From Clostridia bacterium (GTDB lineage: Bacteria > Bacillota > Clostridia > TANB77 > CAG-465): 48,075 nt of DNA. The position numbers and the translations under genes were made by a program. The stretch is taken from positions 1 to 48,075 of the forward strand of contig JAVXNL010000004.1 of NCBI GenBank assembly GCA_036645795.1, given 5' to 3'. Below the pieces are notes generated by a model, which searched no databases, was not told the origin of the DNA, and saw nothing but the letters and a program-made list of their open reading frames with translations. This document shows positions 1 through 48,075 of this stretch, one piece after another; positions within the stretch are counted from its first letter, which is position 1, and each line of letters begins with the position of its first letter.

Positions 1-268
1 CTTTACCGTTACATTACAGAAATATTCCTTTGCATTTTTCTATGAAATTTAAACCATTTAATAATTCTTTTGATTTCTTATCCGGTATTGTTGCAGACTC
101 CTTTTTTATCTATTTAATTATCTTAAATTTGACTTTGTAGTCCTATAATTTTCATCCTTCTTCGTTATCTTTTATGTCTATTACCTGCCGTGTTTACACC
201 GTCATATAGCGTTTGTTTCGTTTTTAGCGTTTTTTTGTAATGTTTTTGTAACAATTCAGTAAAAGTTC

Positions 269-297
269 TTGACTTATTACCTTTTATGTCATATAAT
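269..297 (+). promoter_or_regulatory. SigA-type promoter of the adhesin gene (TTGACT - 17 nt - TATAAT)
   Basis: TTGACT at 269-274, a 17-nt spacer, then TATAAT at 292-297. SD GGAGGA at 330-335 and ATG at 343 follow downstream. Called on consensus match only, in AT-rich DNA. Confidence 0.55.
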
Positions 298-342
298 ATA
301 TATATAAATGTAAAAACATATATGGTTTTGGAGGAATAAAAA

Positions 343-3300
343 ATGAAGCTAACAAATAAAATTAAAAATTTTAAAATGAAAGTTCTAAGTATAGTTGCAC
401 TCACATCTATGATGGCTGTTCAACTTGAACCACTTACAGGACTTTTTGCAGCCGCAGGTTCGCTAAACTTTAATCCAGGTGGAAAAATAAATCCAGTATA
501 TGATAGTAATTATGACTACAGTACAGGTATATATGATGCAACACTTGGTGGAGCTAATGCATACTGTATGGATTATGGTAGATTGTCACCATCAGGTGTA
601 CTATCATTTAAAAATAAACTATCACCACAATCAACCGCAGTTCTTGTATATGGTTATCCAAATTCAAGTCCAGCGTCAATGGGGCTTTCAAGCAATAGTG
701 AAGCACATACTGCTACACAGCTTGCTTTGTGGCAAATATCACAAGAAACTGGTGAGAATACAAAATCTACAGCTGTATTTGATTTTTCAGCTTTAAGTGG
801 AAATGCTGGATATGAAACTCACGCTGCAAATGCAATAGCCGCAGCAAAGAGACTAGTAGCTAAAGCAAGAGGTGGTTACATTGCAAATCCTACAATAAAT
901 ATCACTGGAAATGGAGCAAAGTTATCACATACTGGCAATCAAATTGTTGCTGGACCTTATCAAGTAAATGTTTCACAAGCAAATGTATCAAGTATAAATA
1001 CGTCTCTTTCAGGAGCACCCGCTTCTGCAATGACTACTGATGCATCAGGAAACCCAAAAAGCACATTTGCAGTAAATGAAAATATATTTGTAAGACTAAG
1101 TGATGCTGAGCATTCAGGAAGTCTTACTCTAAATGCAACTGCTGATGGCGACAAATTACTAGGATGTAAATATGGTGACACAAACCCAGCAAACCAAGAT
1201 TACTCAATACTTAGTCGTGAGCCAATAACTCTAAAAACAAATGTTGGTGTTAATTGGAATGGATTAAATGGTAATGTACAATTGTTAAAAGTAGACCAAA
1301 GTAACAACAAAATACCAGGAGTTGTATTTGAATTAAAAGACTCTAAAGGTAGCGTTGTAGCAAAAGAAACATCTGGAGCAGATGGAATGGTTAAATTTTC
1401 AAATATTGCAGTTGGAACATATACTCTAACAGAAATATCAGCACCAGATGAGTATATAATGTCAAAAGATCCAATAAATGTTGTAGTAGAAGCAGGAAAA
1501 ACAACTACTGTTAATTGTGTAAATCAAAAAATTAATGGCGGTTTAAAAATAATAAAAACAGCTGATTCAGGAGAAGCTTTACCAGGCGTTACTTTCCAAA
1601 TATATAACGAAGATAAAAGACCTTTAACTAAAATAACTACAGGATCTGATGGTATTGCAACTCTTAACAACCTACCTAGCGGAACATACTACTATAGCGA
1701 AATTTCAGCACCAGACTATGTTGTAATAGATACTAATAAATATGAATTTAAATCAACGTCAAAAGATGTTGTAGTAAAACATATAACTAATAAAACAATA
1801 AAGGGTAATTTAAAAATAGTAAAAACAGATTCAGATAAAACACCATTAGCAAATGTAAAATTCCAAATATTAGATAGCTCTAAAAAAGTAATTGAGACTA
1901 TAACTACCGGAGCAGACGGAATTGCTACATCTAAGGCATTGGTTAAAGGAACTTATTACTATAAAGAAATTGAGGCACCTGAAAATGTTGTTATGGATAC
2001 AAACACATATGAGTTTAAGATATCTTCACAAAACGAAGTAATTACTAAAAATATAGAAAATATCCTTATAAAAGGAAGTCTTAAAATAGTAAAGACTAAC
2101 TCTGATAAAGCACCCCTAGCAAATGTAAAATTCCAAATATTAGATAGCTCTAAAAATGTAGTAGACACTATAACTACAGGAACAAACGGAATTGCTACAT
2201 CTAAGGCATTGGTTAAAGGAACTTATTACTATAAAGAAATTGAGGCACCTGAAAATGTTGTTATGGACACAAATACATATGAGTTTAAGATATCTTCACA
2301 AAACGAAGTAGTTACTAAAAACATAGTAAATAAACTTGTAAAAGGAACTCTTAAAATAATAAAAGTAGATGAGAATAAAGTTCCACTTGAAGGTGTAAAA
2401 TTTAATATCTATGACAAAAATGGAAATACAATAGATACTATAACTACAAATAAAGATGGTATTGCTGTATCTAAAGAAATTCAAAAGGGTAAATACTTCT
2501 ACCAAGAAATATCTGCACCTGAAGGTATTGTAATAGATACAACAAAACATGAATTTATAGTTGAAAAAGATAATGATGTAATTATTAAAAACATAATAAA
2601 TAATTACAAAAAAGGACAACTTGAAATACTTAAATTAGATGAAAATAAAAAACCTATCAAAAATGTAAAATTTGAAATACTAAATGAAAATAATAGTGTA
2701 ATAGCAACTATTATAACAAACGATAAAGGTATTGCTACTACTGATAAATTAGCTTACGGAAACTACTTCTACAAAGAAATTGAAGCTCCTGAAAACTTTG
2801 TTATAGACTCAAATAAATACCCATTTAGTATTACACAAAATAATCAAATAATCAAAAAGACTATAACTAATAAATTTGTAAAAGGTGCTTTAAGAATAAT
2901 TAAAGTAGATGAAAATAAAGTTCCTCTTGAAAATGTTAGTTTCAACATTTACAATGCAGACGGTAAAAAAATAGAGACAATTACTACAAACAATCAAGGT
3001 GTAGCTCAGTCTGATAAAATGCAAAAAGGTAAATACTTTTACCAAGAAATATCTGCACCCGAAGGTATTATAATAGATACCACAAGACATGAGTTTATAG
3101 TTGAAACTGATAGCCAAGTTGTTATCAAAAATATGGTTAATAACTATAAAAAAGGTAGCCTTGAAATACTTAAACTAGATGAAAATAAAAATCCAATTAA
3201 AGACGTTAAGTTTAATATCTTAAATGAAAATAAAGAAATTATTGCAACTATTGTAACAAACGATAAAGGTATTGCTACTACTGGTAAATTAGTATATGGA

Positions 3301-4920
3301 AAATATTACTACAAAGAAGTAGAAGCTCCTGCAAATATAGTTATGGATACTTCTGAATATGAGTTTAGTATTACAAAAGATAACCAAATAATCAAAAAGA
3401 CTATAACTAATAAATTTGTAAAAGGATCTCTTAAAATAATAAAAGTAGATGAGAATAAAACTCCTCTTATGGGTGTTAAATTCCAAATACTTGATGCAAA
3501 TGATAAACTAATAGATACTATCACTACAAATAAAGATGGTATTGCTATATCTAAAGAATTACAAAAAGGAAAATACTTCTATAAAGAAATATCTGCACCA
3601 GAAGGTATTGTAATAGATACTACAAAACATGAATTTATAGTTGAAAAAGATAATGATTTAGTTATTAAAAATATTGAAAATAAACTTGTAAAAGGCAAAC
3701 TTGAAATACTAAAAGTAGACGAGAATAAAGTTCCACTAATGGATGTTAAATTCAATATTTTAGACAAAGATAAAAAAGTTATAGCAACTATAGTTACAAA
3801 CAAAGACGGTATTGCTACTAGCGATAATTTATCTTACGGAAAATATTACTATAAAGAAATTGAAGCTCCAGCAAATGTTGTTATAGATGCCTCTGAATAT
3901 GCATTTAACATTACAAAAGATAATCAGATAATTAAAAAGACTGTAATAAACAAACTTGTAAAAGGATCTCTTAAAATAATAAAAGTAGATGAGAATAAAA
4001 CTCCTCTTATGGGTGTTAAATTCCAAATACTTGATGCAAATGATAAACTAATAGATACTATCACTACAAATAAAGATGGTATTGCTATATCTAAAGAATT
4101 ACAAAAAGGAAAATACTTCTATAAAGAAATATCTGCACCAGAAGGTATTGTAATAGATACTACAAAACATGAATTTGTAGTTGAAAAAGATAATGATGTA
4201 GTTATTAAAGATATTGTTAATAATTTTCTTAGAGGAAAACTTGAAATACTTAAACTAGATAATTATGATAACCCTATAGAAGGAGTGAAATTTAATATCT
4301 TAAATGATAAAAAACAAGTTATTGATACAATAATTACTAACAAAGACGGTATTGCTACTACAAAAGATTTAGTTTATGGAAAATACTACTACAAAGAAAT
4401 AGAGGCTCCTGCAAACCTTGTTATGGATACTCATGAATACAGTTTTAACATACAAGAAAATAATCAATTAATCAAAAAAACTGTAATAAATAAAAAACTT
4501 GTTGGAGGAATTAAAATTTTAAAACTAGATAAAGGAACAAAAACTCCAATAGCAGGCGTTACATTTGATATATTAAATGAACAAAAACAAGTTATTGGAA
4601 CAATAATAACTAACGATAACGGAGTTGCTAAAATAGAAAATTTAACTAAAGGAAAATACTTCTATAAAGAAACAAAGGCTCCTGATAAATATATAATAGA
4701 TAACAAAGAATATTCTTTTGAAATACAAAATGATAATCAATTAGTTGAAAAAACCGTATATAATGAATCTAAAAAATTACCTGTAACTGGTGGATTTTTT
4801 GGAAGTAATGCTATAATTGTTACTATGGTCACAGTTATATCAATACTTGGATACTTTGTATTAAATATTATAACTACAAAAAAAGAATTAGAACTTAAAA
4901 AGGATGATAAAAAAGAATAA
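343..4920 (+). CDS. Sortase-anchored (LPXTG) thioester-domain adhesin with 13 SpaA/Cna-B-type stalk repeats
   Basis: 1525-aa ORF with a good SD and a signal peptide (KMKVLSIVALTSMMAV). Thioester-domain signature: Cys75 in AYCMDYG (nt 565-567) and Gln126 in TATQLALWQ (TQxA motif, nt 718-720). 13 consecutive ~90-aa repeats follow the pattern G-x-L-K-I-x-K-x-D ... G-x-Y-Y-Y-K-E-I-E-A-P. The C-terminus is LPVTG, a hydrophobic segment, then a charged tail. Confidence 0.9.
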   Translation: MKLTNKIKNFKMKVLSIVALTSMMAVQLEPLTGLFAAAGSLNFNPGGKINPVYDSNYDYSTGIYDATLGGANAYCMDYGRLSPSGVLSFKNKLSPQSTAVLVYGYPNSSPASMGLSSNSEAHTATQLALWQISQETGENTKSTAVFDFSALSGNAGYETHAANAIAAAKRLVAKARGGYIANPTINITGNGAKLSHTGNQIVAGPYQVNVSQANVSSINTSLSGAPASAMTTDASGNPKSTFAVNENIFVRLSDAEHSGSLTLNATADGDKLLGCKYGDTNPANQDYSILSREPITLKTNVGVNWNGLNGNVQLLKVDQSNNKIPGVVFELKDSKGSVVAKETSGADGMVKFSNIAVGTYTLTEISAPDEYIMSKDPINVVVEAGKTTTVNCVNQKINGGLKIIKTADSGEALPGVTFQIYNEDKRPLTKITTGSDGIATLNNLPSGTYYYSEISAPDYVVIDTNKYEFKSTSKDVVVKHITNKTIKGNLKIVKTDSDKTPLANVKFQILDSSKKVIETITTGADGIATSKALVKGTYYYKEIEAPENVVMDTNTYEFKISSQNEVITKNIENILIKGSLKIVKTNSDKAPLANVKFQILDSSKNVVDTITTGTNGIATSKALVKGTYYYKEIEAPENVVMDTNTYEFKISSQNEVVTKNIVNKLVKGTLKIIKVDENKVPLEGVKFNIYDKNGNTIDTITTNKDGIAVSKEIQKGKYFYQEISAPEGIVIDTTKHEFIVEKDNDVIIKNIINNYKKGQLEILKLDENKKPIKNVKFEILNENNSVIATIITNDKGIATTDKLAYGNYFYKEIEAPENFVIDSNKYPFSITQNNQIIKKTITNKFVKGALRIIKVDENKVPLENVSFNIYNADGKKIETITTNNQGVAQSDKMQKGKYFYQEISAPEGIIIDTTRHEFIVETDSQVVIKNMVNNYKKGSLEILKLDENKNPIKDVKFNILNENKEIIATIVTNDKGIATTGKLVYGKYYYKEVEAPANIVMDTSEYEFSITKDNQIIKKTITNKFVKGSLKIIKVDENKTPLMGVKFQILDANDKLIDTITTNKDGIAISKELQKGKYFYKEISAPEGIVIDTTKHEFIVEKDNDLVIKNIENKLVKGKLEILKVDENKVPLMDVKFNILDKDKKVIATIVTNKDGIATSDNLSYGKYYYKEIEAPANVVIDASEYAFNITKDNQIIKKTVINKLVKGSLKIIKVDENKTPLMGVKFQILDANDKLIDTITTNKDGIAISKELQKGKYFYKEISAPEGIVIDTTKHEFVVEKDNDVVIKDIVNNFLRGKLEILKLDNYDNPIEGVKFNILNDKKQVIDTIITNKDGIATTKDLVYGKYYYKEIEAPANLVMDTHEYSFNIQENNQLIKKTVINKKLVGGIKILKLDKGTKTPIAGVTFDILNEQKQVIGTIITNDNGVAKIENLTKGKYFYKETKAPDKYIIDNKEYSFEIQNDNQLVEKTVYNESKKLPVTGGFFGSNAIIVTMVTVISILGYFVLNIITTKKELELKKDDKKE
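1270..4765 (+). repeat. Tandem coding repeat array (13 units of ~270 nt; later units alternate two subtypes, giving a ~540-nt period)
   Basis: Repeat units start at GNVQLLKVD, GGLKIIKTAD, GNLKIVKTDS, GSLKIVKTNS, GTLKIIKVDE, GQLEILKLDE, GALRIIKVDE, GSLEILKLDE, GSLKIIKVDE, GKLEILKVDE, GSLKIIKVDE, GKLEILKLDN and GGIKILKLDK. All are in frame inside the adhesin ORF. Confidence 0.9.
3417..4176 (+). repeat. Near-identical direct duplication inside the adhesin gene (about 3417-3636 matches 3957-4176, offset 540 nt)
   Basis: The sequence lines starting at 3421, 3481 and 3541 are letter-for-letter identical to those starting at 3961, 4021 and 4081. The first mismatch is at 3637 versus 4177. A second, shorter identical stretch is 1919-2002 versus 2189-2272, offset 270 nt. 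Confidence 0.9.
4777..4791 (+). other. LPVTG sortase recognition motif (codons 1479-1483 of the adhesin)
   Basis: tta cct gta act ggt is in frame. It is followed by GFFGSNAIIVTMVTVISILGYFVLNII and the tail TTKKELELKKDDKKE. Confidence 0.85.
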
Positions 4921-5026
4921 TTCTAAACATTATAAACATTCTTTTAAAATAGCATATTTATAATAAACAAATAAAGAAAAAAGAAGAAAAACAAGAGAAA
5001 AAAGAGAAAAAGAAAAAAGAAAAACA

Positions 5027-5065
5027 AGAGATACTATAATATAAAAATTATAGTATCTCTTTTTA
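5027..5065. terminator. Bidirectional rho-independent terminator between the convergent adhesin and LRR genes
   Basis: 13-bp perfect stem agagatactataa (5027-5039) / ttatagtatctct (5048-5060). A T-run follows on the plus strand and a T-rich tract follows on the minus strand. Confidence 0.75.
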
Positions 5066-5108
5066 TTGCTTAAATATATCTATTTGTAGCTATTTGCCTA
5101 GCACTTTT

Positions 5109-7001
5109 TTATTTCCACACTACTACTCTATCCCCTCCTGGAGCAGCCCACGGAGCACCCGCAATTTTACCTTTTGTAGCATCTACATCAATAGTCTTTA
5201 AGCTCTCACATCTTGAAAATGCACCGCTATTAATCGTTACCATACTACTTGGAATATTAATTTTAATTAAGTTTGAGCAAGCATCAAACGCGCCTCCACC
5301 AATAGTTTTAACACCCATTGGAATTATAACTTCTTTTACACCTTGAGAGTAAAACGCACCACTTGCAATATCTATAACGCTACTTGGAACAGTAATAGAT
5401 GAAGCTGAACTATTAACACAATAAAGTATACTTCCATCTTTACTAAGGATCATATTACCATTAAAGTCTTTAATATATGGGTTATCCTCAACTACTTTAT
5501 ATGAAATAGCACCAAAGAGGCTAGCATTACTTATAGACCTAACATTTTTTGGTATAATAAGCTTTGGTAATCCAAGCCCAGTAAATGCCCAACCACCTAT
5601 TGTTTCAATAGAATCTGGTAAAGTTATATCACGTAGTCCACTACCATAAAAGCAATAAGAATCAATAACTTTAACGCCTTGTGGTATTGTAAAATTATCT
5701 GCATTCCCAAAAAATTTTATTATATTACACATATCTTTAGTATACACTGCTAAATTATCCGCAGTATAATATGGGTTAGCAGGGTCTATAGTTAAACTCT
5801 CTAGCTTTTGAATAGGAAATGATATACCATTTAACTTTGCTACACTTGCAGATATATGTAATTTTTTTATAGAGCCTATTCCAAAAGCTGAACTGCCTAT
5901 TTCTACTACAGTATTTGGTATATCTATATTAGTAACGTTTGTAAGTACTGAATATAAATAAGTTTTTTCTTTATTATACAAAACTCCATTCTCACAACAA
6001 TAGTTTTTATTATTTGGATCTATTGTTAAAGACTTAAGACTAGGAGTATTTGTAAATGCATTAGTAATTACACTCACATTTGCAGGTATATTTAAAGTAG
6101 TGATTTTACTGCAATACTCTATAGCAATCGGATCAAAATATTCTACTTTATCAGGTATAATTATATTCTTTAAACTACTACAACCAGAAAATGTTCTATA
6201 CTCTATTTTTTTGATATTTTTTGATATTTTAAGGTTTGAAAGTGATGTGCAGTACATAAAGCAACTATTTCCAATTAACGTTACACTATCAGGTATACTT
6301 ATAGTCTCTATTTTAGGGCATACTGAAAAAGCAAATGCTCCTATTTTTTCTACACCATTTTCTATAATTACACTTTCAAGTGAAGCATTATTTGAAAAAG
6401 CATGATCTCTTATCTCTTTTACAGTAGACGGTATTACTACTTTTTTTAGATTTGGTATATCGTGAAATGCACCACTATCTATTGCCCAAACATTCCCAGG
6501 AATGTTTAGAGTGCCATTATTTTCTAGTAATAATAACGTTGCATTCGCAGATTTTAAAACACCATTTTCTATCTCAAAAGCATCTATATCTATTCCTATC
6601 TCACTTACCCAAGTAAGTTGCTTAATTTGTTTACTTGAAAATACTAACTTACCATGTACTATTTCAAGCTGACCTTGATATCTTTTATTTGCATCCGGAA
6701 TAATATCGTATATTGTTCCTTTTTCGCCTTCTTTTTGAGTGTTATATGCAAGTCTTGTTTCACTTGCGTTTAAACTATCTAATTGAAATTCACCTAAAGT
6801 CTCAGCGCTTTTTTGTTGTGCATACATAGCTAGCTGTTCTTGAAAATTCTTTAAATCACTTTTAACAGTTGCCTCGTTTGCATTCTCTAGCGGATTATTT
6901 TTATTTAGTGTTAAAATCACTGCAGCTGCAAGAATTATTATAACAATTATAGTTATAACAAGTACAATAAGAGATATCCCCCTACTTTTATTTATTTTCA
7001 T
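5109..7001 (-). CDS. BspA-type leucine-rich-repeat surface protein with a prepilin-like N-terminus
   Basis: 630-aa ORF with SD GGAAGG upstream. The N-terminus MKINKSRG-ISLIVLVITIIVIIILAAAVILTLNKNNP resembles a type IV prepilin leader plus hydrophobic helix, but has Val rather than Glu at +5. The body has many AF..C..L..I.IP..V..I repeats typical of BspA/LRR_5 proteins. Confidence 0.8.
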   Translation of the reverse strand: MKINKSRGISLIVLVITIIVIIILAAAVILTLNKNNPLENANEATVKSDLKNFQEQLAMYAQQKSAETLGEFQLDSLNASETRLAYNTQKEGEKGTIYDIIPDANKRYQGQLEIVHGKLVFSSKQIKQLTWVSEIGIDIDAFEIENGVLKSANATLLLLENNGTLNIPGNVWAIDSGAFHDIPNLKKVVIPSTVKEIRDHAFSNNASLESVIIENGVEKIGAFAFSVCPKIETISIPDSVTLIGNSCFMYCTSLSNLKISKNIKKIEYRTFSGCSSLKNIIIPDKVEYFDPIAIEYCSKITTLNIPANVSVITNAFTNTPSLKSLTIDPNNKNYCCENGVLYNKEKTYLYSVLTNVTNIDIPNTVVEIGSSAFGIGSIKKLHISASVAKLNGISFPIQKLESLTIDPANPYYTADNLAVYTKDMCNIIKFFGNADNFTIPQGVKVIDSYCFYGSGLRDITLPDSIETIGGWAFTGLGLPKLIIPKNVRSISNASLFGAISYKVVEDNPYIKDFNGNMILSKDGSILYCVNSSASSITVPSSVIDIASGAFYSQGVKEVIIPMGVKTIGGGAFDACSNLIKINIPSSMVTINSGAFSRCESLKTIDVDATKGKIAGAPWAAPGGDRVVVWK

Positions 7002-7091
7002 CTACATCAACCTTCCATATCGTACGACTTTCATACAATTTTTGTATAATTATATTACATACTTATTTATTTATTTATTTTACTAATTATT

Positions 7092-7120
7092 ATTTTATCA
7101 TATAATAACGATTTACACAA
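7092..7120 (-). promoter_or_regulatory. Possible SigA-type promoter for the LRR gene (TTGTGT - 17 - TAAAAT on the minus strand)
   Basis: The reverse complement of 7115-7120 is TTGTGT and that of 7092-7097 is TAAAAT, with a 17-nt spacer. Such matches arise easily in very AT-rich DNA. Confidence 0.3.
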
Positions 7121-7200
7121 TATTATATTAAAAAATTAGTTATAATATATATTTAACTATATACTATAACTAATAACTAATAACTCTTTTTTAATCTACT

Positions 7201-10200
7201 CTATCCAAGCAAATCAAACATATCCATCTGCTCAGAACGTGGCATGCCAGCAAGACATCCCTCAACGCGTAATGTTTCTACTGCAACTTTTCCAAGCTTT
7301 GAAGCAATAGACATCTGCTCTATAGAAGTAAATTTTCCTTTTTTTCTTGCCTCTACTAATTTTTCCGCATCAACTTCTCCAAACCCACTAAGGGAAGAAA
7401 GTGGCGGCCTTATACCTTCTTTTTCAACTAAAAATTTCTTTGAATCAGATATATAAATATCTACCGGTAAAAATTTAATGCCTCTTTCATACATCTCTAA
7501 AACAAGTTCTAAAATCGGATACATATTTTTATCTTTTTGTGATATTGTATTCCCTTGCATATCTAACTCTTTCATTCTTAATTTTACTTTTTCTTTCCCA
7601 TGTATCATTGATTCACTCTCAAACTCATCTGCTCTAATTGAAAAAAACGAAGCATAATATGCAATTGGAATATGGACTTTAAACCATGCTATTCTAAATG
7701 CCATTGTTACATATGCTGCAGCATGTGCTTTTGGAAACATATATTTTATTTTTTTACAAGAGCCTATATACCAATCCGGCACACTATATTCTCTCATAAG
7801 CCCTTCTTGTTCTTCTGTTAGCCCCTTACCTTTACGTACACATTCCATTATCTTAAATGATGGATTTGGTGGAAGGCCTTTCTTTATTAGATAAGTCATT
7901 ATATCATCCCTTGTACATATCGCCTCACTTAAAGTAATTGTTCCCTCTTGTATAAGAGTTTGTGCATTGTTTAGCCACACATCTGTACCATGGGATAGCC
8001 CAGATATTCTAAGTAGTTCCTCAAAAGTAGTAGGTCTTGTATCCACAAGCATGCCTCTTACAAATTTTGTACCAAACTCTGGGACTCCAAAAGTACCCAC
8101 TTCAGAATTTATTTGCTCTGCAGTAACACCTAATGCATCGGTGCATGAAAATATAGACATTGTTTCTTTATCATCAAGTGGAATTGATATTGGTTCAACT
8201 CCTGTTATATCTTGAAGCATTCTAATCATAGTAGGATCATCATGTCCTAGTATATCAAGTTTTAATAAATTTTTATCAATTGAGTGATAATCAAAATGTG
8301 TTGTTATAATACTCGAACGAGGGTCATCTGCTGGATGTTGTACAGGACAAAACTCATAAATTTCTCTTCCTTTAGGTACAACGATAATCCCTCCAGGATG
8401 TTGCCCTGATGTTCTTTTTATCCCCGTGCATCCTTTAGATAATCTATTTATTTCTGCAGCTGGAAGCGTTTTTTGTTTTGATTCAAAATACTTCATTACA
8501 AAACCATATGCTGTTTTATCTGCAATTGTTCCAATTGTCCCTGCTTTGTATGTTGTTCCTTTTCCAAAAATCACTTCTGTATATTTATGTGCTTTTGCTT
8601 GATATTCACCAGAGAAATTTAAATCAATATCTGGCTCTTTATCACCATTAAATCCAAGAAATGTTTCAAAAGGAATATCCATTCCATCTTTTACAAGAGC
8701 TTCTCCGCATTTAGGACATTTTTTATCTGGCAAATCAAATCCGTTTTTAACTCCAAAATCAGAAAAATCAGAATACTTACATTTTTTACACCTGTAATGA
8801 GGTTGAAGTGAATTAACCTCTGTAATACCTGTCATATTCGCTACAAAAGACGAACCAACAGATCCTCTTGAGCCAACCAAATATCCATCTTCATTTGATT
8901 TCCAAACTAATTTTTGTGCTATTATGTACATAACCGAAAATCCATTCTTTATAATAGACTCTAACTCTTTTTCTAATCTTTTTTGAACTATATCGGGTAG
9001 AGAATCACCATATAGCTCTTTTGCTTTAGTCATAGCAATATTTTCTATTTCTTTTTCACAACCATCAATATGAGGTGGACATTTTTCATCAGATATTGGA
9101 CTTATTCTATCACACCAATCAGCAACTTTATTGGTATTTGTAACTACTAGCTCATATGCTTTTTCGGGTGTTAGATAATCAAACTCTTCAAGCATTTCCT
9201 CTGTTGTCCTATAGTATAATGGAGCTTGTTTATCCGCATCGTCATAGCCTTGACCAGCCATTAATATTCTTCTATATATTTCATCTTCCGGATTTAAAAA
9301 ATGGGTATCACAAGTTGCAACTACAGTTTTATTTAATTTTTCACCCAAGTTAATTATTTCTTTATTTATATTTATTAATTCCTCTTTTGAGCTAAGCATA
9401 CCTTTATCTAAATAAAATTGATTATTGCCAAGAGGTTGTACTTCTAAATAGTCATAAAAGTTCGCTATTTTTTCTATTTTTTCTGGCGACTCTTTATTGT
9501 ATATGCTTTGATAAAGTTCTCCTCTCTCACAAGCAGAACCTATAATCAAGCCTTCTTTGTACCTATTTAATAAAGATCTTGGTATTCTTGGTCTTTTATT
9601 AAAATACCTTAAATGTGAATAAGATATTAATTTATATAGATTTTTTAACCCTTCATAGTTTTTAGCAAGGATTATTATATGATAATATGGCAATTTTTTT
9701 GCCTCTTCTTCTAAATTTGTATACATATAATCATATATTTCTACATTTTTTTTTTGAGCATCTTTACTCATTTGCAAAAATATTTCTACAGTAGCCCTTA
9801 CATCATTTATTGCTCTATGTGCCCCCTCTAAACTCACTCCCAACTCTTGAGCTATAGTTCCAAGTTTATGATTTTCAAAATTTGGATATAGTTCCCTTGC
9901 AATTGTAAGTGTATCTATAACCCCATTGCAGACCTCTAATTTTTCTTCGTCTGCATAATGCTTTATAAAACTCATATCAAACTTAGAGTTATGTGCTACA
10001 AGTATAGAACCTTTTGTAAACTCTAAAAATTTAGGTAACATTTTATCAACTGTTGGTGCATTTTTTACCATGTCTTCTGTTATATGAGTAAGTTGTTGAA
10101 CTGGAAGAGGTATTGGCCTTTCAGGGTTTACAAATGTTGTAAACTCATCTACTATTTTTCCATCTCTTACTTTTGCTACAGCAACTTCTGTTATCTTGTC

Positions 10201-11616
10201 GTACTTTGGATTAAATCCCGTTGTTTCTAAATCAAATACACAAAAAGTATCGCTCTTTGTAGATTCAGGTTCAATATCTTGAGTAAGATATCCCTCTACC
10301 CCATATATAACTTTAGTAGGTGCTACATCAAGAACTTCTTGTGTAGTAGGATATCCTTTTTCTTTTTTTACCAAAGAACTAAAGGCTTTCATTATAGTTC
10401 CATGAGCTTCTGGAAATGACTGTACTACGCCATGATCTGTTATAGCTACAGCCTTATGTCCCCATTTTATGGCCTGATTTACAATAGTTGATACAGGGGT
10501 AATAGCGTCCATTGCACTCATTTGAGTATGCATATGTAACTCTACTCTTTTTTCATTTGCATTATCTTTCTTTGCTTCTACTTTTTCACCTTTTATTATG
10601 TTTTGTATCATTATAGTTATTTCTTTTGAGTAAGTATCAAATTGTGGTCTACCTTGTAAATCAATATATTCACCTTTGTTTAATTTGGGTTTTACATCAC
10701 TATATCTTTTTTTGTCTAAAAACATTTTACAAGTTATTGTACTTGTATAGTCTGTTACATCTAAAGATACTAACATTTTACCACTTTTTAATTCTCTTGC
10801 ATCTATTTGAAATATACATCCAGATATACATACTCTATCTTGATTAGTTGTAACATCTTGCACTTTTATACGTTCAGTCGTAGAAATATTTACACCATAC
10901 AAGACATTTTCTGGTTGAGGACTCCCTATTTTTCTAGCATCTTCTTTTTCTTCTTCAGACATAGGCGGTCTTTTAAAATAATTTTCTTTATTTCCACCTT
11001 GAGCACTACTTGATTTATTCACATTCGCATTTCTTTTATCAGAGCTTTGAACATTTTCCACAAAGTTTTGAGCTCTTTTAGAAATCGGTATATTTTCAAG
11101 TTTTACTCTTGTTAATCCATCTCCAACACTGGCTTTAGCACTTTTTTCTTCTGTTATACATATGCTATACTTTAAACCATATTCTACTTGCAAACACTTA
11201 GCAATGTATACATCTATCTTTTTTATATTCAAAAATCCTGCATAAGGTTTTATTAGTACTATATTTATTTGCATTTGAGATTTTTCAATATCTATCTTAC
11301 AATTTTCAAATATATCTTGAGCATATACATATTTTTTATTTACATTTGCAATTATATTTTGTATATCTACTACATCTAATTCTCTCTTTTTCCCTGTATA
11401 TTCATAATCTATTTTAAAACTTTTTAGATCATAGGCTTTACATGCTCTTTTCTCAAATTCTTCAAGTTCAAATAACGATATATCATTATCACTTGTTGTT
11501 TTTATAATAACAGCATTAAGCTTTTTTGAAAATTTAACTTCTTCAACACACGCATCACAAAATTTACTACTTTGATCCAAACAATTAAAAAACACATCTT
11601 TTACTACTTTTTTCAT
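7201..11616 (-). CDS. polC: DNA polymerase III alpha subunit, PolC type (Gram-positive replicative polymerase with intrinsic 3'-5' exonuclease)
   Basis: 1471-aa ORF. It has the PHP motif HMHTQMSAMD, an inserted DnaQ-like exonuclease (FCVFDLETTGF, HNSKFDMSF, HRAINDV), a Cys4 cluster CKKCKY...CPKCG, and polymerase core motifs GSRGSVGSSFVA and EPDIDLNF. Confidence 0.97.
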   Translation of the reverse strand: MKKVVKDVFFNCLDQSSKFCDACVEEVKFSKKLNAVIIKTTSDNDISLFELEEFEKRACKAYDLKSFKIDYEYTGKKRELDVVDIQNIIANVNKKYVYAQDIFENCKIDIEKSQMQINIVLIKPYAGFLNIKKIDVYIAKCLQVEYGLKYSICITEEKSAKASVGDGLTRVKLENIPISKRAQNFVENVQSSDKRNANVNKSSSAQGGNKENYFKRPPMSEEEKEDARKIGSPQPENVLYGVNISTTERIKVQDVTTNQDRVCISGCIFQIDARELKSGKMLVSLDVTDYTSTITCKMFLDKKRYSDVKPKLNKGEYIDLQGRPQFDTYSKEITIMIQNIIKGEKVEAKKDNANEKRVELHMHTQMSAMDAITPVSTIVNQAIKWGHKAVAITDHGVVQSFPEAHGTIMKAFSSLVKKEKGYPTTQEVLDVAPTKVIYGVEGYLTQDIEPESTKSDTFCVFDLETTGFNPKYDKITEVAVAKVRDGKIVDEFTTFVNPERPIPLPVQQLTHITEDMVKNAPTVDKMLPKFLEFTKGSILVAHNSKFDMSFIKHYADEEKLEVCNGVIDTLTIARELYPNFENHKLGTIAQELGVSLEGAHRAINDVRATVEIFLQMSKDAQKKNVEIYDYMYTNLEEEAKKLPYYHIIILAKNYEGLKNLYKLISYSHLRYFNKRPRIPRSLLNRYKEGLIIGSACERGELYQSIYNKESPEKIEKIANFYDYLEVQPLGNNQFYLDKGMLSSKEELININKEIINLGEKLNKTVVATCDTHFLNPEDEIYRRILMAGQGYDDADKQAPLYYRTTEEMLEEFDYLTPEKAYELVVTNTNKVADWCDRISPISDEKCPPHIDGCEKEIENIAMTKAKELYGDSLPDIVQKRLEKELESIIKNGFSVMYIIAQKLVWKSNEDGYLVGSRGSVGSSFVANMTGITEVNSLQPHYRCKKCKYSDFSDFGVKNGFDLPDKKCPKCGEALVKDGMDIPFETFLGFNGDKEPDIDLNFSGEYQAKAHKYTEVIFGKGTTYKAGTIGTIADKTAYGFVMKYFESKQKTLPAAEINRLSKGCTGIKRTSGQHPGGIIVVPKGREIYEFCPVQHPADDPRSSIITTHFDYHSIDKNLLKLDILGHDDPTMIRMLQDITGVEPISIPLDDKETMSIFSCTDALGVTAEQINSEVGTFGVPEFGTKFVRGMLVDTRPTTFEELLRISGLSHGTDVWLNNAQTLIQEGTITLSEAICTRDDIMTYLIKKGLPPNPSFKIMECVRKGKGLTEEQEGLMREYSVPDWYIGSCKKIKYMFPKAHAAAYVTMAFRIAWFKVHIPIAYYASFFSIRADEFESESMIHGKEKVKLRMKELDMQGNTISQKDKNMYPILELVLEMYERGIKFLPVDIYISDSKKFLVEKEGIRPPLSSLSGFGEVDAEKLVEARKKGKFTSIEQMSIASKLGKVAVETLRVEGCLAGMPRSEQMDMFDLLG

Positions 11617-11801
11617 GCTTCCTCCAAAACCTCTTTTTAAGATATCTACATTATACTCTTTTTTTAGATATTTGTCTACACTCTTGGGCTAGCTTTATAA
11701 AAAATAATTCGTTGACCTGTTATAAAAAAGATAAAAAGTTAAACATTTAGTATTTATAATTTTTAAATACTATTTTAATATATAATCTATGGCTCTAAAC
11801 T

Positions 11802-11830
11802 AAAAAAACGTGAATAACTCACGTTTTTTA
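11802..11830. terminator. Rho-independent terminator downstream of the mreB-family gene
   Basis: Stem acgtga (11808-11813) / tcacgt (11819-11824) with a 5-nt loop. An A7 run and a T6 run flank it, so it can function on either strand. Confidence 0.65.
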
Positions 11831-11833
11831 TTT

Positions 11834-12850
11834 TTAAAATTTCTTTATTTTTACTGCATTTCCAGATTGTAATAACTCAATATGATTTAATGCTTTACCC
11901 GTACCCATTGCAACGCACGAAACCGCATCCTCTGCGACCATAACTGGTATTCCAGTTCGTTCCTCTATTAACTTTTCAAGTCCATCGATTAATCCTCCGC
12001 CTCCAGTTATGTATATACCTCTCTCTGATATATCTGCTGAAAGTTCTGGTGGAGTCTCTTCTAATACTGCATGTACACCATCTACAATTTGCTCAGCACA
12101 AGGTTTTAGTGCTTCATACATTTCCTCTGATGTTAGTTCTATTTCTACCGGAAGACCTGTTGCAAGATCTCTTCCTTTTACACTCATATGCTCAACTACA
12201 GTTTTTGGATACATACAACCTATATTTATCTTTATATCTTCGGCTGTTCTTTCTCCAATTATAATATTACGTTTTTTCTTTATATAACGAATTATTGCCT
12301 CATCAAACTTATCTCCAGCAATCTTAAGTGACCTACTTTTTACAGGCCCACCAAGTGATATTACAGCAATATCTGCTGTTCCACCACCAATATCTAAAAT
12401 CATACTCCCATATGGTTTTCCAATATCTATCCCTGCACCAATTGCTGCGGCAATTGGTTCTTCTATAAGATAAACTTTCCTTGCTCCTGCATGAGTTGCC
12501 GCATCTATTACTGCCTTTTTTTCAACCTCAGTTACACATGATGGAACACAAATCATTATTCTCGGAGAAAATACAAATTTACCACAGACTTTACCAATAA
12601 AATACTTAAGCATTTTTTCTGTGATTGTATAATCAGATATTACTCCATCTTTTAATGGTCTAATCGCAATAATATTACCTGGTGTTCTACCAAGCATTTT
12701 TCTTGCTTCTTGTCCAACTGCTAAAACTTCATTTGTATTCTTATCTATAGCTACAACAGATGGTTCTCTTAAAACTATACCTTTTCCTTTTACATATACA
12801 AGTATAGTTGCTGTTCCTAAATCTATTCCAATATCTTGTCCAAATAACAC
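11834..12850 (-). CDS. mreB: MreB/Mbl-family actin-like rod-shape protein
   Basis: 338-aa ORF with actin-fold motifs DIGIDLGTA, RTPGNIIAIRPLKDGVISD, DIGGGTADIAV and YITGGGG. It sits immediately downstream of spoIIID, as mbl does in Bacillus subtilis. Confidence 0.93.
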   Translation of the reverse strand: MLFGQDIGIDLGTATILVYVKGKGIVLREPSVVAIDKNTNEVLAVGQEARKMLGRTPGNIIAIRPLKDGVISDYTITEKMLKYFIGKVCGKFVFSPRIMICVPSCVTEVEKKAVIDAATHAGARKVYLIEEPIAAAIGAGIDIGKPYGSMILDIGGGTADIAVISLGGPVKSRSLKIAGDKFDEAIIRYIKKKRNIIIGERTAEDIKINIGCMYPKTVVEHMSVKGRDLATGLPVEIELTSEEMYEALKPCAEQIVDGVHAVLEETPPELSADISERGIYITGGGGLIDGLEKLIEERTGIPVMVAEDAVSCVAMGTGKALNHIELLQSGNAVKIKKF

Positions 12851-12880
12851 TATTTTTTCCTCCGTTTTCTTTCTGTTACA

Positions 12881-12909
12881 ATTATATTACATTTCTATTG
12901 CAAATGCAA
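12881..12909 (-). promoter_or_regulatory. Possible SigA-type promoter for the mreB-family gene (TTGCAT - 17 - TATAAT on the minus strand)
   Basis: The reverse complement of 12904-12909 is TTGCAT and that of 12881-12886 is TATAAT, with a 17-nt spacer. Consensus match only. Confidence 0.4.
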
Positions 12910-12973
12910 TAAATTAGATAAAACTTGTCAAATTTATTCAATCTTTTCACATTTTTTTAAAATAATATTTACC

Positions 12974-13258
12974 TTAACAAATTTTTTCATGCTCACGTTC
13001 ATATTCACGTTCATGCTCATGCTCATATTTCATTTTTGTAGCAAGACCACCCCTTATATGTCTTTGTGATTTATTTATTTGTAAAACTTTTTTTGCCTCA
13101 ATTGCAAGAGACGGATTAACCTTTTCTAATCTTTGCGCTATATCTTTATGTACAGTTGATTTGCTAATATTAAACTTTCTAGCAGTTGCTCTTACAGTAC
13201 TTTTTGTTTCAATTATATATGTAGCAAGTATTTTTGCTCTTTCCTCAATATCTATCAA
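12974..13258 (-). CDS. spoIIID: Stage III sporulation protein D (mother-cell HTH transcription factor)
   Basis: The sequence IEERAKILATYIIETKSTVRATARKFNISKSTVHKDI...SQRHIRGGLATKMKY aligns with my recollection of B. subtilis SpoIIID. The maximal ORF runs to ATG 13300, but that ATG has no SD. A TTG at 13258 follows GGGGAGAG by 4 nt and gives an N-terminus of the usual length. Confidence 0.85.
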   Translation of the reverse strand: MIDIEERAKILATYIIETKSTVRATARKFNISKSTVHKDIAQRLEKVNPSLAIEAKKVLQINKSQRHIRGGLATKMKYEHEHEREYEREHEKIC

Positions 13259-13425
13259 ATTACTCTCCCCTTTTTTATATTCGTATTTATATTTATACAT
13301 TTTCTTAAAACTTAAGTTATATTAATATTTTATTCAAATCAACTAAATTTATGCTCAAATTTTAATACTTTTTGTCTAAATTCGGTTTATTTTTTGCTTT
13401 TTGCTTTTTATATTATAAACATATT

Positions 13426-14583
13426 TTAATTAAATATACTTGAAGGATCTATTATTTGATTATTTTTATAAAGCATAAAATGTAGATGGGGTTCATCTTT
13501 TATTTCACCTATTGCAGTATTTGATATTTTTCCTAATATTTGACCTTTAACAACATTTTGCTTTTGACTTACATTTGTAGCATTTGCTAGATTAGAATAA
13601 CTACTTTTATATCCTTGACCATGATCAATTACTACCGTAGTTCCATAAAAAGAATCTTCATATACTTTTTGAACAATTCCTTTTTCAATAGCTTTTACAT
13701 TTTGTCCAATCTCTCCTTTTATATCAATTCCATCGTGTGTTTTCCAAAGTTCTAATGTTTTAGAATATATTACTTTATCTATTGAATAAATTTTTTGTAC
13801 TTCACCTTGAATTGGTTTTGAAAATTTTAGTGGTTGTATCTTTGGTGCCTCTTTAATTTTTATTGGAACTGTTTTTACTTTAGCATCTTCTTTTCTTGCA
13901 ATTACTTTTGTTTCATTTGTTTTTGCTATATTTTTTGTATCTTTATTATTTACCTCACTACTACTTTCTACAGGAGCATTTGGACTTTGTATAGTAGTAT
14001 CTATATTACTAGATACAGGTATATCTTTTGTACTAGCATAGGTCAAATAATTTTCTTTTTCAAAAAGATTATATGCTTTAGTTGCAATTACAACACTTGT
14101 ACCACCTAATATAACCATTGCTATTAGCAATAAATAGTAACTCTTAGAAATCCTATTTTTGTTTAAAAACAAGTTTTTTAAACAACTCTTTTTAAAATCA
14201 ACATTTTTATTCCCCTTCCTTTTTCTTTTCATATCACTTTTTTTACTACCGCATGAGCAGTCTAAATTTTCTTCTAAAACTTTAACTATACATCTATTTT
14301 TCACAAGTTTTACTCTCATGTTTTTCTTTACTTTTTTTCCATCACCAAAATAAATTTTCTTTACTCCTAAATTGCTTTTTATAGGCCCATTACTTCTTGA
14401 TTTAGAGCTTAATTTACTACTTGTTGGTACTTCTTCAGTATCACTTTGGTTTTTCTTTAAAACAAATTCTGAGCCCATTCTTTTATTTTGCTTATTTTTT
14501 TGATTTGCCAAATTTTGTATATTATTTTTTATATATTTTACTTCTCTTTTTTTTTCAAATATGTTTTTTATTTTTATTTTCAT
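13426..14583 (-). CDS. spoIIQ: Membrane-anchored M23/LytM peptidase, SpoIIQ-like by domain and synteny
   Basis: 385-aa ORF with SD AAGGAG upstream. It has one TM segment (YYLLLIAMVILGGTSVVIA) and a C-terminal LytM domain with intact metal ligands HDGIDI (HxxxD) and HLHF (HxH). It lies between spoIID and spoIIID, as I recall spoIIQ does in Clostridioides difficile. Confidence 0.7.
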   Translation of the reverse strand: MKIKIKNIFEKKREVKYIKNNIQNLANQKNKQNKRMGSEFVLKKNQSDTEEVPTSSKLSSKSRSNGPIKSNLGVKKIYFGDGKKVKKNMRVKLVKNRCIVKVLEENLDCSCGSKKSDMKRKRKGNKNVDFKKSCLKNLFLNKNRISKSYYLLLIAMVILGGTSVVIATKAYNLFEKENYLTYASTKDIPVSSNIDTTIQSPNAPVESSSEVNNKDTKNIAKTNETKVIARKEDAKVKTVPIKIKEAPKIQPLKFSKPIQGEVQKIYSIDKVIYSKTLELWKTHDGIDIKGEIGQNVKAIEKGIVQKVYEDSFYGTTVVIDHGQGYKSSYSNLANATNVSQKQNVVKGQILGKISNTAIGEIKDEPHLHFMLYKNNQIIDPSSIFN

Positions 14584-14622
14584 TTTATCTTCTCCTTATG
14601 TTTTTTGTTATAAATTTCAAAA

Positions 14623-15651
14623 CTACTTAAATGTTTTTATATCTACACCCTTATAGTAATGTTTTATAATTTGTTCATAATTTTGTCCTTGGTTTGCCAA
14701 AGTATCTGCGCCGACTTGACTAAGTCCTATTCCATGTCCATTACCAGTAACATGAAAAACTATACTTTTGTCTTTTATTTCAATAGTAAATTTTGTTGAT
14801 TTAAGTCCATATATTACTCTTAGTTTTTCTGCGCTTATTATATTTTGCCCTACTAATATATTTTTAACTCTACCACTTGTAGTGATTTCATTTATACAAA
14901 TTTTTTTAACATCTTCTTCAAATATTTCAGATATTTTAATATTTGTTTTTAGTTTTTCTATAAAACTTGAAAACTCTTCTTCTACAATACTTGTTCTATT
15001 TAAATACTCTTCGGATTCACTGCTTTTAACTGAAACTAAATATGGTAACTTCTCACCTCCCCAAATTTGATCTATATTTTCTGTCTCGTCAGGACTGCTT
15101 GCATGAAAAAAAGCTTTTATATATTTTCCATCATATACTATTGCTTGAGTCTGTGTTGCAACTACCGCTTCATTTACTTTTCTCCAATATTTATTTCTAG
15201 TTTCCTCATCAAATCCTCTACCTTTCCATATTTCAAATATTTTTTCTTTTGTATAAAAAGCTTGACAATGTTTATAGTCATCACATATATCACACTCATC
15301 GCCTTCTGCCCCGTCTTCCATTCGTTTATATGTGTATGTTCTTGCAACTAAGGCTTGTGCTTTTAATGCTTCTATATTGTATGATGGAGGCATCTCTGAT
15401 GGAAGAACCCCTCTTATATAATCATTCATATCCATTGCTACTACCTGACCGGTCTTGGTAAACTTTACTCTTATTGTTTGGTTTGATTTATATTCTATTA
15501 AATCTTTTTCGCTTTCTTCTTGCTTGGCAATTTCTTCTTTTTGTTTTTTAGCAATTCCTGCATTTTTTAGCATATTTACACAAAAAAGCACTGCTGTAAG
15601 TATTATTAAGATAGCTGTAATTGGGTATAAAAAAACAAGCCTATTTTTCAA
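14623..15651 (-). CDS. spoIID: Stage II sporulation protein D (SpoIID lytic transglycosylase)
   Basis: 342-aa ORF with a TTG start preceded by AGGTGA and an N-terminal TM segment. It has the SpoIID-family stretch EALKAQALVARTYTY and, near the C-terminus, GNGHGIGLSQVGA. Confidence 0.88.
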   Translation of the reverse strand: MKNRLVFLYPITAILIILTAVLFCVNMLKNAGIAKKQKEEIAKQEESEKDLIEYKSNQTIRVKFTKTGQVVAMDMNDYIRGVLPSEMPPSYNIEALKAQALVARTYTYKRMEDGAEGDECDICDDYKHCQAFYTKEKIFEIWKGRGFDEETRNKYWRKVNEAVVATQTQAIVYDGKYIKAFFHASSPDETENIDQIWGGEKLPYLVSVKSSESEEYLNRTSIVEEEFSSFIEKLKTNIKISEIFEEDVKKICINEITTSGRVKNILVGQNIISAEKLRVIYGLKSTKFTIEIKDKSIVFHVTGNGHGIGLSQVGADTLANQGQNYEQIIKHYYKGVDIKTFK

Positions 15652-15776
15652 TATATATCACCTACTAATATATATTCATAGACTTGTTTTTTTATTACTG
15701 TTTGTCCAATTTTTTTGTTATTTTTATAACTTTTTATTGTTTTTATTATTTTACTAAATTTTTAATAACTATTTTG

Positions 15777-16229
15777 TTATATATCTCTTAATGTTCCTAC
15801 ACATTTTTTAACTGTAATTAAATGGCTAGTACTACCATTTTCAAACATTACAAATACAATTTCTCCATCATCTACTGATTTCTTGCAAAGTTCTACTAAA
15901 TTTCGAGATTTTTTTGATATTTTAAATTTTTCATTGCTAATTAAATATTCTATATATTCAACCATCTCTTCATCTGATACATCACTCTTTTTATACTCTA
16001 TTGTTTTTGTTATAACTCCATTTTCTGTAGAAATTCCTGTACTTATTACATCTTTTTTGCCTACTACTGTTTTAAGTGATGGAATTTTATCTGCTCCTAC
16101 TTTGTATTCATTAGAATTAGCTGTATTTGAAACCGCAACTTTTATTCCAACTATCGCAATTATTGCAAGTACTGCAACAATTGCTACTATTATTAAAAGT
16201 ACTTTTAAAAACTTTTTGATAACTCTCAC
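15777..16229 (-). CDS. Small N-terminally anchored protein, paralog of 22392-22835 (function unknown)
   Basis: It aligns with the 22392 gene: KKFLKVLLIIVAIVAVLAIIAIVGIKVAVSNTANSNEYKVGADKIPSLKTVVGKK versus KKFLKIFFIIIGVIATLIIALIIGLKVISSNTTNADEYKMGEDLIPSLKAVVGKR. The start codon is uncertain; see the finding at 16218-16240. Confidence 0.6.
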   Translation of the reverse strand: MRVIKKFLKVLLIIVAIVAVLAIIAIVGIKVAVSNTANSNEYKVGADKIPSLKTVVGKKDVISTGISTENGVITKTIEYKKSDVSDEEMVEYIEYLISNEKFKISKKSRNLVELCKKSVDDGEIVFVMFENGSTSHLITVKKCVGTLRDI

Positions 16230-16250
16230 CTCCTTTTATATAGTAATTTT

Positions 16251-16697
16251 TTACTGTAACAACTTATTTTTTTTAAAAGAATATGGTATCTCATCATCTT
16301 TTACCTCTATATTGTCACCATTTCTCCTATATACAGCTATATACCCTGCATTATATGTTACTACTCTTCCTGAATCACCATATTCTATACTTTTTATTCC
16401 TTGTAATTCTTGAATAAGTTGTCCATGATTTTTTCCTTGATAATCAAATCCTATTCCATTTTTCTTATCCTCTTCAAAACTTTTAGCTGCATTAAAATTA
16501 GAATTATAATTTGGATCTGTTTTATATAAAGTGTTATTTTGAATTTCTCCATTAGACCCAATAGAATCTATATTTTTTGTGGCAAATTTATTTTTTTTAA
16601 TCACAAAAGAAACAATTACTACAAGAATTACTAATACCACTAAAGCTCCTATTATAATTAGCCATGCAAGTTTTGATTTTTTATTTTTTTTTGCCAT
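16251..16697 (-). CDS. Small N-terminally anchored protein (function unknown)
   Basis: 148-aa ORF with SD GGAGGA 7 nt upstream of the ATG. It has a basic N-terminus plus one TM segment (LAWLIIIGALVVLVILVVIVSFVI). It is tightly packed in the operon. Confidence 0.6.
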   Translation of the reverse strand: MAKKNKKSKLAWLIIIGALVVLVILVVIVSFVIKKNKFATKNIDSIGSNGEIQNNTLYKTDPNYNSNFNAAKSFEEDKKNGIGFDYQGKNHGQLIQELQGIKSIEYGDSGRVVTYNAGYIAVYRRNGDNIEVKDDEIPYSFKKNKLLQ

Positions 16698-16724
16698 ATC
16701 TTATTCCTCCAAAACAAATATTTT

Positions 16725-19700
16725 TTATTCAAAATCATCTGCTGCTCTATTATCTAGATCAAATAAAGCTACTGTTCCTCTAATCTTTTCGTATTGCGCT
16801 TGACTTGTTATTCTAAACTCTCCATTTTCTAATTGTATCATTAGATTTTGATTGTCTGCAGTTTCACCAGCTTTTATTCCTAAATAACCTTCATAATCCC
16901 ATTCTGTTGTATTTATACTTTGCTGTCCTTGTTTTTCCTTATTTTTATCATTTATATTATATGAGACTCTAATTTTGCCATTTGTACCACTTACACAAAC
17001 GATATCAAATTTAACTCCAATATATCCGTTCTTTAATGGATTATTTATTGAACCACCACTACCAACAGCTATAGTTGAATTAGGTAATTTAAATTCTCCA
17101 AACCAAGTTTGAATAAATTTATTATCACTATATGCCATCATATTATCAGTTATTTCAAACTTTTTACTAATATCTAATGACTCTAATTTATTTGACATAT
17201 CCTCAGTTATTGGTGTATCAGAAACACTTGCTAAATATCTATATCCATCATTTGGCTTAAATGACATTGCATAACCACTATCTTTGAACTTTTTATATTT
17301 ACCCTTTGAATCTTTATAATATAATTCTATATTATCTTTAAATTCTCCTGATTTTGATACATAATAGTATGAAGGTTTTATTTCTATTCTTCTTTTGTCT
17401 TCTTTTTTATTTACTGATTTAGAATCATACATTCCACTTGTTTTAAGATCAAAACTTATTCTATATCCCATCTTAGGTGCTTGTATATATTGACCCGATA
17501 CATGTTTGTATGGTCCAAGTGGCATTATTTTTCTTATTGAACTATTAGGCACATATATATCATCTCTATCTGTTATTGTATTTATATCTTCAGTATAAAT
17601 TTTTAACCTTTTAACTCCTGAGAAATAAACATTTCCTGTTAAATCATTTACTTTATTATTTGAACTTGGCTTCTTAAATACATCCTTAAAGTTTAGATCT
17701 GTACTATCTGTTATTTTAAAATCGTACACCCTTCCTATACTATCAGTTTGTACTTGATTTCTAATAAAATAGTATGCATCTTGTGCCATACTTGTATATG
17801 TAAGTGATGTTTTTGCAGAAAGATCACTATGCATTTTTTTTGTAACCTCACTTGGATTACATACGTTTTGTGATGTTAGCTCAACTGGCCAGTTTATAGT
17901 TTTTGCATTATTTATATATTTAGTTGTATTTATTGTATTCGCCGTATCTTTTAATATTTTGCTTTCTTGATTTAGTATTTCTTTTTGTAATATATAGTCA
18001 TTTAAATCCGTTTCCGGCATGTTTTTTGATACGCCAACTATAACTAACCTATTGGATGAATTAGATATATAATCAACATTTTGTTGATCTGAGGTAGCTT
18101 TAGCACTAAATTTGGTAGTTCCATTTGAGCTCTTTACTATTTTTATAGGAATACCTCTATCTATTTTTTCATTAGCCCTAATGGTTGATTCTTTTCCAGT
18201 ATTTAAATCTCTTATTATTGTAGGGACAGTAGTTATTATATCAAAATCAAACATTAAGTAATAATAATCTAAGAAGAATTCATTTGTATTTAATCCTGTA
18301 TAAATCATACTAGAGTTTACTGGCTTTTCAATATTTACATCAAAATTAGCATTTTTTTGTATTACATTATTTATATTAGTAGAACTATCCTCTGTGTGAT
18401 TAACTATTGTATCTGAGGATACTGTTACTTTACCCATTTGTAAAGGAGTATACACATCTACAAATCTTTTATTTTTTGTATCTACATTCTTTTTTACAGA
18501 AGATGTGATATTTTTAAGGACGTCATATTCTACATATGTAGCTATTCCTGAACCTTGTCTTAATCCATTATATCTATTCATTGGTATATTGTACCAACTA
18601 TTAAAGTCAGCTCTTTTTGTTATATTTTGATTCCCTTTTGTACCAAAGTTTTTTTCTATTTCATCCTCAGTTGGTAATACTTTTACAAGTTTATAATAGT
18701 TGTTTGTTATACTTTGAATCTCATCATCAAATTGTTTTGTTAAGTTAAGTACAACCCCATTTCCATTTCCTACAAATAAAGTAGCTCTATCATTTATTGA
18801 GCCAATAATCCTTCCTTTTGCACTTTTTTCAGGATCAGATTTGTTATTATATTCGCCATTAGTTAACTTATTTACTACAAAATTTGTTAACTGATATTTA
18901 CCATAATTTGGTTTTGTAGGATCGCCTTGTAAATCATATTTTAAATTTTGTAAACAAAATTTTGGTGCCGTTATATATGGTTGTATATCCCTATTTGACG
19001 GTGTGAATATAGTCTCACATGGATTACCAGTTGAAGAAGCTGAATAGTCTTTGCTAAATATGTTTATATCTGGTATTGGTTCAGGTAGTGTTGTTTTGGA
19101 ATAAAAACATACCACTACTGTATAATCGTCAGAACCACTTAAAGGTGTTCCTGTTTTTACATAAGATGTACTTGAATCATAGAAATTTCCTGATAAAGCA
19201 ATATTATTCTCAGCACTAAAAAGTGATGTTCCTTTAGCTGTCATTGCACCTTTATATTCATATTTTTGGCCGGCCAATGCATAAGTCGTTGATCTTGATA
19301 TTTGCATAACACTCTTCGGTCTATACCTATAAAATTCTGGATAGTTATCTCTTAGTGGCGATCCATCAGGCGCTCTTCCATTTGGTGCACTCATTGCTAT
19401 ATTAGATAACACTCTTATTTTATCACTTACCCAACCAGGATTGTCTAGAGCATTTAACATTTCTATTTGTTTATCACTTGCTATCTTGTCTAGTGATAAT
19501 TTACTTTTGTATGTTTTACCTAAATTTTTTACCTGCGCTGGATCATTCATGTTTACATCAGTTACATCTACATGTTTTACATATACTTTTCTTTTAGGTA
19601 GATCTAGTGGTACACTATAGCTTTTATATACTGGAGTATTGTATGGAAATACAGCACAAAATCTTTGTGAAGCAGGAAGCTCTTCTTTTGATACCTTAGA

Positions 19701-20276
19701 TGTTCCATCTCCTAGTTTTCCACCCTCATCTTGATATGAATATATTCCCCCTGAAATTCCACTAGTAGTAGATGTAAATTTCAAATCTATTGCTGGCTTT
19801 TTCTCATCCGTGTTTACCCAAAAATATATTTCATTTCCATTTCTTTCCATTGTACAATTGACGCCATTTGTTACTTCAACATTTACACCAGTAGTACAAT
19901 TAGTTGCATTTATTTTTAATGGGCCAATTCTTACCTTACTTCCATCAGCATTAAGAACTTGTGTTGTTTTATCAAACTGAATGTCTATTGAAGCAGCTGA
20001 TGTATTTACATCACTAGGATTCGCTCTAGCAGCATTAGCAATCCTTGTTGCATCTGCTAATATATTTGCACCTACATTGGTATTTGGCAACCCTATATTA
20101 TCCATAATGCTTTTTGTCTTTAGCTTGCCTATAAAGCCGACCTCCCTGTTGTATATCCCATAAAGCAAATTGTGATGCATAATGTTGACCTGCAGCATGA
20201 TAGCCCCAACCTTCTTCATCAGTAAATCCATAATTATTCCAACCTGTAGGTCCATTAATTTGTGGAAATGCCGCAA
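16725..20276 (-). CDS. Giant secreted surface protein, C-terminal ~1127 aa of a frame-interrupted gene (paralog of 22972-26520)
   Basis: This long ORF is homologous to the 22972 gene from about VYVKHVD onward, with identical C-terminal blocks such as YVPNSSIRKI.PLGPYKHVSGQYIQAPKMGYRISFDLKTSG and GTVALFDLDNRA. It has no signal peptide of its own. Its first ~57 codons overlap the 20098-20601 ORF in another frame and are probably not translated. Confidence 0.8.
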   Translation of the reverse strand: MRHFHKLMDLQVGIIMDLLMKKVGAIMLQVNIMHHNLLYGIYNREVGFIGKLKTKSIMDNIGLPNTNVGANILADATRIANAARANPSDVNTSAASIDIQFDKTTQVLNADGSKVRIGPLKINATNCTTGVNVEVTNGVNCTMERNGNEIYFWVNTDEKKPAIDLKFTSTTSGISGGIYSYQDEGGKLGDGTSKVSKEELPASQRFCAVFPYNTPVYKSYSVPLDLPKRKVYVKHVDVTDVNMNDPAQVKNLGKTYKSKLSLDKIASDKQIEMLNALDNPGWVSDKIRVLSNIAMSAPNGRAPDGSPLRDNYPEFYRYRPKSVMQISRSTTYALAGQKYEYKGAMTAKGTSLFSAENNIALSGNFYDSSTSYVKTGTPLSGSDDYTVVVCFYSKTTLPEPIPDINIFSKDYSASSTGNPCETIFTPSNRDIQPYITAPKFCLQNLKYDLQGDPTKPNYGKYQLTNFVVNKLTNGEYNNKSDPEKSAKGRIIGSINDRATLFVGNGNGVVLNLTKQFDDEIQSITNNYYKLVKVLPTEDEIEKNFGTKGNQNITKRADFNSWYNIPMNRYNGLRQGSGIATYVEYDVLKNITSSVKKNVDTKNKRFVDVYTPLQMGKVTVSSDTIVNHTEDSSTNINNVIQKNANFDVNIEKPVNSSMIYTGLNTNEFFLDYYYLMFDFDIITTVPTIIRDLNTGKESTIRANEKIDRGIPIKIVKSSNGTTKFSAKATSDQQNVDYISNSSNRLVIVGVSKNMPETDLNDYILQKEILNQESKILKDTANTINTTKYINNAKTINWPVELTSQNVCNPSEVTKKMHSDLSAKTSLTYTSMAQDAYYFIRNQVQTDSIGRVYDFKITDSTDLNFKDVFKKPSSNNKVNDLTGNVYFSGVKRLKIYTEDINTITDRDDIYVPNSSIRKIMPLGPYKHVSGQYIQAPKMGYRISFDLKTSGMYDSKSVNKKEDKRRIEIKPSYYYVSKSGEFKDNIELYYKDSKGKYKKFKDSGYAMSFKPNDGYRYLASVSDTPITEDMSNKLESLDISKKFEITDNMMAYSDNKFIQTWFGEFKLPNSTIAVGSGGSINNPLKNGYIGVKFDIVCVSGTNGKIRVSYNINDKNKEKQGQQSINTTEWDYEGYLGIKAGETADNQNLMIQLENGEFRITSQAQYEKIRGTVALFDLDNRAADDFE

Positions 20277-20601
20277 TCAAGTTTCCTGCTAGAGGTGACT
20301 CATACTTTAATACATGCGCTCCTAGCCATAATATTTTACCCTCATCAAGACAATATGCATTTAAAGTCTGATTATTATGTGGAAATGTTGTCTCATATAC
20401 TTCTTTTACTACCTCTTTATCACCATTTTCATAGTAAAACCACTTAGCAGTCGGTCCAGAACTTGTTATTGTAATTGTATCAGGCATTCCATTCGGAGCA
20501 CAATAACTTATATTTAGTGTAGTTATAAATCCTATAACTAATAAAAAAATAGCTACAACGTTTAATTTAAACTTATTATTTTTAAATTTCATATATCTCA
20601 T
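20098..20601 (-). CDS. Signal peptide plus N-terminal part of a thioester domain; 5' fragment of the frame-interrupted giant gene
   Basis: 167-aa ORF with SD AGGAGAG upstream and a signal peptide (FKLNVVAIFLLVIGFITTLNI). Cys84 in NAYCLDEGK (nt 20350-20352) and Gln144 in ASQFALWD (nt 20170-20172) parallel AYCMDYG and TQLALW in the 343-4920 adhesin. The ORF stops only ~23 codons after the Gln, which is too early for a complete thioester domain. Confidence 0.75.
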   Translation of the reverse strand: MRYMKFKNNKFKLNVVAIFLLVIGFITTLNISYCAPNGMPDTITITSSGPTAKWFYYENGDKEVVKEVYETTFPHNNQTLNAYCLDEGKILWLGAHVLKYESPLAGNLIAAFPQINGPTGWNNYGFTDEEGWGYHAAGQHYASQFALWDIQQGGRLYRQAKDKKHYG

Positions 20602-20609
20602 ACTCTCTC

Positions 20610-22184
20610 CTACTCTCTTTCTTGAATCTTTATGCCTAAATCTAATTTACTAAATACACATTCATATACTGAAGATTCCATTAAATATAACGAACTAGAT
20701 GTGCCTGACTTACTAAGTATTACATCCGCATATATCAAATATTTATCTTTATCGTATACTACATCCGCATTTTTAGGAGCTATTGAGTATGTTAAGTCGT
20801 TATATATTAAATTTTTATCTGTATTTGAATATTTTATTTCAAACTCAAGTTTTACTCTTGCTCTATAGTATATTCCATCGTAGTATACTATAGGCATTTG
20901 AGTCGTAGCAGTTCCTGCAAGTTTTATTTTATTTTGCTTTACATAGTCTACATATTTTTGTACTTCTTGTATATTTGATCCAAGTAATAAATAATCAGTT
21001 AAACTCTCAGAAAAGCTGTTTGCCTCTATTGTTTCATAGTCTATATTTAATAATTTATTATAATAATTTTCCACATTATACTTTATTTGATCATATACTT
21101 GCTTATCACCTGCATATACTTGTTTAGGAGTTTTCATATCTTTAGAGTTTTTTATAAACCTGTCCATTTCATATACCTTTTTATCAATACTTGCTAAGGT
21201 ATATGGATAATCTGCTACATTACTTGGCATTTTATCTGCACTAATATTTAATTTTTCACCTTGTGGCGCTATAGTGTTGTATTTCTCAACATAATTTTTT
21301 ATTATTTCATTTACTTGCCCTTTAATTACTTTTTTATCTAATTTCATATTTTTTGCATTTATACTAACTATTTTATTATATACCATATCTGCAACAGCTA
21401 TTTGTTCATCAGGCTTTAGTGATGTATAATCCTTTACGTTAGGAACTATATCAGTATCTAATTTTTTGTCTAGTATTTTTGTTTTAGCATTAGTAAAATA
21501 TCTTAAAACATCAGAATATGTGGCTTCCTCTTTATAATTATTTTTATTTATTTCTTCTTTTGCTATTACTCCTATATATTGTCCATATTCGACCCACATT
21601 TGATTTTTATATTCTTCTTTTTCAAGCTCTTTTGCAACACCTGTAATATCATTTGTATTTAAAGCAGTAGCAATTGCCATTTTTACGGCTTCTGATTTTG
21701 TTATACTCTCACCAGTATTTGCAGTACTATTATCATACGCTTTATCAAAACCATACATAATAATTTCTTTTTCAAAAGGAATATATGCTTTATATCCAAA
21801 ATATGTTAGCACCTTATATATTCCAAAAATCATTACAATTGCAAAAATAATAACAACAGGTATAATTATCATATTTTTTTTTGCTTTTTTGTCCTTTTTC
21901 TTTTTTATTGATACACCATTAATATTATCTTTATTATTAGAATCTTTTTCTTCATTATCCTTTTTTACATATGCAGGTACTATCTTTTGTTTGTTTTTGT
22001 TAGAAACTTCATCGATAGTACTTTTGTTTTTTAAATTAGTATCCTTATTTAGTTGTACACTTTCAACCGATTTTTTTTGCAAATCTTCTACATTTTCTTT
22101 TACGCTTTTATCTAAAATATTATTATTATTATTTTCTTCTGTTGCTTTTATTCCTTTGTTTTTATTATCCTTAATTTCCAACAT
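20610..22184 (-). CDS. Single-pass membrane protein with a K/N-rich cytoplasmic head and a ~390-aa external domain; paralog of 26522-27964
   Basis: 524-aa ORF with SD GAGGTGA upstream and TM segment MIIIPVVIIFAIVMIFGIYKVL. It aligns with the 480-aa paralog, for example ITKSEAVKMAIATALNTNDITG versus VTKSEALKMAIVASLNENDITN. Function unknown. Confidence 0.65.
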   Translation of the reverse strand: MLEIKDNKNKGIKATEENNNNNILDKSVKENVEDLQKKSVESVQLNKDTNLKNKSTIDEVSNKNKQKIVPAYVKKDNEEKDSNNKDNINGVSIKKKKDKKAKKNMIIIPVVIIFAIVMIFGIYKVLTYFGYKAYIPFEKEIIMYGFDKAYDNSTANTGESITKSEAVKMAIATALNTNDITGVAKELEKEEYKNQMWVEYGQYIGVIAKEEINKNNYKEEATYSDVLRYFTNAKTKILDKKLDTDIVPNVKDYTSLKPDEQIAVADMVYNKIVSINAKNMKLDKKVIKGQVNEIIKNYVEKYNTIAPQGEKLNISADKMPSNVADYPYTLASIDKKVYEMDRFIKNSKDMKTPKQVYAGDKQVYDQIKYNVENYYNKLLNIDYETIEANSFSESLTDYLLLGSNIQEVQKYVDYVKQNKIKLAGTATTQMPIVYYDGIYYRARVKLEFEIKYSNTDKNLIYNDLTYSIAPKNADVVYDKDKYLIYADVILSKSGTSSSLYLMESSVYECVFSKLDLGIKIQERE

Positions 22185-22243
22185 ATCACCTCAATTATTG
22201 TCATATAAAAATATAACAATTCCTTTTATTTCCTATACTTTAT

Positions 22244-22272
22244 ACTATACTATAAACAAAAATTTAAGTCAA
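22244..22272 (-). promoter_or_regulatory. Possible SigA-type promoter for the second module (TTGACT - 17 - TATAGT on the minus strand)
   Basis: The reverse complement of 22267-22272 is TTGACT and that of 22244-22249 is TATAGT, with a 17-nt spacer. It lies just downstream of the terminator at 22325-22360. Confidence 0.4.
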
Positions 22273-22324
22273 TATATTTCTGTTAATTTCTATAAAAAAA
22301 GTAAATACTCTTTGGCTTTCAAAA

Positions 22325-22360
22325 AGAACAGGCATGTTTTAAATAACGCCTGTTCTTTTT
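22325..22360. terminator. Rho-independent terminator after the first module
   Basis: 9-bp GC-containing stem agaacaggc (22325-22333) / gcctgttct (22348-22356). It is flanked by A5 and T5 runs, so a T-run follows the stem on the minus strand. Confidence 0.75.
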
Positions 22361-22391
22361 ATTTTAATTCTTTATATTTTTAAAAAGTATC

Positions 22392-22835
22392 TTAATATAC
22401 TTTTAACTCTCCCACGCCTTTTTTTATAGTAAATACATATTCATTTGCTATCTTTTCAAATGTCATCATTATAATTTTTCCTGAATCGACTGATTTTTTA
22501 CTAATTTCTACTTTAGTGCCATTATTTTTTGTTATAAAAAAATTTTCGTTTTCAACTAAATAACCCATATATTTATTTACATCACTACCAGCTGTAGTTT
22601 CTGTTTTATATTTTATTTCTTTGGTTGTTATTCCATTTTCTACAGAAGCACCTATACCAGAGACTTGCCTTTTACCAACTACAGCTTTAAGAGATGGTAT
22701 TAAATCTTCTCCCATTTTATATTCATCTGCATTAGTCGTATTTGATGAAATAACCTTTAATCCTATTATTAATGCTATTATTAAAGTTGCAATAACACCT
22801 ATTATTATAAAAAAAATCTTTAAAAACTTCTTCAT
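22392..22835 (-). CDS. Small N-terminally anchored protein, paralog of 15777-16229 (function unknown)
   Basis: The maximal ORF reaches TTG 22850. ATG 22835 is preceded by GGGGGTGA plus 5 nt and matches the paralog's N-terminus (MKKFLKIFF). Confidence 0.65.
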   Translation of the reverse strand: MKKFLKIFFIIIGVIATLIIALIIGLKVISSNTTNADEYKMGEDLIPSLKAVVGKRQVSGIGASVENGITTKEIKYKTETTAGSDVNKYMGYLVENENFFITKNNGTKVEISKKSVDSGKIIMMTFEKIANEYVFTIKKGVGELKVY

Positions 22836-22971
22836 AAGTTTCACCCCCAAACTTCACGAAATATATTTTATTAATAACTTGTTTTCTTGTTTTTATATTT
22901 TCAATATGTAGAGGTATTAATAGATATCTCTACATATTGCTTAATTTTTAAAATACAATTCCTTATTTATA

Positions 22972-25900
22972 TTATTCAAAATCATTTGCTGCCCTATTAT
23001 CCAAATCAAATAGTGCTACAGTTCCTTTTATTTCATTATATTTTGCTTGGTCAGTTATTTTCCATTCAGCATTTTCAAGTGGTATTATAGCCATATTAGA
23101 TGGACTTACAGCTTCTCCTGATTTTATTCCAAGATAGCCTTCATAATCCCACTCTGTTGTATTAGTTATTTCTTTTTTATCTTTATCTCTATTATTTTGA
23201 TTATAGCTAATCTTTACTTTTCCATCTTTTCCACTAACTGCTACTAAATCAAATTTAACTCCTATATACCCATTTTTTAATGGGTTATTTATTGAGCTTC
23301 CAAACCCACCAACAGCTACTGTTGAATTAGGTAACTTAAATTCTCCATACCATGCTTGTATAAATTTATTATCGCTAGAACTCATCATCTCTTTTGTTAA
23401 ATCAAATGACTTGCTTATATTTATAGTCTCAAGTTTATCAGACATTGTTTTTAAATCTGATGCTTCTTTGTTATATATTGAGCGATATCCATCATTTGGT
23501 TTGAAAGATATTTTATATCCACTATCTTTAAAGTTTTTATATTTGCCTGATTCATCTTTATAATATAAATCAACTTTTGATGAGTACTGTGAGCCATCTT
23601 TTGATATATAGTAATAGCTTGGTGTAACAACTATTTTTCTTTGAGTTTGTGCATTTTCTGCATTATATACTCCACTAGTCTTTAAATCAAAACTTATTCT
23701 ATATCCCATCTTTGGTGCTTGTATATACTGTCCTGATACATGTTTGTATGGTCCAAGTGGTATTATTTTTCTTATTGAACTATTAGGTACATATATATTG
23801 TCTCTACTAGTTAAAGTATTTATATCATCTGTGTACACTTGCAATGCTTTTACACCAGAGTAATATACATTTCCTGTTAATGCATTAACAGCTGCCCCAC
23901 TAGATTCTTTTCTAAATACATCTTTAAAATTTACATCTGTACAATCTGTTACTTTAAAGTCATATATTCTACCAATATTTTCTGTTACTACAGTAGTTTT
24001 TGCATAATAATAAGCATCTTGTACCATGTTTTTGTATTCTAAAGTCGTACCAAAATCTCCGTGATTTTTCTTTCTTTCAACTTTTGAATTACATACATCT
24101 TTTTCAAGTTTTTCTGGCCAATTATATAGTATGCTGCCATTATTTATATATTTTCTTGTAGTAGTAGATGATATTTTGCCTTCTAAATATCCTGATTCTT
24201 GTGATATGATTGCATTAGTAAGTGCCGCGTCTGGTACGTTATATGAAGCAGCAATTACCGTTATACTACTAGATATCTGATCTACTATATCACCTGTAGT
24301 TTTATTATTTGTTGCTTTTCCTGTAAAAGTTGCCGTTCCATCTGGATTTTTTTCAACTCTAATAGCATTGCCTTTTGCAATAATTTCTCCAACACCTTTT
24401 ACTACGTCCGCGTTACCAACTCTTACTCTTGTAGGTACTACTAACTGCACATCTAAATTAAATACTAAATAATAACAATCGATATATTTTGCAGTATTTA
24501 AGTTAGGATATATCTGTGCATTTCCTGCTTTACCTACTGAGACTGTAAAATCTGCATTTTTTTGTAATATATTACTACTACTAGCCCCAGATGTTGTATG
24601 ATCTATTATGTCACTTGATTTTATATTTACAGTGCCAATAGTTACCGGTGTATATACATTTACATATTTTCTATTTGCTGTATCATATACTTTTTTATCT
24701 AAGCTATCTGAACCATTTAGCAAATTATATTCTGAGTATACAGCAGCGCCTTTAGCTTGTCTTATTCCATTGTATTTATCGTAAGGTACATTATATTGTG
24801 TTTTAAAATTATCTTTATTTGTATAGTTTGATTTATTTTTAACCCCTAAGTCTTTATCAATTTGGTCCTGTGTTGGAAGTGATGAAACATTTGCATATTT
24901 TGTATTTTTAAGTTTCATAGCCTCATCATTGAACGTGTTATTTAAATTTGTAAGCTCTAATGGAAAATCATTACTTCTTCCATCTGGCAAATTATTAAAT
25001 ATAGTTGTTCTTTCCGGCCCTATTATTCTACCTTGTATTCCTTCATCTGGTGAAGTATTATTTGCAAATCTACCTGCTTGTAATTTATACATTACAAAAT
25101 CTGATAAAACAAATCTTCCATCTTGAGTTATCTCATACTTTAGATTTTTTAAATAATATTTTGGCGTTACTATATATGGTTTTATATTTTCCCCTGAAGG
25201 AGTATATGTAGTGTCACATCCGTCTGTTCCTATCTTACCATTGTATAACGCCTCAGTTTGTACTTCTGGTGTTGGCGGAACTACATCATCTACATCATAA
25301 TAGAAATCTATAAGTGTCACATCTGCTTTATTAGTTGTTGGAGTTGTGGTACTAGTTGATGTAAAATTAACTGTTTTATTTCTATCGTTTATATTATTTC
25401 TTGCACTTTCAATACTCTCTGCTGTTGTTCTTTTTCCTTCTATTAGTTTATATTCTTTTCCATCTTGTGCATACAGCCTATATCTACTAGCTTCTAAATT
25501 TTGGCTTATTTTTATTTTATAGTACTCACTATAAAGACCTGCATTTGGATTCTCATCTCCTAGTTTTTTTGATCTATTACCAGCCTTGTCTATTAATACT
25601 TGCTGTGGATCTGAGACTGGAATTACTTCTCCTGTCTTTTTATTAAAATGTCTTACGTAGACTTCACGAGGTTTCATTTCAGCGGTAGGTATTACTAAAT
25701 TATTATCATACATATTTGCAGCAGAAGCTCCCGCTTTCCAAGTTCCTCCATCTGATGCGTTCCAAGCCTCATCTTCTACAAACCCTCTAAATCCTGCGTT
25801 CCAAGCGCCTACACCTGAATAATATATCTTCCATGCAGTGTCCATATCAAGGTGATAACCAGCATAACCTGACCACTCATTACCATATCTACTATCAGCT

Positions 25901-26520
25901 TGACTTACATTAAACGAAAAAATTATATTCATATTTCCGTTTTCATCTATTCTCCCTGGATACTTAGCTATAATTTCATTTACTTTATCACTTCTTACTT
26001 CCCAATCAGTCACTTTTACGCCATCAGATGTTACTTTCCATTTTTTACTTACAACACCGTCACCTACATTAATACGCATTTCATTTGCAAAATTTGCAGG
26101 TTCGGATTGCTTTTGTGCAATCTGTGTCCAATGACCACTAAAATTGTTAAAATTCGCTGTATCGGTAGTAATGCTAGTACTACTAGAATCAAAATATATA
26201 TTAGTATCACCACCAGAATAGTTAGATACTACATTCGTATGTAGTATTAATTGCTTATTTGAAAAATATCCTTTTCCTCCAGTAGTATCTGGCTTTGAAG
26301 TAAGCCAATTAGGCGAGTTTCCTTCATATTCTTTCATTGCTTGTCCACTAGCTTGTACAACTTCTCTTATTGTTAAAATATATCCATCCCCAGATGGTTC
26401 TACTTTTGTTACATAATTTAATCCATAACCATATATATCTTTAGATAAAACTATTGCTAACAAAAACATAATAAAAGTGATAATAATATTTCTAGAATTT
26501 ATTCTTTTTATTATTTCCAT
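22972..26520 (-). CDS. Giant secreted surface protein (~1182 aa), paralog of the 16725-20601 gene; no LPXTG
   Basis: ATG 26520 is preceded by AAAGGTGG plus 8 nt; the track ORF starts at an in-SD GTG at 26532. It has a signal peptide (NIIITFIMFLLAIVLSKDIYG) and a W/G/Y-rich N-terminal region. A MucBP-like strand REVYVRHFNKKTGEVIP follows. The C-terminal ~450 aa are highly similar to the paralog. Confidence 0.8.
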   Translation of the reverse strand: MEIIKRINSRNIIITFIMFLLAIVLSKDIYGYGLNYVTKVEPSGDGYILTIREVVQASGQAMKEYEGNSPNWLTSKPDTTGGKGYFSNKQLILHTNVVSNYSGGDTNIYFDSSSTSITTDTANFNNFSGHWTQIAQKQSEPANFANEMRINVGDGVVSKKWKVTSDGVKVTDWEVRSDKVNEIIAKYPGRIDENGNMNIIFSFNVSQADSRYGNEWSGYAGYHLDMDTAWKIYYSGVGAWNAGFRGFVEDEAWNASDGGTWKAGASAANMYDNNLVIPTAEMKPREVYVRHFNKKTGEVIPVSDPQQVLIDKAGNRSKKLGDENPNAGLYSEYYKIKISQNLEASRYRLYAQDGKEYKLIEGKRTTAESIESARNNINDRNKTVNFTSTSTTTPTTNKADVTLIDFYYDVDDVVPPTPEVQTEALYNGKIGTDGCDTTYTPSGENIKPYIVTPKYYLKNLKYEITQDGRFVLSDFVMYKLQAGRFANNTSPDEGIQGRIIGPERTTIFNNLPDGRSNDFPLELTNLNNTFNDEAMKLKNTKYANVSSLPTQDQIDKDLGVKNKSNYTNKDNFKTQYNVPYDKYNGIRQAKGAAVYSEYNLLNGSDSLDKKVYDTANRKYVNVYTPVTIGTVNIKSSDIIDHTTSGASSSNILQKNADFTVSVGKAGNAQIYPNLNTAKYIDCYYLVFNLDVQLVVPTRVRVGNADVVKGVGEIIAKGNAIRVEKNPDGTATFTGKATNNKTTGDIVDQISSSITVIAASYNVPDAALTNAIISQESGYLEGKISSTTTRKYINNGSILYNWPEKLEKDVCNSKVERKKNHGDFGTTLEYKNMVQDAYYYAKTTVVTENIGRIYDFKVTDCTDVNFKDVFRKESSGAAVNALTGNVYYSGVKALQVYTDDINTLTSRDNIYVPNSSIRKIIPLGPYKHVSGQYIQAPKMGYRISFDLKTSGVYNAENAQTQRKIVVTPSYYYISKDGSQYSSKVDLYYKDESGKYKNFKDSGYKISFKPNDGYRSIYNKEASDLKTMSDKLETINISKSFDLTKEMMSSSDNKFIQAWYGEFKLPNSTVAVGGFGSSINNPLKNGYIGVKFDLVAVSGKDGKVKISYNQNNRDKDKKEITNTTEWDYEGYLGIKSGEAVSPSNMAIIPLENAEWKITDQAKYNEIKGTVALFDLDNRAANDFE

Positions 26521-26521
26521 A

Positions 26522-27964
26522 CTAGTTACCACCTTTCTGCTGCATAATACCAGAATCTTCTTTGTTTAATAACAAATTATATATTGCATTTTGACTTATA
26601 TATAAAGTATTAGTTCCTATTGCGTTTGACATACTTACATCTATATATATGGTATACTTGTCATTTTCATATACTATTTTATCTCTTTGTAATAAATCTT
26701 GGAATAATAGATTTTCCTTTGTATTTGAATTTTTAATTTCAAATGTAAGTTTCATTCTTACTTTATATACAGATCCATCATAGTATATTGCAGGAATTTG
26801 TGCTGTTGCTTTTCCTTCTATTTTAATTTTATTTTCTTTAACATAATCTACATACTTTTGATAATTTTCATCGGTATCATTTACAAGTACATATTTTTTC
26901 ATTTCTTTTTTCATAGCATCTTTATCTATAGTTGTATAATCTACATTTAGTATATTATTAAAATATGATTCTGATATATATTTCATACTAGCAAATAAAT
27001 CTTTATTTTTTCTATATAATTCTTTAGGATTTATAAACGTTTTATTATCGTTTATATTAAATGGTATTTCATATGCACTCTTATCTACCGTTGCAAGTGT
27101 ATATGGATACACCCCTGCATTACTAGGTATTTTTTCTGGATTTATGTTTAATTTTTCGCCAGCAAGTGCAATTGTAGAATATTTATTAACATAATTTGTA
27201 ATAATTTCATTTACTTGTCCTTTAAATACGTAATGTTTTCCATTTATTTTTTTTGTATTCTCTACAATTAATTTATTATAAATAATATCATCTATTGCTA
27301 TTTTTTCATCTGGAGTATACATTTCATAATCTTTTAGCGATGCATGCTCTGATGTGTCTAGTGTCTTTCCTAATATTTTTAATTTTGCGTTTGAAAAATA
27401 TCTTATAACCTCAGCGTATGTTACTTTATCTTGGGCATTAGCTTTATTTATCTCATCTTTATTTATAATACCTGCTCTTAGAGCATAGTCTACCCATATT
27501 GCATTTTTATAGTCCTCTACTGGTTTATCTATATAATTTGTTATATCATTTTCATTAAGAGATGCTACAATAGCCATTTTTAACGCTTCTGATTTTGTAA
27601 CTTTTTGCCCTGTTTTTGAACTACTGTTATCATACATAATATCAAAGCCATATACTTTCATACTATCTTCATATTTAAAGTAGTTTTTATATTTTAAATG
27701 ATAAACTAGTTCATATACCCCAAATCCAATAGCTGCTATGCAAAGAATTCCAAGTAATATAAACAATATACTAAGTTTGGATTTAAAAATCTTTTTCTTA
27801 CCACTAGATGAACCATTTTTATCATGTTTTCCATGCTTTTTATTTGACACCTTATTTTCTTTTGCATAAGATGGTATTATCTTTTTTTTGCTATTATCTT
27901 CTAGATTAGATTTGTTTTCAATAACACTCTTTTTTTCATTTACATTATCTTTTTGATTCTTCAA
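26522..27964 (-). CDS. Single-pass membrane protein with a K/N-rich cytoplasmic head and a large external domain; paralog of 20610-22184
   Basis: 480-aa ORF with a TTG start preceded by AGAGGAGG and TM segment LSILFILLGILCIAAIGFGVYELV. Its stop (TAG, 26522-26524) is 1 nt from the next gene's ATG, which suggests translational coupling. Confidence 0.65.
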   Translation of the reverse strand: MKNQKDNVNEKKSVIENKSNLEDNSKKKIIPSYAKENKVSNKKHGKHDKNGSSSGKKKIFKSKLSILFILLGILCIAAIGFGVYELVYHLKYKNYFKYEDSMKVYGFDIMYDNSSSKTGQKVTKSEALKMAIVASLNENDITNYIDKPVEDYKNAIWVDYALRAGIINKDEINKANAQDKVTYAEVIRYFSNAKLKILGKTLDTSEHASLKDYEMYTPDEKIAIDDIIYNKLIVENTKKINGKHYVFKGQVNEIITNYVNKYSTIALAGEKLNINPEKIPSNAGVYPYTLATVDKSAYEIPFNINDNKTFINPKELYRKNKDLFASMKYISESYFNNILNVDYTTIDKDAMKKEMKKYVLVNDTDENYQKYVDYVKENKIKIEGKATAQIPAIYYDGSVYKVRMKLTFEIKNSNTKENLLFQDLLQRDKIVYENDKYTIYIDVSMSNAIGTNTLYISQNAIYNLLLNKEDSGIMQQKGGN

Positions 27965-27978
27965 AACGATTCCTCCTC

Positions 27979-29175
27979 TTATGGATTACATATTGGACAA
28001 GGATAAAATCCTTTTATTGTTGTAGTAACTTTAGCTTTATCATTACCAGTTGTTAGTGAAGCTTCTGCTAAAGCTGCTGCCGCTTGTTTAGATGTTGTAT
28101 ATCTTGGTGATATACCCTCATGTATAGAAAGACTATACTCTGGACAATTTACATCCTTATGATATAAATTAGTTTTAAATTTAGAATTACCACTAGGAGC
28201 TGTCAAATAAAATCTTGTAACTAAATCAAGTTTTGACAAGCCATAAGCTTTTGAGTTTAAATATTTATTTCCAACTGATAGCCCTTGTACAAATGCCATC
28301 ATTCCAATATTGTCTATACTTGAGTTTATATCAGCTGTAGTTGTTGGTGGAAATGAGAAATTATAACTAATTCCTGCAGATTTTGCATATGAATTATTTG
28401 CATTTACTGCATATCCCATTTCTGCTATAACCGAATCTGCTATGACAACCTGTCTTTTTTGATTCAAATTATTTACTATAGTAGTTGCAATTCCTGCATC
28501 ATTATCGTATAAATCTTTGTTATTTATACTGTCTCCAATATAAAAAGACTTAACTTGATAACTTTCTTTTCTACCACCATTTCCATAATACATACCTCTA
28601 TGTACTATATAATCATCTAATGAAAAATCAATTGTATGTGTAGAAACAATATTATTTCCTGTTAAAACGCCTTCTTCTATAGTTTTATTACTACCATCTT
28701 TTTTTATAGAATACGAGTATGTATAGTATCTTTTTGGTTTTAAAGCATGTTGCATTAAATCATTACCACTATTATCTTTAAAAGTCTCTATTGATGATAC
28801 CTGTACCCCATTATAGTCAATTATTGCAATTGCTGGGATGAACATTTGCAAATAATGCTCTGCATTTGCATTTCCTTTTATGCCAAGATTATTATATAAC
28901 GAATTTAAAAATGTATCTACTGCTACTTGTGCATTTACACTTACTTTTTTATCTGTAGAACCAGAATATCCATAATCTATATCTTGATCAGAGTTTTCTA
29001 CTTCTTTCATTTGGTTTGCTGCGTCTTGAGCTGCTGAATTTATTATTTTATTATAATACATTTCTTGCTCTTGTGCTTTTATTGTAAAAGATACATTTAC
29101 ATACACTGTTATAATCATTGGGAGTATTACTCCTATAAATATTAGTGCAAAGTCAGTTAATTTCAAATTTTTCAC
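27979..29175 (-). CDS. TadE/TadG-like pseudopilin-type protein with a C-terminal Ada-like zinc-binding motif
   Basis: The N-terminus KLTDFALIFIGVILPMIITVYVNVSF resembles the TadE N-terminal hydrophobic segment. The C-terminus LYHKDVNCPEY...(~45 aa)...GFYPCPICNP matches the pattern YH....C ... G(F/Y)xPCxxCxP. The start may be the TTG at 29166 (SD GGGGTGA) rather than the GTG at 29175. Confidence 0.55.
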   Translation of the reverse strand: MKNLKLTDFALIFIGVILPMIITVYVNVSFTIKAQEQEMYYNKIINSAAQDAANQMKEVENSDQDIDYGYSGSTDKKVSVNAQVAVDTFLNSLYNNLGIKGNANAEHYLQMFIPAIAIIDYNGVQVSSIETFKDNSGNDLMQHALKPKRYYTYSYSIKKDGSNKTIEEGVLTGNNIVSTHTIDFSLDDYIVHRGMYYGNGGRKESYQVKSFYIGDSINNKDLYDNDAGIATTIVNNLNQKRQVVIADSVIAEMGYAVNANNSYAKSAGISYNFSFPPTTTADINSSIDNIGMMAFVQGLSVGNKYLNSKAYGLSKLDLVTRFYLTAPSGNSKFKTNLYHKDVNCPEYSLSIHEGISPRYTTSKQAAAALAEASLTTGNDKAKVTTTIKGFYPCPICNP

Positions 29176-29238
29176 CCCTTTACTAATTACATTTTATTCT
29201 GCTTTTTATATTTTTAAATTATTATTTCCAAAATCAAT

Positions 29239-29634
29239 TTAAGGACCTACGTAAGTGATTTTTGCATATCCACTTCCATATCTTAGACCACTTTTAGTTT
29301 GAGTATTACTAAGTGTGTATGTAGAATGTCCACCAACATAGCCTGAACCGCCAGCGCCTCCACTATTAAATGAAACTCCTGCGCATCCGCCCCAGTAGCC
29401 GCCACCGCCGCCACCTATATCTGTAGCTTCAGTAACATTTTGGCCATAAAATACTGAATTTCCACTATTTTGAGTTCCAGGCTTTATACGGTCATCTAAA
29501 CCAATCAGTTCCCAAGGGTTATATGTAGTTCCTCTTTCACCAGATAGGCCACCACCGTCTCCACCAGAACCATCATCAATTTCACCTGCATTTTCTCCGC
29601 GTAATATTATCAGAACCACCGCCGCCGCCAGCAA
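29239..29634 (-). CDS. 3' fragment (glycine-rich domain continuation) of a frame-interrupted TadE-like gene
   Basis: This ORF has no SD or signal of its own. Its sequence GSGGDGGGLSGERG...GGGGGGYWGGCAGVSFNSGGAGGSGYVGG continues the glycine-rich domain that begins in 29582-31309. Confidence 0.65.
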   Translation of the reverse strand: MLAAAVVLIILRGENAGEIDDGSGGDGGGLSGERGTTYNPWELIGLDDRIKPGTQNSGNSVFYGQNVTEATDIGGGGGGYWGGCAGVSFNSGGAGGSGYVGGHSTYTLSNTQTKSGLRYGSGYAKITYVGP

Positions 29635-31309
29635 CTATTAGTCTATTATTTATACTGTTTCCAAGTATTCTAATATCAGTTCCGCCACCGCCGCCAAATC
29701 CTACATTAAAACCTGAACTTGCAGGATTCTTATTGCCATTTCCGCCACCGTTATATCCACCTTTACTCCAATTAGAAGCCTCAGGAGTTCCTCCTGTATA
29801 CACATACAACAAATCGCCTTCATTTAATTTAGTATTTCCTGATGAGTATCCACCTTTTCCAGCTCTACTGCCTTTTCTTTCATCTCTTTCGCCGCCGCCA
29901 GATGCACCCCAAACCTCTAGTTTATATGTTCCAGCTTTTGCTATTTGAACTTTTTGCTCCCCTTCAACATAATCAAATGTCTGTCCTACTATATTAAAAG
30001 GAGACATATAATGAGTATTTATATCGACTGTAGGTGACAAATTACAACCAATTTCGCCAATTTTTCCTTGTATATTACTTATTTCATAATAAAATTCACC
30101 TATATCAGATGCATCGTTAATTTGTACATTTCCAGAAAATTTAGAAAGATTTGCAATATTTTTAAGTCCCTGAAGATCAGATACTTTATTTTTTCTAACA
30201 ATATAATAAATACTGTCACCTATATTAACATTTTCTGCTTTATCTAAAAGATATTTTCCAGAAACTATTTTATATGGACCTTCAATTCTCTCATCTACTA
30301 ATCCAATATCTTTTGATATATTAATAATACCAGATTCTGCATATTTATTTTTACTTGCAATTCCTTGCAATATATTAGCTGGTAGTATAAGTTTAAATCT
30401 CTTTGTTGAAGCGCCTGGTGAATTTATATCAAAGTACTTATCTAAATCACTTTTTTCAAAATTAAAAGTCACTTCATATTTTATAGTTTTAGTATGCTTT
30501 TCTTCATTTGTAACACTACTTATAAAGGTTGTCCTAGTAGGAGATGTTTTTTTACCAGAAAGTGTAGTTGAATCTTTAACCTCAGCTAACTGTAAATTTG
30601 CTATTAGCTTATCACTTAAGTTTTTCTCTTCGTTTATGTCTAAATTTATTACCTCAGCCATAAAAGTTATCTTTGTATCTTCTGGAAATTTATACGCTTG
30701 TTTAACCTCTGTTAACTTTACTGCTATATCATCTTTAAATAAATTACTAGTAAGTGTTGTTTCCCAAGTATTATTTTTTACAATTCCACCATAATCTACG
30801 ACAATTCTTTCTTTTTGAGAAGCTGGCGCTATAAGTTGGAATACTGAACCGGCCATTGTCATACTACTATTTTTTAGTTTTACATATAGTTGATCACCTT
30901 TATTTAAAAAATACACATCATTTTTTAATTTTTTACGATTTAGAGATGATGTTTTATCATTTCCTTTAGAATAATTAGCGCCTTCAAATATATCTTCATT
31001 ATAGTCTACTTCAAACTGCTCATTATACTCTGCTGCATTTAAAGTATCTTTTGTAAATATTTTCTTATGTGCCTCTATCTGTATATCATATATATTACCG
31101 GTTGCAGATATTTGATCAATATATTTTTCATAATTGGCCTTGTCTAAATATCCAGTATTTAAAACTTCATCTACAAAATTAGTTGTAGCTTTTAGAGCAA
31201 GATTATATGACATGTTATCTTGTCTTTCAAAATAATTATAAAGTGGAAATATAATTATTAACAATACAAATACAATCATTGTTATTACTACACTTAAATT
31301 ATCTTTCAT
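29582..31309 (-). CDS. Large TadE-like pseudopilin with a C-terminal ALK/LTK-type glycine-rich domain (5' fragment of an interrupted gene)
   Basis: The N-terminus MKDNLSVVITMIVFVLLIIIFPLYNYFERQDNMSYNLALKATTNFVDEV is paralogous to the 32284-33432 N-terminus. The C-terminus TYKLEVWGASGGG...GKGGYSSG...LYVYTGG...GGGGGTDIRI...RLIVAGGGGGS is the typical Gly_rich pattern (PF12810-like). Confidence 0.7.
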   Translation of the reverse strand: MKDNLSVVITMIVFVLLIIIFPLYNYFERQDNMSYNLALKATTNFVDEVLNTGYLDKANYEKYIDQISATGNIYDIQIEAHKKIFTKDTLNAAEYNEQFEVDYNEDIFEGANYSKGNDKTSSLNRKKLKNDVYFLNKGDQLYVKLKNSSMTMAGSVFQLIAPASQKERIVVDYGGIVKNNTWETTLTSNLFKDDIAVKLTEVKQAYKFPEDTKITFMAEVINLDINEEKNLSDKLIANLQLAEVKDSTTLSGKKTSPTRTTFISSVTNEEKHTKTIKYEVTFNFEKSDLDKYFDINSPGASTKRFKLILPANILQGIASKNKYAESGIINISKDIGLVDERIEGPYKIVSGKYLLDKAENVNIGDSIYYIVRKNKVSDLQGLKNIANLSKFSGNVQINDASDIGEFYYEISNIQGKIGEIGCNLSPTVDINTHYMSPFNIVGQTFDYVEGEQKVQIAKAGTYKLEVWGASGGGERDERKGSRAGKGGYSSGNTKLNEGDLLYVYTGGTPEASNWSKGGYNGGGNGNKNPASSGFNVGFGGGGGTDIRILGNSINNRLIVAGGGGGSDNITRRKCR

Positions 31310-31401
31310 AAAATTATATTCCCCCTCAATTTTTAGATATTATTACTATTTTTTTACATCTACTAGCTTTTAATTTTCTTAACTTTTATATAAAGTTTGT
31401 A

Positions 31402-31845
31402 TTAAGACTTAGGTGTTATTGTTACCCTTGCAATTTTTTTGCCTTTCGCATCTACGTTTTCTGATTCATATCTTAAAACATACTCTCCTGTACCAATTGC
31501 ATCTTTTGCTTGTTCATAATTTAATGTTGAAGCTAAAGCACCATGTCTACCAGTTATGGTTAAATTATATCTATTTGTCATATTATCTGCCGAAGAAACA
31601 GAGTACATATCTTTTTGAACATAATTAAAATAGTATGAAATTACTTCAGATGGACTTAATGTTATTACATTATCTACTGGTATATTTTCAATTATTGCTT
31701 TATCTGATTTCACATTACCAAATTCATATGCTTTCTCAGCCAATGTTCCAACTGATGTAAATAAATATATAGTTCCTGTAAGTGCTATTATAAATATAAA
31801 AATATATACCCCTGTGTATATTGATTCATAAGACGAATCTTCCAT
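31402..31845 (-). CDS. Short pilin-like protein with an N-terminal hydrophobic helix (minor pilin candidate)
   Basis: 147-aa ORF with a strong SD AGGAGGTGA. The N-terminus is MEDSSYESIYTGVYIFIFIIALTGTIYLF, followed by a small globular part containing SPSEVISYYFNYV, which is similar to its neighbours. Confidence 0.55.
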   Translation of the reverse strand: MEDSSYESIYTGVYIFIFIIALTGTIYLFTSVGTLAEKAYEFGNVKSDKAIIENIPVDNVITLSPSEVISYYFNYVQKDMYSVSSADNMTNRYNLTITGRHGALASTLNYEQAKDAIGTGEYVLRYESENVDAKGKKIARVTITPKS

Positions 31846-31874
31846 AACTTCACCTCCTTTTTATTTATGTATTA

Positions 31875-32264
31875 CTATCTTGAAAAGTTAATTCTAGTCA
31901 TATCTTTTTGTCTTACTACTGTTGCGTTATATGTTGCAACTAAAGCGCCTGCGTTTTTTTGACCATTAACCTCAGCTTGCATTTTATCAATTGCGCCTGC
32001 TCCAGAAGCTCCTGACACACTAACTACTACTCTTGTATTGCTTCTATATTTTTTTAATGCATTTAAAACTTCAACTGACGTTTTTTTAGTATTTTCATAA
32101 GCATCAAATTCATTAAACTCACCAGTTATAGAATTATGTGTTTCATATACATGTTTATATATTTTTTGTATCTGCCCCAGGCTAAAGAATATCCCAGAGG
32201 TTATAACTATCGTTACAAATATTGCTGCTGCAATTGTTATAGCTTTATTAGACATTACATCCAA
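31875..32264 (-). CDS. Short pilin-like protein (class-III-signal-like N-terminus)
   Basis: 129-aa ORF with a TTG start preceded by AGGTAGGTGAG. The N-terminus is MDVMSNKA-ITIAAAIFVTIVITSGIFF, and it has the shared downstream motif TSVEVLNALKKY. Confidence 0.6.
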   Translation of the reverse strand: MDVMSNKAITIAAAIFVTIVITSGIFFSLGQIQKIYKHVYETHNSITGEFNEFDAYENTKKTSVEVLNALKKYRSNTRVVVSVSGASGAGAIDKMQAEVNGQKNAGALVATYNATVVRQKDMTRINFSR

Positions 32265-32283
32265 GATATCTCACCTACCTTCT

Positions 32284-33432
32284 CTATCTTCCCTCAGCTA
32301 TTTTTGTTTGAATAAGCAATGCATCTACTGAACTTACAGTTCCATCTTTGTTTATATCTGCATTTTCAAAATTAATACCTGATAACGTTAAATCCCTTGC
32401 AACATGGCCTTGTACAACATATGCATCTTCATAACTTACTATTTTATCTCCATTTGCATCTCCTGGTATACGCTCTGTAGCAATCACAATGTTTAATTTA
32501 GCCTCATTTACTTTTTTTCTAAGTTCTCCTGAATCTGCTATATCTACTACTCCATCATTATTATAATCTGCTGCAATATAATTTGCTCCTGTTAAATTTA
32601 CTTTGCCTTTCAAGTAATTTTCTATAGTATTTAAATCTTTTATATCTACTAGATGATCACCGTTTGCATCTCCTTTTTGAAGAGTAGTACTAACTATTCC
32701 ACCTGTATTTTCCGTATGTTCTGCTGCAGGTGTTGTATCTATCATGTTTATAAGGTTTTCTCTGTAATCTTCATTTTCTATTGTTCCACCATAATTTATA
32801 TATACTCTTGTATTATTCCCTGTATCTACACCAAACGTTAGAGTATTAAATAATACTGTTGCAATTGTTACGTTAGTATTTTTTATTATAACGTTAAACT
32901 CATCTCCTACATTCATTGTATATGTATTTGCATCTTTATTATATATATTTGGTATAAGTGGTATATCTTTTATATTCATGCCTTTATACGAATTTATAAA
33001 ATTTTCTGCTGTTCTTCCTCCAAGTGGTTCTATTATCTCCTTTTCAGAAAATCTTTCTTCAGCTAATCCATAAGATAAAATATTTTGTGCCTCCTTCAAT
33101 CTTTCTGGATGTAAAATATAATCTGTTTTCCCAGTTATATCTGTATATGTAGTATTGTATTGATAAATTACAGGGTAATATTTTTTAGCTACATGCTCAA
33201 GCTTTACATCATATACATTCCCTGTTGCGCTTAAATTAGATACAAATTCATTATACATTTGATTTGTAATATACCCTTTACTTGTAACATTATTTACAAA
33301 ATTTGATGTTATTTTTAGAGCTAGCCCATATGATATGTCATCTTTTTTTTCAAAGGATATATATAATGGTAACATAAAAAAAATTATAACTGATATTAAA
33401 ATTGTAAATACTCTTTGTAGATTATCTTCCAT
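32284..33432 (-). CDS. TadE-like pseudopilin fused to two tandem dockerin modules
   Basis: 382-aa ORF with SD AAGGAGGG upstream. The N-terminus is NLQRVFTILISVIIFFMLPLYISFEKKDDISYGLALKITSNF. The C-terminal part has four EF-hand-like dockerin segments: GDANGDHLVDIKD, ADYNNDGVVDIAD, GDANGDKIVSYED and ADINKDGTVSSVD. Confidence 0.8.
   Translation of the reverse strand: MEDNLQRVFTILISVIIFFMLPLYISFEKKDDISYGLALKITSNFVNNVTSKGYITNQMYNEFVSNLSATGNVYDVKLEHVAKKYYPVIYQYNTTYTDITGKTDYILHPERLKEAQNILSYGLAEERFSEKEIIEPLGGRTAENFINSYKGMNIKDIPLIPNIYNKDANTYTMNVGDEFNVIIKNTNVTIATVLFNTLTFGVDTGNNTRVYINYGGTIENEDYRENLINMIDTTPAAEHTENTGGIVSTTLQKGDANGDHLVDIKDLNTIENYLKGKVNLTGANYIAADYNNDGVVDIADSGELRKKVNEAKLNIVIATERIPGDANGDKIVSYEDAYVVQGHVARDLTLSGINFENADINKDGTVSSVDALLIQTKIAEGR
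32293..32673 (-). other. Two dockerin domains (aa ~254-308 = nt 32509-32673; aa ~324-380 = nt 32293-32463)
   Basis: Each module has two D-x-N-x-D-G-x-(I/V)-(D/S)-x-x-D calcium-loop segments, each followed by a short helix (LNTIENYLKG, SGELRKKV, AYVVQGHVAR, ALLIQTKIAEG). Confidence 0.8.
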
Positions 33433-33466
33433 ATTACCCTCCTTTAATTTCTATATACTTTTACTT

Positions 33467-33865
33467 TTACTTTACAATTGTTATAACTGTTGCATTTCCT
33501 TGCCTACTTTTAGTTAGATTATAACTTTGATTTGGATATATTCCTCTTATTTCAGACTTAAAAACACTATTATCTATTCCTCCATCTAAGTTATTTATAT
33601 TAGCCTTACCGTTCATACTAACTTGAACATTATTGTTTTCTAAATAATAATATAATATATTTTTAGCCTCAGTTCCAGTTATTCTATTTTTCTCTAAAGA
33701 CTGAGCTATATTTTTGTTATATAAATCTGCTATATCTACACCAGGTCCTGCTGCTCTTACCATATCACGTGAAGCACTATAATATGTCATAACTGCAGAT
33801 ATAGTAATTATTGCTATAAATACACCAGCGCCTATAGTAATAGACCTTGTAACAACATCTTCCAT
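33467..33865 (-). CDS. Short pilin-like protein (class-III-signal-like N-terminus)
   Basis: The track ORF starts at GTG 33874, which lies inside the SD AAGGAAGGTGG. ATG 33865 has proper spacing and gives MEDVVTRS-ITIGAGVFIAIITISAVMTYY. It has the shared motif TGTEAKNILYYY. Confidence 0.6.
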   Translation of the reverse strand: MEDVVTRSITIGAGVFIAIITISAVMTYYSASRDMVRAAGPGVDIADLYNKNIAQSLEKNRITGTEAKNILYYYLENNNVQVSMNGKANINNLDGGIDNSVFKSEIRGIYPNQSYNLTKSRQGNATVITIVK

Positions 33866-34041
33866 ATATGCCACCTTCCTTATTTTACTTGAATATAAAT
33901 TTTAAAAAATACACTAAAAATATTTGATTTAACTACATTTTTAGCCATACTTTTTAAAACATATATATTAGTGCAAAAGGTACATAATCTAATTATTCCT
34001 TAAATTATATACCTTGTTGCAATAAATATTTTAAACTTTTA

Positions 34042-34446
34042 TTAATTACTTGTAAAGGTAATTCCAGTAACATTATTTCCTGTACCATTTCTTGTTAAAG
34101 TAGATGTATACAAATCCCCTGGATTTACTGTTGAAGTTAAATTACCTATTCTACCAGCACCTGTAGCAGTATTGTTAAATACTACATTATTTACAGTTAC
34201 AGTTAGATTAGGATCTGTGTAATATCTCTTTACTGCAGCTATTACCTGAGAGCCTGTTACTCTAGTATTCCCATCATAATCCGCTGTAAGTTGTGCTTGT
34301 AAACTTGATGATACATTCTCTGCCTCATCTTTACCTTTATTTAACATATCTTGTCCAAGACCTGTTATTAGCATTACTGCAGCTATTACTAAAATTGTTA
34401 TAAACAAACCTACACCAATCATAATTGCTTTTTGTGCATTATCCAT
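34042..34446 (-). CDS. Candidate major pilin of the Tad-like locus (non-Flp, class-III-signal-like N-terminus)
   Basis: 134-aa ORF, the first pilin-like gene after the platform gene, with SD AAAGGAGGGG upstream. The N-terminus is MDNAQKA-IMIGVGLFITILVIAAVMLITGLG. The body is Thr/Asn/Gly-rich. A 167-nt non-coding gap follows it. Confidence 0.6.
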   Translation of the reverse strand: MDNAQKAIMIGVGLFITILVIAAVMLITGLGQDMLNKGKDEAENVSSSLQAQLTADYDGNTRVTGSQVIAAVKRYYTDPNLTVTVNNVVFNNTATGAGRIGNLTSTVNPGDLYTSTLTRNGTGNNVTGITFTSN

Positions 34447-34518
34447 TTTTCATTTCCCCTCCTTTAAATAGACTATATATTAAACTTTTTTAAAGTTTAA
34501 ATCTTATTTGTTTTTTAG

Positions 34519-36573
34519 CTAAAAATTCATATTTGTAAAGAAAGTCATCATCTGCATAATACTTACTACCATAAGTGGTGCAACTAAGTATCCACCTATT
34601 AATATTACCATTGGAGTAAAACCTAATACTTTACCATAGCTTACTTTTTTATGTACAACTCTTTCATTTCCTTCTTTTCTTTTTTCGTAGAAAAAGCTTC
34701 TTTCTGTTTCTAATTCATCAAAAGCTTCTTTTACAGGAATCCTTTCAACTGCTGATTGCAATTGTTCTACAATTCTTGTAAAATCTTTATATGGTACTGC
34801 TTCTTTCAGCTCTTCCAAAGCTTGTTCTGCACCTGATTCATAATTGTTTAAACATGTAGCTATTGGTTCTTTAAAAGCATATGAAAATCTTCCCATCCAT
34901 TCTAGGATTGTTTGTACATCTATTCTATCAATATACATAAGCATTAATATAACTGATTGAAATTGCATTATTTCATTTTCTTTTTCCATTTCTCTTATTT
35001 TATTTTTTATAATTAAAAGTATTGATGGACAGTAATATGCAATTATACCAATTAAAAATGCTGATAATACTTGCCAGAATTTAACATATGAATTTTTAAC
35101 TGTATTTATTTTGCCATATACCCTGTCTACTGCGGTTTTATCAACCTCACCAGTATCTGGATCTACGAAATCTGTTTGTAATTGTTCTTTTGTTACATTA
35201 CTATTCTTATGAGATTCTATATAGCTTTTATCACTCTCCCTTATAGCTCTAGATGCCTCTTCTTGCTCCTCACTTAATTTACCAAATGATAAAAACTCTT
35301 GACTTACTTGTGTATATACACCTGATAAATCAATATATTGCATATTAAGTATTAATATAAAACTCAATAAAAATGCTACTACTGCTGATGTAAGTTTATT
35401 TACATATAGCCATTCTATTGTAAGGTAAGAGTTGGTATTCTTTATAAGAGCCTCTTCCTTTTTATATTTTCTAGTATGCTCTCTTGGTTTAAAAGCATCT
35501 ACTAGCATTTTAACAATTGTTACCCTATATAACTTATCTTGCCATTTTGCATTTGATACTCTGTCAAATTTTATTTCTTCAACATCTTCTTTTATTATTC
35601 TAAGCATTAAATAAGATATAAATATTGATACTATTATTATTGATTGTATCAAAAATCCAATACCACTTGCATAAAAGTTTGATAACGCCGGGAAACTTGA
35701 CTCTGCCCATGATTGCAATGGTTTTATTGCAACCAGTGGAACTACAGCTATAATATTTAAACTCCTAAACATATAGTTTATTTTATCTCTTTTTAATATT
35801 TCAAGATATATTTCACTCAAAATATTATTTAAGTTTCTAAGATAAACTGATGCTCCAGCAACTTTTCTATCACCTAAATCATATGTTAGATAAGATACTC
35901 CTGCAAATAGTTTTAAAAATCTATTTGGAGCTGTATCATAATACTTCTCTAGCTCAATTTCTGGATTATCTGCAAGAAGAGCATCTTTAATTTTTCTAAG
36001 TTGTGGTACAATTTCTTTATCTCCTAAATCATCTATTGCAGTATTAAAAGATTCATCTACCATACCATGTTCATGGAAGGCATGTCTAATACTTGTAAAT
36101 GCTTCGGGCATTTGTTTTAATATTTTCTCGGATACTGATGTTATACCAATGTCTATCATTTTTTCTGTTATTATTAATACACCTATTATAACAATAAGTG
36201 ACATATATAAATCATTAACCAAATTTAATAAAACAAATAAAGATATAAATAAAAATACTACTGCTATAAGCATTGATTTACCAGTTCTTCTTCTAAGCTC
36301 ATATTCTGTGTAATCATTTGTCATTTCCATTTTCAATCTTGTTTTTTTCGTATAATATTTTAAAACTGGCATTTTTACAAATGTAAGATAAACAACTAAA
36401 AATACTTTATCAAATCCATCTTTTACATTAAATTTATTTTTTACTACTAACTTGTCTTGAGCAAAAAGTATACTGTTTTTTTTGTATTTTTTCTTTACGC
36501 TCATATAATATATGCTTACAGCAAGTATTCCTACTATAGCAAATACTAATAAACCAATTGCTATATATAACAT
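34519..36573 (-). CDS. Polytopic inner-membrane platform protein with two T2SSF-like halves (fused TadB/TadC, GspF/PilC family)
   Basis: 684-aa ORF with multiple TM segments. It has two cytoplasmic helical regions with the T2SSF-like pattern (MPEAFTSIRHAFHEHGMVDESFNTAIDDLG... and ...IMQFQSVILMLMYIDRIDVQTILEWM...EPIATCLNNYESG). It starts 4 nt after the ATPase gene ends. Confidence 0.7.
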   Translation of the reverse strand: MLYIAIGLLVFAIVGILAVSIYYMSVKKKYKKNSILFAQDKLVVKNKFNVKDGFDKVFLVVYLTFVKMPVLKYYTKKTRLKMEMTNDYTEYELRRRTGKSMLIAVVFLFISLFVLLNLVNDLYMSLIVIIGVLIITEKMIDIGITSVSEKILKQMPEAFTSIRHAFHEHGMVDESFNTAIDDLGDKEIVPQLRKIKDALLADNPEIELEKYYDTAPNRFLKLFAGVSYLTYDLGDRKVAGASVYLRNLNNILSEIYLEILKRDKINYMFRSLNIIAVVPLVAIKPLQSWAESSFPALSNFYASGIGFLIQSIIIVSIFISYLMLRIIKEDVEEIKFDRVSNAKWQDKLYRVTIVKMLVDAFKPREHTRKYKKEEALIKNTNSYLTIEWLYVNKLTSAVVAFLLSFILILNMQYIDLSGVYTQVSQEFLSFGKLSEEQEEASRAIRESDKSYIESHKNSNVTKEQLQTDFVDPDTGEVDKTAVDRVYGKINTVKNSYVKFWQVLSAFLIGIIAYYCPSILLIIKNKIREMEKENEIMQFQSVILMLMYIDRIDVQTILEWMGRFSYAFKEPIATCLNNYESGAEQALEELKEAVPYKDFTRIVEQLQSAVERIPVKEAFDELETERSFFYEKRKEGNERVVHKKVSYGKVLGFTPMVILIGGYLVAPLMVVSIMQMMTFFTNMNF

Positions 36574-36577
36574 CCTA

Positions 36578-38470
36578 TCACCTCCAAGCTGTATCTATGA
36601 AATTGTCAAAAGTTCTAATATCTTCTGATGACATATTATCTCTCATAGCTTTAATATTTTCTTCGGTCATTGGATTTCTAAATACATATTTTCCATCTAC
36701 AAACTCAACTATATTTTTATATGTATAATTGTTTGTTTGTGTCATATGTTGGAAATATTCAACTGCATTGTCCATGAATTTTTCCATCTTTTGGTCCATT
36801 TCTTTTGCTTTTCTATAATCATTATTATATGTAAATGTTGGTTCCAATGGTATACATTCTGTTATTCTTTCAATAAATCTTGTACCATCTACACCTCTTT
36901 TTAAATGTATATCAAAGTTTATTACTTGAACAACTTGTACTTCTGCTACATTTTCAGAATTAAACATTCCAATTTTAAGTAATGAGTTTCTAAGTGCTGT
37001 TATTAAGTTTGGAAAAGTCTTAGCATGATGAGTAAACAAAGTAAACTTTGATGCAACCTGTGCCATTTGAATCATCCAAGCAGCAACTGGATCTGTTGCA
37101 ACCTCACCTAAGATATTAACTCCACCATCAGTTTTCTTCTGAACATCTAGTCCTTGTTGTCCATTTATTGTATCTGTTTCTCTAAGAGATAATATATTGT
37201 GGTATGGGTAAATCTTCCTTAAATGTAATTCAAATGCTGTCTCTTGAACCCTTATAGTAATTGTCGGATATAAATATTTCATTATAGCCATCAATAATGT
37301 AGTTTTACCACAACCTTGCTCACCTGTTATCGCAGTTACTCTAGCACCTCTAATTAAATACTTAAGTAATTCAATAACTTGTTCTTTACCTTCATGACAA
37401 AGTAGTTGTTCAGGTGATATTAATGTTGGAGGAGCAAATTTTCTTACGAAAAAAGCCCATGATTCAGAAAAGTTTGGTCTTAAAACAACTACCCTGGATC
37501 CATCTTTCATTTCATTTATTTTATAACCAACAGATTCAGACAACTGACCTGGATTATTATATTTATATATATTTTGACATACCCTTTTAAGTTCTGTTTC
37601 ACTTCCAAAAGATAAAAATGACAAATACGTCGCTTTACCTTTATAAAATATCCAAACAGAATCATAAGACATTGGTATTTTTCTATCATTCATTTGATCT
37701 AAATAGTCATCCATACCTACTACTTGATCTAAAAATGATGGTGGAATACCTGATACACCACCTGATATACCATCAATGTTCATATCACGTATATCATCTA
37801 CTACACTGTACCCTTTATATCTTTGATAAATTCTTTGAACTACAATTTCTAATTTATCATCAAAGGATAATGTATCTTGATTTACTTCTAAAGCAAATAT
37901 ATTATCGATTTCTTTTTCTGTTATAACATAAGAAGAAACTTCCGGATCAAATTCAAATTTAGGAGTGTCTAGCTTATATTTTGTTATAATTTGTGTTAGT
38001 GCTTCTGCTTTATATTGCTTTTTGTAAATATGCATTAATATCTCAAATTTATCTTGAGATTCTAACTGTTCAAAATCTTCAAAAGGTATTGCATTATTTA
38101 TATTAAAGTTGTTTACTTTATAGTTGTTTCTAAGCAAGTCAAACATTAGTGTTTTTACATACTTTTTATCACTTGCATCCGCATAACCAGCACCTTTTAA
38201 AGCTTTTTTTAGCTCATATTTTACATTTTTTCTTCTTTCAAATTCCTCTTCAGAAAGCGCTAAATCATATAAATTCATTCTAGTTATCTCATCAAATTGC
38301 TTCTTTATAAATTCCTGCATTTTCTCAAGACTAAATTTTGCTTTCTCTCTTGACAAATCATTTACTTGTTCTTTAGTTTCAGATTTTTTAATCTTATACC
38401 AGAAGAAGCCTCCTACAAAGGCAATAAGTAAGATTATCAATATAATATTTAATATAAATGCAATACTCAT
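36578..38470 (-). CDS. CpaF/TadA-family (T2SSE/VirB11-like) secretion ATPase with an N-terminal transmembrane anchor
   Basis: 630-aa ORF with SD AGAGGTGA 5 nt upstream of the ATG. It has Walker A ITGEQGCGKTTLL, Asp box RVQETAFEL, Walker B-like GVNILGEV and His box TLFTHHAKT. The N-terminus MSIAFILNIILIILLIAFVGGFFWY is a predicted TM helix. Confidence 0.8.
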   Translation of the reverse strand: MSIAFILNIILIILLIAFVGGFFWYKIKKSETKEQVNDLSREKAKFSLEKMQEFIKKQFDEITRMNLYDLALSEEEFERRKNVKYELKKALKGAGYADASDKKYVKTLMFDLLRNNYKVNNFNINNAIPFEDFEQLESQDKFEILMHIYKKQYKAEALTQIITKYKLDTPKFEFDPEVSSYVITEKEIDNIFALEVNQDTLSFDDKLEIVVQRIYQRYKGYSVVDDIRDMNIDGISGGVSGIPPSFLDQVVGMDDYLDQMNDRKIPMSYDSVWIFYKGKATYLSFLSFGSETELKRVCQNIYKYNNPGQLSESVGYKINEMKDGSRVVVLRPNFSESWAFFVRKFAPPTLISPEQLLCHEGKEQVIELLKYLIRGARVTAITGEQGCGKTTLLMAIMKYLYPTITIRVQETAFELHLRKIYPYHNILSLRETDTINGQQGLDVQKKTDGGVNILGEVATDPVAAWMIQMAQVASKFTLFTHHAKTFPNLITALRNSLLKIGMFNSENVAEVQVVQVINFDIHLKRGVDGTRFIERITECIPLEPTFTYNNDYRKAKEMDQKMEKFMDNAVEYFQHMTQTNNYTYKNIVEFVDGKYVFRNPMTEENIKAMRDNMSSEDIRTFDNFIDTAWR

Positions 38471-38493
38471 TGTTTCACCTCTTTTTATCTATT

Positions 38494-39309
38494 TTATACA
38501 TCTCTTATTTTAGCAAGTTCTATTATTTTTTCAACAATTCCATTAACTTGCGATATAAAATAACCATTATAGTCTTTTATATCTGCGTTCATATTTCTAT
38601 AGAAGAAATCTATTACATTTCCACTATTACATGCATCTGCAAATAAATAGTTATGTGGTACTGTAAATATTGGTTCTTTTATAGTGTTTTTTAATTTTAT
38701 ATTAGATGAATTAAATTTTGCTTTACCTTCATAGTCTCCAATAACAAATATTTTACTTTTGTTTTTCAACTCATCCATGTTATTTACTGTCTCAAAAAAG
38801 CCATCCAGTTTTACAACATCTTGATTTACAACACATACAACAATTTCGGCATCTAAAAGAGTGTCTGATATAAATTTATCGTCTGCAGACTTTGGTAAGT
38901 CAATAAATACTACATCATAAATTTCCGCTGCTTTTCTTGTGATATATGGTAAATTGTTTACAAGGTCCGAATATCCATCCATATCTTTAGAATTCATTCC
39001 ATATAGTATATCAAGTCTATCTTTTAAAACAGGCTTTGCATAGTTTTGTATAGCATCAGATGTTAATTTGTTACTTGTTACAAGCCTTATTAATGCACTA
39101 ATTCCAATACTTGAATTATCAAATACTCCACTTGACTTTAAATCATCATACGGTGTAAATGAAGATTCTATCTTCTTAGAATTGTAGTTACCTTGCATAA
39201 GTAAGCTATTAACTTTATGAGCTATTCCCATTAAAGTACTAACTGCAATTGCGGCATGTGTATTACCCGACATATTTTTTGTCGGACTCCAAAATACAAT
39301 TCTTGGCAT
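38494..39309 (-). CDS. TadZ/CpaE-like ParA/MinD-fold protein with a degenerate Walker A
   Basis: 271-aa ORF. IVFWSPTKNMSGNTHAAIAVSTLMG occupies the position of the deviant Walker A (KGGxGKT) but lacks the lysines. A Walker B-like VVFIDLPKS is present. Its start overlaps the upstream stop (TAATG at 39307-39311). Confidence 0.6.
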   Translation of the reverse strand: MPRIVFWSPTKNMSGNTHAAIAVSTLMGIAHKVNSLLMQGNYNSKKIESSFTPYDDLKSSGVFDNSSIGISALIRLVTSNKLTSDAIQNYAKPVLKDRLDILYGMNSKDMDGYSDLVNNLPYITRKAAEIYDVVFIDLPKSADDKFISDTLLDAEIVVCVVNQDVVKLDGFFETVNNMDELKNKSKIFVIGDYEGKAKFNSSNIKLKNTIKEPIFTVPHNYLFADACNSGNVIDFFYRNMNADIKDYNGYFISQVNGIVEKIIELAKIRDV

Positions 39310-40022
39310 TAATCTCTCCTCCTTTTAATTTGTTTTGTAACTTCTTTTGAAGTTACATCCTCTATTATCTGTGATGTTAAATCAGAAATTAGCCCTATAT
39401 ATGTTTTAGTATGCTTTTTTATATCTATAAGTCCACTAAACTGTGAGTCTATATCTACTAATTTGTCTTGTTCTTCAAGTTGTACTTCGTATTCTGGCTC
39501 TTGCCATTTCACATTATAACTGCTGATTTGAGTTTCAAAATACTCTTCTGCAGCTCTTGACATATATGTCTTATATAGTACCTTAGTTATCTTTATATCT
39601 TCTTCTTGAGGATTATATACCCTTATTGCTTTTATTAAGTCTTTATTTTTTACAACTGATAATATACTTGTATCTACAAAAAAGAATAATTTATCTATTC
39701 CTCTTGTTCTAAAAAACTCATACCCTTTTGGGCTGTCTATATCAATTATTATATAATCATACAATGATATATTAATTCCTTGATCTACCATATAATTTTC
39801 TACATCATGCATACTATCAAAACCTACAGCAAAGTCTATGTTATTATATTGAGTAACATATGATCTCCCCATATTGTCTAGTGATGGTACAACACATTTT
39901 ATTTTTTGGTCTAAGGTGGCGTCTACAACGAGCACCGCCTTATCCATTATATTTATTGTTCTAGCAAGATTTATAGCAAAGTCATATTTATCTACATATC
40001 CCATCATTCCAATTACTTGCAT
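39309..40022 (-). CDS. Second TadZ/CpaE-like ParA-fold protein with no recognisable P-loop
   Basis: 237-aa ORF. VIGMMGYVDKYDFAINLARTINIMDKAVLVVDAT follows the MinD/ParA N-terminal layout without GKT, and it has a Walker B-like YDYIIIDIDSP. Confidence 0.5.
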   Translation of the reverse strand: MQVIGMMGYVDKYDFAINLARTINIMDKAVLVVDATLDQKIKCVVPSLDNMGRSYVTQYNNIDFAVGFDSMHDVENYMVDQGINISLYDYIIIDIDSPKGYEFFRTRGIDKLFFFVDTSILSVVKNKDLIKAIRVYNPQEEDIKITKVLYKTYMSRAAEEYFETQISSYNVKWQEPEYEVQLEEQDKLVDIDSQFSGLIDIKKHTKTYIGLISDLTSQIIEDVTSKEVTKQIKRRRD

Positions 40023-40085
40023 CTATTATTCCTCCTACGTTTGTTAATTTACATTCCTAAAAAAACCATCTTTTTAATTTATTAG

Positions 40086-41174
40086 CTATTTTGCTGGTTT
40101 ATTAGTTGTTTCTGGTGCTGGTGCTGGTGCAGTTTGTGCTGAGTTTTTAGAATCTAATAATTCTTGTCTTTGCGTTTTTTGATTTGTTATTGATTGTTGT
40201 GCTCCAGTTACTACATTTTTATATTCTTCACCGCTTGTAGTTTGATATCCATTTATTCCATTTTCTAAATTTGAACGAGCTTCAGTACTTAATTTTTCTT
40301 TTGCTTGTTCAAGTATATTTTTATTTGTTTTCATCATATCCATAACTTGAGAGTTTGGCTGATAATTTTCCATTGTTCTTGTAACAGTAGAAGCATAGTT
40401 TTTATATTTTGATATTAAATCAAATAATATTTTTGTTAACTCTTCTTCAGTTGCCTCTTTTATAGTTGCTTGTTCTTTTTTAATTTCTTCTGATACATAA
40501 CCTTTAGCTGCAACTGCTGAGTCATCAGATATCTTTATTTGTGCATCTGCATCTGCATATTTTGTTGCGTAAAGTTTTGAACCTTGTTTTAAGAAAGAAT
40601 CAACCATAGCAGAATTTAAAAGTAATCTTTCATCTTCTGCAAGTTGTACCCACATTGTTTGTCCTGCTATTTTAGTTACATTTTTTTGTGCAAGTACAAT
40701 ATAATCTGTACCATTTGGATACATTATTCTTACATCTACTTTATCACCTTCAACTAAATCACTTGGCATAAGAACAGTATTTACTTCTTGATCTCTTACA
40801 TCAGAAGAAATTATTTCATCTGTTACCATAGATTTAGTTAATGGAACTTTTGCTGCTATATTATATTTAGCAACTTTACCTACAGCATAATCTCCATCAA
40901 GAGTTGTTATAGCATCAGTAGGTACTGTACTATTGTGCACTCTTGTTGTCGCAAGCATATCTGCGCCAATCATCTCTCCTTGTATAACATCTTTGTTTAA
41001 TGTTGTTACCATTTTAGTATAAATAGAATTAAACTTTTTGTTTGTTCCTTTTTCATAAGTTTTAACAGTAGATATTGCCCACCAAACTGTTAAACCAATA
41101 CCTACAACGCCAACTGCAAGGCCAATAGCTGCACCTTGCCACATTTTCTTTTTAATTTGACTCATTCCTACCAT
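40086..41174 (-). CDS. cpaB: CpaB/RcpC-like pilus assembly protein (N-terminal TM plus SAF domain)
   Basis: 362-aa ORF with TM segment GAAIGLAVGVVGIGLTVWWAI. The SAF-like segment is LNKDVIQGEMIGADMLATTRVHNSTVPTDAI...VGKVAKYNIAAKVPLTKSMV. The C-terminus has a Q/T/P-rich tail. Confidence 0.7.
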   Translation of the reverse strand: MVGMSQIKKKMWQGAAIGLAVGVVGIGLTVWWAISTVKTYEKGTNKKFNSIYTKMVTTLNKDVIQGEMIGADMLATTRVHNSTVPTDAITTLDGDYAVGKVAKYNIAAKVPLTKSMVTDEIISSDVRDQEVNTVLMPSDLVEGDKVDVRIMYPNGTDYIVLAQKNVTKIAGQTMWVQLAEDERLLLNSAMVDSFLKQGSKLYATKYADADAQIKISDDSAVAAKGYVSEEIKKEQATIKEATEEELTKILFDLISKYKNYASTVTRTMENYQPNSQVMDMMKTNKNILEQAKEKLSTEARSNLENGINGYQTTSGEEYKNVVTGAQQSITNQKTQRQELLDSKNSAQTAPAPAPETTNKPAK

Positions 41175-41239
41175 ATATTTTCAACCTCCATAAAACACTC
41201 TAATAATTTTTACATATATGTGTTATTTTCATATTAATT

Positions 41240-41268
41240 AGTATATATCGAAGTTTTAAAAAAATCAA
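41240..41268 (-). promoter_or_regulatory. Possible SigA-type promoter of the Tad-like operon (TTGATT - 17 - TATACT on the minus strand)
   Basis: The reverse complement of 41263-41268 is TTGATT and that of 41240-41245 is TATACT, with a 17-nt spacer. It lies ~65 nt upstream of the cpaB-like start. Consensus match only. Confidence 0.35.
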
Positions 41269-41320
41269 TAGAAAATACAAAAAAAATCATCACTTAGCGC
41301 AAATGATATTTAAGTGAAAT

Positions 41321-41353
41321 AAAGTTGTAATATTTTTGAAACATTACAACTTT
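41321..41353 (-). terminator. Hairpin downstream of the DD-carboxypeptidase gene (probable terminator)
   Basis: 11-bp perfect stem aaagttgtaat (41321-41331) / attacaacttt (41343-41353) with an 11-nt loop. The trailing sequence on the minus strand is only moderately U-rich. Confidence 0.45.
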
Positions 41354-41398
41354 ATCTCTTATATTCTTATTCATTTTTTATTTCATCTGTATTTGCTT

Positions 41399-42658
41399 TT
41401 ACGCTAAAGGGCACATTGTAAATGTTTTAAATGTTTTTTTCATATACTCTTTTATCGATGATTTAGGTATATCTTCCGTTATAACAAGAGGTACTTCGCC
41501 TATTTTTTCACCGCTTATTTTACTTAACACTTCTAATTTACCCACTACTTGATTTGCAGTTATAGGAGCTTTTAAAATATCATTATTATATATAATGTTT
41601 TCTATAACCTCCATTTTACTTCCCTTATCAACTAAAGTACTAAAAGACTCTTGCACAGTAATATTTGCATGTTTTTCCACATTCTTATTTACAGGTTTGC
41701 TATCTACTACTGTTCCTTTATCGTATATATTTTGTATTTGATATGTACTAAATCCATAATTTAACAACTGTTTACACTCCTCTAGCCTTATATCAGAAGA
41801 TGGAGCTCTCATTACTACCGCTATATATGTTGTATTGTCCCTTGTTGCACTTGAAGATAAATTAAATAAGGCTTTTGATGTCGAACCAGTTTTTAATCCA
41901 TTTGCTCCCTCATAAGACTTTATTAATTTATTAGTACTACTTAACGAAAATGTTCCATCTCTTAGAGTATCCATCCAAATAGATGTATACTTAAGTATAT
42001 CTGGATGTTTTAGTATAAGTTCTCTTGACATTATAGCTACGTCTTTTGCACTTGTATAATGGTCATCCTCGTCTATTCCATGACAATTCATAAAATGGGT
42101 ATTTTCCATGCCAAGAGACAAAGCTTTATCATTCATCATTTTCACAAAGTTTGGTTCACTTCCTGCTATATGCTCACTCATCGCAACAGTAACATCATTT
42201 GCAGAAACTACACAAATAGCTTTAAGAGCTTCATCTACACTTAAGCTCTCACCCTCTTTAAACCAAATTTGTGAACCTCCCATCTTAGAAGCATTTGCAC
42301 TGCATGTTATTTTATCTGTATATGAAAGTTTCCCTATATCTATTTGTTCCATTACAAGAAGCAATGTCATAACTTTGGTTACAGATGCAGGTAATAACTT
42401 TTCATTTTCGTTATTTGCATAAAGGATTTTACCCGTTGTAGGTTCCATCAAAACTTGTGAAGCAGATACGAAAGCAAACTGTGGAGTAGTCCCAAAAGTA
42501 CTTACACTGCTTTGTACGCTACTTTTACTTTTTTTCGTAGATATTGGATACAAAAACATAGAGCCAAATACATTACTGGTTACCATACTATATATAGTAA
42601 ATAAAATACTAATACGTACTATACATTTACTAATAGTTTTATTTTTTATAAATAACAT
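41399..42658 (-). CDS. D-alanyl-D-alanine carboxypeptidase (PBP5/DacB-DacF type, peptidase S11)
   Basis: 419-aa ORF with a signal or anchor segment, SxxK (ASVTKVMT), SxN (VVSANDV) and KTG (LKTGST) motifs, and a PBP5-type C-terminal domain. Confidence 0.88.
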   Translation of the reverse strand: MLFIKNKTISKCIVRISILFTIYSMVTSNVFGSMFLYPISTKKSKSSVQSSVSTFGTTPQFAFVSASQVLMEPTTGKILYANNENEKLLPASVTKVMTLLLVMEQIDIGKLSYTDKITCSANASKMGGSQIWFKEGESLSVDEALKAICVVSANDVTVAMSEHIAGSEPNFVKMMNDKALSLGMENTHFMNCHGIDEDDHYTSAKDVAIMSRELILKHPDILKYTSIWMDTLRDGTFSLSSTNKLIKSYEGANGLKTGSTSKALFNLSSSATRDNTTYIAVVMRAPSSDIRLEECKQLLNYGFSTYQIQNIYDKGTVVDSKPVNKNVEKHANITVQESFSTLVDKGSKMEVIENIIYNNDILKAPITANQVVGKLEVLSKISGEKIGEVPLVITEDIPKSSIKEYMKKTFKTFTMCPLA

Positions 42659-42732
42659 TTAATCACCTTTTTCTTTTGTTATATTGTATTTACACTACTT
42701 TGTTTTTATGCATACACCCAGTATATAACTAG

Positions 42733-42775
42733 CAATAATTATATATTGAAATATAAATGAAATATATAATTATTG
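42733..42775. promoter_or_regulatory. Perfect 15-bp inverted repeat upstream of the carboxypeptidase gene (candidate operator)
   Basis: caataattatatatt (42733-42747), a 13-nt spacer, then aatatataattattg (42761-42775). It lies 75-115 nt upstream of the start at 42658. Confidence 0.3.
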
Positions 42776-42837
42776 TTGAAATTATATAAATTCATTATAG
42801 TTTTAACAAATGTATAACAACAAAAGAATATTTAGTT

Positions 42838-42873
42838 AAAAAAATAGCTGTTAGATTTTTTGCTCTAACAACT
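42838..42873 (-). terminator. Rho-independent terminator of the BI-1/YccA gene
   Basis: On the minus strand the stem agttgttaga / tctaacagct forms 10 bp with one G-U pair and has an 8-nt loop. ATTTTTTT follows. Confidence 0.6.
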
Positions 42874-42916
42874 AGTATATACATTCTTTATATCCATTTT
42901 AATTATTATTTAAAAC

Positions 42917-43588
42917 TTATTCTCTTTTTCCAAATATATTAAGGATTCTAACAAATATATTAATAAAATCTAGATATAATTGCATTGCTCCATATATATG
43001 TACTTTATCTGCAGGTATTGCTCCAGATTCCGAGAATACTCGTATTTTTTGCATATCATACGCAGTAACTCCAAAAAACACAAACAATACTATCCACGAT
43101 ACAATAAGATCAATCATAGAATTACCTACGAATAAGTTAATTAAACTTACTATAATTCCAACAATTAAAACGCCAAAAAGTATTGTACCAAGTTTAGATA
43201 AATCTTTTTTTGTTATCGCACCGATAAATGCAAACAGTCCAAACAATGCAGCTGACGCAAAAAACACAATTATTATTGATTTTAATTGAAAAGTGTAAAA
43301 TATTGTTGATAAACTTATACCATTAAATATCGCATATACAAAAAAAAGTATCGCTACAACTGTTGGTGGCAATTTCCTAAATAAAAAGGAAAATAAAAGT
43401 ACCACTACAAGCTCAACTATCATTACTACAGCAAATCCTGCACCACTCATAATACTTGCAGCAAGGCCAGTTGAATATGTATACCATGATATAAGACCTG
43501 TTGCAAAAAGTCCTAAAAACATCCATAAAAACGTTTTAGAATATATACTACTCTCAGTTCTAATTGCTCCTCCATCTCTTTTCTCCAT
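42917..43588 (-). CDS. Bax inhibitor-1/YccA-family membrane protein
   Basis: 223-aa ORF with SD GGAGGA upstream and about seven TM segments. It has the family-typical C-terminus GAMQLYLDFINIFVRILNIF. Confidence 0.8.
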   Translation of the reverse strand: MEKRDGGAIRTESSIYSKTFLWMFLGLFATGLISWYTYSTGLAASIMSGAGFAVVMIVELVVVLLFSFLFRKLPPTVVAILFFVYAIFNGISLSTIFYTFQLKSIIIVFFASAALFGLFAFIGAITKKDLSKLGTILFGVLIVGIIVSLINLFVGNSMIDLIVSWIVLFVFFGVTAYDMQKIRVFSESGAIPADKVHIYGAMQLYLDFINIFVRILNIFGKRE

Positions 43589-43607
43589 AAAATTTCCTCC
43601 TTCTAAT

Positions 43608-43637
43608 AATGGCTTTAATTATATAATTAAAGCCATT
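43608..43637. repeat. 13-bp perfect inverted repeat (hairpin) between the PF06541-like gene and the BI-1 gene
   Basis: aatggctttaatt (43608-43620), loop atat, then aattaaagccatt (43625-43637). No U-tract follows on the minus strand, so it may be an attenuator, a processing or stabilising hairpin, or an operator rather than a terminator. Confidence 0.5.
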
Positions 43638-43697
43638 AAAAGTCAATATATTTCACATAACTTTCACTTTTGTTTATTTGTTTTACACATTCAATTA

Positions 43698-44471
43698 TTA
43701 CATTTTTTTTGCTTTTTTCTTTAAACTCTTTGCAAATTGTCTCTTATGAAGCTCCATTTTTAATTCATTAAGTGACATATCAAACTTTTTAAATTCAATA
43801 TTTGGAAAAGCTTTAAGTATTCTGGTATGAAATATACTTCCTTTTTCCAATAAATTTTTCTTTAGCTCTTCTAATTGTATAACAAGCTCTAAGTTTTCAA
43901 ACTGTATTGCCTTGTTTTTTGCAATAGTTGCGGTTATATCTTTTATCTGTGCAAGCTTTTTCTTTAAGTTTAATACCGTATTTAATGTAGACATGAAATC
44001 TATCATTACCAAAACTACAAGTCCTAAAACAATTGAAGATATATAATTTTGTGGTATCCATCCAACAAACTTTTCTACTTGAGGATGTAATATATATATA
44101 ACAAAAAGGCCTAGCAATCCAAAAATTACAGAATTTAGTAAACATACTCTACCATTTATATTAAATGGCATATGTGAATAATCCCACCATTTTGCCCCAA
44201 AAGATTTTTCCATTACATAGCTTGTTATATATTCTAGCAATGTTGTAAGTATCATTCCAAATAGAAAAACAAGTATGGGATTTTGATAAAAACTAGATAA
44301 CGCTATAATTATTATAAACGCACCAAATCCATATATAGGACAATATGGACCATACATAAAACCTCTATTTGTGATTTTCCCCTCACATATTCCACAATAT
44401 ACCGTCTCGCAAGCCCATCCCAGCACACTATATATAAATATATATATAAAAATCGTATTAAAACCCAACAT
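43698..44471 (-). CDS. Polytopic membrane protein of the 'putative ABC-transporter type IV' (PF06541/DUF1113-like) family
   Basis: 257-aa ORF with the N-terminal family pattern IYSVLGWACETVYCGI..GKITNRGFMYGPYCPIYGFGA, several TM segments and a coiled, basic C-terminal tail. Confidence 0.6.
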   Translation of the reverse strand: MLGFNTIFIYIFIYSVLGWACETVYCGICEGKITNRGFMYGPYCPIYGFGAFIIIIALSSFYQNPILVFLFGMILTTLLEYITSYVMEKSFGAKWWDYSHMPFNINGRVCLLNSVIFGLLGLFVIYILHPQVEKFVGWIPQNYISSIVLGLVVLVMIDFMSTLNTVLNLKKKLAQIKDITATIAKNKAIQFENLELVIQLEELKKNLLEKGSIFHTRILKAFPNIEFKKFDMSLNELKMELHKRQFAKSLKKKAKKM

Positions 44472-44676
44472 TTAAATCACCGCTTCAATTATATATTATG
44501 TTGCAAATTTTGTCAAATATAGTTTATTTGCAAATAAGTTTTGTGAATAGCTCTTAATTTTTGATATTTTTTTCGTTTTCTCTTATATCTTTTTAAAGTA
44601 AAAGTTTCGTTTTTTTACATATATTATTGATATTTTATAGTATTTATGGTAGTATTTATATTAAGGTGATATATTT

Positions 44677-45384
44677 ATGAACGATAATCAAATAAGAGAA
44701 AAAATAAAACCAGGAATTAAAGTACAAATCGTGTTAAAAAAGGACCAACCTACAGGTATACTTACTACGGGCATAGTAAAAGATATATTAACACATAGTG
44801 CAAATCACCATAGAGGAATAAAAGTAAGACTTAAAGATGGACAAATTGGTAGAGTTCAAGTCATTTTAACAGATGATGCCGCAAATACAGTTCAAAAAGA
44901 AAAAAGTATTGTTGTTATAAAAAAAGCTCTAATAGATGATTTATATGAAATACAAAAACTACATTTCAAGCTTTGTGTTCAAGAAAAAAATCTTGGTAAT
45001 AATATATTAAACTCAGATTTTTCTCTTAGTTTAGCTGGAGCCAATTTTTTTAAAGAAAAAATAGAAAATGAATTTGTATACGTCGCTAAAACAAATGGAA
45101 ATGTAATAGGCTTTGTATGTGCCTCAAAGCTTAACAATAAACCTTGGTATAATAAAAATGTGGCCGAAATAATTTCAATATATGTAAAAGAAAGTTATAG
45201 AAAAAAAGGAATTGGCACATCACTTCTAAATAAAGCAAAAGACTATTACAATAATATAAATATACCTAATATTTTATTAACTATGCCTATTAAAGATGTG
45301 TCTTGTTTAGAATTTTATAAAGACAATGATTTTATTTCTTGTTATAATACACTTATTTATACAGCGAGTTATAAACACATTTAA
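44677..45384 (+). CDS. YwbE-family (DUF2196) domain fused to a GNAT N-acetyltransferase domain
   Basis: The N-terminal KPGIKVQIVLKKDQPTGILTTGIVKDILTHSANHHRGIKVRLKDGQIGRVQ matches the YwbE family as I recall it. The C-terminal half has GNAT motif A (IISIYVKESYRKKGIGTSLLNKA). Confidence 0.7.
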   Translation: MNDNQIREKIKPGIKVQIVLKKDQPTGILTTGIVKDILTHSANHHRGIKVRLKDGQIGRVQVILTDDAANTVQKEKSIVVIKKALIDDLYEIQKLHFKLCVQEKNLGNNILNSDFSLSLAGANFFKEKIENEFVYVAKTNGNVIGFVCASKLNNKPWYNKNVAEIISIYVKESYRKKGIGTSLLNKAKDYYNNINIPNILLTMPIKDVSCLEFYKDNDFISCYNTLIYTASYKHI

Positions 45385-45393
45385 ATATATTTA

Positions 45394-45430
45394 AAAATAT
45401 CACTAGTTATAATTTAACTAGTGATATTTT
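45394..45430. terminator. Bidirectional terminator between convergent genes
   Basis: 15-bp perfect arms aaaatatcactagtt (45394-45408) / aactagtgatatttt (45416-45430) with a 7-nt loop. The A and T runs at the stem base serve both strands. Confidence 0.7.
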
Positions 45431-45471
45431 AACTGATTAGGATAAGTAGTAACATTTTTAGTTATTACTTA

Positions 45472-48075
45472 CTATTTTTCTAAGTTAATGCATCTTACAA
45501 ATTCCGTCGTAGATTTAGTCGTTGAATCTCCCAACTGTCCAAATTCGTTTTTACCGCACCCATACATTTGTCCATTGTCTTTAACATATATTGCATAGCC
45601 GTTTCCTGCTGCAATCTCTACTACTGAATCTATGTTAAGCTTTTGAGGTGTTGGATAGTTTTCTAAAACAGTATATCCATTTCCAAATTGTCCATTAGTA
45701 TTAGTTCCCCAAGCATATACCTCACCATTTTCTAAAAGACATAGTGTATAATTATATCCACATTTTATCTTTTTTACTTTTCCTGGAAGAGCTATTTTAG
45801 TAAAATCTGATACATAGTGACCTATTCCATTATATAAACTACTACCATAAGTATATATATCGCCTTTTCCATCTTTTAGATACGTTGACGTTCCGCCTAT
45901 GCCTCCATTAGATTGTAATAAATATATATCTTTTATACCTATATTGTTTATTTTTCCTTTAACAAGAGTAGGAACTTCAACTCTAGGACCATCTCCTTTA
46001 TATCCTGGTATATTTAAAAACTGCCCCCATAACTGTCCAAAGCAATATATATTACCATTTTTATCTATACTTATAGCCCCTCCATCACAAGCATATATAT
46101 TTCCTACATTATTTTGTATAAGTACAAAATCTTCTTTTTTGTCATTAGTCCCCCAACCGCCTGCTCCATAATTAACAGTTACACTCTCACCTCTTGAATA
46201 TAACTCGCCATTATTTAAAAGCATATATTCGTTTGAGGCTGTTACTATACTCTTTACTACATTTTTATATGTGTTTTTATCCTTTATCGATAGCCATAAT
46301 CTATACTCACCATCTATTAAGTGTATCTTCTTTCTAAAGCCATCTACATATTCAAATGTTTGATTTTTATTTACATCTCTTAATTCGCTTTGAATATTTT
46401 TACCTTTTGCAGTAATTACATTTTGATTAAATAAATATATTTTTTCGTTTTTATCTTTTAACATTAGCATTCCAAATCCACTAGATATATCTATAATATC
46501 TTTAGGCGCATCTACATCTTCTACTATACTAAAACTTGGAATTTCTTTTTCATCTGATTGTGCATAATATACTTTTGAATTACTAACAAATGCCAATTTT
46601 TTTAAAACAATTTCATTTTTTTCTATATCATATATGTTATAGCCCCTAGCAAACTTTTTGTCGCCTGCGGGTAAATTGTTAACCAGTACTTTTTCTGAAA
46701 TATATTCTAGTATTTTATCTGCTTCGTTATATACTTCTTTTGGAGTAATGTACATTTCTTTTGATTTAGTTTGACATAGTACTCCTCCACTCATATTAAA
46801 TTGTTCTACATTATCCATAAATCTAACAAAGGAATATTGGTCTTTTTTATCTCCGTTTCCAAGTTGTCCTATATGATTATATCCACAAACCCATAAAGTA
46901 TCATTTGCATCTAAAATACCACTCACTAAACTATTCATTTCAATACGTTTCAATGGGAATTTTATATCTGTATTCTTTTTCCATGCATCTGATATATTTT
47001 TAAATTCATTAGTTGGACTATAGTTAACATCTCCAAGTGAGCCAAGGCTGTTGGAACCCGATGCTATAACATCCCCACTGTCATATACTACAATCGTATA
47101 TCTTATATAATTATTTACTGACAATATTATATCTTTTACTCTCGCCCCATCTATTGCAGATATTTTAACAAATCCGTTATATTTATTAGTATTTTTAAGT
47201 CCAAATTCACCTTGTTCATTACTACCCGCGGCCCATACATTATTATTTGTATCAATAACAAAGGTATGCCTTGCCCCAGCAAAAAACTCTTTTACTTTTA
47301 TATCTTCAGGAAATGTAAGTTTTACAGGTTCTAATTGTAAATACTCATTTCCAAGGCCTAATTTATTATTCAAATTATCACCTATAGCATAGAGTTCTCC
47401 TTTATCATTTAACATATATGCCGTACCATGTGCTAATTTGTATTTTACAGTGTTTGGCACTAATTCATTTGGCTTAAATTCTTTCCAAGGTGATTTTAAC
47501 TCTTTTAGCTCAAGGTCTGTAGCACCGGAAATTTCATTTTTTTCACCTAGCGCTTTTACATGTCCAGTTTTATCTAATTTAAACGTATTATTTCCAACCG
47601 CAAATATCTTTGTTTCTCTATCATCATAGGCTGCTTCAATATTTTCTAATTCATATATATCTATTCCTAAAAGAGATACTGGCTTGTTAAATATCAAAGA
47701 AAAACCGCCATTTGGTTTCTTTAAAAAAAGTATATTATCTTTAAATTCTTTCGAACTTTTTATTTTTTCAGAATCTAGAATGTATACATCTTTCAAATTA
47801 ATATTATATATATCATATAGTCCGTTATACATATATTTAGACTGAAATTTTGCAATCAGTTTTTTAGCTTCAGTTGTTATATCTTCATATACTGGATTTA
47901 TAAAATCTCCTGCATTTTCTTTGCATGGATATAAAATATTTTGTGAGAGCATTTGAGATGTCATATATAAATTTGTTTCTTCTAAAATCACCTTTGCATC
48001 TGATACAAAAGCTGCTTTTTTTGCATTATTTATAGGATTATTTTTGTTAAGTGTAAGTATTACAGCTGCTGCAAG
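45472..48075 (-). CDS. RCC1-repeat (beta-propeller) surface protein with a prepilin-like N-terminus; 5' end lies beyond the window
   Basis: RCC1-type repeats are present (AAGSNEQGEFGLK, CGYNHIGQLGNGD, AWGTNTNGQFGNG, GCGKNEFGQLGDS). The frame stays open from 47991 to 48075 and there encodes LAAAVILTLNKNNPINNAKKAAFVSDAK, which is homologous to residues ~24-50 of the LRR protein (LAAAVILTLNKNNPLENANEATVKSDLK). The track's start at 47991 is therefore an internal GTG. Confidence 0.8.
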   Translation of the reverse strand, partial: LAAAVILTLNKNNPINNAKKAAFVSDAKVILEETNLYMTSQMLSQNILYPCKENAGDFINPVYEDITTEAKKLIAKFQSKYMYNGLYDIYNINLKDVYILDSEKIKSSKEFKDNILFLKKPNGGFSLIFNKPVSLLGIDIYELENIEAAYDDRETKIFAVGNNTFKLDKTGHVKALGEKNEISGATDLELKELKSPWKEFKPNELVPNTVKYKLAHGTAYMLNDKGELYAIGDNLNNKLGLGNEYLQLEPVKLTFPEDIKVKEFFAGARHTFVIDTNNNVWAAGSNEQGEFGLKNTNKYNGFVKISAIDGARVKDIILSVNNYIRYTIVVYDSGDVIASGSNSLGSLGDVNYSPTNEFKNISDAWKKNTDIKFPLKRIEMNSLVSGILDANDTLWVCGYNHIGQLGNGDKKDQYSFVRFMDNVEQFNMSGGVLCQTKSKEMYITPKEVYNEADKILEYISEKVLVNNLPAGDKKFARGYNIYDIEKNEIVLKKLAFVSNSKVYYAQSDEKEIPSFSIVEDVDAPKDIIDISSGFGMLMLKDKNEKIYLFNQNVITAKGKNIQSELRDVNKNQTFEYVDGFRKKIHLIDGEYRLWLSIKDKNTYKNVVKSIVTASNEYMLLNNGELYSRGESVTVNYGAGGWGTNDKKEDFVLIQNNVGNIYACDGGAISIDKNGNIYCFGQLWGQFLNIPGYKGDGPRVEVPTLVKGKINNIGIKDIYLLQSNGGIGGTSTYLKDGKGDIYTYGSSLYNGIGHYVSDFTKIALPGKVKKIKCGYNYTLCLLENGEVYAWGTNTNGQFGNGYTVLENYPTPQKLNIDSVVEIAAGNGYAIYVKDNGQMYGCGKNEFGQLGDSTTKSTTEFVRCINLEK

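What the first reader, a model, noticed from the sequence alone, without database searches (positions are those of the whole stretch)
15777..27964. Duplicated three-gene surface module downstream of the pilus genes
Two consecutive sets of genes have the same order. Each has a single-pass membrane protein with a K/N-rich cytoplasmic head (26522-27964; 20610-22184), a giant secreted protein (22972-26520; 16725-20601) and a small N-anchored protein (22392-22835; 15777-16229, plus the extra 16251-16697 gene). The giant proteins have signal peptides but no LPXTG, choline-binding or other recognisable anchor. Retention or display therefore probably depends on the co-encoded membrane partners or on the upstream filament. 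A terminator (22325-22360) and a promoter-like site (22244-22272) separate the two modules. None of the three protein families is recognisable to me.
Basis: partly seen in the sequence, partly recalled or inferred. Interest (0 to 1): 0.75.

Follow-up and report, generated by a model that had tools for sequence, protein, structure and literature searches.

The report
Anchor-plus-giant pair ending a pilus operon
The duplication is real: its conserved core is a membrane protein with a cell-wall-binding-like fold paired with a huge secreted protein, an undescribed tail of the Tad-like pilus gene cluster of the uncultured gut clade TANB77, and it most likely holds a fast-evolving surface protein on the cell.

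Summary
The tandem duplication is real. The three gene pairs are paralogs at 44-46% amino-acid identity. Two corrections apply. The second giant gene is split by a frameshift into 167-aa and 1151-aa ORFs, identically in four MAGs. The small N-anchored genes have no detectable relative anywhere else I looked.

The conserved unit is two genes, a membrane protein followed by the giant, with only a 1-15 nt gap or a short overlap (often 1 nt). In 37 of 39 species genomes with enough flank it sits directly after the pilin-like genes of a Tad-like cluster. The upstream 12 genes match, by size and order, a cluster published for the gut order TANB77 (PMC11680825). That paper does not mention the genes studied here.

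A confident AlphaFold model shows the membrane protein as a disordered cytoplasmic tail, a TM helix, an SLH-like triple repeat and an NTF2/VirB8-like domain. Paralogs in other genomes fuse this last domain to Pfam-recognised SLH domains.

The giant family has 460 clusters, no Pfam or PDB relative, a conserved ~850-aa beta-rich C-terminal core and a variable N-terminus. Pairs have duplicated repeatedly within lineages.

My best reading is an in-trans wall anchor plus a displayed protein working with the pilus (confidence about 0.45).

The parts
26522..27964 (-). Anchor 1 (480 aa). Residues 1-57 form a disordered K/N-rich cytoplasmic tail with a conserved K-[IF]-[IV]-P-[SA]-Y-x-K motif. A TM helix plus stalk spans 58-105. 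An SLH-like triple repeat covers about 105-275, and a PSNxxYPY segment plus an NTF2-like domain covers about 278-480.
   Evidence: AF2 model with pLDDT 85.7. Foldseek hits to SLH domains 3pyw/6bt4/7sv3 with prob 1.0, and weaker hits to IcmL-like, CagV and PrgL. Cytoplasmic motif seen in the 30-member alignment. 178 homologs.
22972..26520 (-). Giant 1 (1182 aa). It has a Sec-type signal peptide, a variable N-terminal ~290 aa and a conserved beta-rich core ending in GTVALFDLDNRAANDFE. Its ATG lies 1 nt after the anchor 1 stop codon.
   Evidence: No Pfam, NCBIfam, PHROG or PDB sequence match.
22902..22939 (-). Hairpin with 15 predicted pairs (a 17-bp inverted repeat) between giant 1 and small 1, with no U tract on the coding strand. 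It may be an mRNA processing or stability element.
   Evidence: dG -16 kcal/mol, z = -5.3. Sequence read.
22392..22835 (-). Small 1 (147 aa), N-terminally anchored and specific to this lineage.
   Evidence: 46% identical to small 2. No relative in other loci or metagenomes. Its cluster holds only the four sister MAGs.
22320..22361 (-). Intrinsic terminator that ends the long pilus-module 1 transcription unit.
   Evidence: dG -19.3 kcal/mol, z = -6.1. Sequence read.
22244..22272 (-). Sigma-70-like site TTGACT-17-TATAGT ahead of anchor 2.
   Evidence: 10 of 12 consensus positions match. Such matches occur at chance frequency in this AT-rich DNA, so only its position supports it.
20610..22184 (-). 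Anchor 2 (524 aa), a paralog of anchor 1.
   Evidence: 44% identity, E = 8e-129.
20098..20601 (-). Giant 2, 5' ORF (167 aa) carrying the signal peptide. It ends at a stop codon created by a frameshift.
   Evidence: Annotated separately in four MAGs.
16725..20276 (-). Giant 2, 3' ORF in the +1 frame. The shift lies between 20276 and 20098, and an A5 run at 20111-20115 is the candidate site. The gene is probably a pseudogene or in an OFF state.
   Evidence: 46% identical to giant 1 over 918 aa. Frame analysis. NCBI calls an 1151-aa protein without a signal peptide.
16251..16697 (-). Extra N-anchored 148-aa gene, unrelated to the small proteins and specific to this lineage.
15777..16229 (-). Small 2 (150 aa), a paralog of small 1.
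27979..29175 (-). p398, an N-anchored pilin-like protein with a Cys-rich C-terminus. It lies directly upstream of the (first) anchor gene in 37 of the 39 genome loci with enough upstream flank and is not duplicated in this window.
   Evidence: Homologs at median 52% identity in 40 loci.
29239..41174 (-). Upstream Tad-like cluster. It encodes a CpaB-like SAF protein, two cytoplasmic proteins, a CpaF-like ATPase, a 684-aa platform protein and pilin-like genes including dockerin- and glycine-rich-domain fusions. By size and order it corresponds to genes 927-938 of PMC11680825.
   Evidence: Pfam SAF, weak T2SSE, Dockerin and ALK_LTK_GRD hits. CpaF is the best solved relative, E = 1.6e-7. Paper read.

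Best explanation
The conserved unit is a two-gene anchor-passenger pair that forms the 3' end of the TANB77 Tad-like pilus operon.

The anchor inserts in the membrane with its lysine-rich tail in the cytoplasm. Outside, it presents an SLH-like module that engages the cell wall, and a C-terminal NTF2-like domain.

The giant protein is exported by Sec and has no anchor of its own. I propose that its conserved C-terminal core is captured non-covalently by the anchor's NTF2-like domain. In some species a second, secreted SLH-NTF2 paralog would also hold it. The variable N-terminal part would then project from the surface next to, or together with, the pilus, as an adhesin or host-contact protein.

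Tight gene spacing (1-15 nt or a short overlap, often 1 nt) suggests translational coupling that would keep the pair stoichiometric (inferred). Recurrent tandem duplication, rapid divergence and inactivation of one copy produce surface variants.

Shown here: paralogy, synteny, the anchor's fold, the SLH-fused paralogs, the rate gradient and the frameshifts. Inferred: wall binding, anchor-giant binding, the adhesive role and the functional link to the filament.
For: 1. Synteny. 37 of 39 species loci have p398 and pilin-like genes directly upstream of the anchor, and 38 of 40 have a giant directly downstream. The gap from the anchor stop to the giant start is 1 nt in the window and in L001, L006 and L008.

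2. Anchor structure. The AF2 model has pLDDT 85.7. The top Foldseek hits are the SLH domains of B. anthracis Sap and P. alvei SpaA (E = 3e-5, prob 1.0, TM 0.66-0.72 on the target). NTF2-like domains follow: IcmL-like, CagV/VirB8 and PrgL.

3. Paralogs. The same C-terminal domain (hhalign prob 99.6) is fused to Pfam-recognised SLH domains in secreted paralogs lying just after the giant in L002, L003, L037 and L051.

4. Giant family. It has 460 clusters, and the match to the conserved C-terminal core runs to the protein's C-terminus in nearly all of the 150 listed. The N-termini range from nearly absent (about 920-aa proteins) to more than 1500 aa. The protein is beta-rich, with only weak resemblance to multi-Ig adhesins.

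5. Rates. Median identity to the window falls from 85% for the ATPase and 66% for the platform to 42% for the anchor and 35% for the giant. This is the range of the extracellular pilin-like proteins.

6. Duplication. Pairs are also duplicated in L006, L009, L020/21/51 and L042. Paralogs within a genome are mostly each other's best hits.
Against: - No SLH match at sequence level. hhalign gives an in-register alignment but with only 4.5% probability. The canonical TRAE motif reads TKSE/TYAE.
- Nothing tests anchor-giant binding.
- The giant model is poor (mean pLDDT 58), so 'adhesin-like' rests on weak matches.
- The anchor's tail has a conserved cytoplasmic motif. That suggests coupling to the machinery, which is more than passive anchoring.
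- About a third of species have giants consisting of the core alone, so the core must have a function of its own.
- Stoichiometry is loose. Five loci have two anchors per giant, and L040 has an anchor without a giant.
- Two loci (L037, L044) carry the pair away from pilus genes.
Confidence: 0.45

Rival explanations
1. PilY1-type tip protein. The giant would be loaded onto the pilus tip by the preceding minor-pilin-like proteins (p129, p147, the glycine-rich fusion and p398). The membrane protein would be a tethered chaperone or docking factor that holds the giant at the machine until priming.
For: The giant is similar to PilY1 in size, in having a Sec signal, in pairing a conserved C-terminus with a variable N-terminus, and in its position at the end of the minor-pilin genes (the PilY1 properties are from general knowledge). 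The conserved cytoplasmic motif in the anchor tail suggests contact with the cytoplasmic machinery.
Against: There is no sequence or fold match to PilY1. The secreted SLH-NTF2 paralogs point to a stationary attachment in the wall. L037 and L044 carry the pair without pilus genes nearby.
Confidence: 0.2
2. Wall-spanning conduit. The anchor would oligomerise, as VirB8 or PrgL do. Together with the giant's conserved core it would form the passage or collar that lets the filament cross the thick wall. This would be a monoderm counterpart of the secretin complex.
For: The anchor has VirB8-like bitopic topology and an NTF2-like fold. The pair is present in nearly every cluster. The core-only giants (~920 aa) show that the core itself is the conserved function.
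Against: The pair evolves as fast as the exposed pilins and much faster than the machine. It is duplicated, pseudogenised and sometimes detached. The NTF2 matches are weak (E = 0.04-0.4).
Confidence: 0.12
3. Independent surface-layer or wall protein. It would merely share a conserved chromosomal neighbourhood with the pilus cluster and have no functional link to it.
For: Module 2 has its own terminator and promoter-like boundary. L037 and L044 have the pair elsewhere in the genome.
Against: Module 1 follows p398 by 14 nt with no terminator. The adjacency holds in 37 of 39 genomes while the downstream neighbour varies: spoIID, mbl or other genes.
Confidence: 0.1
4. Secreted toxin or effector, with the small membrane proteins acting as immunity factors.
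For: A large secreted protein is followed by small membrane proteins in this window.
Against: The variable part is N-terminal and the C-terminus is conserved, which is the reverse of polymorphic toxins. The small genes are absent from the other loci examined. No toxin or enzyme domain was found.
Confidence: 0.03

Closest known systems
TANB77 pilus gene cluster, genes 927-938 (PMC11680825, Nat Commun 2024)
   Same: The window's genes from 41174 to 29239 match it in order and size: CpaB-like 362 against 358 aa, 237 against 231, 271 against 280, ATPase 630 against 640, platform 684 against 693, followed by pilin-like genes. The 621-aa ortholog of the glycine-rich pilin-like gene in L003 equals the length of protein 938.
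   Different: The paper stops at gene 938 and never mentions p398, the anchor or the giant. Its cut-off of at least 80% similarity would miss proteins that are 35-52% identical.
SLH-domain wall anchoring (B. anthracis Sap/EA1, P. alvei SpaA)
   Same: The anchor shows a three-repeat SLH-like fold (Foldseek prob 1.0, TM 0.66-0.72 on the target). Paralogs in other genomes carry true SLH domains.
   Different: There is no Pfam SLH hit. The domain is tethered by a TM helix rather than secreted. The TRAE motif has diverged. The ligand is unknown.
Cellulosome anchoring scaffoldins (C. thermocellum SdbA/OlpB holding CipA)
   Same: The logic is the same: a very large secreted protein with no anchor of its own is held by a separate SLH-bearing protein (general knowledge).
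   Different: No cohesin or dockerin is present in the pair, and the proposed binding domain is NTF2-like. A dockerin does occur on a pilin-like protein of the same operon.
PilY1/PilC tip-associated adhesins of type IVa pili
   Same: Similar size, Sec signal, conserved C-terminus with variable N-terminus, and a gene placed with the minor pilins.
   Different: No beta-propeller and no sequence or fold match. The giant also has a dedicated membrane partner.
VirB8-family proteins (VirB8, CagV, PrgL, TcpC, DotI/IcmL)
   Same: Short cytoplasmic tail, one TM helix and an external NTF2-like domain.
   Different: The matches are weak (E = 0.04-0.4). An SLH-like module is inserted. The locus has no VirB4, VirD4 or relaxase.

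Membership tests
SLH domain (PF00395) proteins | Sequence match to the SLH profile | tested here: not met
   No SLH hit for anchor 1 or 2, or for any of 30 family members, at E <= 1. The PDB profile search found none.
SLH domain (PF00395) proteins | Three-repeat pseudo-trimeric fold | tested here: met
   Foldseek hits to 3pyw, 6bt4 and 7sv3: E = 3e-5 to 7e-4, prob 1.0, TM 0.63-0.72 on the target. The model has pLDDT 85.7.
SLH domain (PF00395) proteins | Conserved TRAE-type motif in each repeat | tested here: inconclusive
   TKSE, TYAE and KGQVNE occupy the equivalent helix starts. hhalign aligns them in register with TRAE, but with prob 4.5% and E = 0.009.
SLH domain (PF00395) proteins | Binding to pyruvylated secondary cell-wall polymer (CsaB-dependent) | not testable with these tools
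   This needs the whole genome (to look for csaB) and biochemistry.
VirB8-like T4SS components | Bitopic N-in topology with an external NTF2-like domain | tested here: inconclusive
   The topology fits. The fold matches to IcmL-like, CagV and PrgL have E = 0.04-0.14 and prob 0.66-0.99.
VirB8-like T4SS components | Encoded with VirB4/VirD4-type conjugation genes | tested here: not met
   No such domains were found in the window genes scanned.
Tad (type IVc) pilus system, for the neighbouring cluster | CpaF/TadA-family ATPase | tested here: met
   CpaF is the best solved relative, E = 1.6e-7 over residues 271-546. TIGR03819 matches at 1.2e-5, below its cut-off. Structural homology is reported in PMC11680825.
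Tad (type IVc) pilus system, for the neighbouring cluster | TadB/TadC (T2SSF) platform protein | tested here: not met
   No T2SSF or PDB match by sequence for 16 orthologs. The paper reports TadC/TadB similarity by structure only.
Tad (type IVc) pilus system, for the neighbouring cluster | Flp-type pilin and a prepilin peptidase in the locus | tested here: not met
   No Flp or TadE Pfam hit. No A24 peptidase in the window or in 54 loci. The pilin-like N-termini share a [KR][AS]-[IL]x[IV]G pattern instead.
PilY1/PilC tip adhesins | C-terminal beta-propeller (PilC/PilY1 domain) | tested here: not met
   No Pfam, PDB-sequence or Foldseek match to PilY1. The giant model is of low confidence, so this test is weak.
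Sortase-anchored (LPXTG) surface proteins | C-terminal LPXTG motif followed by a hydrophobic segment and a charged tail | tested here: not met
   No such motif near the C-terminus. The proteins end in ...DNRAA(N/D)DFE.

The most novel reading that the evidence does not exclude
p398, the anchor and the giant together would be the missing envelope-crossing and host-contact end of the TANB77 pilus. The SLH-like/NTF2 protein would form a wall-embedded collar coupled through its conserved cytoplasmic motif to the Tad motor, making it a monoderm substitute for the secretin complex. The giant would be the real host-facing component of a clade linked to immunotherapy response.
Probability: 0.15. Interest if true: 0.8.

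Novelty: new variant of a known kind. Interest (0 to 1): 0.6.

Why it matters
How type IV filaments of single-membrane bacteria cross the thick wall and display adhesins on it is poorly understood.

Here a Tad-like cluster carries, in nearly every genome examined, a dedicated protein with an SLH-like/NTF2 ectodomain and a giant partner. Both belong to unannotated families (at least 178 and 460 clusters).

The cluster belongs to TANB77, an uncultured gut order whose pilin-like protein was reported to enhance anti-PD-1 therapy in mice (PMC11680825). The fast-evolving, duplicated and sometimes switched-off giants are therefore obvious candidates for the host-contact surface. They were missed by that study's conservation filter.

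Tried and rejected
- **First giant search.** The word-indexed homolog search found only 4 hits, which wrongly suggested an orphan. A full HMMER profile search found 460 clusters. The first profile job failed because it had more than 1200 positions.
- **C-terminal query.** It returned mostly fragments and two chimeric proteins (P0145, P0153), which I disregarded.
- **Family and structure libraries.** Pfam, NCBIfam, PHROGs and PDB-sequence searches of the giants, of 30 long relatives in all (4, 26), and of the small proteins found nothing.
- **Foldseek on the giant model.** Against PDB and BFVD it gave only low-TM matches to generic beta-sandwich proteins.
- **'ParA/TadZ-like' label.** My initial label for 38494-39309 and 39309-40022 has no sequence support here. 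It rests only on the structural claims in the paper.
- **Toxin-immunity reading.** Rejected, because the variable end is the wrong one and the small genes are not conserved.
- **Programmed frameshift in giant 2.** Judged unlikely. The required shift is +1 on a run of only five A's. The equivalent break in L051 lacks the A5 run seen at that spot in L021.
- **Sporulation link.** I considered it because spoIID lies 37-600 nt downstream in many genomes. I did not pursue it, because the downstream neighbour varies.


Full report
**What is in the window**

All genes of the finding lie on the minus strand in a 28% G+C contig. In transcription order they are:
- anchor 1 (26522-27964, 480 aa)
- giant 1 (22972-26520, 1182 aa)
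- small 1 (22392-22835)
- anchor 2 (20610-22184, 524 aa)
- giant 2 (16725-20601)
- an extra 148-aa gene (16251-16697)
- small 2 (15777-16229)

The sporulation and housekeeping genes spoIID, an M23 peptidase, spoIIID, mbl and polC follow.

The three pairs are clear paralogs. The giants share 46% identity over 918 aa (E = 0.0), the anchors 44% (E = 8e-129) and the small proteins 46% (E = 3e-46). The giants' first ~300 residues do not align, and the extra gene is unrelated to the small proteins.

A strong hairpin at 22320-22361 (dG -19.3 kcal/mol, z = -6.1) running into a U tract separates the modules. The promoter-like site at 22244-22272 exists. Such matches are no more frequent here than in shuffled sequence, so only its position speaks for it. 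A second hairpin (22902-22939, z = -5.3) sits between giant 1 and small 1 and has no U tract.

**Corrections to the observation**

Giant 2 is not one ORF. A 167-aa ORF carrying the signal peptide (20098-20601) overlaps, in another frame, the 1183-codon ORF 16725-20276. The shift needed is +1, and an A5 run at 20111-20115 is the likely insertion site.

The same split is annotated in four NCBI MAGs (locus-tag prefixes RSE57, RSG48, RSD14, RSE00) and in a Logan assembly. It is therefore not a random assembly error. The window has the length of the RSE00 contig.

The glycine-rich pilin-like gene upstream (29239-31309) is also split in all four MAGs.

**How far the module is conserved**

A word-indexed search first suggested that the giant was nearly an orphan, with 4 hits. 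A full HMMER profile search found 460 cluster representatives at E <= 1e-3, of which 189 were at E <= 1e-30. They are 900-2746 aa long. In nearly all of the 150 listed, the match to the conserved ~850-aa core runs to the protein's C-terminus. The anchor has at least 178 homologs.

A scan of species-representative genomes gave 46 loci, all from uncultured Clostridia of animal and human guts. Mapping the window's proteins onto these and eight metagenomic loci showed one near-invariant order: ATPase, platform, pilin-like genes, p398, anchor, giant. This is often followed by spoIID.
- Of 39 loci with at least 3 kb upstream, 37 have p398 and the pilin-like genes directly upstream of the anchor.
- Of 40 loci with downstream flank, 38 have a giant. 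This count includes one giant that runs off its contig.
- L037 and L044 carry the pair away from pilus genes.

The small proteins and the extra gene have no relative in any of the 54 loci or in a JGI metagenome scan. The duplicated unit in this genome has three genes, but the conserved unit has two.

The anchor stop and the giant start are 1 nt apart here and in several other loci.

**The upstream cluster is already published**

PMC11680825 (Nat Commun 2024) describes a 12-gene cluster conserved in 122 of 129 species of the uncultured gut order TANB77. Its genes are:
- 927: CpaB-like, 358 aa
- 928 and 929: TadZ/CpaE-like by structure, 231 and 280 aa
- 930: TadA/CpaF, 640 aa
- 931: TadC plus TadB by structure, 693 aa
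- 932-938: pilin-like, with 938 being 621 aa

The window's genes between 41174 and 29239 match in order and size (362, 237, 271, 630 and 684 aa, then pilin-like genes). The L003 ortholog of the glycine-rich pilin-like gene is 621 aa. I infer that this is the same cluster. I could not compare sequences directly.

My own tests give:
- CpaF as the best solved relative of the ATPase (E = 1.6e-7)
- a SAF domain in the first gene
- no sequence-level T2SSF match for the platform
- no sequence support for the TadZ/CpaE labels
- no prepilin peptidase nearby

The paper never mentions genes beyond 938. Its filter of at least 80% similarity would exclude p398, the anchor and the giant, whose median identities to the window are 52%, 42% and 35%. 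The ATPase and platform are at 85% and 66%.

**The anchor**

An AlphaFold2 model built on 30 sequences is confident (mean pLDDT 85.7). It shows:
- a disordered cytoplasmic head (residues 1-57)
- one long helix (58-105) containing the TM segment
- three strand-helix repeats (around residues 121-136, 180-196 and 245-261)
- a C-terminal alpha+beta domain

The best Foldseek PDB matches are the SLH domains of B. anthracis Sap (3pyw, 6bt4) and P. alvei SpaA (E = 3e-5 to 7e-4, probability 1.0, TM 0.63-0.72 on the target). NTF2-like domains of IcmL-like, CagV/VirB8 and PrgL proteins follow at E = 0.04-0.14.

No sequence method recognises SLH. A targeted hhalign places TKSEA under TRAE, in register, but with only 4.5% probability.

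Independent support comes from paralogs. In L002, L003, L037 and L051, a secreted protein encoded just after the giant combines Pfam-recognised SLH domains (E = 1e-24 to 4e-11) with the anchor's C-terminal domain (hhalign probability 99.6).

The otherwise low-complexity cytoplasmic tail holds a conserved motif, K-[IF]-[IV]-P-[SA]-Y-x-K, in most of the 30 sequences (Pro and Tyr are at least 90% conserved).

**The giant**

No Pfam, NCBIfam, PHROG or PDB-sequence match was found for it or for 30 long relatives (4, 26).

The AlphaFold2 model is poor overall (mean pLDDT 58). It is acceptable for residues 640-790 and 940-1180, and it is mostly beta. Foldseek gives only low-TM matches to multi-domain adhesins and pilins such as CfaE/CfaB, AspA and antigen I/II. 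The viral library gave nothing meaningful.

There is no C-terminal TM segment and no sortase-type motif; the only loose-pattern match (LPNTN) lies at residue 63 of the giant-2 3' ORF. The family ends in a nearly invariant ...GTVxLxDLDNRAAxDFE.

About a third of species have giants of about 920 aa that consist of the core alone.

**Dynamics**

Anchor-giant pairs are also tandemly duplicated in L006, L009, L020/L021/L051 and L042. Five loci have two anchors per giant. Paralogs within a genome are mostly each other's best hits, so the duplications are lineage-specific.

In three of the lineages with two pairs (this window, L009 and L020/21/51), one giant copy is broken soon after its signal peptide.

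**Interpretation**

The best-supported reading is an in-trans anchor plus a displayed giant that works with the Tad-like pilus (confidence 0.45). The rivals are:
- a PilY1-like tip protein with a tethered loading factor (0.2)
- a wall-spanning collar (0.12)
- an unrelated surface protein that is merely syntenic (0.1)
- a toxin-immunity system (0.03)

Wall binding, anchor-giant binding and the adhesive role are all inferences.

**Novelty**

The pilus cluster is known. Its p398-anchor-giant tail, the SLH-like/NTF2 architecture of the anchor and the giant family are, as far as I could find in the literature searched, undescribed.

Noticed in passing
window 29239-31309 (-): The glycine-rich (ALK_LTK_GRD) pilin-like gene is split by a frameshift near 29600 into 575-aa and 126/131-aa ORFs. 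The split is identical in four MAGs. Two large surface genes of this operon are therefore broken in this strain.
   Followed up: partly
L009 1401-5136; L021 11218-15307; L051 6309-10455: In other genomes with two anchor-giant pairs, one giant copy is likewise interrupted shortly after its signal peptide. This points to recurrent inactivation, or ON/OFF switching, of one copy.
   Followed up: partly
window 27793-27964 (cytoplasmic tail of anchor 1; motif at about residues 27-34): A conserved K-[IF]-[IV]-P-[SA]-Y-x-K motif sits in an otherwise disordered, low-complexity tail, in most of 30 homologs. It could be a docking peptide for a cytoplasmic component.
   Followed up: partly
window 31402-34446 (-) and orthologs in L001-L054: Several of the short pilin-like proteins (pil134, p129 and pil135 orthologs) start with a shared [KR]-[AS]-[IL]-x-[IV]-G pattern that recalls archaeal class III signal peptides. 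No prepilin peptidase is present in the window or in any fetched flank.
   Followed up: partly
window 32284-33432 (-): A pilin-like protein carries two type I dockerin repeats. Its orthologs in other genomes carry Laminin_G_3 or glycine-rich modules instead, so these are modular pilins with swapped heads.
   Followed up: no
window 343-4920 (+): A 1525-aa protein with a thioester domain and 13 SpaA-type prealbumin-like repeats. It is a classical Gram-positive adhesin, encoded on the opposite strand.
   Followed up: no
window 5109-7001 (-) and 45472-47991 (-): A BspA-type leucine-rich-repeat protein and an 839-aa RCC1-repeat protein flank the region.
   Followed up: no
window 41240-41360 (-): After the PBP5-like gene there is a terminator-like hairpin, then TTGATT-17-TATACT ahead of the CpaB-like gene. 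This is a plausible start of the long pilus operon. It was read by eye only.
   Followed up: no
giant-spoIID spacers in L017, L025, L032, L029 and others: In many genomes spoIID starts only 37-100 nt after the giant gene on the same strand. In the window no hairpin separates small 2 from spoIID. Read-through into sporulation genes is possible.
   Followed up: no
P0145, P0153: Two database proteins fuse giant fragments in frame to a prepilin-peptidase N-terminus and to a DnaG primase. They are probably chimeric metagenome contigs.
   Followed up: no
L040 4659-9542 and 11334-17555; L045 downstream of the giant: Some loci add very large proteins (944-1627 aa) and smaller ones with a different N-terminus resembling a classical type IV pilin (…KKGISLI…). 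They lie next to the anchor, and in L040 they stand in place of a giant.
   Followed up: no

Follow-up and report, generated by a model that had tools for sequence, protein, structure and literature searches.

A divergent Tad-like gene cluster of the TANB77 type in a gut Clostridia bacterium and its relatives on Bacillota megaplasmids

The published TANB77 cluster and the extent of the locus

What kind of machine is encoded by the tightly packed genes at positions 27979 to 41268 of the window, the whole 48,075-nucleotide stretch of Clostridia DNA analysed here? The listing of open reading frames in the window gives 13 co-directional frames on the minus strand, A to M, as closely packed and overlapping as the first-pass annotation had described (the start of C overlaps the end of B, and E begins 4 nt after D); as K and L are one frameshifted gene, these make up 12 genes, not 13. 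By its architecture, the locus is the published Tad-like pilus gene cluster of the order TANB77, a system that is very divergent and already known. Kim et al. (2024, Nat Commun 15:10726) found this cluster conserved across TANB77, an order of uncultured gut Clostridia, described it as proteins 927-938 of CAG-245 sp000435175, and obtained Foldseek matches to TadB, TadC, TadZ, CpaE, CpaB and TadE. The earlier statement that such a system had not been studied functionally in Clostridia is therefore out of date, the exact cluster having appeared with the same component assignments. The terminal protein, "pilin 938", was found to be immunostimulatory; a single recombinant protein of the cluster was assayed, with no filament shown and no EM reported (Kim et al., 2024). 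No filaments of this system have been reported in any organism, and mechanistically it is unstudied.

The two loci share gene order, protein sizes, TM counts, a scarcity of Pfam domains and the kind of host, a low-GC, uncultured gut member of the Clostridia. In both, a CpaB-like protein is followed by two small COG1192-type proteins, a ~630-640-aa ATPase with one TM segment, a ~690-aa protein with eight, several small proteins with one TM segment, a ~178-aa protein and a large terminal protein. A to E measure 362, 237, 271, 630 and 684 aa here, against 358, 231, 280, 640 and 693 aa in the cluster of Kim et al.; after E come proteins of 134, 135, 382, 129, 147, 575 (+131) and 398 aa here, against 165-237, 178 and 621 aa there. 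The hydropathy counts for the ATPase D (one TM segment) and for E (eight) equal the published ones, and E is without a known domain in both. Orthology to proteins 927-938 is thus suggested by architecture rather than by alignment. The present locus differs in its class 2 proteins, which are larger and decorated with dockerins and a glycine-rich domain, in its shorter terminal protein (398 aa versus 621), and in having the additional co-transcribed genes N and O and a second paralogous module.

How far does the unit extend? Upstream, a hairpin followed by a T-rich stretch (AAAGTTGTAAT-N-ATTACAACTTT, 41321..41353, minus strand), read from the sequence after the preceding dac gene, marks its boundary. 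A weak sigma-70-like site lies at 41268-41240 (9/12 matches), in a promoter scan that was not above chance. Downstream, the range assigned in the first-pass annotation, 27979-41268, is too short at its low end, since N, a TM-anchored accessory surface protein (26522..27964, minus strand), starts 14 nt after M, the accessory gene O (22972..26532, minus strand) overlaps N, and both have homologs at the same position in sister systems; in this clade they belong to the locus. N follows M in 15 TANB77 loci, all of the window's clade, and its C-terminal 200 aa are homologous to a Cu-amine-oxidase-N-domain protein at the same position on a Cohnella plasmid. O is a giant secreted protein of 1186 aa with its own Sec-type signal sequence and without a Pfam, NCBIfam or PDB match; the stretch of residues ~825-1133 has its homolog in the C-terminal part of the DUF5704 proteins that occupy this position on Cohnella and Lysinibacillus plasmids. 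Between O and P, a palindromic hairpin with a 17-bp stem (22902..22939) is the probable end of the transcription unit. Going beyond the published description, the unit probably reaches to ~22,900 and includes N and O. Past this point lies a second paralogous surface-protein module (P, Q, S+R, T and U; 15777..22850, minus strand), the link of which to the machine is uncertain. As is visible in the translations, Q is paralogous to N, S+R to O and U to P; S and R are one frameshift-split gene, and R matches the same region of the DUF5704 proteins as O.

ATPase, putative platform and accessory proteins

D (36578..38470, minus strand, 630 aa) is a secretion ATPase of the TadA/CpaF family, anchored by an N-terminal TM segment (residues 1-19 by hydropathy) and extended N-terminally by ~270 aa. 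Searched as a single sequence against the PDB with phmmer, it matches CpaF at E=1.6e-7, with the Walker A motif (GCGKTT), Asp box, Walker B motif and His box aligned; the family profile reaches CpaF at E=2.4e-13. VirB11 is similar at the P-loop only (22 bits), and neither PilB, GspE nor FlaI was matched in the PDB profile search (PilB and GspE at E<=0.01), while Pfam T2SSE stays below its cutoff (E=0.0035). As far as sequence comparison tells, CpaF is the sole real relative of D in the PDB. This agrees with the earlier call of an anchored CpaF/TadA-family ATPase, and a clustering with T4SS or competence ATPases, named at the time as the finding that would speak against it, was not seen. D is 59-87% identical across 80 loci, and homologs occur in at least 582 GTDB species.

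E (34519..36573, minus strand, 684 aa) has eight hydrophobic segments by hydropathy and belongs to a family with 927 representatives at the 50% identity level. It had been annotated as a fused platform with two T2SSF-like halves, of which the fusion has stood and the T2SSF domain has not been seen: E has no sequence match in Pfam, NCBIfam or the PDB, Pfam finds no T2SSF domain in 73 family members and PDB profiles find none either, its AF2 model (pLDDT 72.6) gives no match in a Foldseek search of the PDB, and no internal repeat was found. Profile comparison with hhalign gives a weak signal to TadC/T2SSF that is collinear and above controls, at probabilities of 13-37%: TadC is matched at E of about 4e-4 (probability 37%), in the comparison with the C-terminal half at E=4.6e-4 (probability 33%), and the N-terminal half matches TadB+C at E=0.002 (probability 13%), with reversed controls at <=1.2%. 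The fusion itself is supported by the Clostridium botulinum plasmid pRSJ2_3, on which the two halves are separate, adjacent genes; the proteins of 298 and 359 aa after the ATPase there match the N-terminal and C-terminal halves of E, with 25 and 54 bits. E would thus be a fused platform of the TadB/TadC type.

Of the three proteins encoded upstream of D, A (40086..41174, minus strand, 362 aa) has one N-terminal TM segment by hydropathy, a SAF domain and a long C-terminal region. Its SAF match exceeds the Pfam cutoff (24.8 bits versus 21, E=3e-5), its match to the CpaB model TIGR03177 (E=4e-6) remains under that model's cutoff, and its family profile matches the SAF domain of FlgA (E=0.002). 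While the RcpC C-terminal domain was not detected in A, the protein is CpaB/RcpC-like, as had been proposed, and it is syntenic in 79/80 loci. B (39309..40022, minus strand, 237 aa) is a small MinD/ParA-like protein in TadZ-like position; without a Pfam match, its family profile finds MinD in the PDB (E=3e-4), aligned at the P-loop and Walker B regions, and G8, K12 and D34 are invariant in the family. C (38494..39309, minus strand, 271 aa), a second small cytoplasmic protein in CpaE/TadZ-like position, reaches ParA (3ea0) in the PDB at E=0.16 only, and hhalign gives a probability of 5% for its relation to the B family. The description of two ParA-fold proteins with degenerate P-loops is borne out in part: B resembles MinD and has a degenerate P-loop (Walker A), and for C the ParA fold is not supported by these sequence tests; by Foldseek, proteins 928 and 929 of the published cluster are TadZ and CpaE, respectively (Kim et al., 2024).

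Pilin-like proteins and missing parts

In line with the earlier description of four short proteins with N-terminal helices and three larger ones, F, G, H, I, J, K and M each have a single N-terminal hydrophobic helix by hydropathy. Class 1 comprises the short ones (129-147 aa) and has the leader M[DE]x(1-6)[KRQ][AS], after which comes I/L; Gly at -1 is lacking, as are Glu5/Tyr6. Processing, if it occurs, would be expected at this [K/R/Q]-[A/S]|[I/L] site. The candidate major pilin is F (34042..34446, minus strand, 134 aa): residues 1-32 hardly vary among 36 homologs, its gene is duplicated in some loci, and its AF2 model (pLDDT 78.8) has a helix at residues 2-57 and a four-stranded head, with no PDB match by fold or sequence to any solved pilin or other entry. 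In the G29-x-G31|Q32 stretch of F, a signal peptidase I site is conceivable in principle. The other members of the class also have one TM segment each: G (33467..33874, minus strand, 135 aa) shares the N-terminal motif, and its true start is likely the ATG at 33865, giving MEDVVTRSITIG; I (31875..32264, minus strand, 129 aa) has the motif NKA|ITIAAAIF; and the class 1-related J (31402..31845, minus strand, 147 aa) has the variant YES|IYTGVY.

Class 2 proteins have a conserved N-terminal module of ~165 aa and swappable C-terminal domains, with variable C-termini (163-1036 aa). H (32284..33432, minus strand, 382 aa) carries a pair of type I dockerin modules, seen as two stretches of Pfam Dockerin_1 (E=2.4e-17), and K+L (29239..31309, minus strand) ends in a glycine-rich domain of the ALK/LTK type. 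The latter is split into the ORFs K (29582-31309, 575 aa) and L (29239-29634, 131 aa) by a 1-nt frameshift near 29600-29610, with positions 6-114 of PF12810 in K and 112-242 in L. Class 3 is represented by M (27979..29175, minus strand, 398 aa), from a family of 227-876 aa with the conserved N-terminus MKIxDFALIFIGxxLP. In distant clades the cluster closes with M, whose place after a ~178-aa class 2 protein parallels that of proteins 937/938 in Kim et al.; by position, M would be the counterpart of "pilin 938". The description of the larger proteins as TadE-like is unsupported by Pfam, the PDB or hhalign: searched with Pfam, 36 class 2 modules, six of which have weak DUF4320 matches, and 28 class 3 modules gave no TadE (PF07811) match, and hhalign against six genuine TadE/F proteins gave probabilities of <=0.3%, not above reversed controls.

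With canonical Tad/Flp systems (Aggregatibacter, Caulobacter Cpa, Pseudomonas), the locus shares the TadA/CpaF ATPase, the SAF/CpaB protein, one or two accessory proteins resembling ParA, the placing of the putative platform next after the ATPase, a series of proteins with N-terminal helices and the overall gene order. It differs in its membrane-anchored ATPase with a 270-aa extension, in its platform, which is a single fused polypeptide without a recognisable T2SSF domain, and in its pilins, which in this system have 130-190 aa and a short acidic leader. Further, it has no secretin, no TadD/TPR protein, no TadE signal and no Flp pilin or TadV/CpaA. Searches of Pfam and the window's ORFs found no Flp-type pilin, A24 peptidase or secretin, so that the absence of these parts, reported at first sight, is borne out, and neither the window nor any of 85 related and comparison loci (1.76 Mb altogether) has a multi-TM ORF with the peptidase motif GxGD[VIAL]K. 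Both this lack of a linked peptidase and the invariant short non-Flp leader common to the pilins go beyond the published description. Of the marks of Tad/type IVc systems, the TadA/CpaF-family ATPase and the CpaB/RcpC SAF-domain protein are thus present, and a Flp-family major pilin (50-80 aa, G|xxxxEY), an A24 TadV/CpaA peptidase and TadE/TadF/TadG are not; of those of competence (Com) and type IVa pili of monoderms, the ComGA/PilB-type ATPase (by the missing PilB/GspE match), ComGB/PilC with T2SSF, the G|FxxxE leader and the ComC/PilD peptidase were all not found. Archaeal class III signal peptides resemble the leaders found here in being short and in having [K/R] at -2, a small residue at -1 ahead of the hydrophobic helix, and no Glu5. 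An origin of Tad from archaeal type IV pili (Epd-like and related) has been proposed (Denise et al., 2019). The locus differs from these in its ATPase, for which bacterial CpaF is the nearest relative; moreover, a FlaK/PibD-type peptidase was not found here and archaeal pilins and archaellins match none of the proteins.

Plasmid-borne relatives and the probable function of the machine

Of 80 species loci, 79-80 keep A to E in synteny; the hosts are uncultured low-GC gut MAGs named "Clostridia bacterium" or "Clostridium sp. CAG", consistent with the description of Kim et al. A confinement to uncultured Clostridia does not hold, since at least 35 megaplasmids of cultured Bacillota, both Bacilli and Clostridia, carry the same module; this adds further to the published account and makes an experimental test possible. 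Sister modules on Lysinibacillus sphaericus pBsph, a Cohnella herbarum plasmid, Butyrivibrio proteoclasticus pCY186, C. botulinum pSWKR38E2, a Paenibacillus polymyxa M1 plasmid and others have homologs of A, C, D (42-53% identity), E (~31%), classes 1-3, N and O, in the order seen here, and their pilins share the N-terminal motif; on the Cohnella and Lysinibacillus plasmids the module is complete, down to N- and O-type proteins. In some of the sister modules an additional gene for a receiver-plus-ParA "true TadZ" lies upstream, and some have cell-wall hydrolases and SLH or Cu-amine-oxidase-N anchoring domains. They are annotated as hypothetical throughout, and none has been studied. pRSJ2_3 likewise has an RcpC/CpaB-domain protein upstream, but its ATPase is shorter (468 aa), a Pfam-valid T2SSE and not anchored, and its pilins, of Flp size (57-77 aa), have a class III leader, KKGG|LS.

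Taken together, it is probable that the locus is one species' copy of a conserved TANB77-type Tad-like (type IVc-related) filament system. The core of the first-pass annotation, a divergent Tad-like type IV filament machine of a monoderm, agrees with our tests and with Kim et al. (2024), including the anchored ATPase, fused platform, non-Flp pilins and decorated minor pilins, without linked peptidase or secretin. In such a machine, a hexameric D, held at the membrane by the helix at its N-terminus, would dock on E as a fusion of TadB-like and TadC-like platforms, assisted by B and C as small ParA/MinD-like scaffold proteins, and the bitopic SAF/CpaB-like A would probably form a ring outside the membrane. 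ATP-driven movements of E could then lift the single-pass pilin-like proteins from the membrane and stack them via their conserved N-terminal helices, with F as the probable major subunit and G, I and J as minor subunits. Class 2 (H, K+L) and class 3 (M) would probably serve as priming or tip subunits with exchangeable C-terminal modules; as these modules (two dockerins, a glycine-rich domain) would be displayed, the filament would be adhesive, with a modular tip. The TM-anchored N and the DUF5704-type giant secreted O would be co-transcribed partners in this clade.

It is unlikely, though the best of the alternatives, that the machine builds only a short pseudopilus and acts in T2SS-like export or surface display across the thick wall rather than as a long adhesive pilus, its substrates being O, dockerin-bound partners and the decorated class 2 and 3 proteins. 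Such a role would suit the giant secreted proteins, which are coupled in translation to the locus and recur at this position on plasmids, the many minor-pilin-like genes beside one major-pilin candidate, the dockerins, which imply recruitment of other proteins, and the lack of a retraction ATPase or peptidase. However, most other TANB77 clades lack N and O and have M as the final gene of the cluster, and O has its own Sec-type signal sequence; moreover, the extreme N-terminal conservation and duplication of F are typical of an abundant polymerising subunit, and CpaF, the closest relative of the ATPase, drives true pili.

Rather less probable still is a DNA-transfer or mating device, a conjugative/aggregation or DNA-uptake pilus that TANB77 domesticated from plasmids. 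The occurrence on megaplasmids points this way, as do the genes for NlpC/P60, a cell-wall hydrolase and SSB that flank the module on pCY186, the cell-wall hydrolase inside that of pSWKR38E2, and the best NCBIfam match of D, "TadA family conjugal transfer-associated ATPase" (E=1e-5, well short of the cutoff). Yet the window's ORFs include no relaxase, coupling protein (VirD4 or FtsK-like) or VirB4, which in a conjugative T4SS would accompany a VirB11-type ATPase; there are no ComEC- or ComEA-type genes nearby, all 35 plasmids are typed as non-mobilizable, the VirB11 similarity is confined to the P-loop, and the TANB77 locus is single-copy within a conserved housekeeping and sporulation neighbourhood.

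A reading of the small proteins as common surface proteins, exported by Sec or anchored in the membrane, and of the ATPase and E as a transporter unrelated to filaments, is very improbable: pilin, T2SSF and TadE homology went undetected in our sequence and PDB-fold tests, but the relationship of D to CpaF is solid, SAF/CpaB, ParA-like, ATPase, platform-sized protein and a run of N-terminal helices are arranged as in canonical Tad loci, an invariant stretch of 32 residues is unusual for a signal peptide, and Foldseek matched proteins of the published cluster to Tad and Cpa components from TadB to TadE (Kim et al., 2024).

The ATPase and its neighbours

What kind of machine does this locus encode? 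From 41,174 to 27,979, 13 co-directional minus-strand ORFs (A to M) are spaced by 0-167 nt or overlap, in a window of about 28% GC with strongly negative GC skew and nearly all genes on the minus strand. The divergent Tad-like locus described in the first-pass annotation is confirmed, and its interpretation was right in outline, but its claim of novelty was wrong and several of its component labels are unproven. The end that it assigned to the locus, at 27979, is also too early: the run continues into N (26522-27964, minus strand, 480 aa), which starts 14 nt past M, and O (22972-26532, minus strand, 1186 aa), which overlaps N. A hairpin with a 17-bp stem follows O (22902-22939), and another (~41,321-41,353) lies between the locus and an upstream S11 D-Ala-D-Ala carboxypeptidase gene, which is kept in 43 of 80 related loci.

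When every locus protein was run against Pfam and NCBIfam, only SAF, dockerin and glycine-rich domains scored above cutoff. Among the profiles that the first-pass annotation had expected for a Tad system, SAF was thereby recovered, T2SSE stayed below its cutoff, and T2SSF and TadE gave no match. The SAF domain belongs to protein A (40086-41174, 362 aa; this and all further genes of the locus on the minus strand), where it follows an N-terminal transmembrane (TM) helix and passes the Pfam cutoff of 21 with 24.8 bits; A also matches the CpaB model TIGR03177 at E=4e-6, under that model's cutoff, and its family profile matches the SAF domain of FlgA (E=0.002). The family profile of B (39309-40022, 237 aa) matches MinD at the P-loop and Walker B regions (E=3e-4), with a degenerate P-loop, G-x3-K-x-D, instead of GKGGxGKT. 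For C (38494-39309, 271 aa), the best PDB match of the family profile is a ParA protein at E=0.16, and the B and C families are not significantly similar to each other by hhalign.

For D (36578-38470, 630 aa) the assignment is solid. In a phmmer search of the PDB it matches CpaF (E=1.6e-7), in an alignment that covers Walker A (GCGKTT), the Asp box (ETAFEL), Walker B (ILGEV) and the His box (THHA); the D-family profile extends this to E=2.4e-13 over positions 275-547, and finds none of PilB, GspE, PilT and FlaI in the PDB at E<=0.01. By its sequence, D is a genuine TadA/CpaF relative, and the alternative that the first-pass annotation had raised, an ATPase siding with T4SS or competence systems, is not borne out, since VirB11 matches at the P-loop only (22 bits). 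Conjugative T4SS, Com pilus and T4aP identities were likewise rejected, as the window holds no T4SS or Com components and the ATPase sides with CpaF. D additionally carries an N-terminal TM helix plus an extension of ~270 aa, and its match to Pfam T2SSE (E=0.0035) lies under the cutoff, which marks the family as strongly divergent.

Protein E (34519-36573, 684 aa), with eight hydrophobic segments, occupies the position of the platform. It has no match in Pfam, NCBIfam or the PDB, either as a single sequence or as profiles of 24 and 73 sequences; T2SSF was not found, even weakly, among 73 diverse homologs scanned one by one, a Foldseek search of the PDB with its AF2 model (pLDDT 72.6) returned noise (best E 0.12), and comparison of its halves by hhalign detected no internal repeat. 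However, on the C. botulinum plasmid pRSJ2_3, the E-family HMM matches two separate, adjacent genes after the ATPase gene: one product, of 298 aa, covers profile positions 61-268 (25 bits), and the other, of 359 aa, covers 339-672 (54 bits). E is therefore a fused two-gene pair at the exact TadB/TadC position, so that this split-gene relative supports the fusion of the platform. At the sister locus on pRSJ2_3, the ATPase passes Pfam as T2SSE, one protein has an RcpC domain, and the pilins are Flp-sized with KKGG|LS leaders. In profile-profile comparisons (hhalign) with four genuine TadB/TadC pairs, the C-terminal half of E is collinear with nearly full-length TadC (E=4.6e-4, probability 33%; 37% against TadB+C), the N-terminal half is weaker (E=0.002, 13%), and reversed sequences, serving as controls, reach at most 1.2%; we regard this likeness as suggestive, not conclusive. 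Clustered at 50% identity, the E family has 927 representatives; of these, the 150 that score best are mostly full length (~620-700 aa) with some shorter fragments, so that among them the fused form is the norm.

Pilin-like proteins and the absence of a linked prepilin peptidase

The pilin-like proteins of the 80 loci, which in the window each have a single N-terminal hydrophobic helix, sort into three classes. Class 1 comprises F (34042-34446, 134 aa), G (33467-33874, 135 aa), I (31875-32264, 129 aa) and, more loosely, J (31402-31845, 147 aa). Its N-terminus reads M-[D/E]-x(1-6)-[K/R/Q]-[A/S]-[I/L]-x-[I/V]-G, followed by ~20 hydrophobic residues, a pattern that we take to resemble archaeal class III signals. 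Lacking both Gly at -1 and Glu5/Tyr6, these proteins are neither Flp pilins nor classical type IV prepilins. Residues 1-32 of the F family (MDNAQKAIMIGVGLFITIIIIAAVMLITGMGQ) hardly vary between homologs whose overall identity is only 42-74%. This is what one expects of the core helix of a polymerizing subunit; a Sec signal peptide would seldom show it. The AF2 model of F (pLDDT 78.8) predicts a helix over residues 2-57 and a small four-stranded head; neither Foldseek (best E 0.48) nor a profile search matched it to a solved pilin in the PDB. Nearly all class 1 and class 2 proteins of the window and the 80 loci start with M-[D/E/K]-[D/E/N], making the leader acidic where ordinary prepilins and Sec signals have a basic one; in the F family, the leader residues are themselves invariant.

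Class 2, represented by H (32284-33432, 382 aa) and by K (29582-31309, 575 aa) with L (29239-29634, 131 aa), shares an N-module of ~165 aa (…FPLY..FE[RK].DD.SY.LA…). Lengths in this class run from 163 to 1036 aa, so that whatever follows the N-module is an add-on: in the window, two type I dockerins in H (E=2.4e-17) and a glycine-rich domain, PF12810, in K+L. To our knowledge, the lineage of H is not one associated with cellulosomes, and a cohesin partner for its dockerins was not found within the window. K and L are, by their domain content, a single gene, as the PF12810 model covers positions 6-114 in K and 112-242 in L; the reading frame changes through a 1-nt frameshift at ~29,600-29,610, at a junction without a homopolymer. 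Class 3, with M (27979-29175, 398 aa), begins with MKIxDFALIFIGxxLP and spans 227 to 876 aa. Pfam detected no TadE signal in 36 class 2 and 28 class 3 members, and hhalign comparison of all three classes with six genuine TadE/F proteins was negative; the only recurrent signal is a weak DUF4320 match in class 2 (six of the 36 members, best E=0.018).

Flp pilin, prepilin peptidase and secretin, which the first-pass annotation had listed as missing, are indeed absent from the ORFs of the window, with no match to Peptidase_A24, secretin or Flp. Nor did any ORF with at least three TM segments carry the motif GxGD[VIAL]K, whether in the window or elsewhere in the 1.76 Mb screened, which took in 85 related and comparison loci; within these loci, therefore, no peptidase is linked to the system. 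A BspA-type leucine-rich-repeat protein elsewhere in the window (5109-7001, minus strand; PF13306, E=4e-76) begins in a pilin-like manner, with MKINKSRG|ISLIVLVITIIVIIILA, and matches GspG weakly (E=0.012). Its leader resembles those of the Flp-sized pilins on pRSJ2_3, a hint that a prepilin peptidase of some kind may still be encoded in the genome.

Distribution in TANB77 and on plasmids

Homologs of D number more than 7,500 in a metagenome protein collection and occur in at least 582 GTDB species genomes. All 80 loci retrieved come from uncultured gut genomes labelled 'Clostridia bacterium' or 'Clostridium sp. CAG', with humans, rabbits, ruminants and chickens as hosts. A to E are syntenic in 79-80 of the 80; D, at 59-87% identity, is the best conserved of the proteins, and the small ones evolve fast.

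The locus belongs to a system that has been published before, the pilus gene cluster of TANB77 (proteins 927-938; Kim et al., 2024, Nat Commun 15:10726, PMC11680825). We matched the two by architecture: they agree in gene order, in sizes and TM counts, and in having no known domains. By position, after a ~178-aa class 2 protein and as the large last gene, M is the counterpart of 'pilin 938', which in recombinant form activated dendritic cells via TLR4 and improved anti-PD-1 responses in mice (PMC11680825). The first-pass annotation's view that the system was unstudied in Clostridia is thus out of date. That study took its structure matches from AlphaFold DB and contains no EM, machine genetics, peptidase or prepilin processing (PMC11680825), and our literature search yielded no other primary paper on the system.

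The cluster has been called exclusive to TANB77 (PMC11680825). However, by tblastn the entire module, with homologs of A, C, D, E, F, H/K, M, N and O in the same order, lies on plasmids of cultured Bacillota, so that exclusivity can stand for gut genomes at most. In its catalytic half, D shares 61% identity with the relative in Cohnella herbarum, 50% with that on pBsph of L. sphaericus and 36% with that on pSWKR38E2 of C. botulinum, compared with ~27% for CpaF, which places the plasmid relatives much closer than proteobacterial Tad. Plasmid pilins show the same motifs as those of the window, for example Cohnella MSNAQKALVMAAGIF…. On the Cohnella plasmid, N matches a protein that is anchored to the cell wall and has a Cu-amine-oxidase N-domain, in the C-terminal part of that protein; on pBsph its position is taken by an SLH-domain protein, to which no N match was detected. 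O and its paralog R match 'DUF5704' giants, proteins longer than 1000 aa, over their C-terminal 300 aa; O itself had no match in Pfam, NCBIfam or a profile search of the PDB, and literature searches for DUF5704, or for pili with pBsph, pCY186 or pBpOF4-01, gave nothing relevant. Within TANB77, the succession of M and N is confined to the clade of the window (15 loci); elsewhere the cluster ends with M, and spoIVB-like (among L052-L079) or uvrC-like genes come next.

Plasmid records with the fused platform number 35, of which 11 are from Paenibacillus, 9 from Clostridium, 8 from Lysinibacillus, 2 from Butyrivibrio and one each from Thermobacillus, Cytobacillus, Alkalihalophilus, Cohnella and Sporosarcina. 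Wherever a gene is annotated at these E matches, it is a 'hypothetical protein'. The plasmid modules differ in an extra upstream gene with a receiver-like N-terminus (pBsph, L082:4186-5637; pSWKR38E2, L083:4948-6588), on pSWKR38E2 also with a CbiA/ParA domain (E=1e-7); it looks like a canonical TadZ/CpaE, a gene that the TANB77 locus lacks. On pCY186 of Butyrivibrio proteoclasticus (L086, 4069-23173), NlpC/P60 and cell-wall-hydrolase genes precede the module and an SSB gene follows it.

A probable filament machine of the Tad lineage and its surroundings

The best-supported model, to which we give good though not full credence, is a machine for type IV filaments that belongs to the Tad lineage and is adapted to a monoderm. 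Its motor would be the membrane-anchored, CpaF-like ATPase D, its platform the fused TadB/C-type protein E, and its scaffolds the ParA-like proteins, with the CpaB-like protein forming a ring outside the membrane. F would be the major subunit and G, I and J minor ones; classes 2 and 3 would serve as priming or tip subunits bearing exchangeable modules. The same components could instead form a pseudopilus-type system that exports or displays the co-encoded giants. A further alternative would be a role in DNA transfer or mating, inherited from the plasmids; all 35 plasmid records, however, were typed non-mobilizable by MOB-suite, leaving room for a transfer function of unrecognized type, and a CpaF-type ATPase in a window without T4SS or Com genes speaks against it as well. 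A third rival would be a transporter unrelated to filaments.

Extending the filament model, one may speculate, with considerable doubt, that the TANB77 cluster and its plasmid relatives form a distinct Tad-lineage branch unseen by current HMMs, with an anchored ATPase, a fused platform without recognizable T2SSF, and pilins, 130-190 aa long, whose short acidic leader is invariant. These pilins would polymerize without a dedicated A24 peptidase, in unprocessed form or after cleavage by another enzyme; dockerins, glycine-rich domains and DUF5704-type giants would be swappable tip modules; and the chromosomal copy would be a domesticated megaplasmid module. Such a branch escapes present HMM-based detection of type IV filaments. 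What is new beyond the published cluster are the megaplasmid carriers, the partners N and O in part of the family, the split-gene relative and the absence of a linked peptidase. TANB77 is an uncultured gut order whose abundance, like 'pilin 938', has been linked to better anti-PD-1 responses (PMC11680825). The megaplasmid copies offer an experimental route to the system: Lysinibacillus sphaericus, Paenibacillus polymyxa, Butyrivibrio proteoclasticus, Alkalihalophilus pseudofirmus and C. botulinum are cultured and partly tractable, and subunit processing without a linked peptidase, the platform and pilins that present models miss, the modular tips and the plasmid-chromosome distribution could be addressed there.

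The window is part of the chromosome of a sporulating, Clostridia-type organism, and sporulation and cell-wall genes surround the locus (41399-42658 and 11834-15651); spoIID, a spoIIQ-like M23 gene, spoIIID, mreB and polC lie downstream of a second surface-protein module. As a promoter scan did not exceed shuffled expectation in the AT-rich DNA of the window, we infer no regulation, by a sporulation sigma factor or otherwise. The second module (15777-22850, minus strand) duplicates N, O and P, and consists of P (152 aa), Q (524 aa, an N paralog), S+R (an O paralog), T (148 aa) and U (150 aa, a P paralog). Its S+R gene (16725-20601) is broken by a 1-nt frameshift at ~20,100-20,130, again without a homopolymer at the junction; S carries a signal peptide and a thioester-like motif, AYCLD…QFALWD. 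The frameshifts in K+L and S+R could be assembly errors, pseudogenes or strain heterogeneity of the MAG. A separate surface-adhesion system near the filament locus is represented by a 1525-aa sortase-type adhesin (343-4920, plus strand), which combines a thioester domain (TED) and an LPVTG motif with 13 SpaA/CnaB-like repeats. At the other end of the window, an 839-aa protein (45472-47991, minus strand) contains RCC1-like beta-propeller repeats (PF25390, E=3e-61), which are unusual in bacteria.

Follow-up and report, generated by a model that had tools for sequence, protein, structure and literature searches.

What are the four short, N-anchored proteins that follow a Tad-related machine in an uncultured gut member of the Clostridia, and are their N-termini cut as prepilin leaders? 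The window analyzed here is the whole stretch of 48,075 nucleotides (positions 1-48,075, forward strand) of contig JAVXNL010000004.1, Clostridia bacterium assembly GCA_036645795.1, in which the cluster genes all lie on the minus strand, at 27979-41174. Gene order and protein sizes identify the locus as the "TANB77 pilus gene cluster", which is in print as a putative pilus locus (Kim et al. 2024, Nat Commun 15:10726, PMC11680825), whose proteins 927-938 likewise come from uncultured gut Clostridia. Kim et al. list CpaB-like (358 aa), TadZ-like (231 aa) and CpaE-like (280 aa) proteins, a TadA/CpaF protein of 640 aa with one TM helix and a TadC+TadB protein of 693 aa with eight, followed by single-TM 'pilin-like' proteins of 143-237 aa and one of 621 aa. 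The window counterparts measure, in order, 362, 237, 271, 630 and 684 aa, then 134, 132, 382, 129, 147 and 575(+131) aa, and differ in that the counterpart of protein 938 is frameshifted and the 382-aa protein carries a dockerin; the gene order is identical in L001-L003 and about 75 loci. In that publication, the small proteins were named pilin-like from context and topology only, no EM, processing data or filament is shown, and the words prepilin, peptidase, leader, cleavage and N-terminal are absent from the text. New here are a common N-terminal template of the small subunits, its match to archaeal PibD-type sites (KA/IS, RA/LS; the slash marks the junction), a much larger family of such machines beyond the order TANB77, many with M-E-N-A-x-K-A-L subunits, and the absence of prepilin peptidase and Flp genes from 124 loci (2.2 Mb).

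Rather than archaeal, the machinery is bacterial and related to Tad. Its first gene (40086-41174) encodes a CpaB/RcpC-like protein of 362 aa with an N-terminal TM segment and a SAF domain (Pfam SAF, 3.2e-5; ChapFlgA, 1.6e-4), which matches Kim et al. 927 (CpaB) in position and size and is present in 73 related loci. Two cytoplasmic proteins follow, of 237 aa (39309-40022) and 271 aa (38494-39309), each conserved in 73 loci and each without a match in Pfam and PDB sequence searches; they correspond by synteny to the TadZ-like 928, for which structural homology was reported, and to the CpaE/TadZ-like 929 of the published table (PMC11680825). The assembly ATPase (630 aa, 36578-38470) combines an N-terminal TM segment, a family-specific N-domain and a CpaF/TadA-like core; its best solved relative is CpaF (8rkd, 9e24; E 1.6e-7, residues 271-546), and it also matches TIGR03819 TadA (1.2e-5). 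The adjoining polytopic membrane protein of 684 aa (34519-36573), the presumed platform, is 53-76% identical in 77 loci and has no match in Pfam and PDB sequence searches; its AlphaFold2 model reaches a pLDDT of only 60, and Foldseek on this low-confidence model was uninformative. The CpaB, TadZ, CpaE, TadA and TadC+TadB homologies were given for the cluster by Kim et al., and our TadZ/CpaE and TadC/TadB assignments, including the division of the platform into TadC and TadB halves, are taken from there (PMC11680825).

Such machines extend well beyond the close relatives of the window. The ATPase is 74-87% identical across related loci and has 334 representatives at E<=1e-30; among the 150 matches listed of these 334, most are nearly full-length at 31-63% identity, and many alignments begin within the first 10 residues. 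The same architecture occurs in Herbinix and in many other metagenomic lineages, and Kim et al. found few or no homologs beyond TANB77 among gut species at >=50% similarity, the ATPase excepted (PMC11680825). The 124 loci compared here comprise about 80 loci of close relatives (1.52 Mb) and 44 loci fetched for outgroups (0.64 Mb), three of which turned out to be of the TANB77 type; the 'MENA' loci were fetched through ATPases that share 33-43% identity with the Herbinix query ATPase.

The first gene after the platform (34042-34446) starts at an ATG that AGGAGG precedes by a few bases and encodes the candidate major subunit of 134 aa, MDNAQKA/IMIGVGLFITILVIAAV. Two pilin-like paralogs are candidate minor subunits: one of 132 aa (33467-33865), MEDVVTRS/ITIGAGVFIAIITISAV, which starts at the ATG at 33865, a GTG at 33874 falling within the ribosome-binding site, and one of 129 aa (31875-32264), MDVMSNKA/ITIAAAIFVTIVITSG, whose TTG start is backed by orthologs with the N-terminus MDYMSNKA or MDAISNKA. 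The N-anchored neighbor of 147 aa (31402-31845), MEDSSYES/IYTGVYIFIFIIALTG, is the most divergent of the four. Past the junction they read IMIGVGLFITI, ITIGAGVF, ITIAAAIF and IYTGVYIF, respectively. The initial annotation had reported a nearly identical motif at the start of the first three, with neither the Flp site nor the Phe1/Glu5 of classical type IV pilins, and both its sequences and its positions proved correct: in the six-frame translation of the window, the strict form [KR][AS]I[MT]I[GA].[GA][LVI]F has exactly three matches, all at these N-termini, a looser form also catches the 147-aa protein, and direct reading finds no G-x4-E-[YF] and no F1/E5 in any of the four. That the small proteins are neither Flp nor classical type IV pilins is supported.

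Each of the four forms its own ortholog group in about 63-78 related loci (72 for the 132-aa, 67 for the 129-aa and 63 for the 147-aa protein), and the 134-aa protein has more than 822 homolog clusters. Ala occupies -1 in 85-100% of members (88/88 in the 134-aa group, 61/64 in the 132-aa, 58/63 in the 129-aa and 45/53 in the 147-aa group), with V, T or L in a few TANB77 orthologs; K/R occupies -2 in 88/88, 61/64 and 60/63 members of the first three groups, and the 147-aa group has mostly E/D/Q there. Small-subunit orthologs carry I/L at +1, G/A at +4 and V, A, I, L or T, never an acidic residue, at +5, and the N-segment is constant in length (6-8 residues) and carries a net charge near zero rather than a basic one. 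Short hydrophobic sequences in an AT-rich genome might come to look alike by chance, and the common motif would then be a coincidence of unrelated N-termini; hardly any credence is left for this, since it is refuted by residue shuffles (no strict match in 300, against three observed), by the conservation of each position in 53-88 orthologs and by profile-profile comparison (93-99%, with two pairs still at 91-97% once the TM segment is taken out).

A single diverged family of four, as the initial annotation had suggested, is borne out for three. With the first 35 residues removed, profile-profile comparison still links the 134- and 129-aa proteins (96.6%), the 132- and 129-aa proteins (90.9%) and, at 66%, the 134- and 132-aa proteins (98.4% for the 132-aa protein against the 134-aa family when the TM segment is kept). 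The 147-aa head has no detectable kinship to the others in the same comparison (0.9-45%), and this protein is tied to them solely through its N-terminal helix. Likewise, the further shared segment T/S-x-x-E-V/A-x-x-x-L/I/V-x-x-Y is exact in the 132-aa (TGTEAKNILYYY) and 129-aa (TSVEVLNALKKY) proteins, with one mismatch each in the 134-aa protein (Q replaces E, TGSQVIAAVKRY) and the 147-aa protein (Y at the hydrophobic position, SPSEVISYYFNY); at the family level it becomes YD-x(3-4)-TG-x-x-V-x-x-A-x-K-x-Y, located in the first short helix past the long N-terminal helix.

The layout supports describing the small proteins as pilin-like: each opens with a few polar residues, continues with about 23 hydrophobic ones and ends in a variable head. 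In the AlphaFold2 model of the 134-aa protein (pLDDT 82), a continuous helix spans residues 2-57 and is followed by a short helix and several short beta-strands; the head is small and of alpha/beta type. They may instead not be filament subunits at all, but anchored accessory parts (like TadG, PilN/O or GspL/M) or ordinary surface or secreted proteins, whose hydrophobic segment would act as a signal-anchor or would be removed by signal peptidase I as a Sec signal. Searches of the small proteins by HMM, fold and Foldseek matched them to no pilin family, whether archaeal or bacterial. In Kim et al., DeepTMHMM predicted a signal peptide for one of the small proteins and a single TM segment for each of the others (PMC11680825), and a filament has never been observed. 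The 147-aa head is also unrelated to the other heads, and many 134-aa homologs carry a G-x-G past the hydrophobic stretch (ITG(L/M)G/Q). Sec signal peptides and plain anchors, however, are generally poorly conserved. Among 118 homologs of the 134-aa protein, mean pairwise identity is 98% over residues 1-7 and 93% over residues 8-30, against 54% over residues 31-57 and 42% in the head, and the predicted helix runs unbroken for 55 residues into the folded part. Moreover, in about 120 loci the ATPase and platform genes are immediately followed by four to seven pilin-like genes whose order is fixed, and the first gene is multicopy in some loci (two adjacent copies in L088, for example) and has hypervariable insertions in its head, as expected for an exposed polymer subunit. 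On balance, we regard a role outside the filament as unlikely.

We tentatively prefer, with a little under half of our confidence, a model in which a Tad-related (type IVc-like) machine builds a filament with the four short proteins as its small subunits, each carrying a class III-type N-terminal signal. Directly observed are the sequences, the motif and how well it is conserved, the homology that links three of the four proteins, the CpaF-like ATPase, the SAF protein and the synteny; we infer how the proteins sit in the membrane, that a filament exists, which role each subunit has and, most of all, that the N-segment is cleaved. The subunits would be made as bitopic membrane proteins, with the 7-8-residue polar N-segment, M-[DE]-x-x-x-[KR]-[AS], on the cytoplasmic side and a hydrophobic helix of 23-24 residues crossing the membrane; in the modeled 134-aa subunit this helix would run on as an alpha-1 of about 55 residues with a fast-evolving alpha/beta head outside the cell, a layout that we assume for the paralogs. 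The membrane-tethered CpaF-like ATPase and the 684-aa platform would pull subunits from the membrane, and these would stack through their nearly invariant N-terminal helices, the 134-aa protein as the major subunit and the 132-, 129- and 147-aa proteins as low-abundance priming or tip subunits.

Three larger N-anchored proteins may serve as accessory or adhesin subunits. The 382-aa protein (32284-33432) has an N-terminal anchor, a conserved N-domain (consensus PLY..FEKKDD.SY.LALKIT.NF) and a C-terminal type I dockerin (Dockerin_1, 2.4e-17), a domain noted for this genome; this N-domain has a paralog in the 575-aa protein and recurs in outgroup loci. The latter protein (29239-31309), pilin-like with an ALK/LTK-type glycine-rich domain, is split by a frameshift into overlapping frames of 575 aa (29582-31309; ALK_LTK_GRD profile positions 6-114) and 131 aa (29239-29634; positions 112-242), with unbroken 496-718-aa orthologs in L002, and is probably the counterpart of Kim et al. 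'pilin 938'. The last conserved core member, of 398 aa (27979-29175; MK.TDFALIFIG...), has an ortholog group in 64 loci, and outgroup loci encode proteins of about 329 aa with similar N-termini (MKLP.YIILF..., MKFTDYILSF...) at the same position.

In the preferred model, a prepilin (A24) peptidase whose gene would lie elsewhere in the genome would cleave the N-segment at [KR]-A/[IL], a site akin to those predicted for archaeal PibD substrates and not to Flp G/xxxxEY. Predicted PibD-type sites include KA/IS in UpsA, RA/LS in AapA/B and RA/VS and DA/VS in PilA; all systems require G/A/S at -1, those of archaea depend critically on a charged -2, and an acidic +5 is mostly bacterial (PMC4371748). 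With junctions KA/IM (134 aa), RS/IT (132 aa), KA/IT (129 aa) and ES/IY (147 aa), the resemblance of these N-termini to class III signals is real. The archaeal-type pilin interpretation of the initial annotation is partly supported: the [KR]-A/[IL] junction without an acidic +5 stands, and a pilin-family match, a peptidase gene near the locus and a net-basic N-segment are lacking. There is no Peptidase_A24-like gene in the window or in the 124 related loci, some of which adjoin a T4SS coupling protein or plasmid-segregation gene and look like mobile elements, so that processing of the N-segment remains putative; nor is there a small Flp-like ORF in the window, or a competing Flp or KG/FTLIE prepilin in the 124 loci.

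The lack of an A24-like gene in these loci favors a serious rival, doubtful though we find it, in which machine and filament are as above but the seven N-terminal residues are retained as the capped start of alpha-1 and no prepilin peptidase is needed. The residues would then be conserved for the packing and stability of the helix, not for recognition by a peptidase, with A4, A7 and G/A11 as a small-residue stripe on one helical face, E/D2 and K/R6 as an i,i+4 ion pair and N3 as the N-cap. Conservation indeed spans the whole segment, beyond -1 and -2, and M-D/E-N-A-Q/S-K-A is common to the TANB77 and 'MENA' systems; the fixed length and near-zero charge of the segment and the start of the predicted helix at residue 2 also fit. 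In outgroup small subunits, [KR][AGS] occupies the junction in only 38/103, L, W, Y or I stands at the position of the TANB77 Ala (DATK-L-LIFAA in both major-like copies of Herbinix), and some homologs have a charged +2 (MENMTKALE, MENAVEALK). However, the helix-face argument is our own inference, a charged N-segment inside a filament core would be unusual, and Ala at -1 (invariant in the major subunit) with K/R at -2 exactly fits a PibD-like enzyme. To our knowledge, no characterized type IV filament system lacks a prepilin peptidase. This enzyme is a core component common to type IV filament systems (Denise et al.), and its gene is often unlinked, as with the tadV 'loner', the MSH loci and B. 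breve.

Known systems that resemble the cluster include the Gram-positive tad-like loci without recognizable prepilins in C. kluyveri, C. cellulolyticum, C. bolteae, C. sp. L2-50 and D. hafniense (Imam et al. 2011), which are likewise clostridial, distant from ordinary tad genes and composed of tadA, tadC, tadZ and rcpC homologs with genes of unknown function; none of their proteins passes the PilFind prepilin rules, but tadV was reported there, against 0/124 loci here. With Tad/Flp (type IVc) systems of Aggregatibacter, Caulobacter and Bifidobacterium breve, the cluster shares a CpaF/TadA-like ATPase, a SAF-domain CpaB/RcpC-like protein, TadZ-like proteins, a TadB/TadC-like platform and subunit genes beside the machine; in B. 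breve the peptidase can likewise be unlinked. The cluster has no secretin, as expected in a monoderm. In contrast, Flp has about 60 aa and the G/xxxxEY site, whereas the proteins here have 129-147 aa with a folded head, Ala at -1 and no E5/Y6; subunit genes precede the machine there and come after it here. In the cluster, a single gene encodes the platform as a fusion in TadC-TadB order, the ATPase bears an additional N-domain besides its N-terminal TM segment, and no tadV lies in or near the locus. Archaeal PibD pilins (Sulfolobus UpsA and AapA/B, Haloferax PilA1-6) differ in that no sequence or fold homology to the window proteins was detected, the host here is bacterial with an ATPase closest to bacterial CpaF rather than to an archaeal one, a search of the window and the 124 loci found no PibD/FlaK-type peptidase, and the leader is not net-basic; they are alike in the short leader, charged -2, Ala at -1 and aliphatic +1, in not requiring an acidic +5 and in an H-domain far more conserved than the head. 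A type IVa class III signal is exemplified by MKAQKG/FTLIELMIV. Compared with type IVa pilins (PMC6916266), the small proteins have Ala rather than Gly at -1, Ile/Leu rather than Phe at +1, no Glu5 and no IPR012902/N_methyl match, and PilD, PilM, PilN and PilO are absent; both have a 6-7-residue leader ending in Q-K-small, then about 21 hydrophobic residues that make up the first half of a roughly 50-residue helix, in the same lollipop layout.

The four short minus-strand proteins of the window, of 134 aa (34042-34446), 132 aa (33467-33865), 129 aa (31875-32264) and 147 aa (31402-31845), are best read as subunits of the predicted Tad-like filament of the uncultured order TANB77, with one major subunit, two clear paralogous minor subunits and one that is more distant. 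The cluster itself is already known. Kim et al. 2024 (PMC11680825) reported it as kept in 122 of 129 TANB77 species, in the order CpaB (358 aa), TadZ (231 aa), CpaE (280 aa), a TadA/CpaF with one transmembrane (TM) helix (640 aa), a 693-aa protein with TadC-like and TadB-like halves and then seven 'pilin-like' proteins. The cluster of the window, compared by gene order and size, matches their proteins 927-938, and its close homologs come from gut MAGs named 'Clostridia bacterium' and from Clostridium sp. CAG:921, CAG:465 and CAG:1219. In that study (PMC11680825) the small proteins were assigned from context, promoters and topology only; its text does not contain the words prepilin, peptidase, leader, cleavage or N-terminal, nor any electron microscopy. 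A recombinant 621-aa 'pilin 938' led to dendritic cell activation via TLR4, and a better anti-PD-1 response was linked to TANB77 abundance and to one protein of the cluster (PMC11680825). What is new here is the N-terminal motif, the wider superfamily and the systematic absence of a linked peptidase.

The window has a G+C content of ~28%, and nearly all of its genes lie on the minus strand. A block of ~26 kb extends between a PBP5/DacB-type carboxypeptidase gene (41399-42658), a neighbour of the cluster that is also present in the close-relative loci L001-L003, and spoIID, an M23 peptidase gene, spoIIID and mreB-mbl (11834-15651). All on the minus strand, a 362-aa SAF-domain protein with an N-terminal TM segment (40086-41174; domain confirmed) is followed by a pair of cytoplasmic proteins (237 and 271 aa), a 630-aa CpaF/TadA-like ATPase with an N-terminal TM segment (36578-38470) and a polytopic 684-aa protein (34519-36573), after which the four short proteins are interspersed with larger N-anchored proteins of 382, 575 (plus 131) and 398 aa. 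Promoters and terminators scanned for around the subunit genes were no more frequent than in shuffled sequence, and the scan showed no terminator behind the first gene. Three other roles were rejected: a sporulation-specific function, the only basis of which is the dacB and spoIID neighbours, a sortase pilus and a T4SS pilin, each with no supporting feature in the window.

Further genes accompany the core cluster. On its 3' side lies a duplicated minus-strand module (15777-27964) of 480/524-aa, 1186/1183-aa and 152/150-aa proteins, with no Pfam match; the first pair has a Lys-rich N-terminus and a TM segment, the second pair has C-terminal halves that look alike by eye, the third pair is N-anchored, and ORFs of 167 and 148 aa lie in the same region. 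The 480- and 1186-aa genes have syntenic counterparts in L001-L003. Near the start of the window, on the plus strand (343-4920), a 1525-aa surface protein unrelated to the Tad-like cluster combines a thioester (TED) domain with 13 SpaA/prealbumin-like repeats, as Gram-positive adhesins typically do.

CpaF chains were the only secretion-ATPase matches of the 630-aa protein below E 0.01 in a phmmer search of the PDB (E 1.6e-7, residues 271-546), and the match to TIGR03819 TadA was weak (1.2e-5); the protein is a divergent member of the CpaF/TadA family with an extra TM segment and an N-domain. This domain spans ~250 residues, and residues 155-264 weakly match PDB 1rfz, a function-unassigned protein (E 0.003). 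The 684-aa protein had no T2SSF or other match in Pfam, none in the PDB by sequence or profile and no internal repeat when its two halves were compared by hhalign, and its AlphaFold2 (AF2) model from a shallow alignment (pLDDT 60) was too poor for a Foldseek result to be meaningful; the TadC-like and TadB-like halves of its counterpart were found by Foldseek (Kim et al., PMC11680825). The 237- and 271-aa proteins had no Pfam or PDB sequence match, and their assignment as TadZ and CpaE is that of Kim et al. (PMC11680825), based on COG1192 and on structural homology.

Two of the larger N-anchored genes have recognizable domains. The pilin-like 382-aa protein (32284-33432, minus strand) carries a C-terminal type I dockerin of two repeats (E 2.4e-17), and none of the window proteins scanned had a cohesin domain by Pfam. 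Its orthologs range from 221 to 654 aa; the 248-aa ortholog in L001 has no Pfam match, and the 496-aa ortholog in L002 has a glycine-rich domain in place of the dockerin. The glycine-rich pilin-like gene with an ALK_LTK_GRD domain (29239-31309, minus strand) is frameshifted near 29600, with profile positions 6-114 in the 575-aa ORF and 112-242 in the overlapping 131-aa ORF; the frameshift may be real, which would make the gene a pseudogene, or it may stem from an error of assembly. The 575-aa ORF is the probable counterpart of the 'pilin 938' of Kim et al.

The coordinates and sequences in the initial annotation proved correct, and so did the N-terminal motif that it described for three of the short proteins: the strict form [KR][AS]I[MT]I[GA]x[GA][LVI]F has three matches in the six-frame translation, each at one of these N-termini, against none in 300 shuffles, while the 147-aa neighbour matches only a looser version. 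In all four proteins a polar segment of 7-8 residues without net positive charge stands before 23-24 uncharged, mostly hydrophobic residues, and this layout of a leader before a hydrophobic domain, which belongs to the general definition of type IV pilins and class III signal peptides (PMC6916266, PMC4371748), is kept in 53-88 orthologs per group. With residues numbered from the putative cut (-1 the last residue of the putative leader, +1 the first residue after it), position -1 is Ala in 88/88 sequences of the 134-aa group, 61/64 of the 132-aa group, 58/63 of the 129-aa group and 45/53 of the 147-aa group; within the window it is always Ala or Ser, the latter in the 132- and 147-aa proteins. 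Position -2 is K or R in 88/88, 61/64 and 60/63 sequences of the first three groups and mostly E, D or Q in the 147-aa group. Downstream, +1 is I, L, V or M in all four groups, +4 is almost without exception G or A, three sequences having S, and +5 takes V, A, I, L or T, the acidic residue of bacterial pilins being absent from every group.

Each short protein forms an ortholog group, present in 63-78 loci, and gene order around the subunits is fixed among related loci. Homologs of the 134-aa protein fill more than 822 clusters, all unnamed and from uncultured Clostridia; a genome scan gave 77 loci, one per species-level genome, in records that include Clostridium sp. CAG:921, CAG:465 and CAG:1219. 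Mean pairwise identity in this family is 98% over residues 1-7, 93% over the hydrophobic stretch, 54% over the remaining helix and 42% in the head, which bears hypervariable insertions; N-glycosylation sequons in the heads showed no meaningful excess (2.3 versus 1.7 expected). One homolog (P0036) has a precomputed Pfam label, PF26613.1, which our local Pfam copy did not return for it and of which we found no mention in the literature; a recent Pfam entry may already cover the 134-aa family. Profile-profile comparison joined the four groups at 93-99%, but the proposal that all four belong to one diverged family held only in part once the first 35 residues were removed: the 134/129 and 132/129 pairs remained related (96.6% and 90.9%), the 134/132 pair was weak (66%), and the head of the 147-aa protein showed no detectable relation. 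Likewise, an internal T-x-x-E-V...Y segment had been ascribed to all four proteins; two have it exactly, but the other two each differ at one position, and at the family level the segment reads YD-x(3-4)-TG-x-x-V-x-x-A-x-K-x-Y.

Neither HMM nor fold searches place the four short proteins in a known pilin family. No pilin family was found by Pfam and NCBIfam in the four proteins, among the 25 families most frequent in 118 homologs of the 134-aa protein (Pfam, E<=10) or in 10 outgroup subunits (Pfam, E<=1); recurrent weak matches to MacB_PCD and His1_capsid were dismissed as hydrophobic-helix noise. The archaeal Pilin_N, Class_IIIsignal and Arch_flagellin HMMs had no match in window proteins at E<=0.1, were not among the same 25 families and were absent for the 10 outgroup subunits at E<=1. 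As for Flp/Fap (PF04964), the proteins have 129-147 residues rather than ~50-80 and no G-x4-E-[YF], and the Flp_Fap HMM did not match any of the 118 family members even at E<=10. A PDB profile search with the 134-aa family gave no match, and Foldseek with the AF2 model of the 134-aa protein gave no pilin in the PDB at E<0.1, the best match being no better than E 0.7. These results speak for a role of the small proteins outside a filament, a reading that we consider improbable. The AF2 model itself (118 sequences, pLDDT 82) has helices at 2-57 and 65-75, short strands at 82-85 and 88-90, a helix at 100-106 and longer strands at 112-119 and 126-133, an order of predicted elements that agrees broadly with a lollipop-shaped pilin, in which an N-terminal helix of ~50 residues bears a globular beta-sheet head. 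The alternative of a canonical Flp gene as the filament subunit, raised in the initial annotation, found nothing in its favor: regular expressions for Flp and for KG/FTLIE-type prepilins (a slash marks the cut) had no match in the 124 loci.

Relatives of the system extend beyond TANB77, which qualifies the published description of the cluster as confined to this order. Queried with the ATPase, a set of 1.84 billion representatives yielded 1110 matches at E<=1e-3, of which 334 reached E<=1e-30. Of the 150 matches listed (P0241-P0390), most are nearly full length, many aligning from within the first 10 residues, at 31-63% identity; one match is annotated cpaF1 in a Herbinix MAG. For the locus scan, a 50-sequence ATPase alignment was too diverse and a 12-sequence alignment worked. 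The same architecture, a SAF protein, two or three ParA-like proteins, a TM-ATPase, a ~680-aa platform, several small N-anchored proteins and homologs of the 382- and 398-aa proteins, was found in the Herbinix locus, in three others and in 40 metagenomic loci, three of which turned out to be TANB77-type. Thirty-two small proteins in 11 of these loci start with M-E-N-A-x-[KR]-A-[LIV], typically followed by x-[IM]-A-[GA], the same template as MDNAQKA-IMIGVG. One such family, with more than 1000 clusters and none named, matched the TANB77 family in residues 1-72 (probability 81%, E 1.2e-5) but not in the head. A wider superfamily of such machines would include at least two subunit families, of >800 and >1000 clusters. 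In one outgroup locus (L084, 1387-17096) the machine adjoins a T4SS coupling protein (TrwB/TraG), an NlpC/P60 hydrolase and a sortase, and in another (L083, 1-200) an ALP_N actin-like plasmid-segregation gene, a hint that conjugative elements or plasmids carry some of these machines.

Cleavage of the putative leader at the class III-like site is a reading that we favor tentatively, at somewhat less than even confidence. A peptidase would be expected to serve it. A hunt through the window, ~80 loci of close relatives (1.52 Mb) and the 44 loci retrieved as outgroups (0.64 Mb) turned up no A24-like peptidase ORF, and TadV was missing in and near the cluster in all 124 loci. The hunt used the expression G-x-[GA]-D-[VIALF]-[KR] with at least three TM segments and listed every ORF of 110-340 aa with at least four hydrophobic segments, a crude procedure covering ±10 kb, and the ORFs it returned were FtsX-like, ZnuB-like, EamA and similar proteins only. 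This absence does not refute cleavage, because unlinked prepilin peptidases are on record (the tadV 'loner', the MSH loci and B. breve). The cleavage reading is weakened by two other findings: [KR][AGS] stands at the junction in only 38/103 outgroup small subunits, with Leu, Trp or Tyr in its place in some major-like copies (e.g., Herbinix DATK-L-LIFAA), and the whole seven-residue segment, of fixed length and without net positive charge, is conserved across distant systems, not just -1 and -2. Both findings would suit an N-terminus that stays uncleaved, an explanation that we regard as possible and rather unlikely. We infer that A4, A7 and G/A11 share one face of the helix, with E/D2 and K/R6 at i,i+4 spacing; for a retained segment, this arrangement could account for the conservation. 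A further observation concerns the fifth small gene of some outgroup loci (L086, L087, L092, L098 and L121), where one paralog group shows a charge swap between positions 6 and 9 (MENMTKALE versus MENAVEALK); this i,i+3 swap, seen in few independent cases, spans the putative cleavage site, which would be strange for a segment cut at that point.

A bolder model, which we hold to be doubtful, is that this is the first type IV-filament-like machine without a prepilin peptidase, with M-[DE]-N-A-x-[KR]-A as a retained helix cap rather than a leader and the TANB77 cluster as one branch of a large unannotated Firmicute superfamily. In such a retained cap, the stripe of small residues and the ion pair would take over the part that N-methyl-Phe1 and Glu5 play in the chemistry of classical pilins. 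A peptidase-independent filament, if true, would overturn the assumed universality of the prepilin peptidase in the superfamily. The template gives a precise candidate processing site, A7/I8, and a sequence signature for finding subunits in metagenomes, where Pfam and NCBIfam detect none; it also allows a clear choice between two readings, a bacterial Tad derivative with a class III signal of archaeal style or a filament that needs no peptidase, and either outcome broadens the known range of type IV filament subunits.

Known signals provide the frame for this choice. G, A or S at -1 is required by all prepilin peptidases, a charged -2 is critical in archaea only, and an acidic +5 is mainly bacterial (PMC4371748); the predicted archaeal sites in Table 1 of that work include UpsA KA/IS, AapA/B RA/LS and Haloferax PilA RA/VS and DA/VS. 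The junctions of the four short proteins, KA/IM, RS/IT, KA/IT and ES/IY, all combine a charged -2, G, A or S at -1 and a hydrophobic +1, as at PibD-type sites, a likeness of layout only. They fit neither Flp (G/xxxxEY) nor the bacterial definition of Gly at -1 and Glu5, and the archaeal class III resemblance originally proposed for these proteins is borne out as a description. At the sequence level, the class III-like layout is real, and its form is closest to the predicted substrate sites of archaeal PibD.

Follow-up and report, generated by a model that had tools for sequence, protein, structure and literature searches.

Tad (type IVc) systems comprise CpaF/TadA, TadB/C, CpaB/RcpC, TadZ/CpaE and Flp, together with the pseudopilins TadE, TadF and TadG. 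The type I dockerin module is built from two repeats of ~22 residues, each with a 12-residue Ca2+ loop (D1, N/D3, D/N5, D/E12) followed by a helix. Modular type IV pilins are exemplified by PilB and PilC from Streptococcus sanguinis, which contain a vWA module and a ConA-like lectin module, respectively (Raynaud et al. 2021, PMC8179133; Shahin et al. 2023, PMC9934059). Dataset S1 of Raynaud et al. 2021 (PMC8179133) records the dockerin family, IPR002105 (PMC4300822), on 3 of 1,219 modular pilins without comment, and its cargo overlaps that of the carriers described here in the PF13385 lectin, PF12810 glycine-rich, PKD_4 and IPR002105 dockerin domains. A literature search yielded no paper discussing a pilin-dockerin fusion apart from the three unlabelled entries in this supplementary table. 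Dockerins for which no cohesin partner is known are found in many organisms (Peer et al. 2009, cited in PMC4300822). An adhesion role has been proposed for non-cellulosomal dockerins outside a carbohydrate-active enzyme context (Peer et al. 2009; PMC10066038), and a giant ORF with nine dockerins is described from Omnitrophota (PMC10066038).

The window, which is the whole analyzed stretch of 48,075 nucleotides, contains an ORF at 32284..33432 on the minus strand, as are all features described below, which starts with ATG and encodes a product of 382 aa. A strong ribosome-binding site, AAAGGAGGG, is located 5 nt before this ATG, and the assignment of the whole ORF as a carrier with two dockerins draws on this site, the translation, the Pfam matches and an identical database protein. 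The identical protein is present on eight contigs, and the two places displayed are the NCBI MAG GCA_036646865.1 and the Logan run SRR25820363. Because these two copies come from independent assemblies, the ORF is not an assembly artefact. The NCBI name of the identical protein is 'MAG: dockerin type I repeat-containing protein [Clostridia bacterium]'.

The C-terminus of the protein consists of two complete type I dockerins. Dockerin A (aa 253-311; 32500..32676) contains the Ca2+ loops D255-D266 and D289-D300, found in the translation as GDANGDHLVDIKD and ADYNNDGVVDIAD, and dockerin B (aa 323-380; 32293..32466) contains the loops D325-D336 and D359-D370, found as GDANGDKIVSYED and ADINKDGTVSSVD. 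All four loops are canonical, with D1, N3, D5 and D12, and the two modules show an ungapped identity of 34%. The Pfam profile PF00404 (Dockerin_1) matches the protein in two distinct stretches with 63.3 bits (E 2.4e-17), compared to a gathering cutoff of 22.9 bits, and the best stretch (aa 323-378) corresponds to dockerin B. An earlier sequence-only reading had described two complete dockerins with four Ca2+ loops on the 382-aa ORF; all four segments that it quoted occur in the translation, as does its hydrophobic N-terminus, and the profile search confirms the dockerins with a signal far above chance. EF-hand models reach 10 to 12 bits (cutoff of 25), compared to the 63 bits of Dockerin_1, and the interpretation of the loops as generic EF-hands is therefore rejected.

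Solved cellulosomal type I dockerins match both modules with E values from 6e-5 to 1e-3, 2y3n_B, 1ohz_B and 1daq aligning with module B and 6kg9 with module A. The resemblance to the dockerins of Xyn10B (1ohz_B) and CelS (1daq) from C. thermocellum and of Cel48 (2y3n_B) from P. cellulosolvens extends to the repeats, the Ca2+ loops and the overall sequence. Contrary to these cellulosomal dockerins, the modules described here are duplicated in tandem and are joined to a carrier, predicted to be membrane or filament anchored, instead of a free enzyme; no cognate cohesin or scaffoldin is found in the searched loci, and the organism is not among the known producers of cellulosomes. The lack of a carbohydrate-active enzyme context is shared with the non-cellulosomal, adhesin-type dockerins, from which the present ones differ by their position on a conserved pilin-like carrier within a putative filament assembly operon, which would offer a concrete mechanism of display.

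The N-terminal part of the protein forms a conserved carrier module (aa 1-228; 32749..33432), delimited with the help of homologs, a paralog and an AF2 model, in which a helix is followed by a beta domain. The helix (aa 1-52; 33277..33432), supported by the AF2 model, invariant columns and hydropathy, is composed of the polar residues MEDNLQR, a hydrophobic segment, VFTILISVIIFFMLPLY, at about aa 8-24 with the invariant P22, and an amphipathic continuation. In the AF2 model (overall pLDDT of 82 and pTM of 0.71), the helix spans residues 2 to 52 (51 residues, pLDDT of about 90) and the beta domain lies behind it. The module is thereby modeled with the topology of a type IV pilin, a helix of ~50 residues that is hydrophobic in its first half and precedes strands. 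The N-terminus (MEDxLQRVF) is nearly invariant across species starting at Met1, a feature of the carrier unlike that of ordinary signal peptides.

The same N-terminus shows no TadE or pilin match in Pfam even at E<=1 and no match to a class III signal peptide (IPR012902) or an N-methylation motif in Pfam and NCBIfam. It contains no prepilin-peptidase-type G/A cleavage motif, and no Gly precedes the hydrophobic segment. Membership in TadE or a classical pilin family was rejected on the basis of the Pfam and NCBIfam comparisons, by which the module is an unannotated, strongly conserved family distinct from TadE. Foldseek, a method that is weak on pilins, gives 0 matches at E<=1e-3 for the carrier model against the PDB, with no pilins among the top 50. 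Since the searches of the carrier and of the putative filament subunit p134 against the PDB gave no significant match, the pilin status of both is one of topology only. The designation of the protein as a TadE-type pseudopilin in the sequence-only reading thus holds for the filament gene context and the modeled pilin topology and fails for the TadE family, the cleavage motif and the match to a solved pilin fold.

The carrier module belongs to a family of 244 homologs (clusters), with 173 representatives at E<=1e-30 and total lengths between 123 and 1559 aa. Nearly all listed relatives have the module right from their first residue; the few that deviate look truncated at the N-terminus. The cargo attached to it is swapped between species: depending on the species, the C-terminus carries nothing, one or two dockerins, a ConA-like lectin, an Ig/PKD domain or a glycine-rich domain. 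A Pfam scan of 75 carriers identified Dockerin_1 in 15, Laminin_G_3 in 11, Big_13 in 5 and ALK_LTK_GRD in 4, besides PKD and Flg_new, which makes the dockerin the most common recognized cargo. Dockerins are carried by 61 of 170 sampled family members from at least four clades, and some species bear the dockerin on a second carrier paralog. Of the species with the operon, about 15 have a dockerin-bearing carrier and about 35 have none. A paralogous carrier of 575 aa is also encoded in the window (29582..31309; carrier module match with E 1e-22); its cargo is the glycine-rich domain ALK_LTK_GRD.

The 382-aa protein thereby shows the composition of a modular pilin, with a carrier (aa 1-228), a linker (aa 229-252) and an exchangeable non-pilus module at the C-terminus, here the two dockerins. 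The linker, NMIDTTPAAEHTENTGGIVSTTLQ (32677..32748), is polar and poorly conserved, being variable in the alignment, and the model has a low pLDDT of 53 to 55 where it ends C-terminally. As in modular type IV pilins, a pilin-shaped N-terminal carrier is joined by a short linker to a grafted effector, and the gene is located among minor-pilin-like genes. Contrary to these pilins, the carrier has neither an IPR012902 signal nor an N-methylation motif and shows no detectable homology to known pilins, and its machine is remotely Tad-like instead of a type IVa pilus. Dockerins are rare among the surveyed modular pilins, in contrast to the carriers, where they are the commonest recognized cargo and occur here as a tandem pair. 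The dockerin-bearing carrier is a variant of the modular-pilin theme, which is itself already known.

The carrier gene occupies a fixed slot with conserved synteny in an operon of at least 50 species of uncultured Clostridia. The operon comprises about 20 genes, hardly any of which has a significant family annotation. Its location is constant as well, with a dacB-like gene and a spoIID gene on either side. The conserved order starts with a gene for a SAF-domain membrane protein of 362 aa (40086..41174) with a weak CpaB/RcpC-like match, followed by two soluble proteins of 271 and 237 aa (38494..40022) at the TadZ/CpaE position, for which no homology is detectable. Next are a 630-aa ATPase (36578..38470), a distant CpaF/TadA relative according to a match to CpaF in the PDB, with an N-terminal transmembrane helix seen in the hydropathy, and a 684-aa polytopic membrane protein with about seven hydrophobic segments (34519..36573), placed at the platform position by hydropathy and gene order. 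These genes are followed by p134 and six further proteins with an N-terminal helix, giving seven successive proteins with a single N-terminal hydrophobic segment each in the hydropathy analysis. The carrier gene is the third past the platform-position gene, which itself directly follows the ATPase gene, and this order is the same in 50 loci.

The neighbors of the carrier within this row are small proteins with comparable N-termini. The p135 protein (33467..33874), judged from its translation and conserved N-terminus, and p129 and p147 (31402..32264), judged from translations and conservation, carry N-terminal hydrophobic helices and may be termed minor-pilin-like. The p398 protein (27979..29175) is conserved in sequence and combines an N-terminal helix with invariant C-terminal cysteines. 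Downstream of the helix-anchored genes lies a duplicated module (15777..27964) encoding a membrane protein of 480 or 524 aa, a giant protein of ~1,185 aa and a protein of ~150 aa. In all loci, the helix-anchored genes are trailed by one or two genes for giant secreted proteins, every one of them paired with a membrane protein, and at least four homologs of the giant protein were recovered in the homolog search.

The candidate for the major filament subunit is p134 (34042..34446), proposed from conservation pattern, copy number and AF2 model. Its first ~30 aa are almost invariant, its C-terminus is hypervariable, and one to three tandem copies are present per genome. The model of p134 (pLDDT of 81) shows a helix from residue 2 to 55 followed by four strands, the topology of a pilin, so that the pattern expected of a major pilin is suggested by the model together with the sequence features. 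A Foldseek search of this model against the PDB recovered no solved pilin, and hhalign found p134 and the N-terminus of the carrier to share no detectable homology. The assignment to PF26613, which existed in precomputed form for a single p134 homolog, was not reproduced and is rejected; its matches are all below the threshold and driven by the hydrophobic helix. A terminator or attenuator often follows major pilin genes; a simple scan 3' of p134 revealed neither, and promoter-like sites occurred no more often than expected by chance.

The comparison with Tad machines begins with the ATPase, whose catalytic core (aa 271-546) has CpaF Tad motors as its sole significant solved relatives among the PDB sequences (E 1.6e-7), the matches to Pfam T2SSE and TIGR03819 being weak and below the cutoffs. 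By the CpaF match, the operon encodes an ATPase of the TadA/CpaF family, and the carrier gene lies in a TadE-like context, downstream of this TadA-type ATPase and the platform-position gene. Similar to Tad loci, the operon opens with a SAF/CpaB-like gene and has an ATPase closest to CpaF, and its sequence of ATPase, platform, small pilin-like gene or genes and larger helix-anchored proteins follows the arrangement tadA-tadBC-flp/tadEFG. Contrary to Tad loci, no operon protein matches Flp, TadE, T2SSF, CpaE or the A24 peptidase above the Pfam and NCBIfam cutoffs, one protein of 684 aa takes the platform position, the ATPase carries a transmembrane helix, and a processing site of the G/xxxxEY type is absent. 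Even at E<=10, no Pfam match to TadB/TadC (T2SSF), TadZ/CpaE or Flp is found in the operon proteins, which correspond to these components in their positions alone, and a Pfam scan of the window ORFs with 90 or more aa reveals no A24 prepilin peptidase, which may be encoded in another part of the genome. Since the ortholog profiles of the platform protein, the TadZ-position protein and p134 retrieve no solved relatives from the PDB sequences, the Tad link is carried mainly by one weak ATPase match and gene order. The operon may represent a previously unannotated, very divergent Tad-like machine of an uncultured organism, with a filament predicted from its genes alone.

The explanation favored here, to which we give about an even chance, regards the carrier as a modular minor-pilin-like subunit of this divergent Tad-like machine, whose dockerins plug the filament to cohesins in trans. 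The machine is conserved in a lineage of spore-forming gut Clostridia that are uncultured and low in GC. The carrier module would insert in the membrane with its N-terminus, processed or not, on the inside. The CpaF-like ATPase and the polytopic platform protein would presumably build it into or onto a filament with p134 as the bulk subunit, and the carrier would likely be complexed with the neighboring small helix-anchored proteins, probably at the filament tip. From there, the flexible 24-residue linker would present the exchangeable effector, two tandem Ca2+-binding dockerins. Their most likely role would be to connect the filament to cohesin-type modules provided in trans, possibly from elsewhere in the genome or from scaffoldins of neighboring cellulosome or amylosome producers. 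The outcome of docking would be adhesion or recruitment. A comparable presentation of a variable tip effector, or recruitment of a secreted partner, is found in the PilY1/PilC tip adhesins and the CofB-type adaptor minor pilins (PMC8179133), to which the carrier shows no detected relationship in sequence or fold; by analogy, the downstream giant proteins could be counterparts of PilY1.

The giant proteins are also central to an alternative that we consider rather unlikely. Here, the operon encodes a short, envelope-confined pseudopilus or secretion apparatus, similar to type II secretion, which exports or displays the giant proteins while the carrier stays at the cell surface, and the dockerins tether secreted material to the cell, possibly the giant proteins themselves through an unrecognized cohesin-like fold. 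The constant presence of a giant secreted protein with a paired membrane protein behind the helix-anchored genes agrees with such an apparatus, as do the transmembrane helix of the ATPase, which is atypical for pilus motors, and the lack of any pilin family signature in the operon in Pfam; the giant proteins are without any annotation, which leaves room for a cohesin-like fold. Against it, species with dockerin-less carriers have the giant and membrane proteins just as the others do, the dockerins being patchy, and the ortholog profiles of the giant protein, the 480-aa membrane protein and p398 show no cohesin signal against the PDB sequences. The lectin, PKD and Ig domains found as alternative cargo are of outward-facing adhesin types, and p134, hypervariable and multicopy, resembles an exposed major pilin that is subject to diversifying selection.

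The search for a cohesin partner bears on both the favored filament explanation and its alternatives. Pfam detects no cohesin (PF00963) in any window protein at E<=0.01, none at E<=10 in the rescanned operon proteins, including the candidate partners, and none in 55 flanking ORFs of 12 dockerin-bearing loci. The statement in the sequence-only reading that no cohesin is recognizable in the window agrees with these scans, and its suggestion of the giant and the 480/524-aa membrane proteins as partners finds no support, as they show no cohesin signal and occur also where the carrier has no dockerin. This occurrence in dockerin-less species is evidence against a dedicated partner encoded in the operon, and since the operon genes are universal and the dockerins patchy, the partner is probably encoded elsewhere. 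The proposed hanging of cargo on a pilus is of uncertain polarity: other species have lectin, Ig/PKD or glycine-rich domains in place of the dockerin, which therefore resembles an outward-facing binding module that belongs to the filament itself more than a hook to which the products of neighboring genes attach.

The same observations can be read, in our view with fairly low probability, as a filament carrier whose dockerins are Ca2+-stabilized adhesive or structural modules for a ligand other than a cohesin, such as a carbohydrate or a protein of the host or bacterial surface. The absence of cohesins from the window, the 12 dockerin-bearing loci and the candidate partners is in line with this, as are the lectin and Ig-type adhesin domains in the same position in other species and the wide distribution of dockerins in non-cellulolytic organisms, for which roles outside the cellulosome have been proposed (Peer et al. 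2009, cited in PMC4300822; PMC10066038). However, the two modules are complete, have the canonical type I form and are closest to cohesin-binding cellulosomal dockerins, the cohesin search spanned ~48 kb of the genome, which falls short of showing that the genome has no cohesin, and cohesin-rich Ruminococcus scaffoldins are present in gut communities, for example, the amylosomes of R. bromii (PMC4611034).

A more far-reaching version of the filament explanation, which we regard as distinctly unlikely, assumes an unrecognized branch of type IV filaments without classical prepilin processing, whose dockerin tip, present in about one-third of the sampled members, latches bacteria with small genomes to the cohesin scaffoldins of other species. 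If this interspecies reading is true, the cohesin-dockerin pairing would serve as an adhesion code between species, beyond its use in enzyme assembly. It is highly improbable that the protein is an ordinary secreted component of the cellulosome type, in which a Sec signal peptide is cleaved off, aa 30-228 form a catalytic or binding module of unknown kind, the dockerins attach to a scaffoldin and the operon position is incidental: cellulosomal proteins typically join an unknown module to a dockerin at the C-terminus, and the NCBI name mentions the dockerin repeat only, but the N-terminus MEDNLQR is net negative, lacks an A-x-A site, is almost invariant and is shared with the paralog, the hydrophobic stretch is continuous with a 51-residue helix packed on the domain in the AF2 model, the gene keeps its slot among the helix-anchored genes throughout 50 species, and half or more of the family has no dockerin (61 of 170 sampled members have one).

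If the favored explanation, docking of a Tad-like filament to cohesins, is true, it joins two subjects so far treated apart, the carrier-plus-effector pilins of type IV filaments and cohesin-dockerin docking. It would provide a testable route by which uncultured gut Clostridia fix a filament on cohesin-bearing surfaces or complexes, and would account for at least some of the 'orphan' non-cellulosomal dockerins. For synthetic biology, a natural filament with a dockerin tip would then be a ready scaffold for display by cohesin fusions. The operon, with its distribution in at least 50 species, is a candidate for a new filament system. Two gene boundaries in the row of helix-anchored proteins deserve mention: the true start of p135 is probably an ATG yielding MEDVVTRS..., and the ALK_LTK_GRD domain of the paralogous carrier runs on into an overlapping ORF of 131 aa at 29239..29634.

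The open reading frame at 32284..33432 on the minus strand starts with an ATG preceded, at a spacing of 5 nt, by a strong Shine-Dalgarno sequence (AAAGGAGGG), and encodes the 382-aa protein described in the sequence-only reading. The two complete dockerins claimed for it are borne out by Pfam, where PF00404 (Dockerin_1) matches two separate stretches with 63.3 bits (E 2.4e-17), far above the gathering cutoff of 22.9 bits. A generic EF-hand identity was rejected, with EF-hand models reaching only 10 to 12 bits. Module A (aa 253-311; 32500..32676, minus strand) and module B (aa 323-380; 32293..32466, minus strand) each contain two 12-residue loops with a helix after each, and all four calcium loops show the canonical ligands D1/N3/D5/D12. 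Among cellulosomal type I dockerins of solved structure, module B matches 2y3n_B, 1ohz_B and 1daq by sequence, and module A matches 6kg9. A gap-free alignment of the two modules gives 34% identity, so they appear to be tandem duplicates. An identical copy of the protein occurs on 8 contigs, and the two sites displayed belong to assemblies made independently of each other, one an NCBI MAG and the other a Logan run.

The N-terminal ∼228 aa form a conserved, unannotated carrier module. The same reading had likened the start of this part to a TadE-type pseudopilin, which no profile supports (Pfam at E≤1, NCBIfam). A sequence search with aa 1-245 retrieves 244 related clusters, all from uncultured Clostridia or metagenomes, and an exhaustive profile search yields 173 representatives at E≤1e-30. 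Among the matches listed, the module begins at residue 1 in nearly all relatives, with total protein lengths from 123 to 1,559 aa. In contrast to ordinary signal peptides, the first ∼40 residues are almost invariant from Met1, comprising MEDxLQRVF, a hydrophobic stretch with an invariant P22, and FEKKDDISY. The confident AlphaFold2 model (pLDDT 82, pTM 0.71; 76-sequence alignment) shows an unbroken helix of residues 2-52 followed by a beta-rich domain, a predicted lollipop topology shared with type IV pilins. Foldseek finds no significant match in the PDB, so the pilin-likeness of the model is one of architecture, without demonstrated homology. A second carrier of 575 aa, three genes downstream (29582..31309, minus strand), shows the same module (E 1e-22) with a glycine-rich ALK_LTK_GRD domain in place of the dockerins. 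This domain is split between the 575-aa frame and an overlapping 131-aa frame (29239..31309, minus strand); the split is seen alike in the NCBI MAG and the independent Logan assembly, so it is no assembly error but reflects a genuine frameshift, a pseudogene or recoding.

The host is a spore-forming Firmicute (SpoIID, SpoIIID, Mbl, PolC) with a low GC content of about 28%, in which the dockerin protein lies within a long minus-strand gene array. The array opens with a SAF-domain membrane protein of weak CpaB similarity, followed by two soluble proteins of no detectable family, a 630-aa ATPase related to CpaF (36578..38470) and a 684-aa polytopic membrane protein, the putative platform. Next come p134, p135, the dockerin protein, p129, p147, the second carrier and p398, each with a single N-terminal hydrophobic segment, and lastly a duplicated module of a membrane protein, a giant protein of ∼1,185 aa and a protein of ∼150 aa. 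The only significant solved relatives of the ATPase are the CpaF motors of Tad pili (E 1.6e-7 over the catalytic core). Its strongly hydrophobic segment (aa 1-19) and ∼270-aa N-terminal extension are unusual compared to the soluble motor ATPases of Tad and type IV pili. When GTDB representative genomes were scanned, 50 loci were recovered; every one belongs to an uncultured Clostridia MAG, by record titles mostly from animal or human gut, and the gene order is essentially invariant. The ATPase, gene order and subunit topology together make a highly divergent Tad-like or type IV filament-like machine the most fitting description of the system. In most of the 50 species the operon (15777..42658) is found at one and the same chromosomal site, with a PBP5/DacB-type carboxypeptidase gene upstream of it; in the window and in the ∼10 loci whose 10-kb flank extends far enough, spoIID and a gene for an M23 peptidase lie downstream, and in the window these are followed by spoIIID and mbl.

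The protein p134 (34042..34446, minus strand) shows the hallmarks of a major filament subunit, with a nearly invariant N-terminus of ∼30 aa, a hypervariable C-terminus and one to three tandem copies. Its family comprises 822 clusters, every one named "hypothetical", and its AlphaFold2 model contains a 54-residue N-terminal helix and four beta-strands. In p134, p135 and p129 (33467..34446 and 31402..32264, minus strand; loci L001 to L022), a short polar leader (M-D/E-x3-5) precedes K/R-A, I/L-x-I/V-G/A-V and a hydrophobic run; the corresponding junction in p147 is E-A. The arrangement resembles archaeal-type class III signal peptides; no Pfam model detects such a leader, and no peptidase gene lies nearby. 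In the p398 family (27979..29175, minus strand), invariant cysteines (C344, C393, C396) and the conserved C-terminal motif GFYPCPICNP suggest an extracellular protein with a disulfide knot or a metal site.

We infer both filament formation and cohesin binding in the following mechanism, which as a whole has about an even chance of being correct. The N-terminal module would anchor the protein in the membrane, and the CpaF-like motor and platform would integrate it into, or mount it on, a p134 filament, where it would probably belong to a minor-subunit complex at the tip. A 24-residue linker would expose the two calcium-loaded dockerins, which would plug into cohesin-type modules supplied in trans, for adhesion or recruitment. 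Several negative results count against a pilus: Foldseek finds no pilin for the p134 model, hhalign shows no homology between p134 and the carrier, profiles of the platform, p134 and the 271-aa member of the two soluble proteins match no solved structure, and the window shows neither a prepilin peptidase nor a classical cleavage motif. A rival reading, in which a short, envelope-confined pseudopilus or secretion apparatus serves the giant proteins and the dockerin protein is a surface tether, is considered unlikely.

For the giant proteins, neither Pfam nor NCBIfam nor the PDB sequences contain a relative, and a homolog search retrieves at least 4 sequences; their position would allow a role as PilY1-like tip proteins. 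The tandem duplication (15777..27964, minus strand) shows identities of 44% for the 480/524-aa membrane protein, 41% for the giant and 46% for the ∼150-aa protein. The second giant frame (1,183 aa; 16725..20601, minus strand) has no N-terminal hydrophobic segment, and an overlapping 167-aa frame just upstream carries a signal-like one; a frameshift has probably divided a single gene here. The product of the 167-aa frame shows no similarity to the N-terminus of the first giant.

As the sequence-only reading had noted by eye, the window contains no recognizable cohesin; Pfam scans at E≤0.01, and at E≤10 for rescanned operon proteins, are likewise empty, as are those of 55 non-core frames from 12 dockerin-bearing loci. 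Its suggestion of the giant and 480/524-aa membrane proteins as partners is not upheld: ortholog profiles of these and of p398 match nothing among all PDB sequences. A dedicated operon-encoded cohesin is unlikely, because these candidate partners are present irrespective of a dockerin on the carrier and because outward-facing adhesin domains take the dockerin's place in other species. That the carrier reading is correct and the dockerins bind a non-cohesin ligand is improbable. An ordinary Sec-secreted dockerin protein is very improbable given the acidic, invariant N-terminus, the unbroken helix of 51 residues and the constant place of the gene in the operon. Further genes for large surface proteins border the region (343..7001 and 45472..47991). 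Their products are a 1,525-aa protein (plus strand) that combines a thioester domain with 13 domains of the SpaA type, a BspA-type LRR protein of 630 aa and an RCC1-repeat protein of 839 aa, all without cohesin or dockerin matches.

The exchange of cargo on the carrier follows the "carrier plus effector" logic of modular type IV pilins (PMC8179133). Orthologs range from 212 to 654 aa in the slot of the dockerin protein and from 172 to 1,273 aa in that of the second carrier. Among 75 extended carriers, Pfam cargo includes Dockerin_1 (15), the ConA-like lectin Laminin_G_3 (11), Big_13 (5) and ALK_LTK_GRD (4), besides PKD, Big_3_2 and Flg_new. Neighbor-joining ordering of 170 family members separates 85 without cargo, 58 with one dockerin, 3 with two and 24 with other domains; dockerin bearers are spread over at least four clades, and the two-dockerin members form the small clade of the protein described here. 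Much of this repertoire is common to classical modular pilins, whose supplementary architecture table lists the PF13385 lectin (229 proteins), the glycine-rich PF12810 (3 proteins), PKD-type domains and IPR002105 (3 of 1,219 proteins) (PMC8179133). Since IPR002105 is a dockerin family (PMC4300822), the pilin-dockerin fusion is already catalogued, and a literature search found no paper discussing one. The modular pilin as a kind is known; new are the unannotated carrier family without detectable homology to known pilins, the Tad-like operon, which is almost wholly unannotated and conserved across at least 50 uncultured species, and the dockerin as the commonest recognizable cargo, here duplicated in tandem. 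Cohesin-dockerin biology would thereby be linked to filament display in a directly testable way. In loci L008, L009, L023 and L030, dockerins occur on the second paralog instead of the ortholog of the 382-aa protein, with three to five loop regex matches corresponding to one to two or more modules; L030 has them on both. In four of the five rabbit-gut ("Lapin") loci (L024, L029, L032, L033, L035) the carrier bears a dockerin; the fraction in human-derived MAGs is lower, five loci being too few for statistics.
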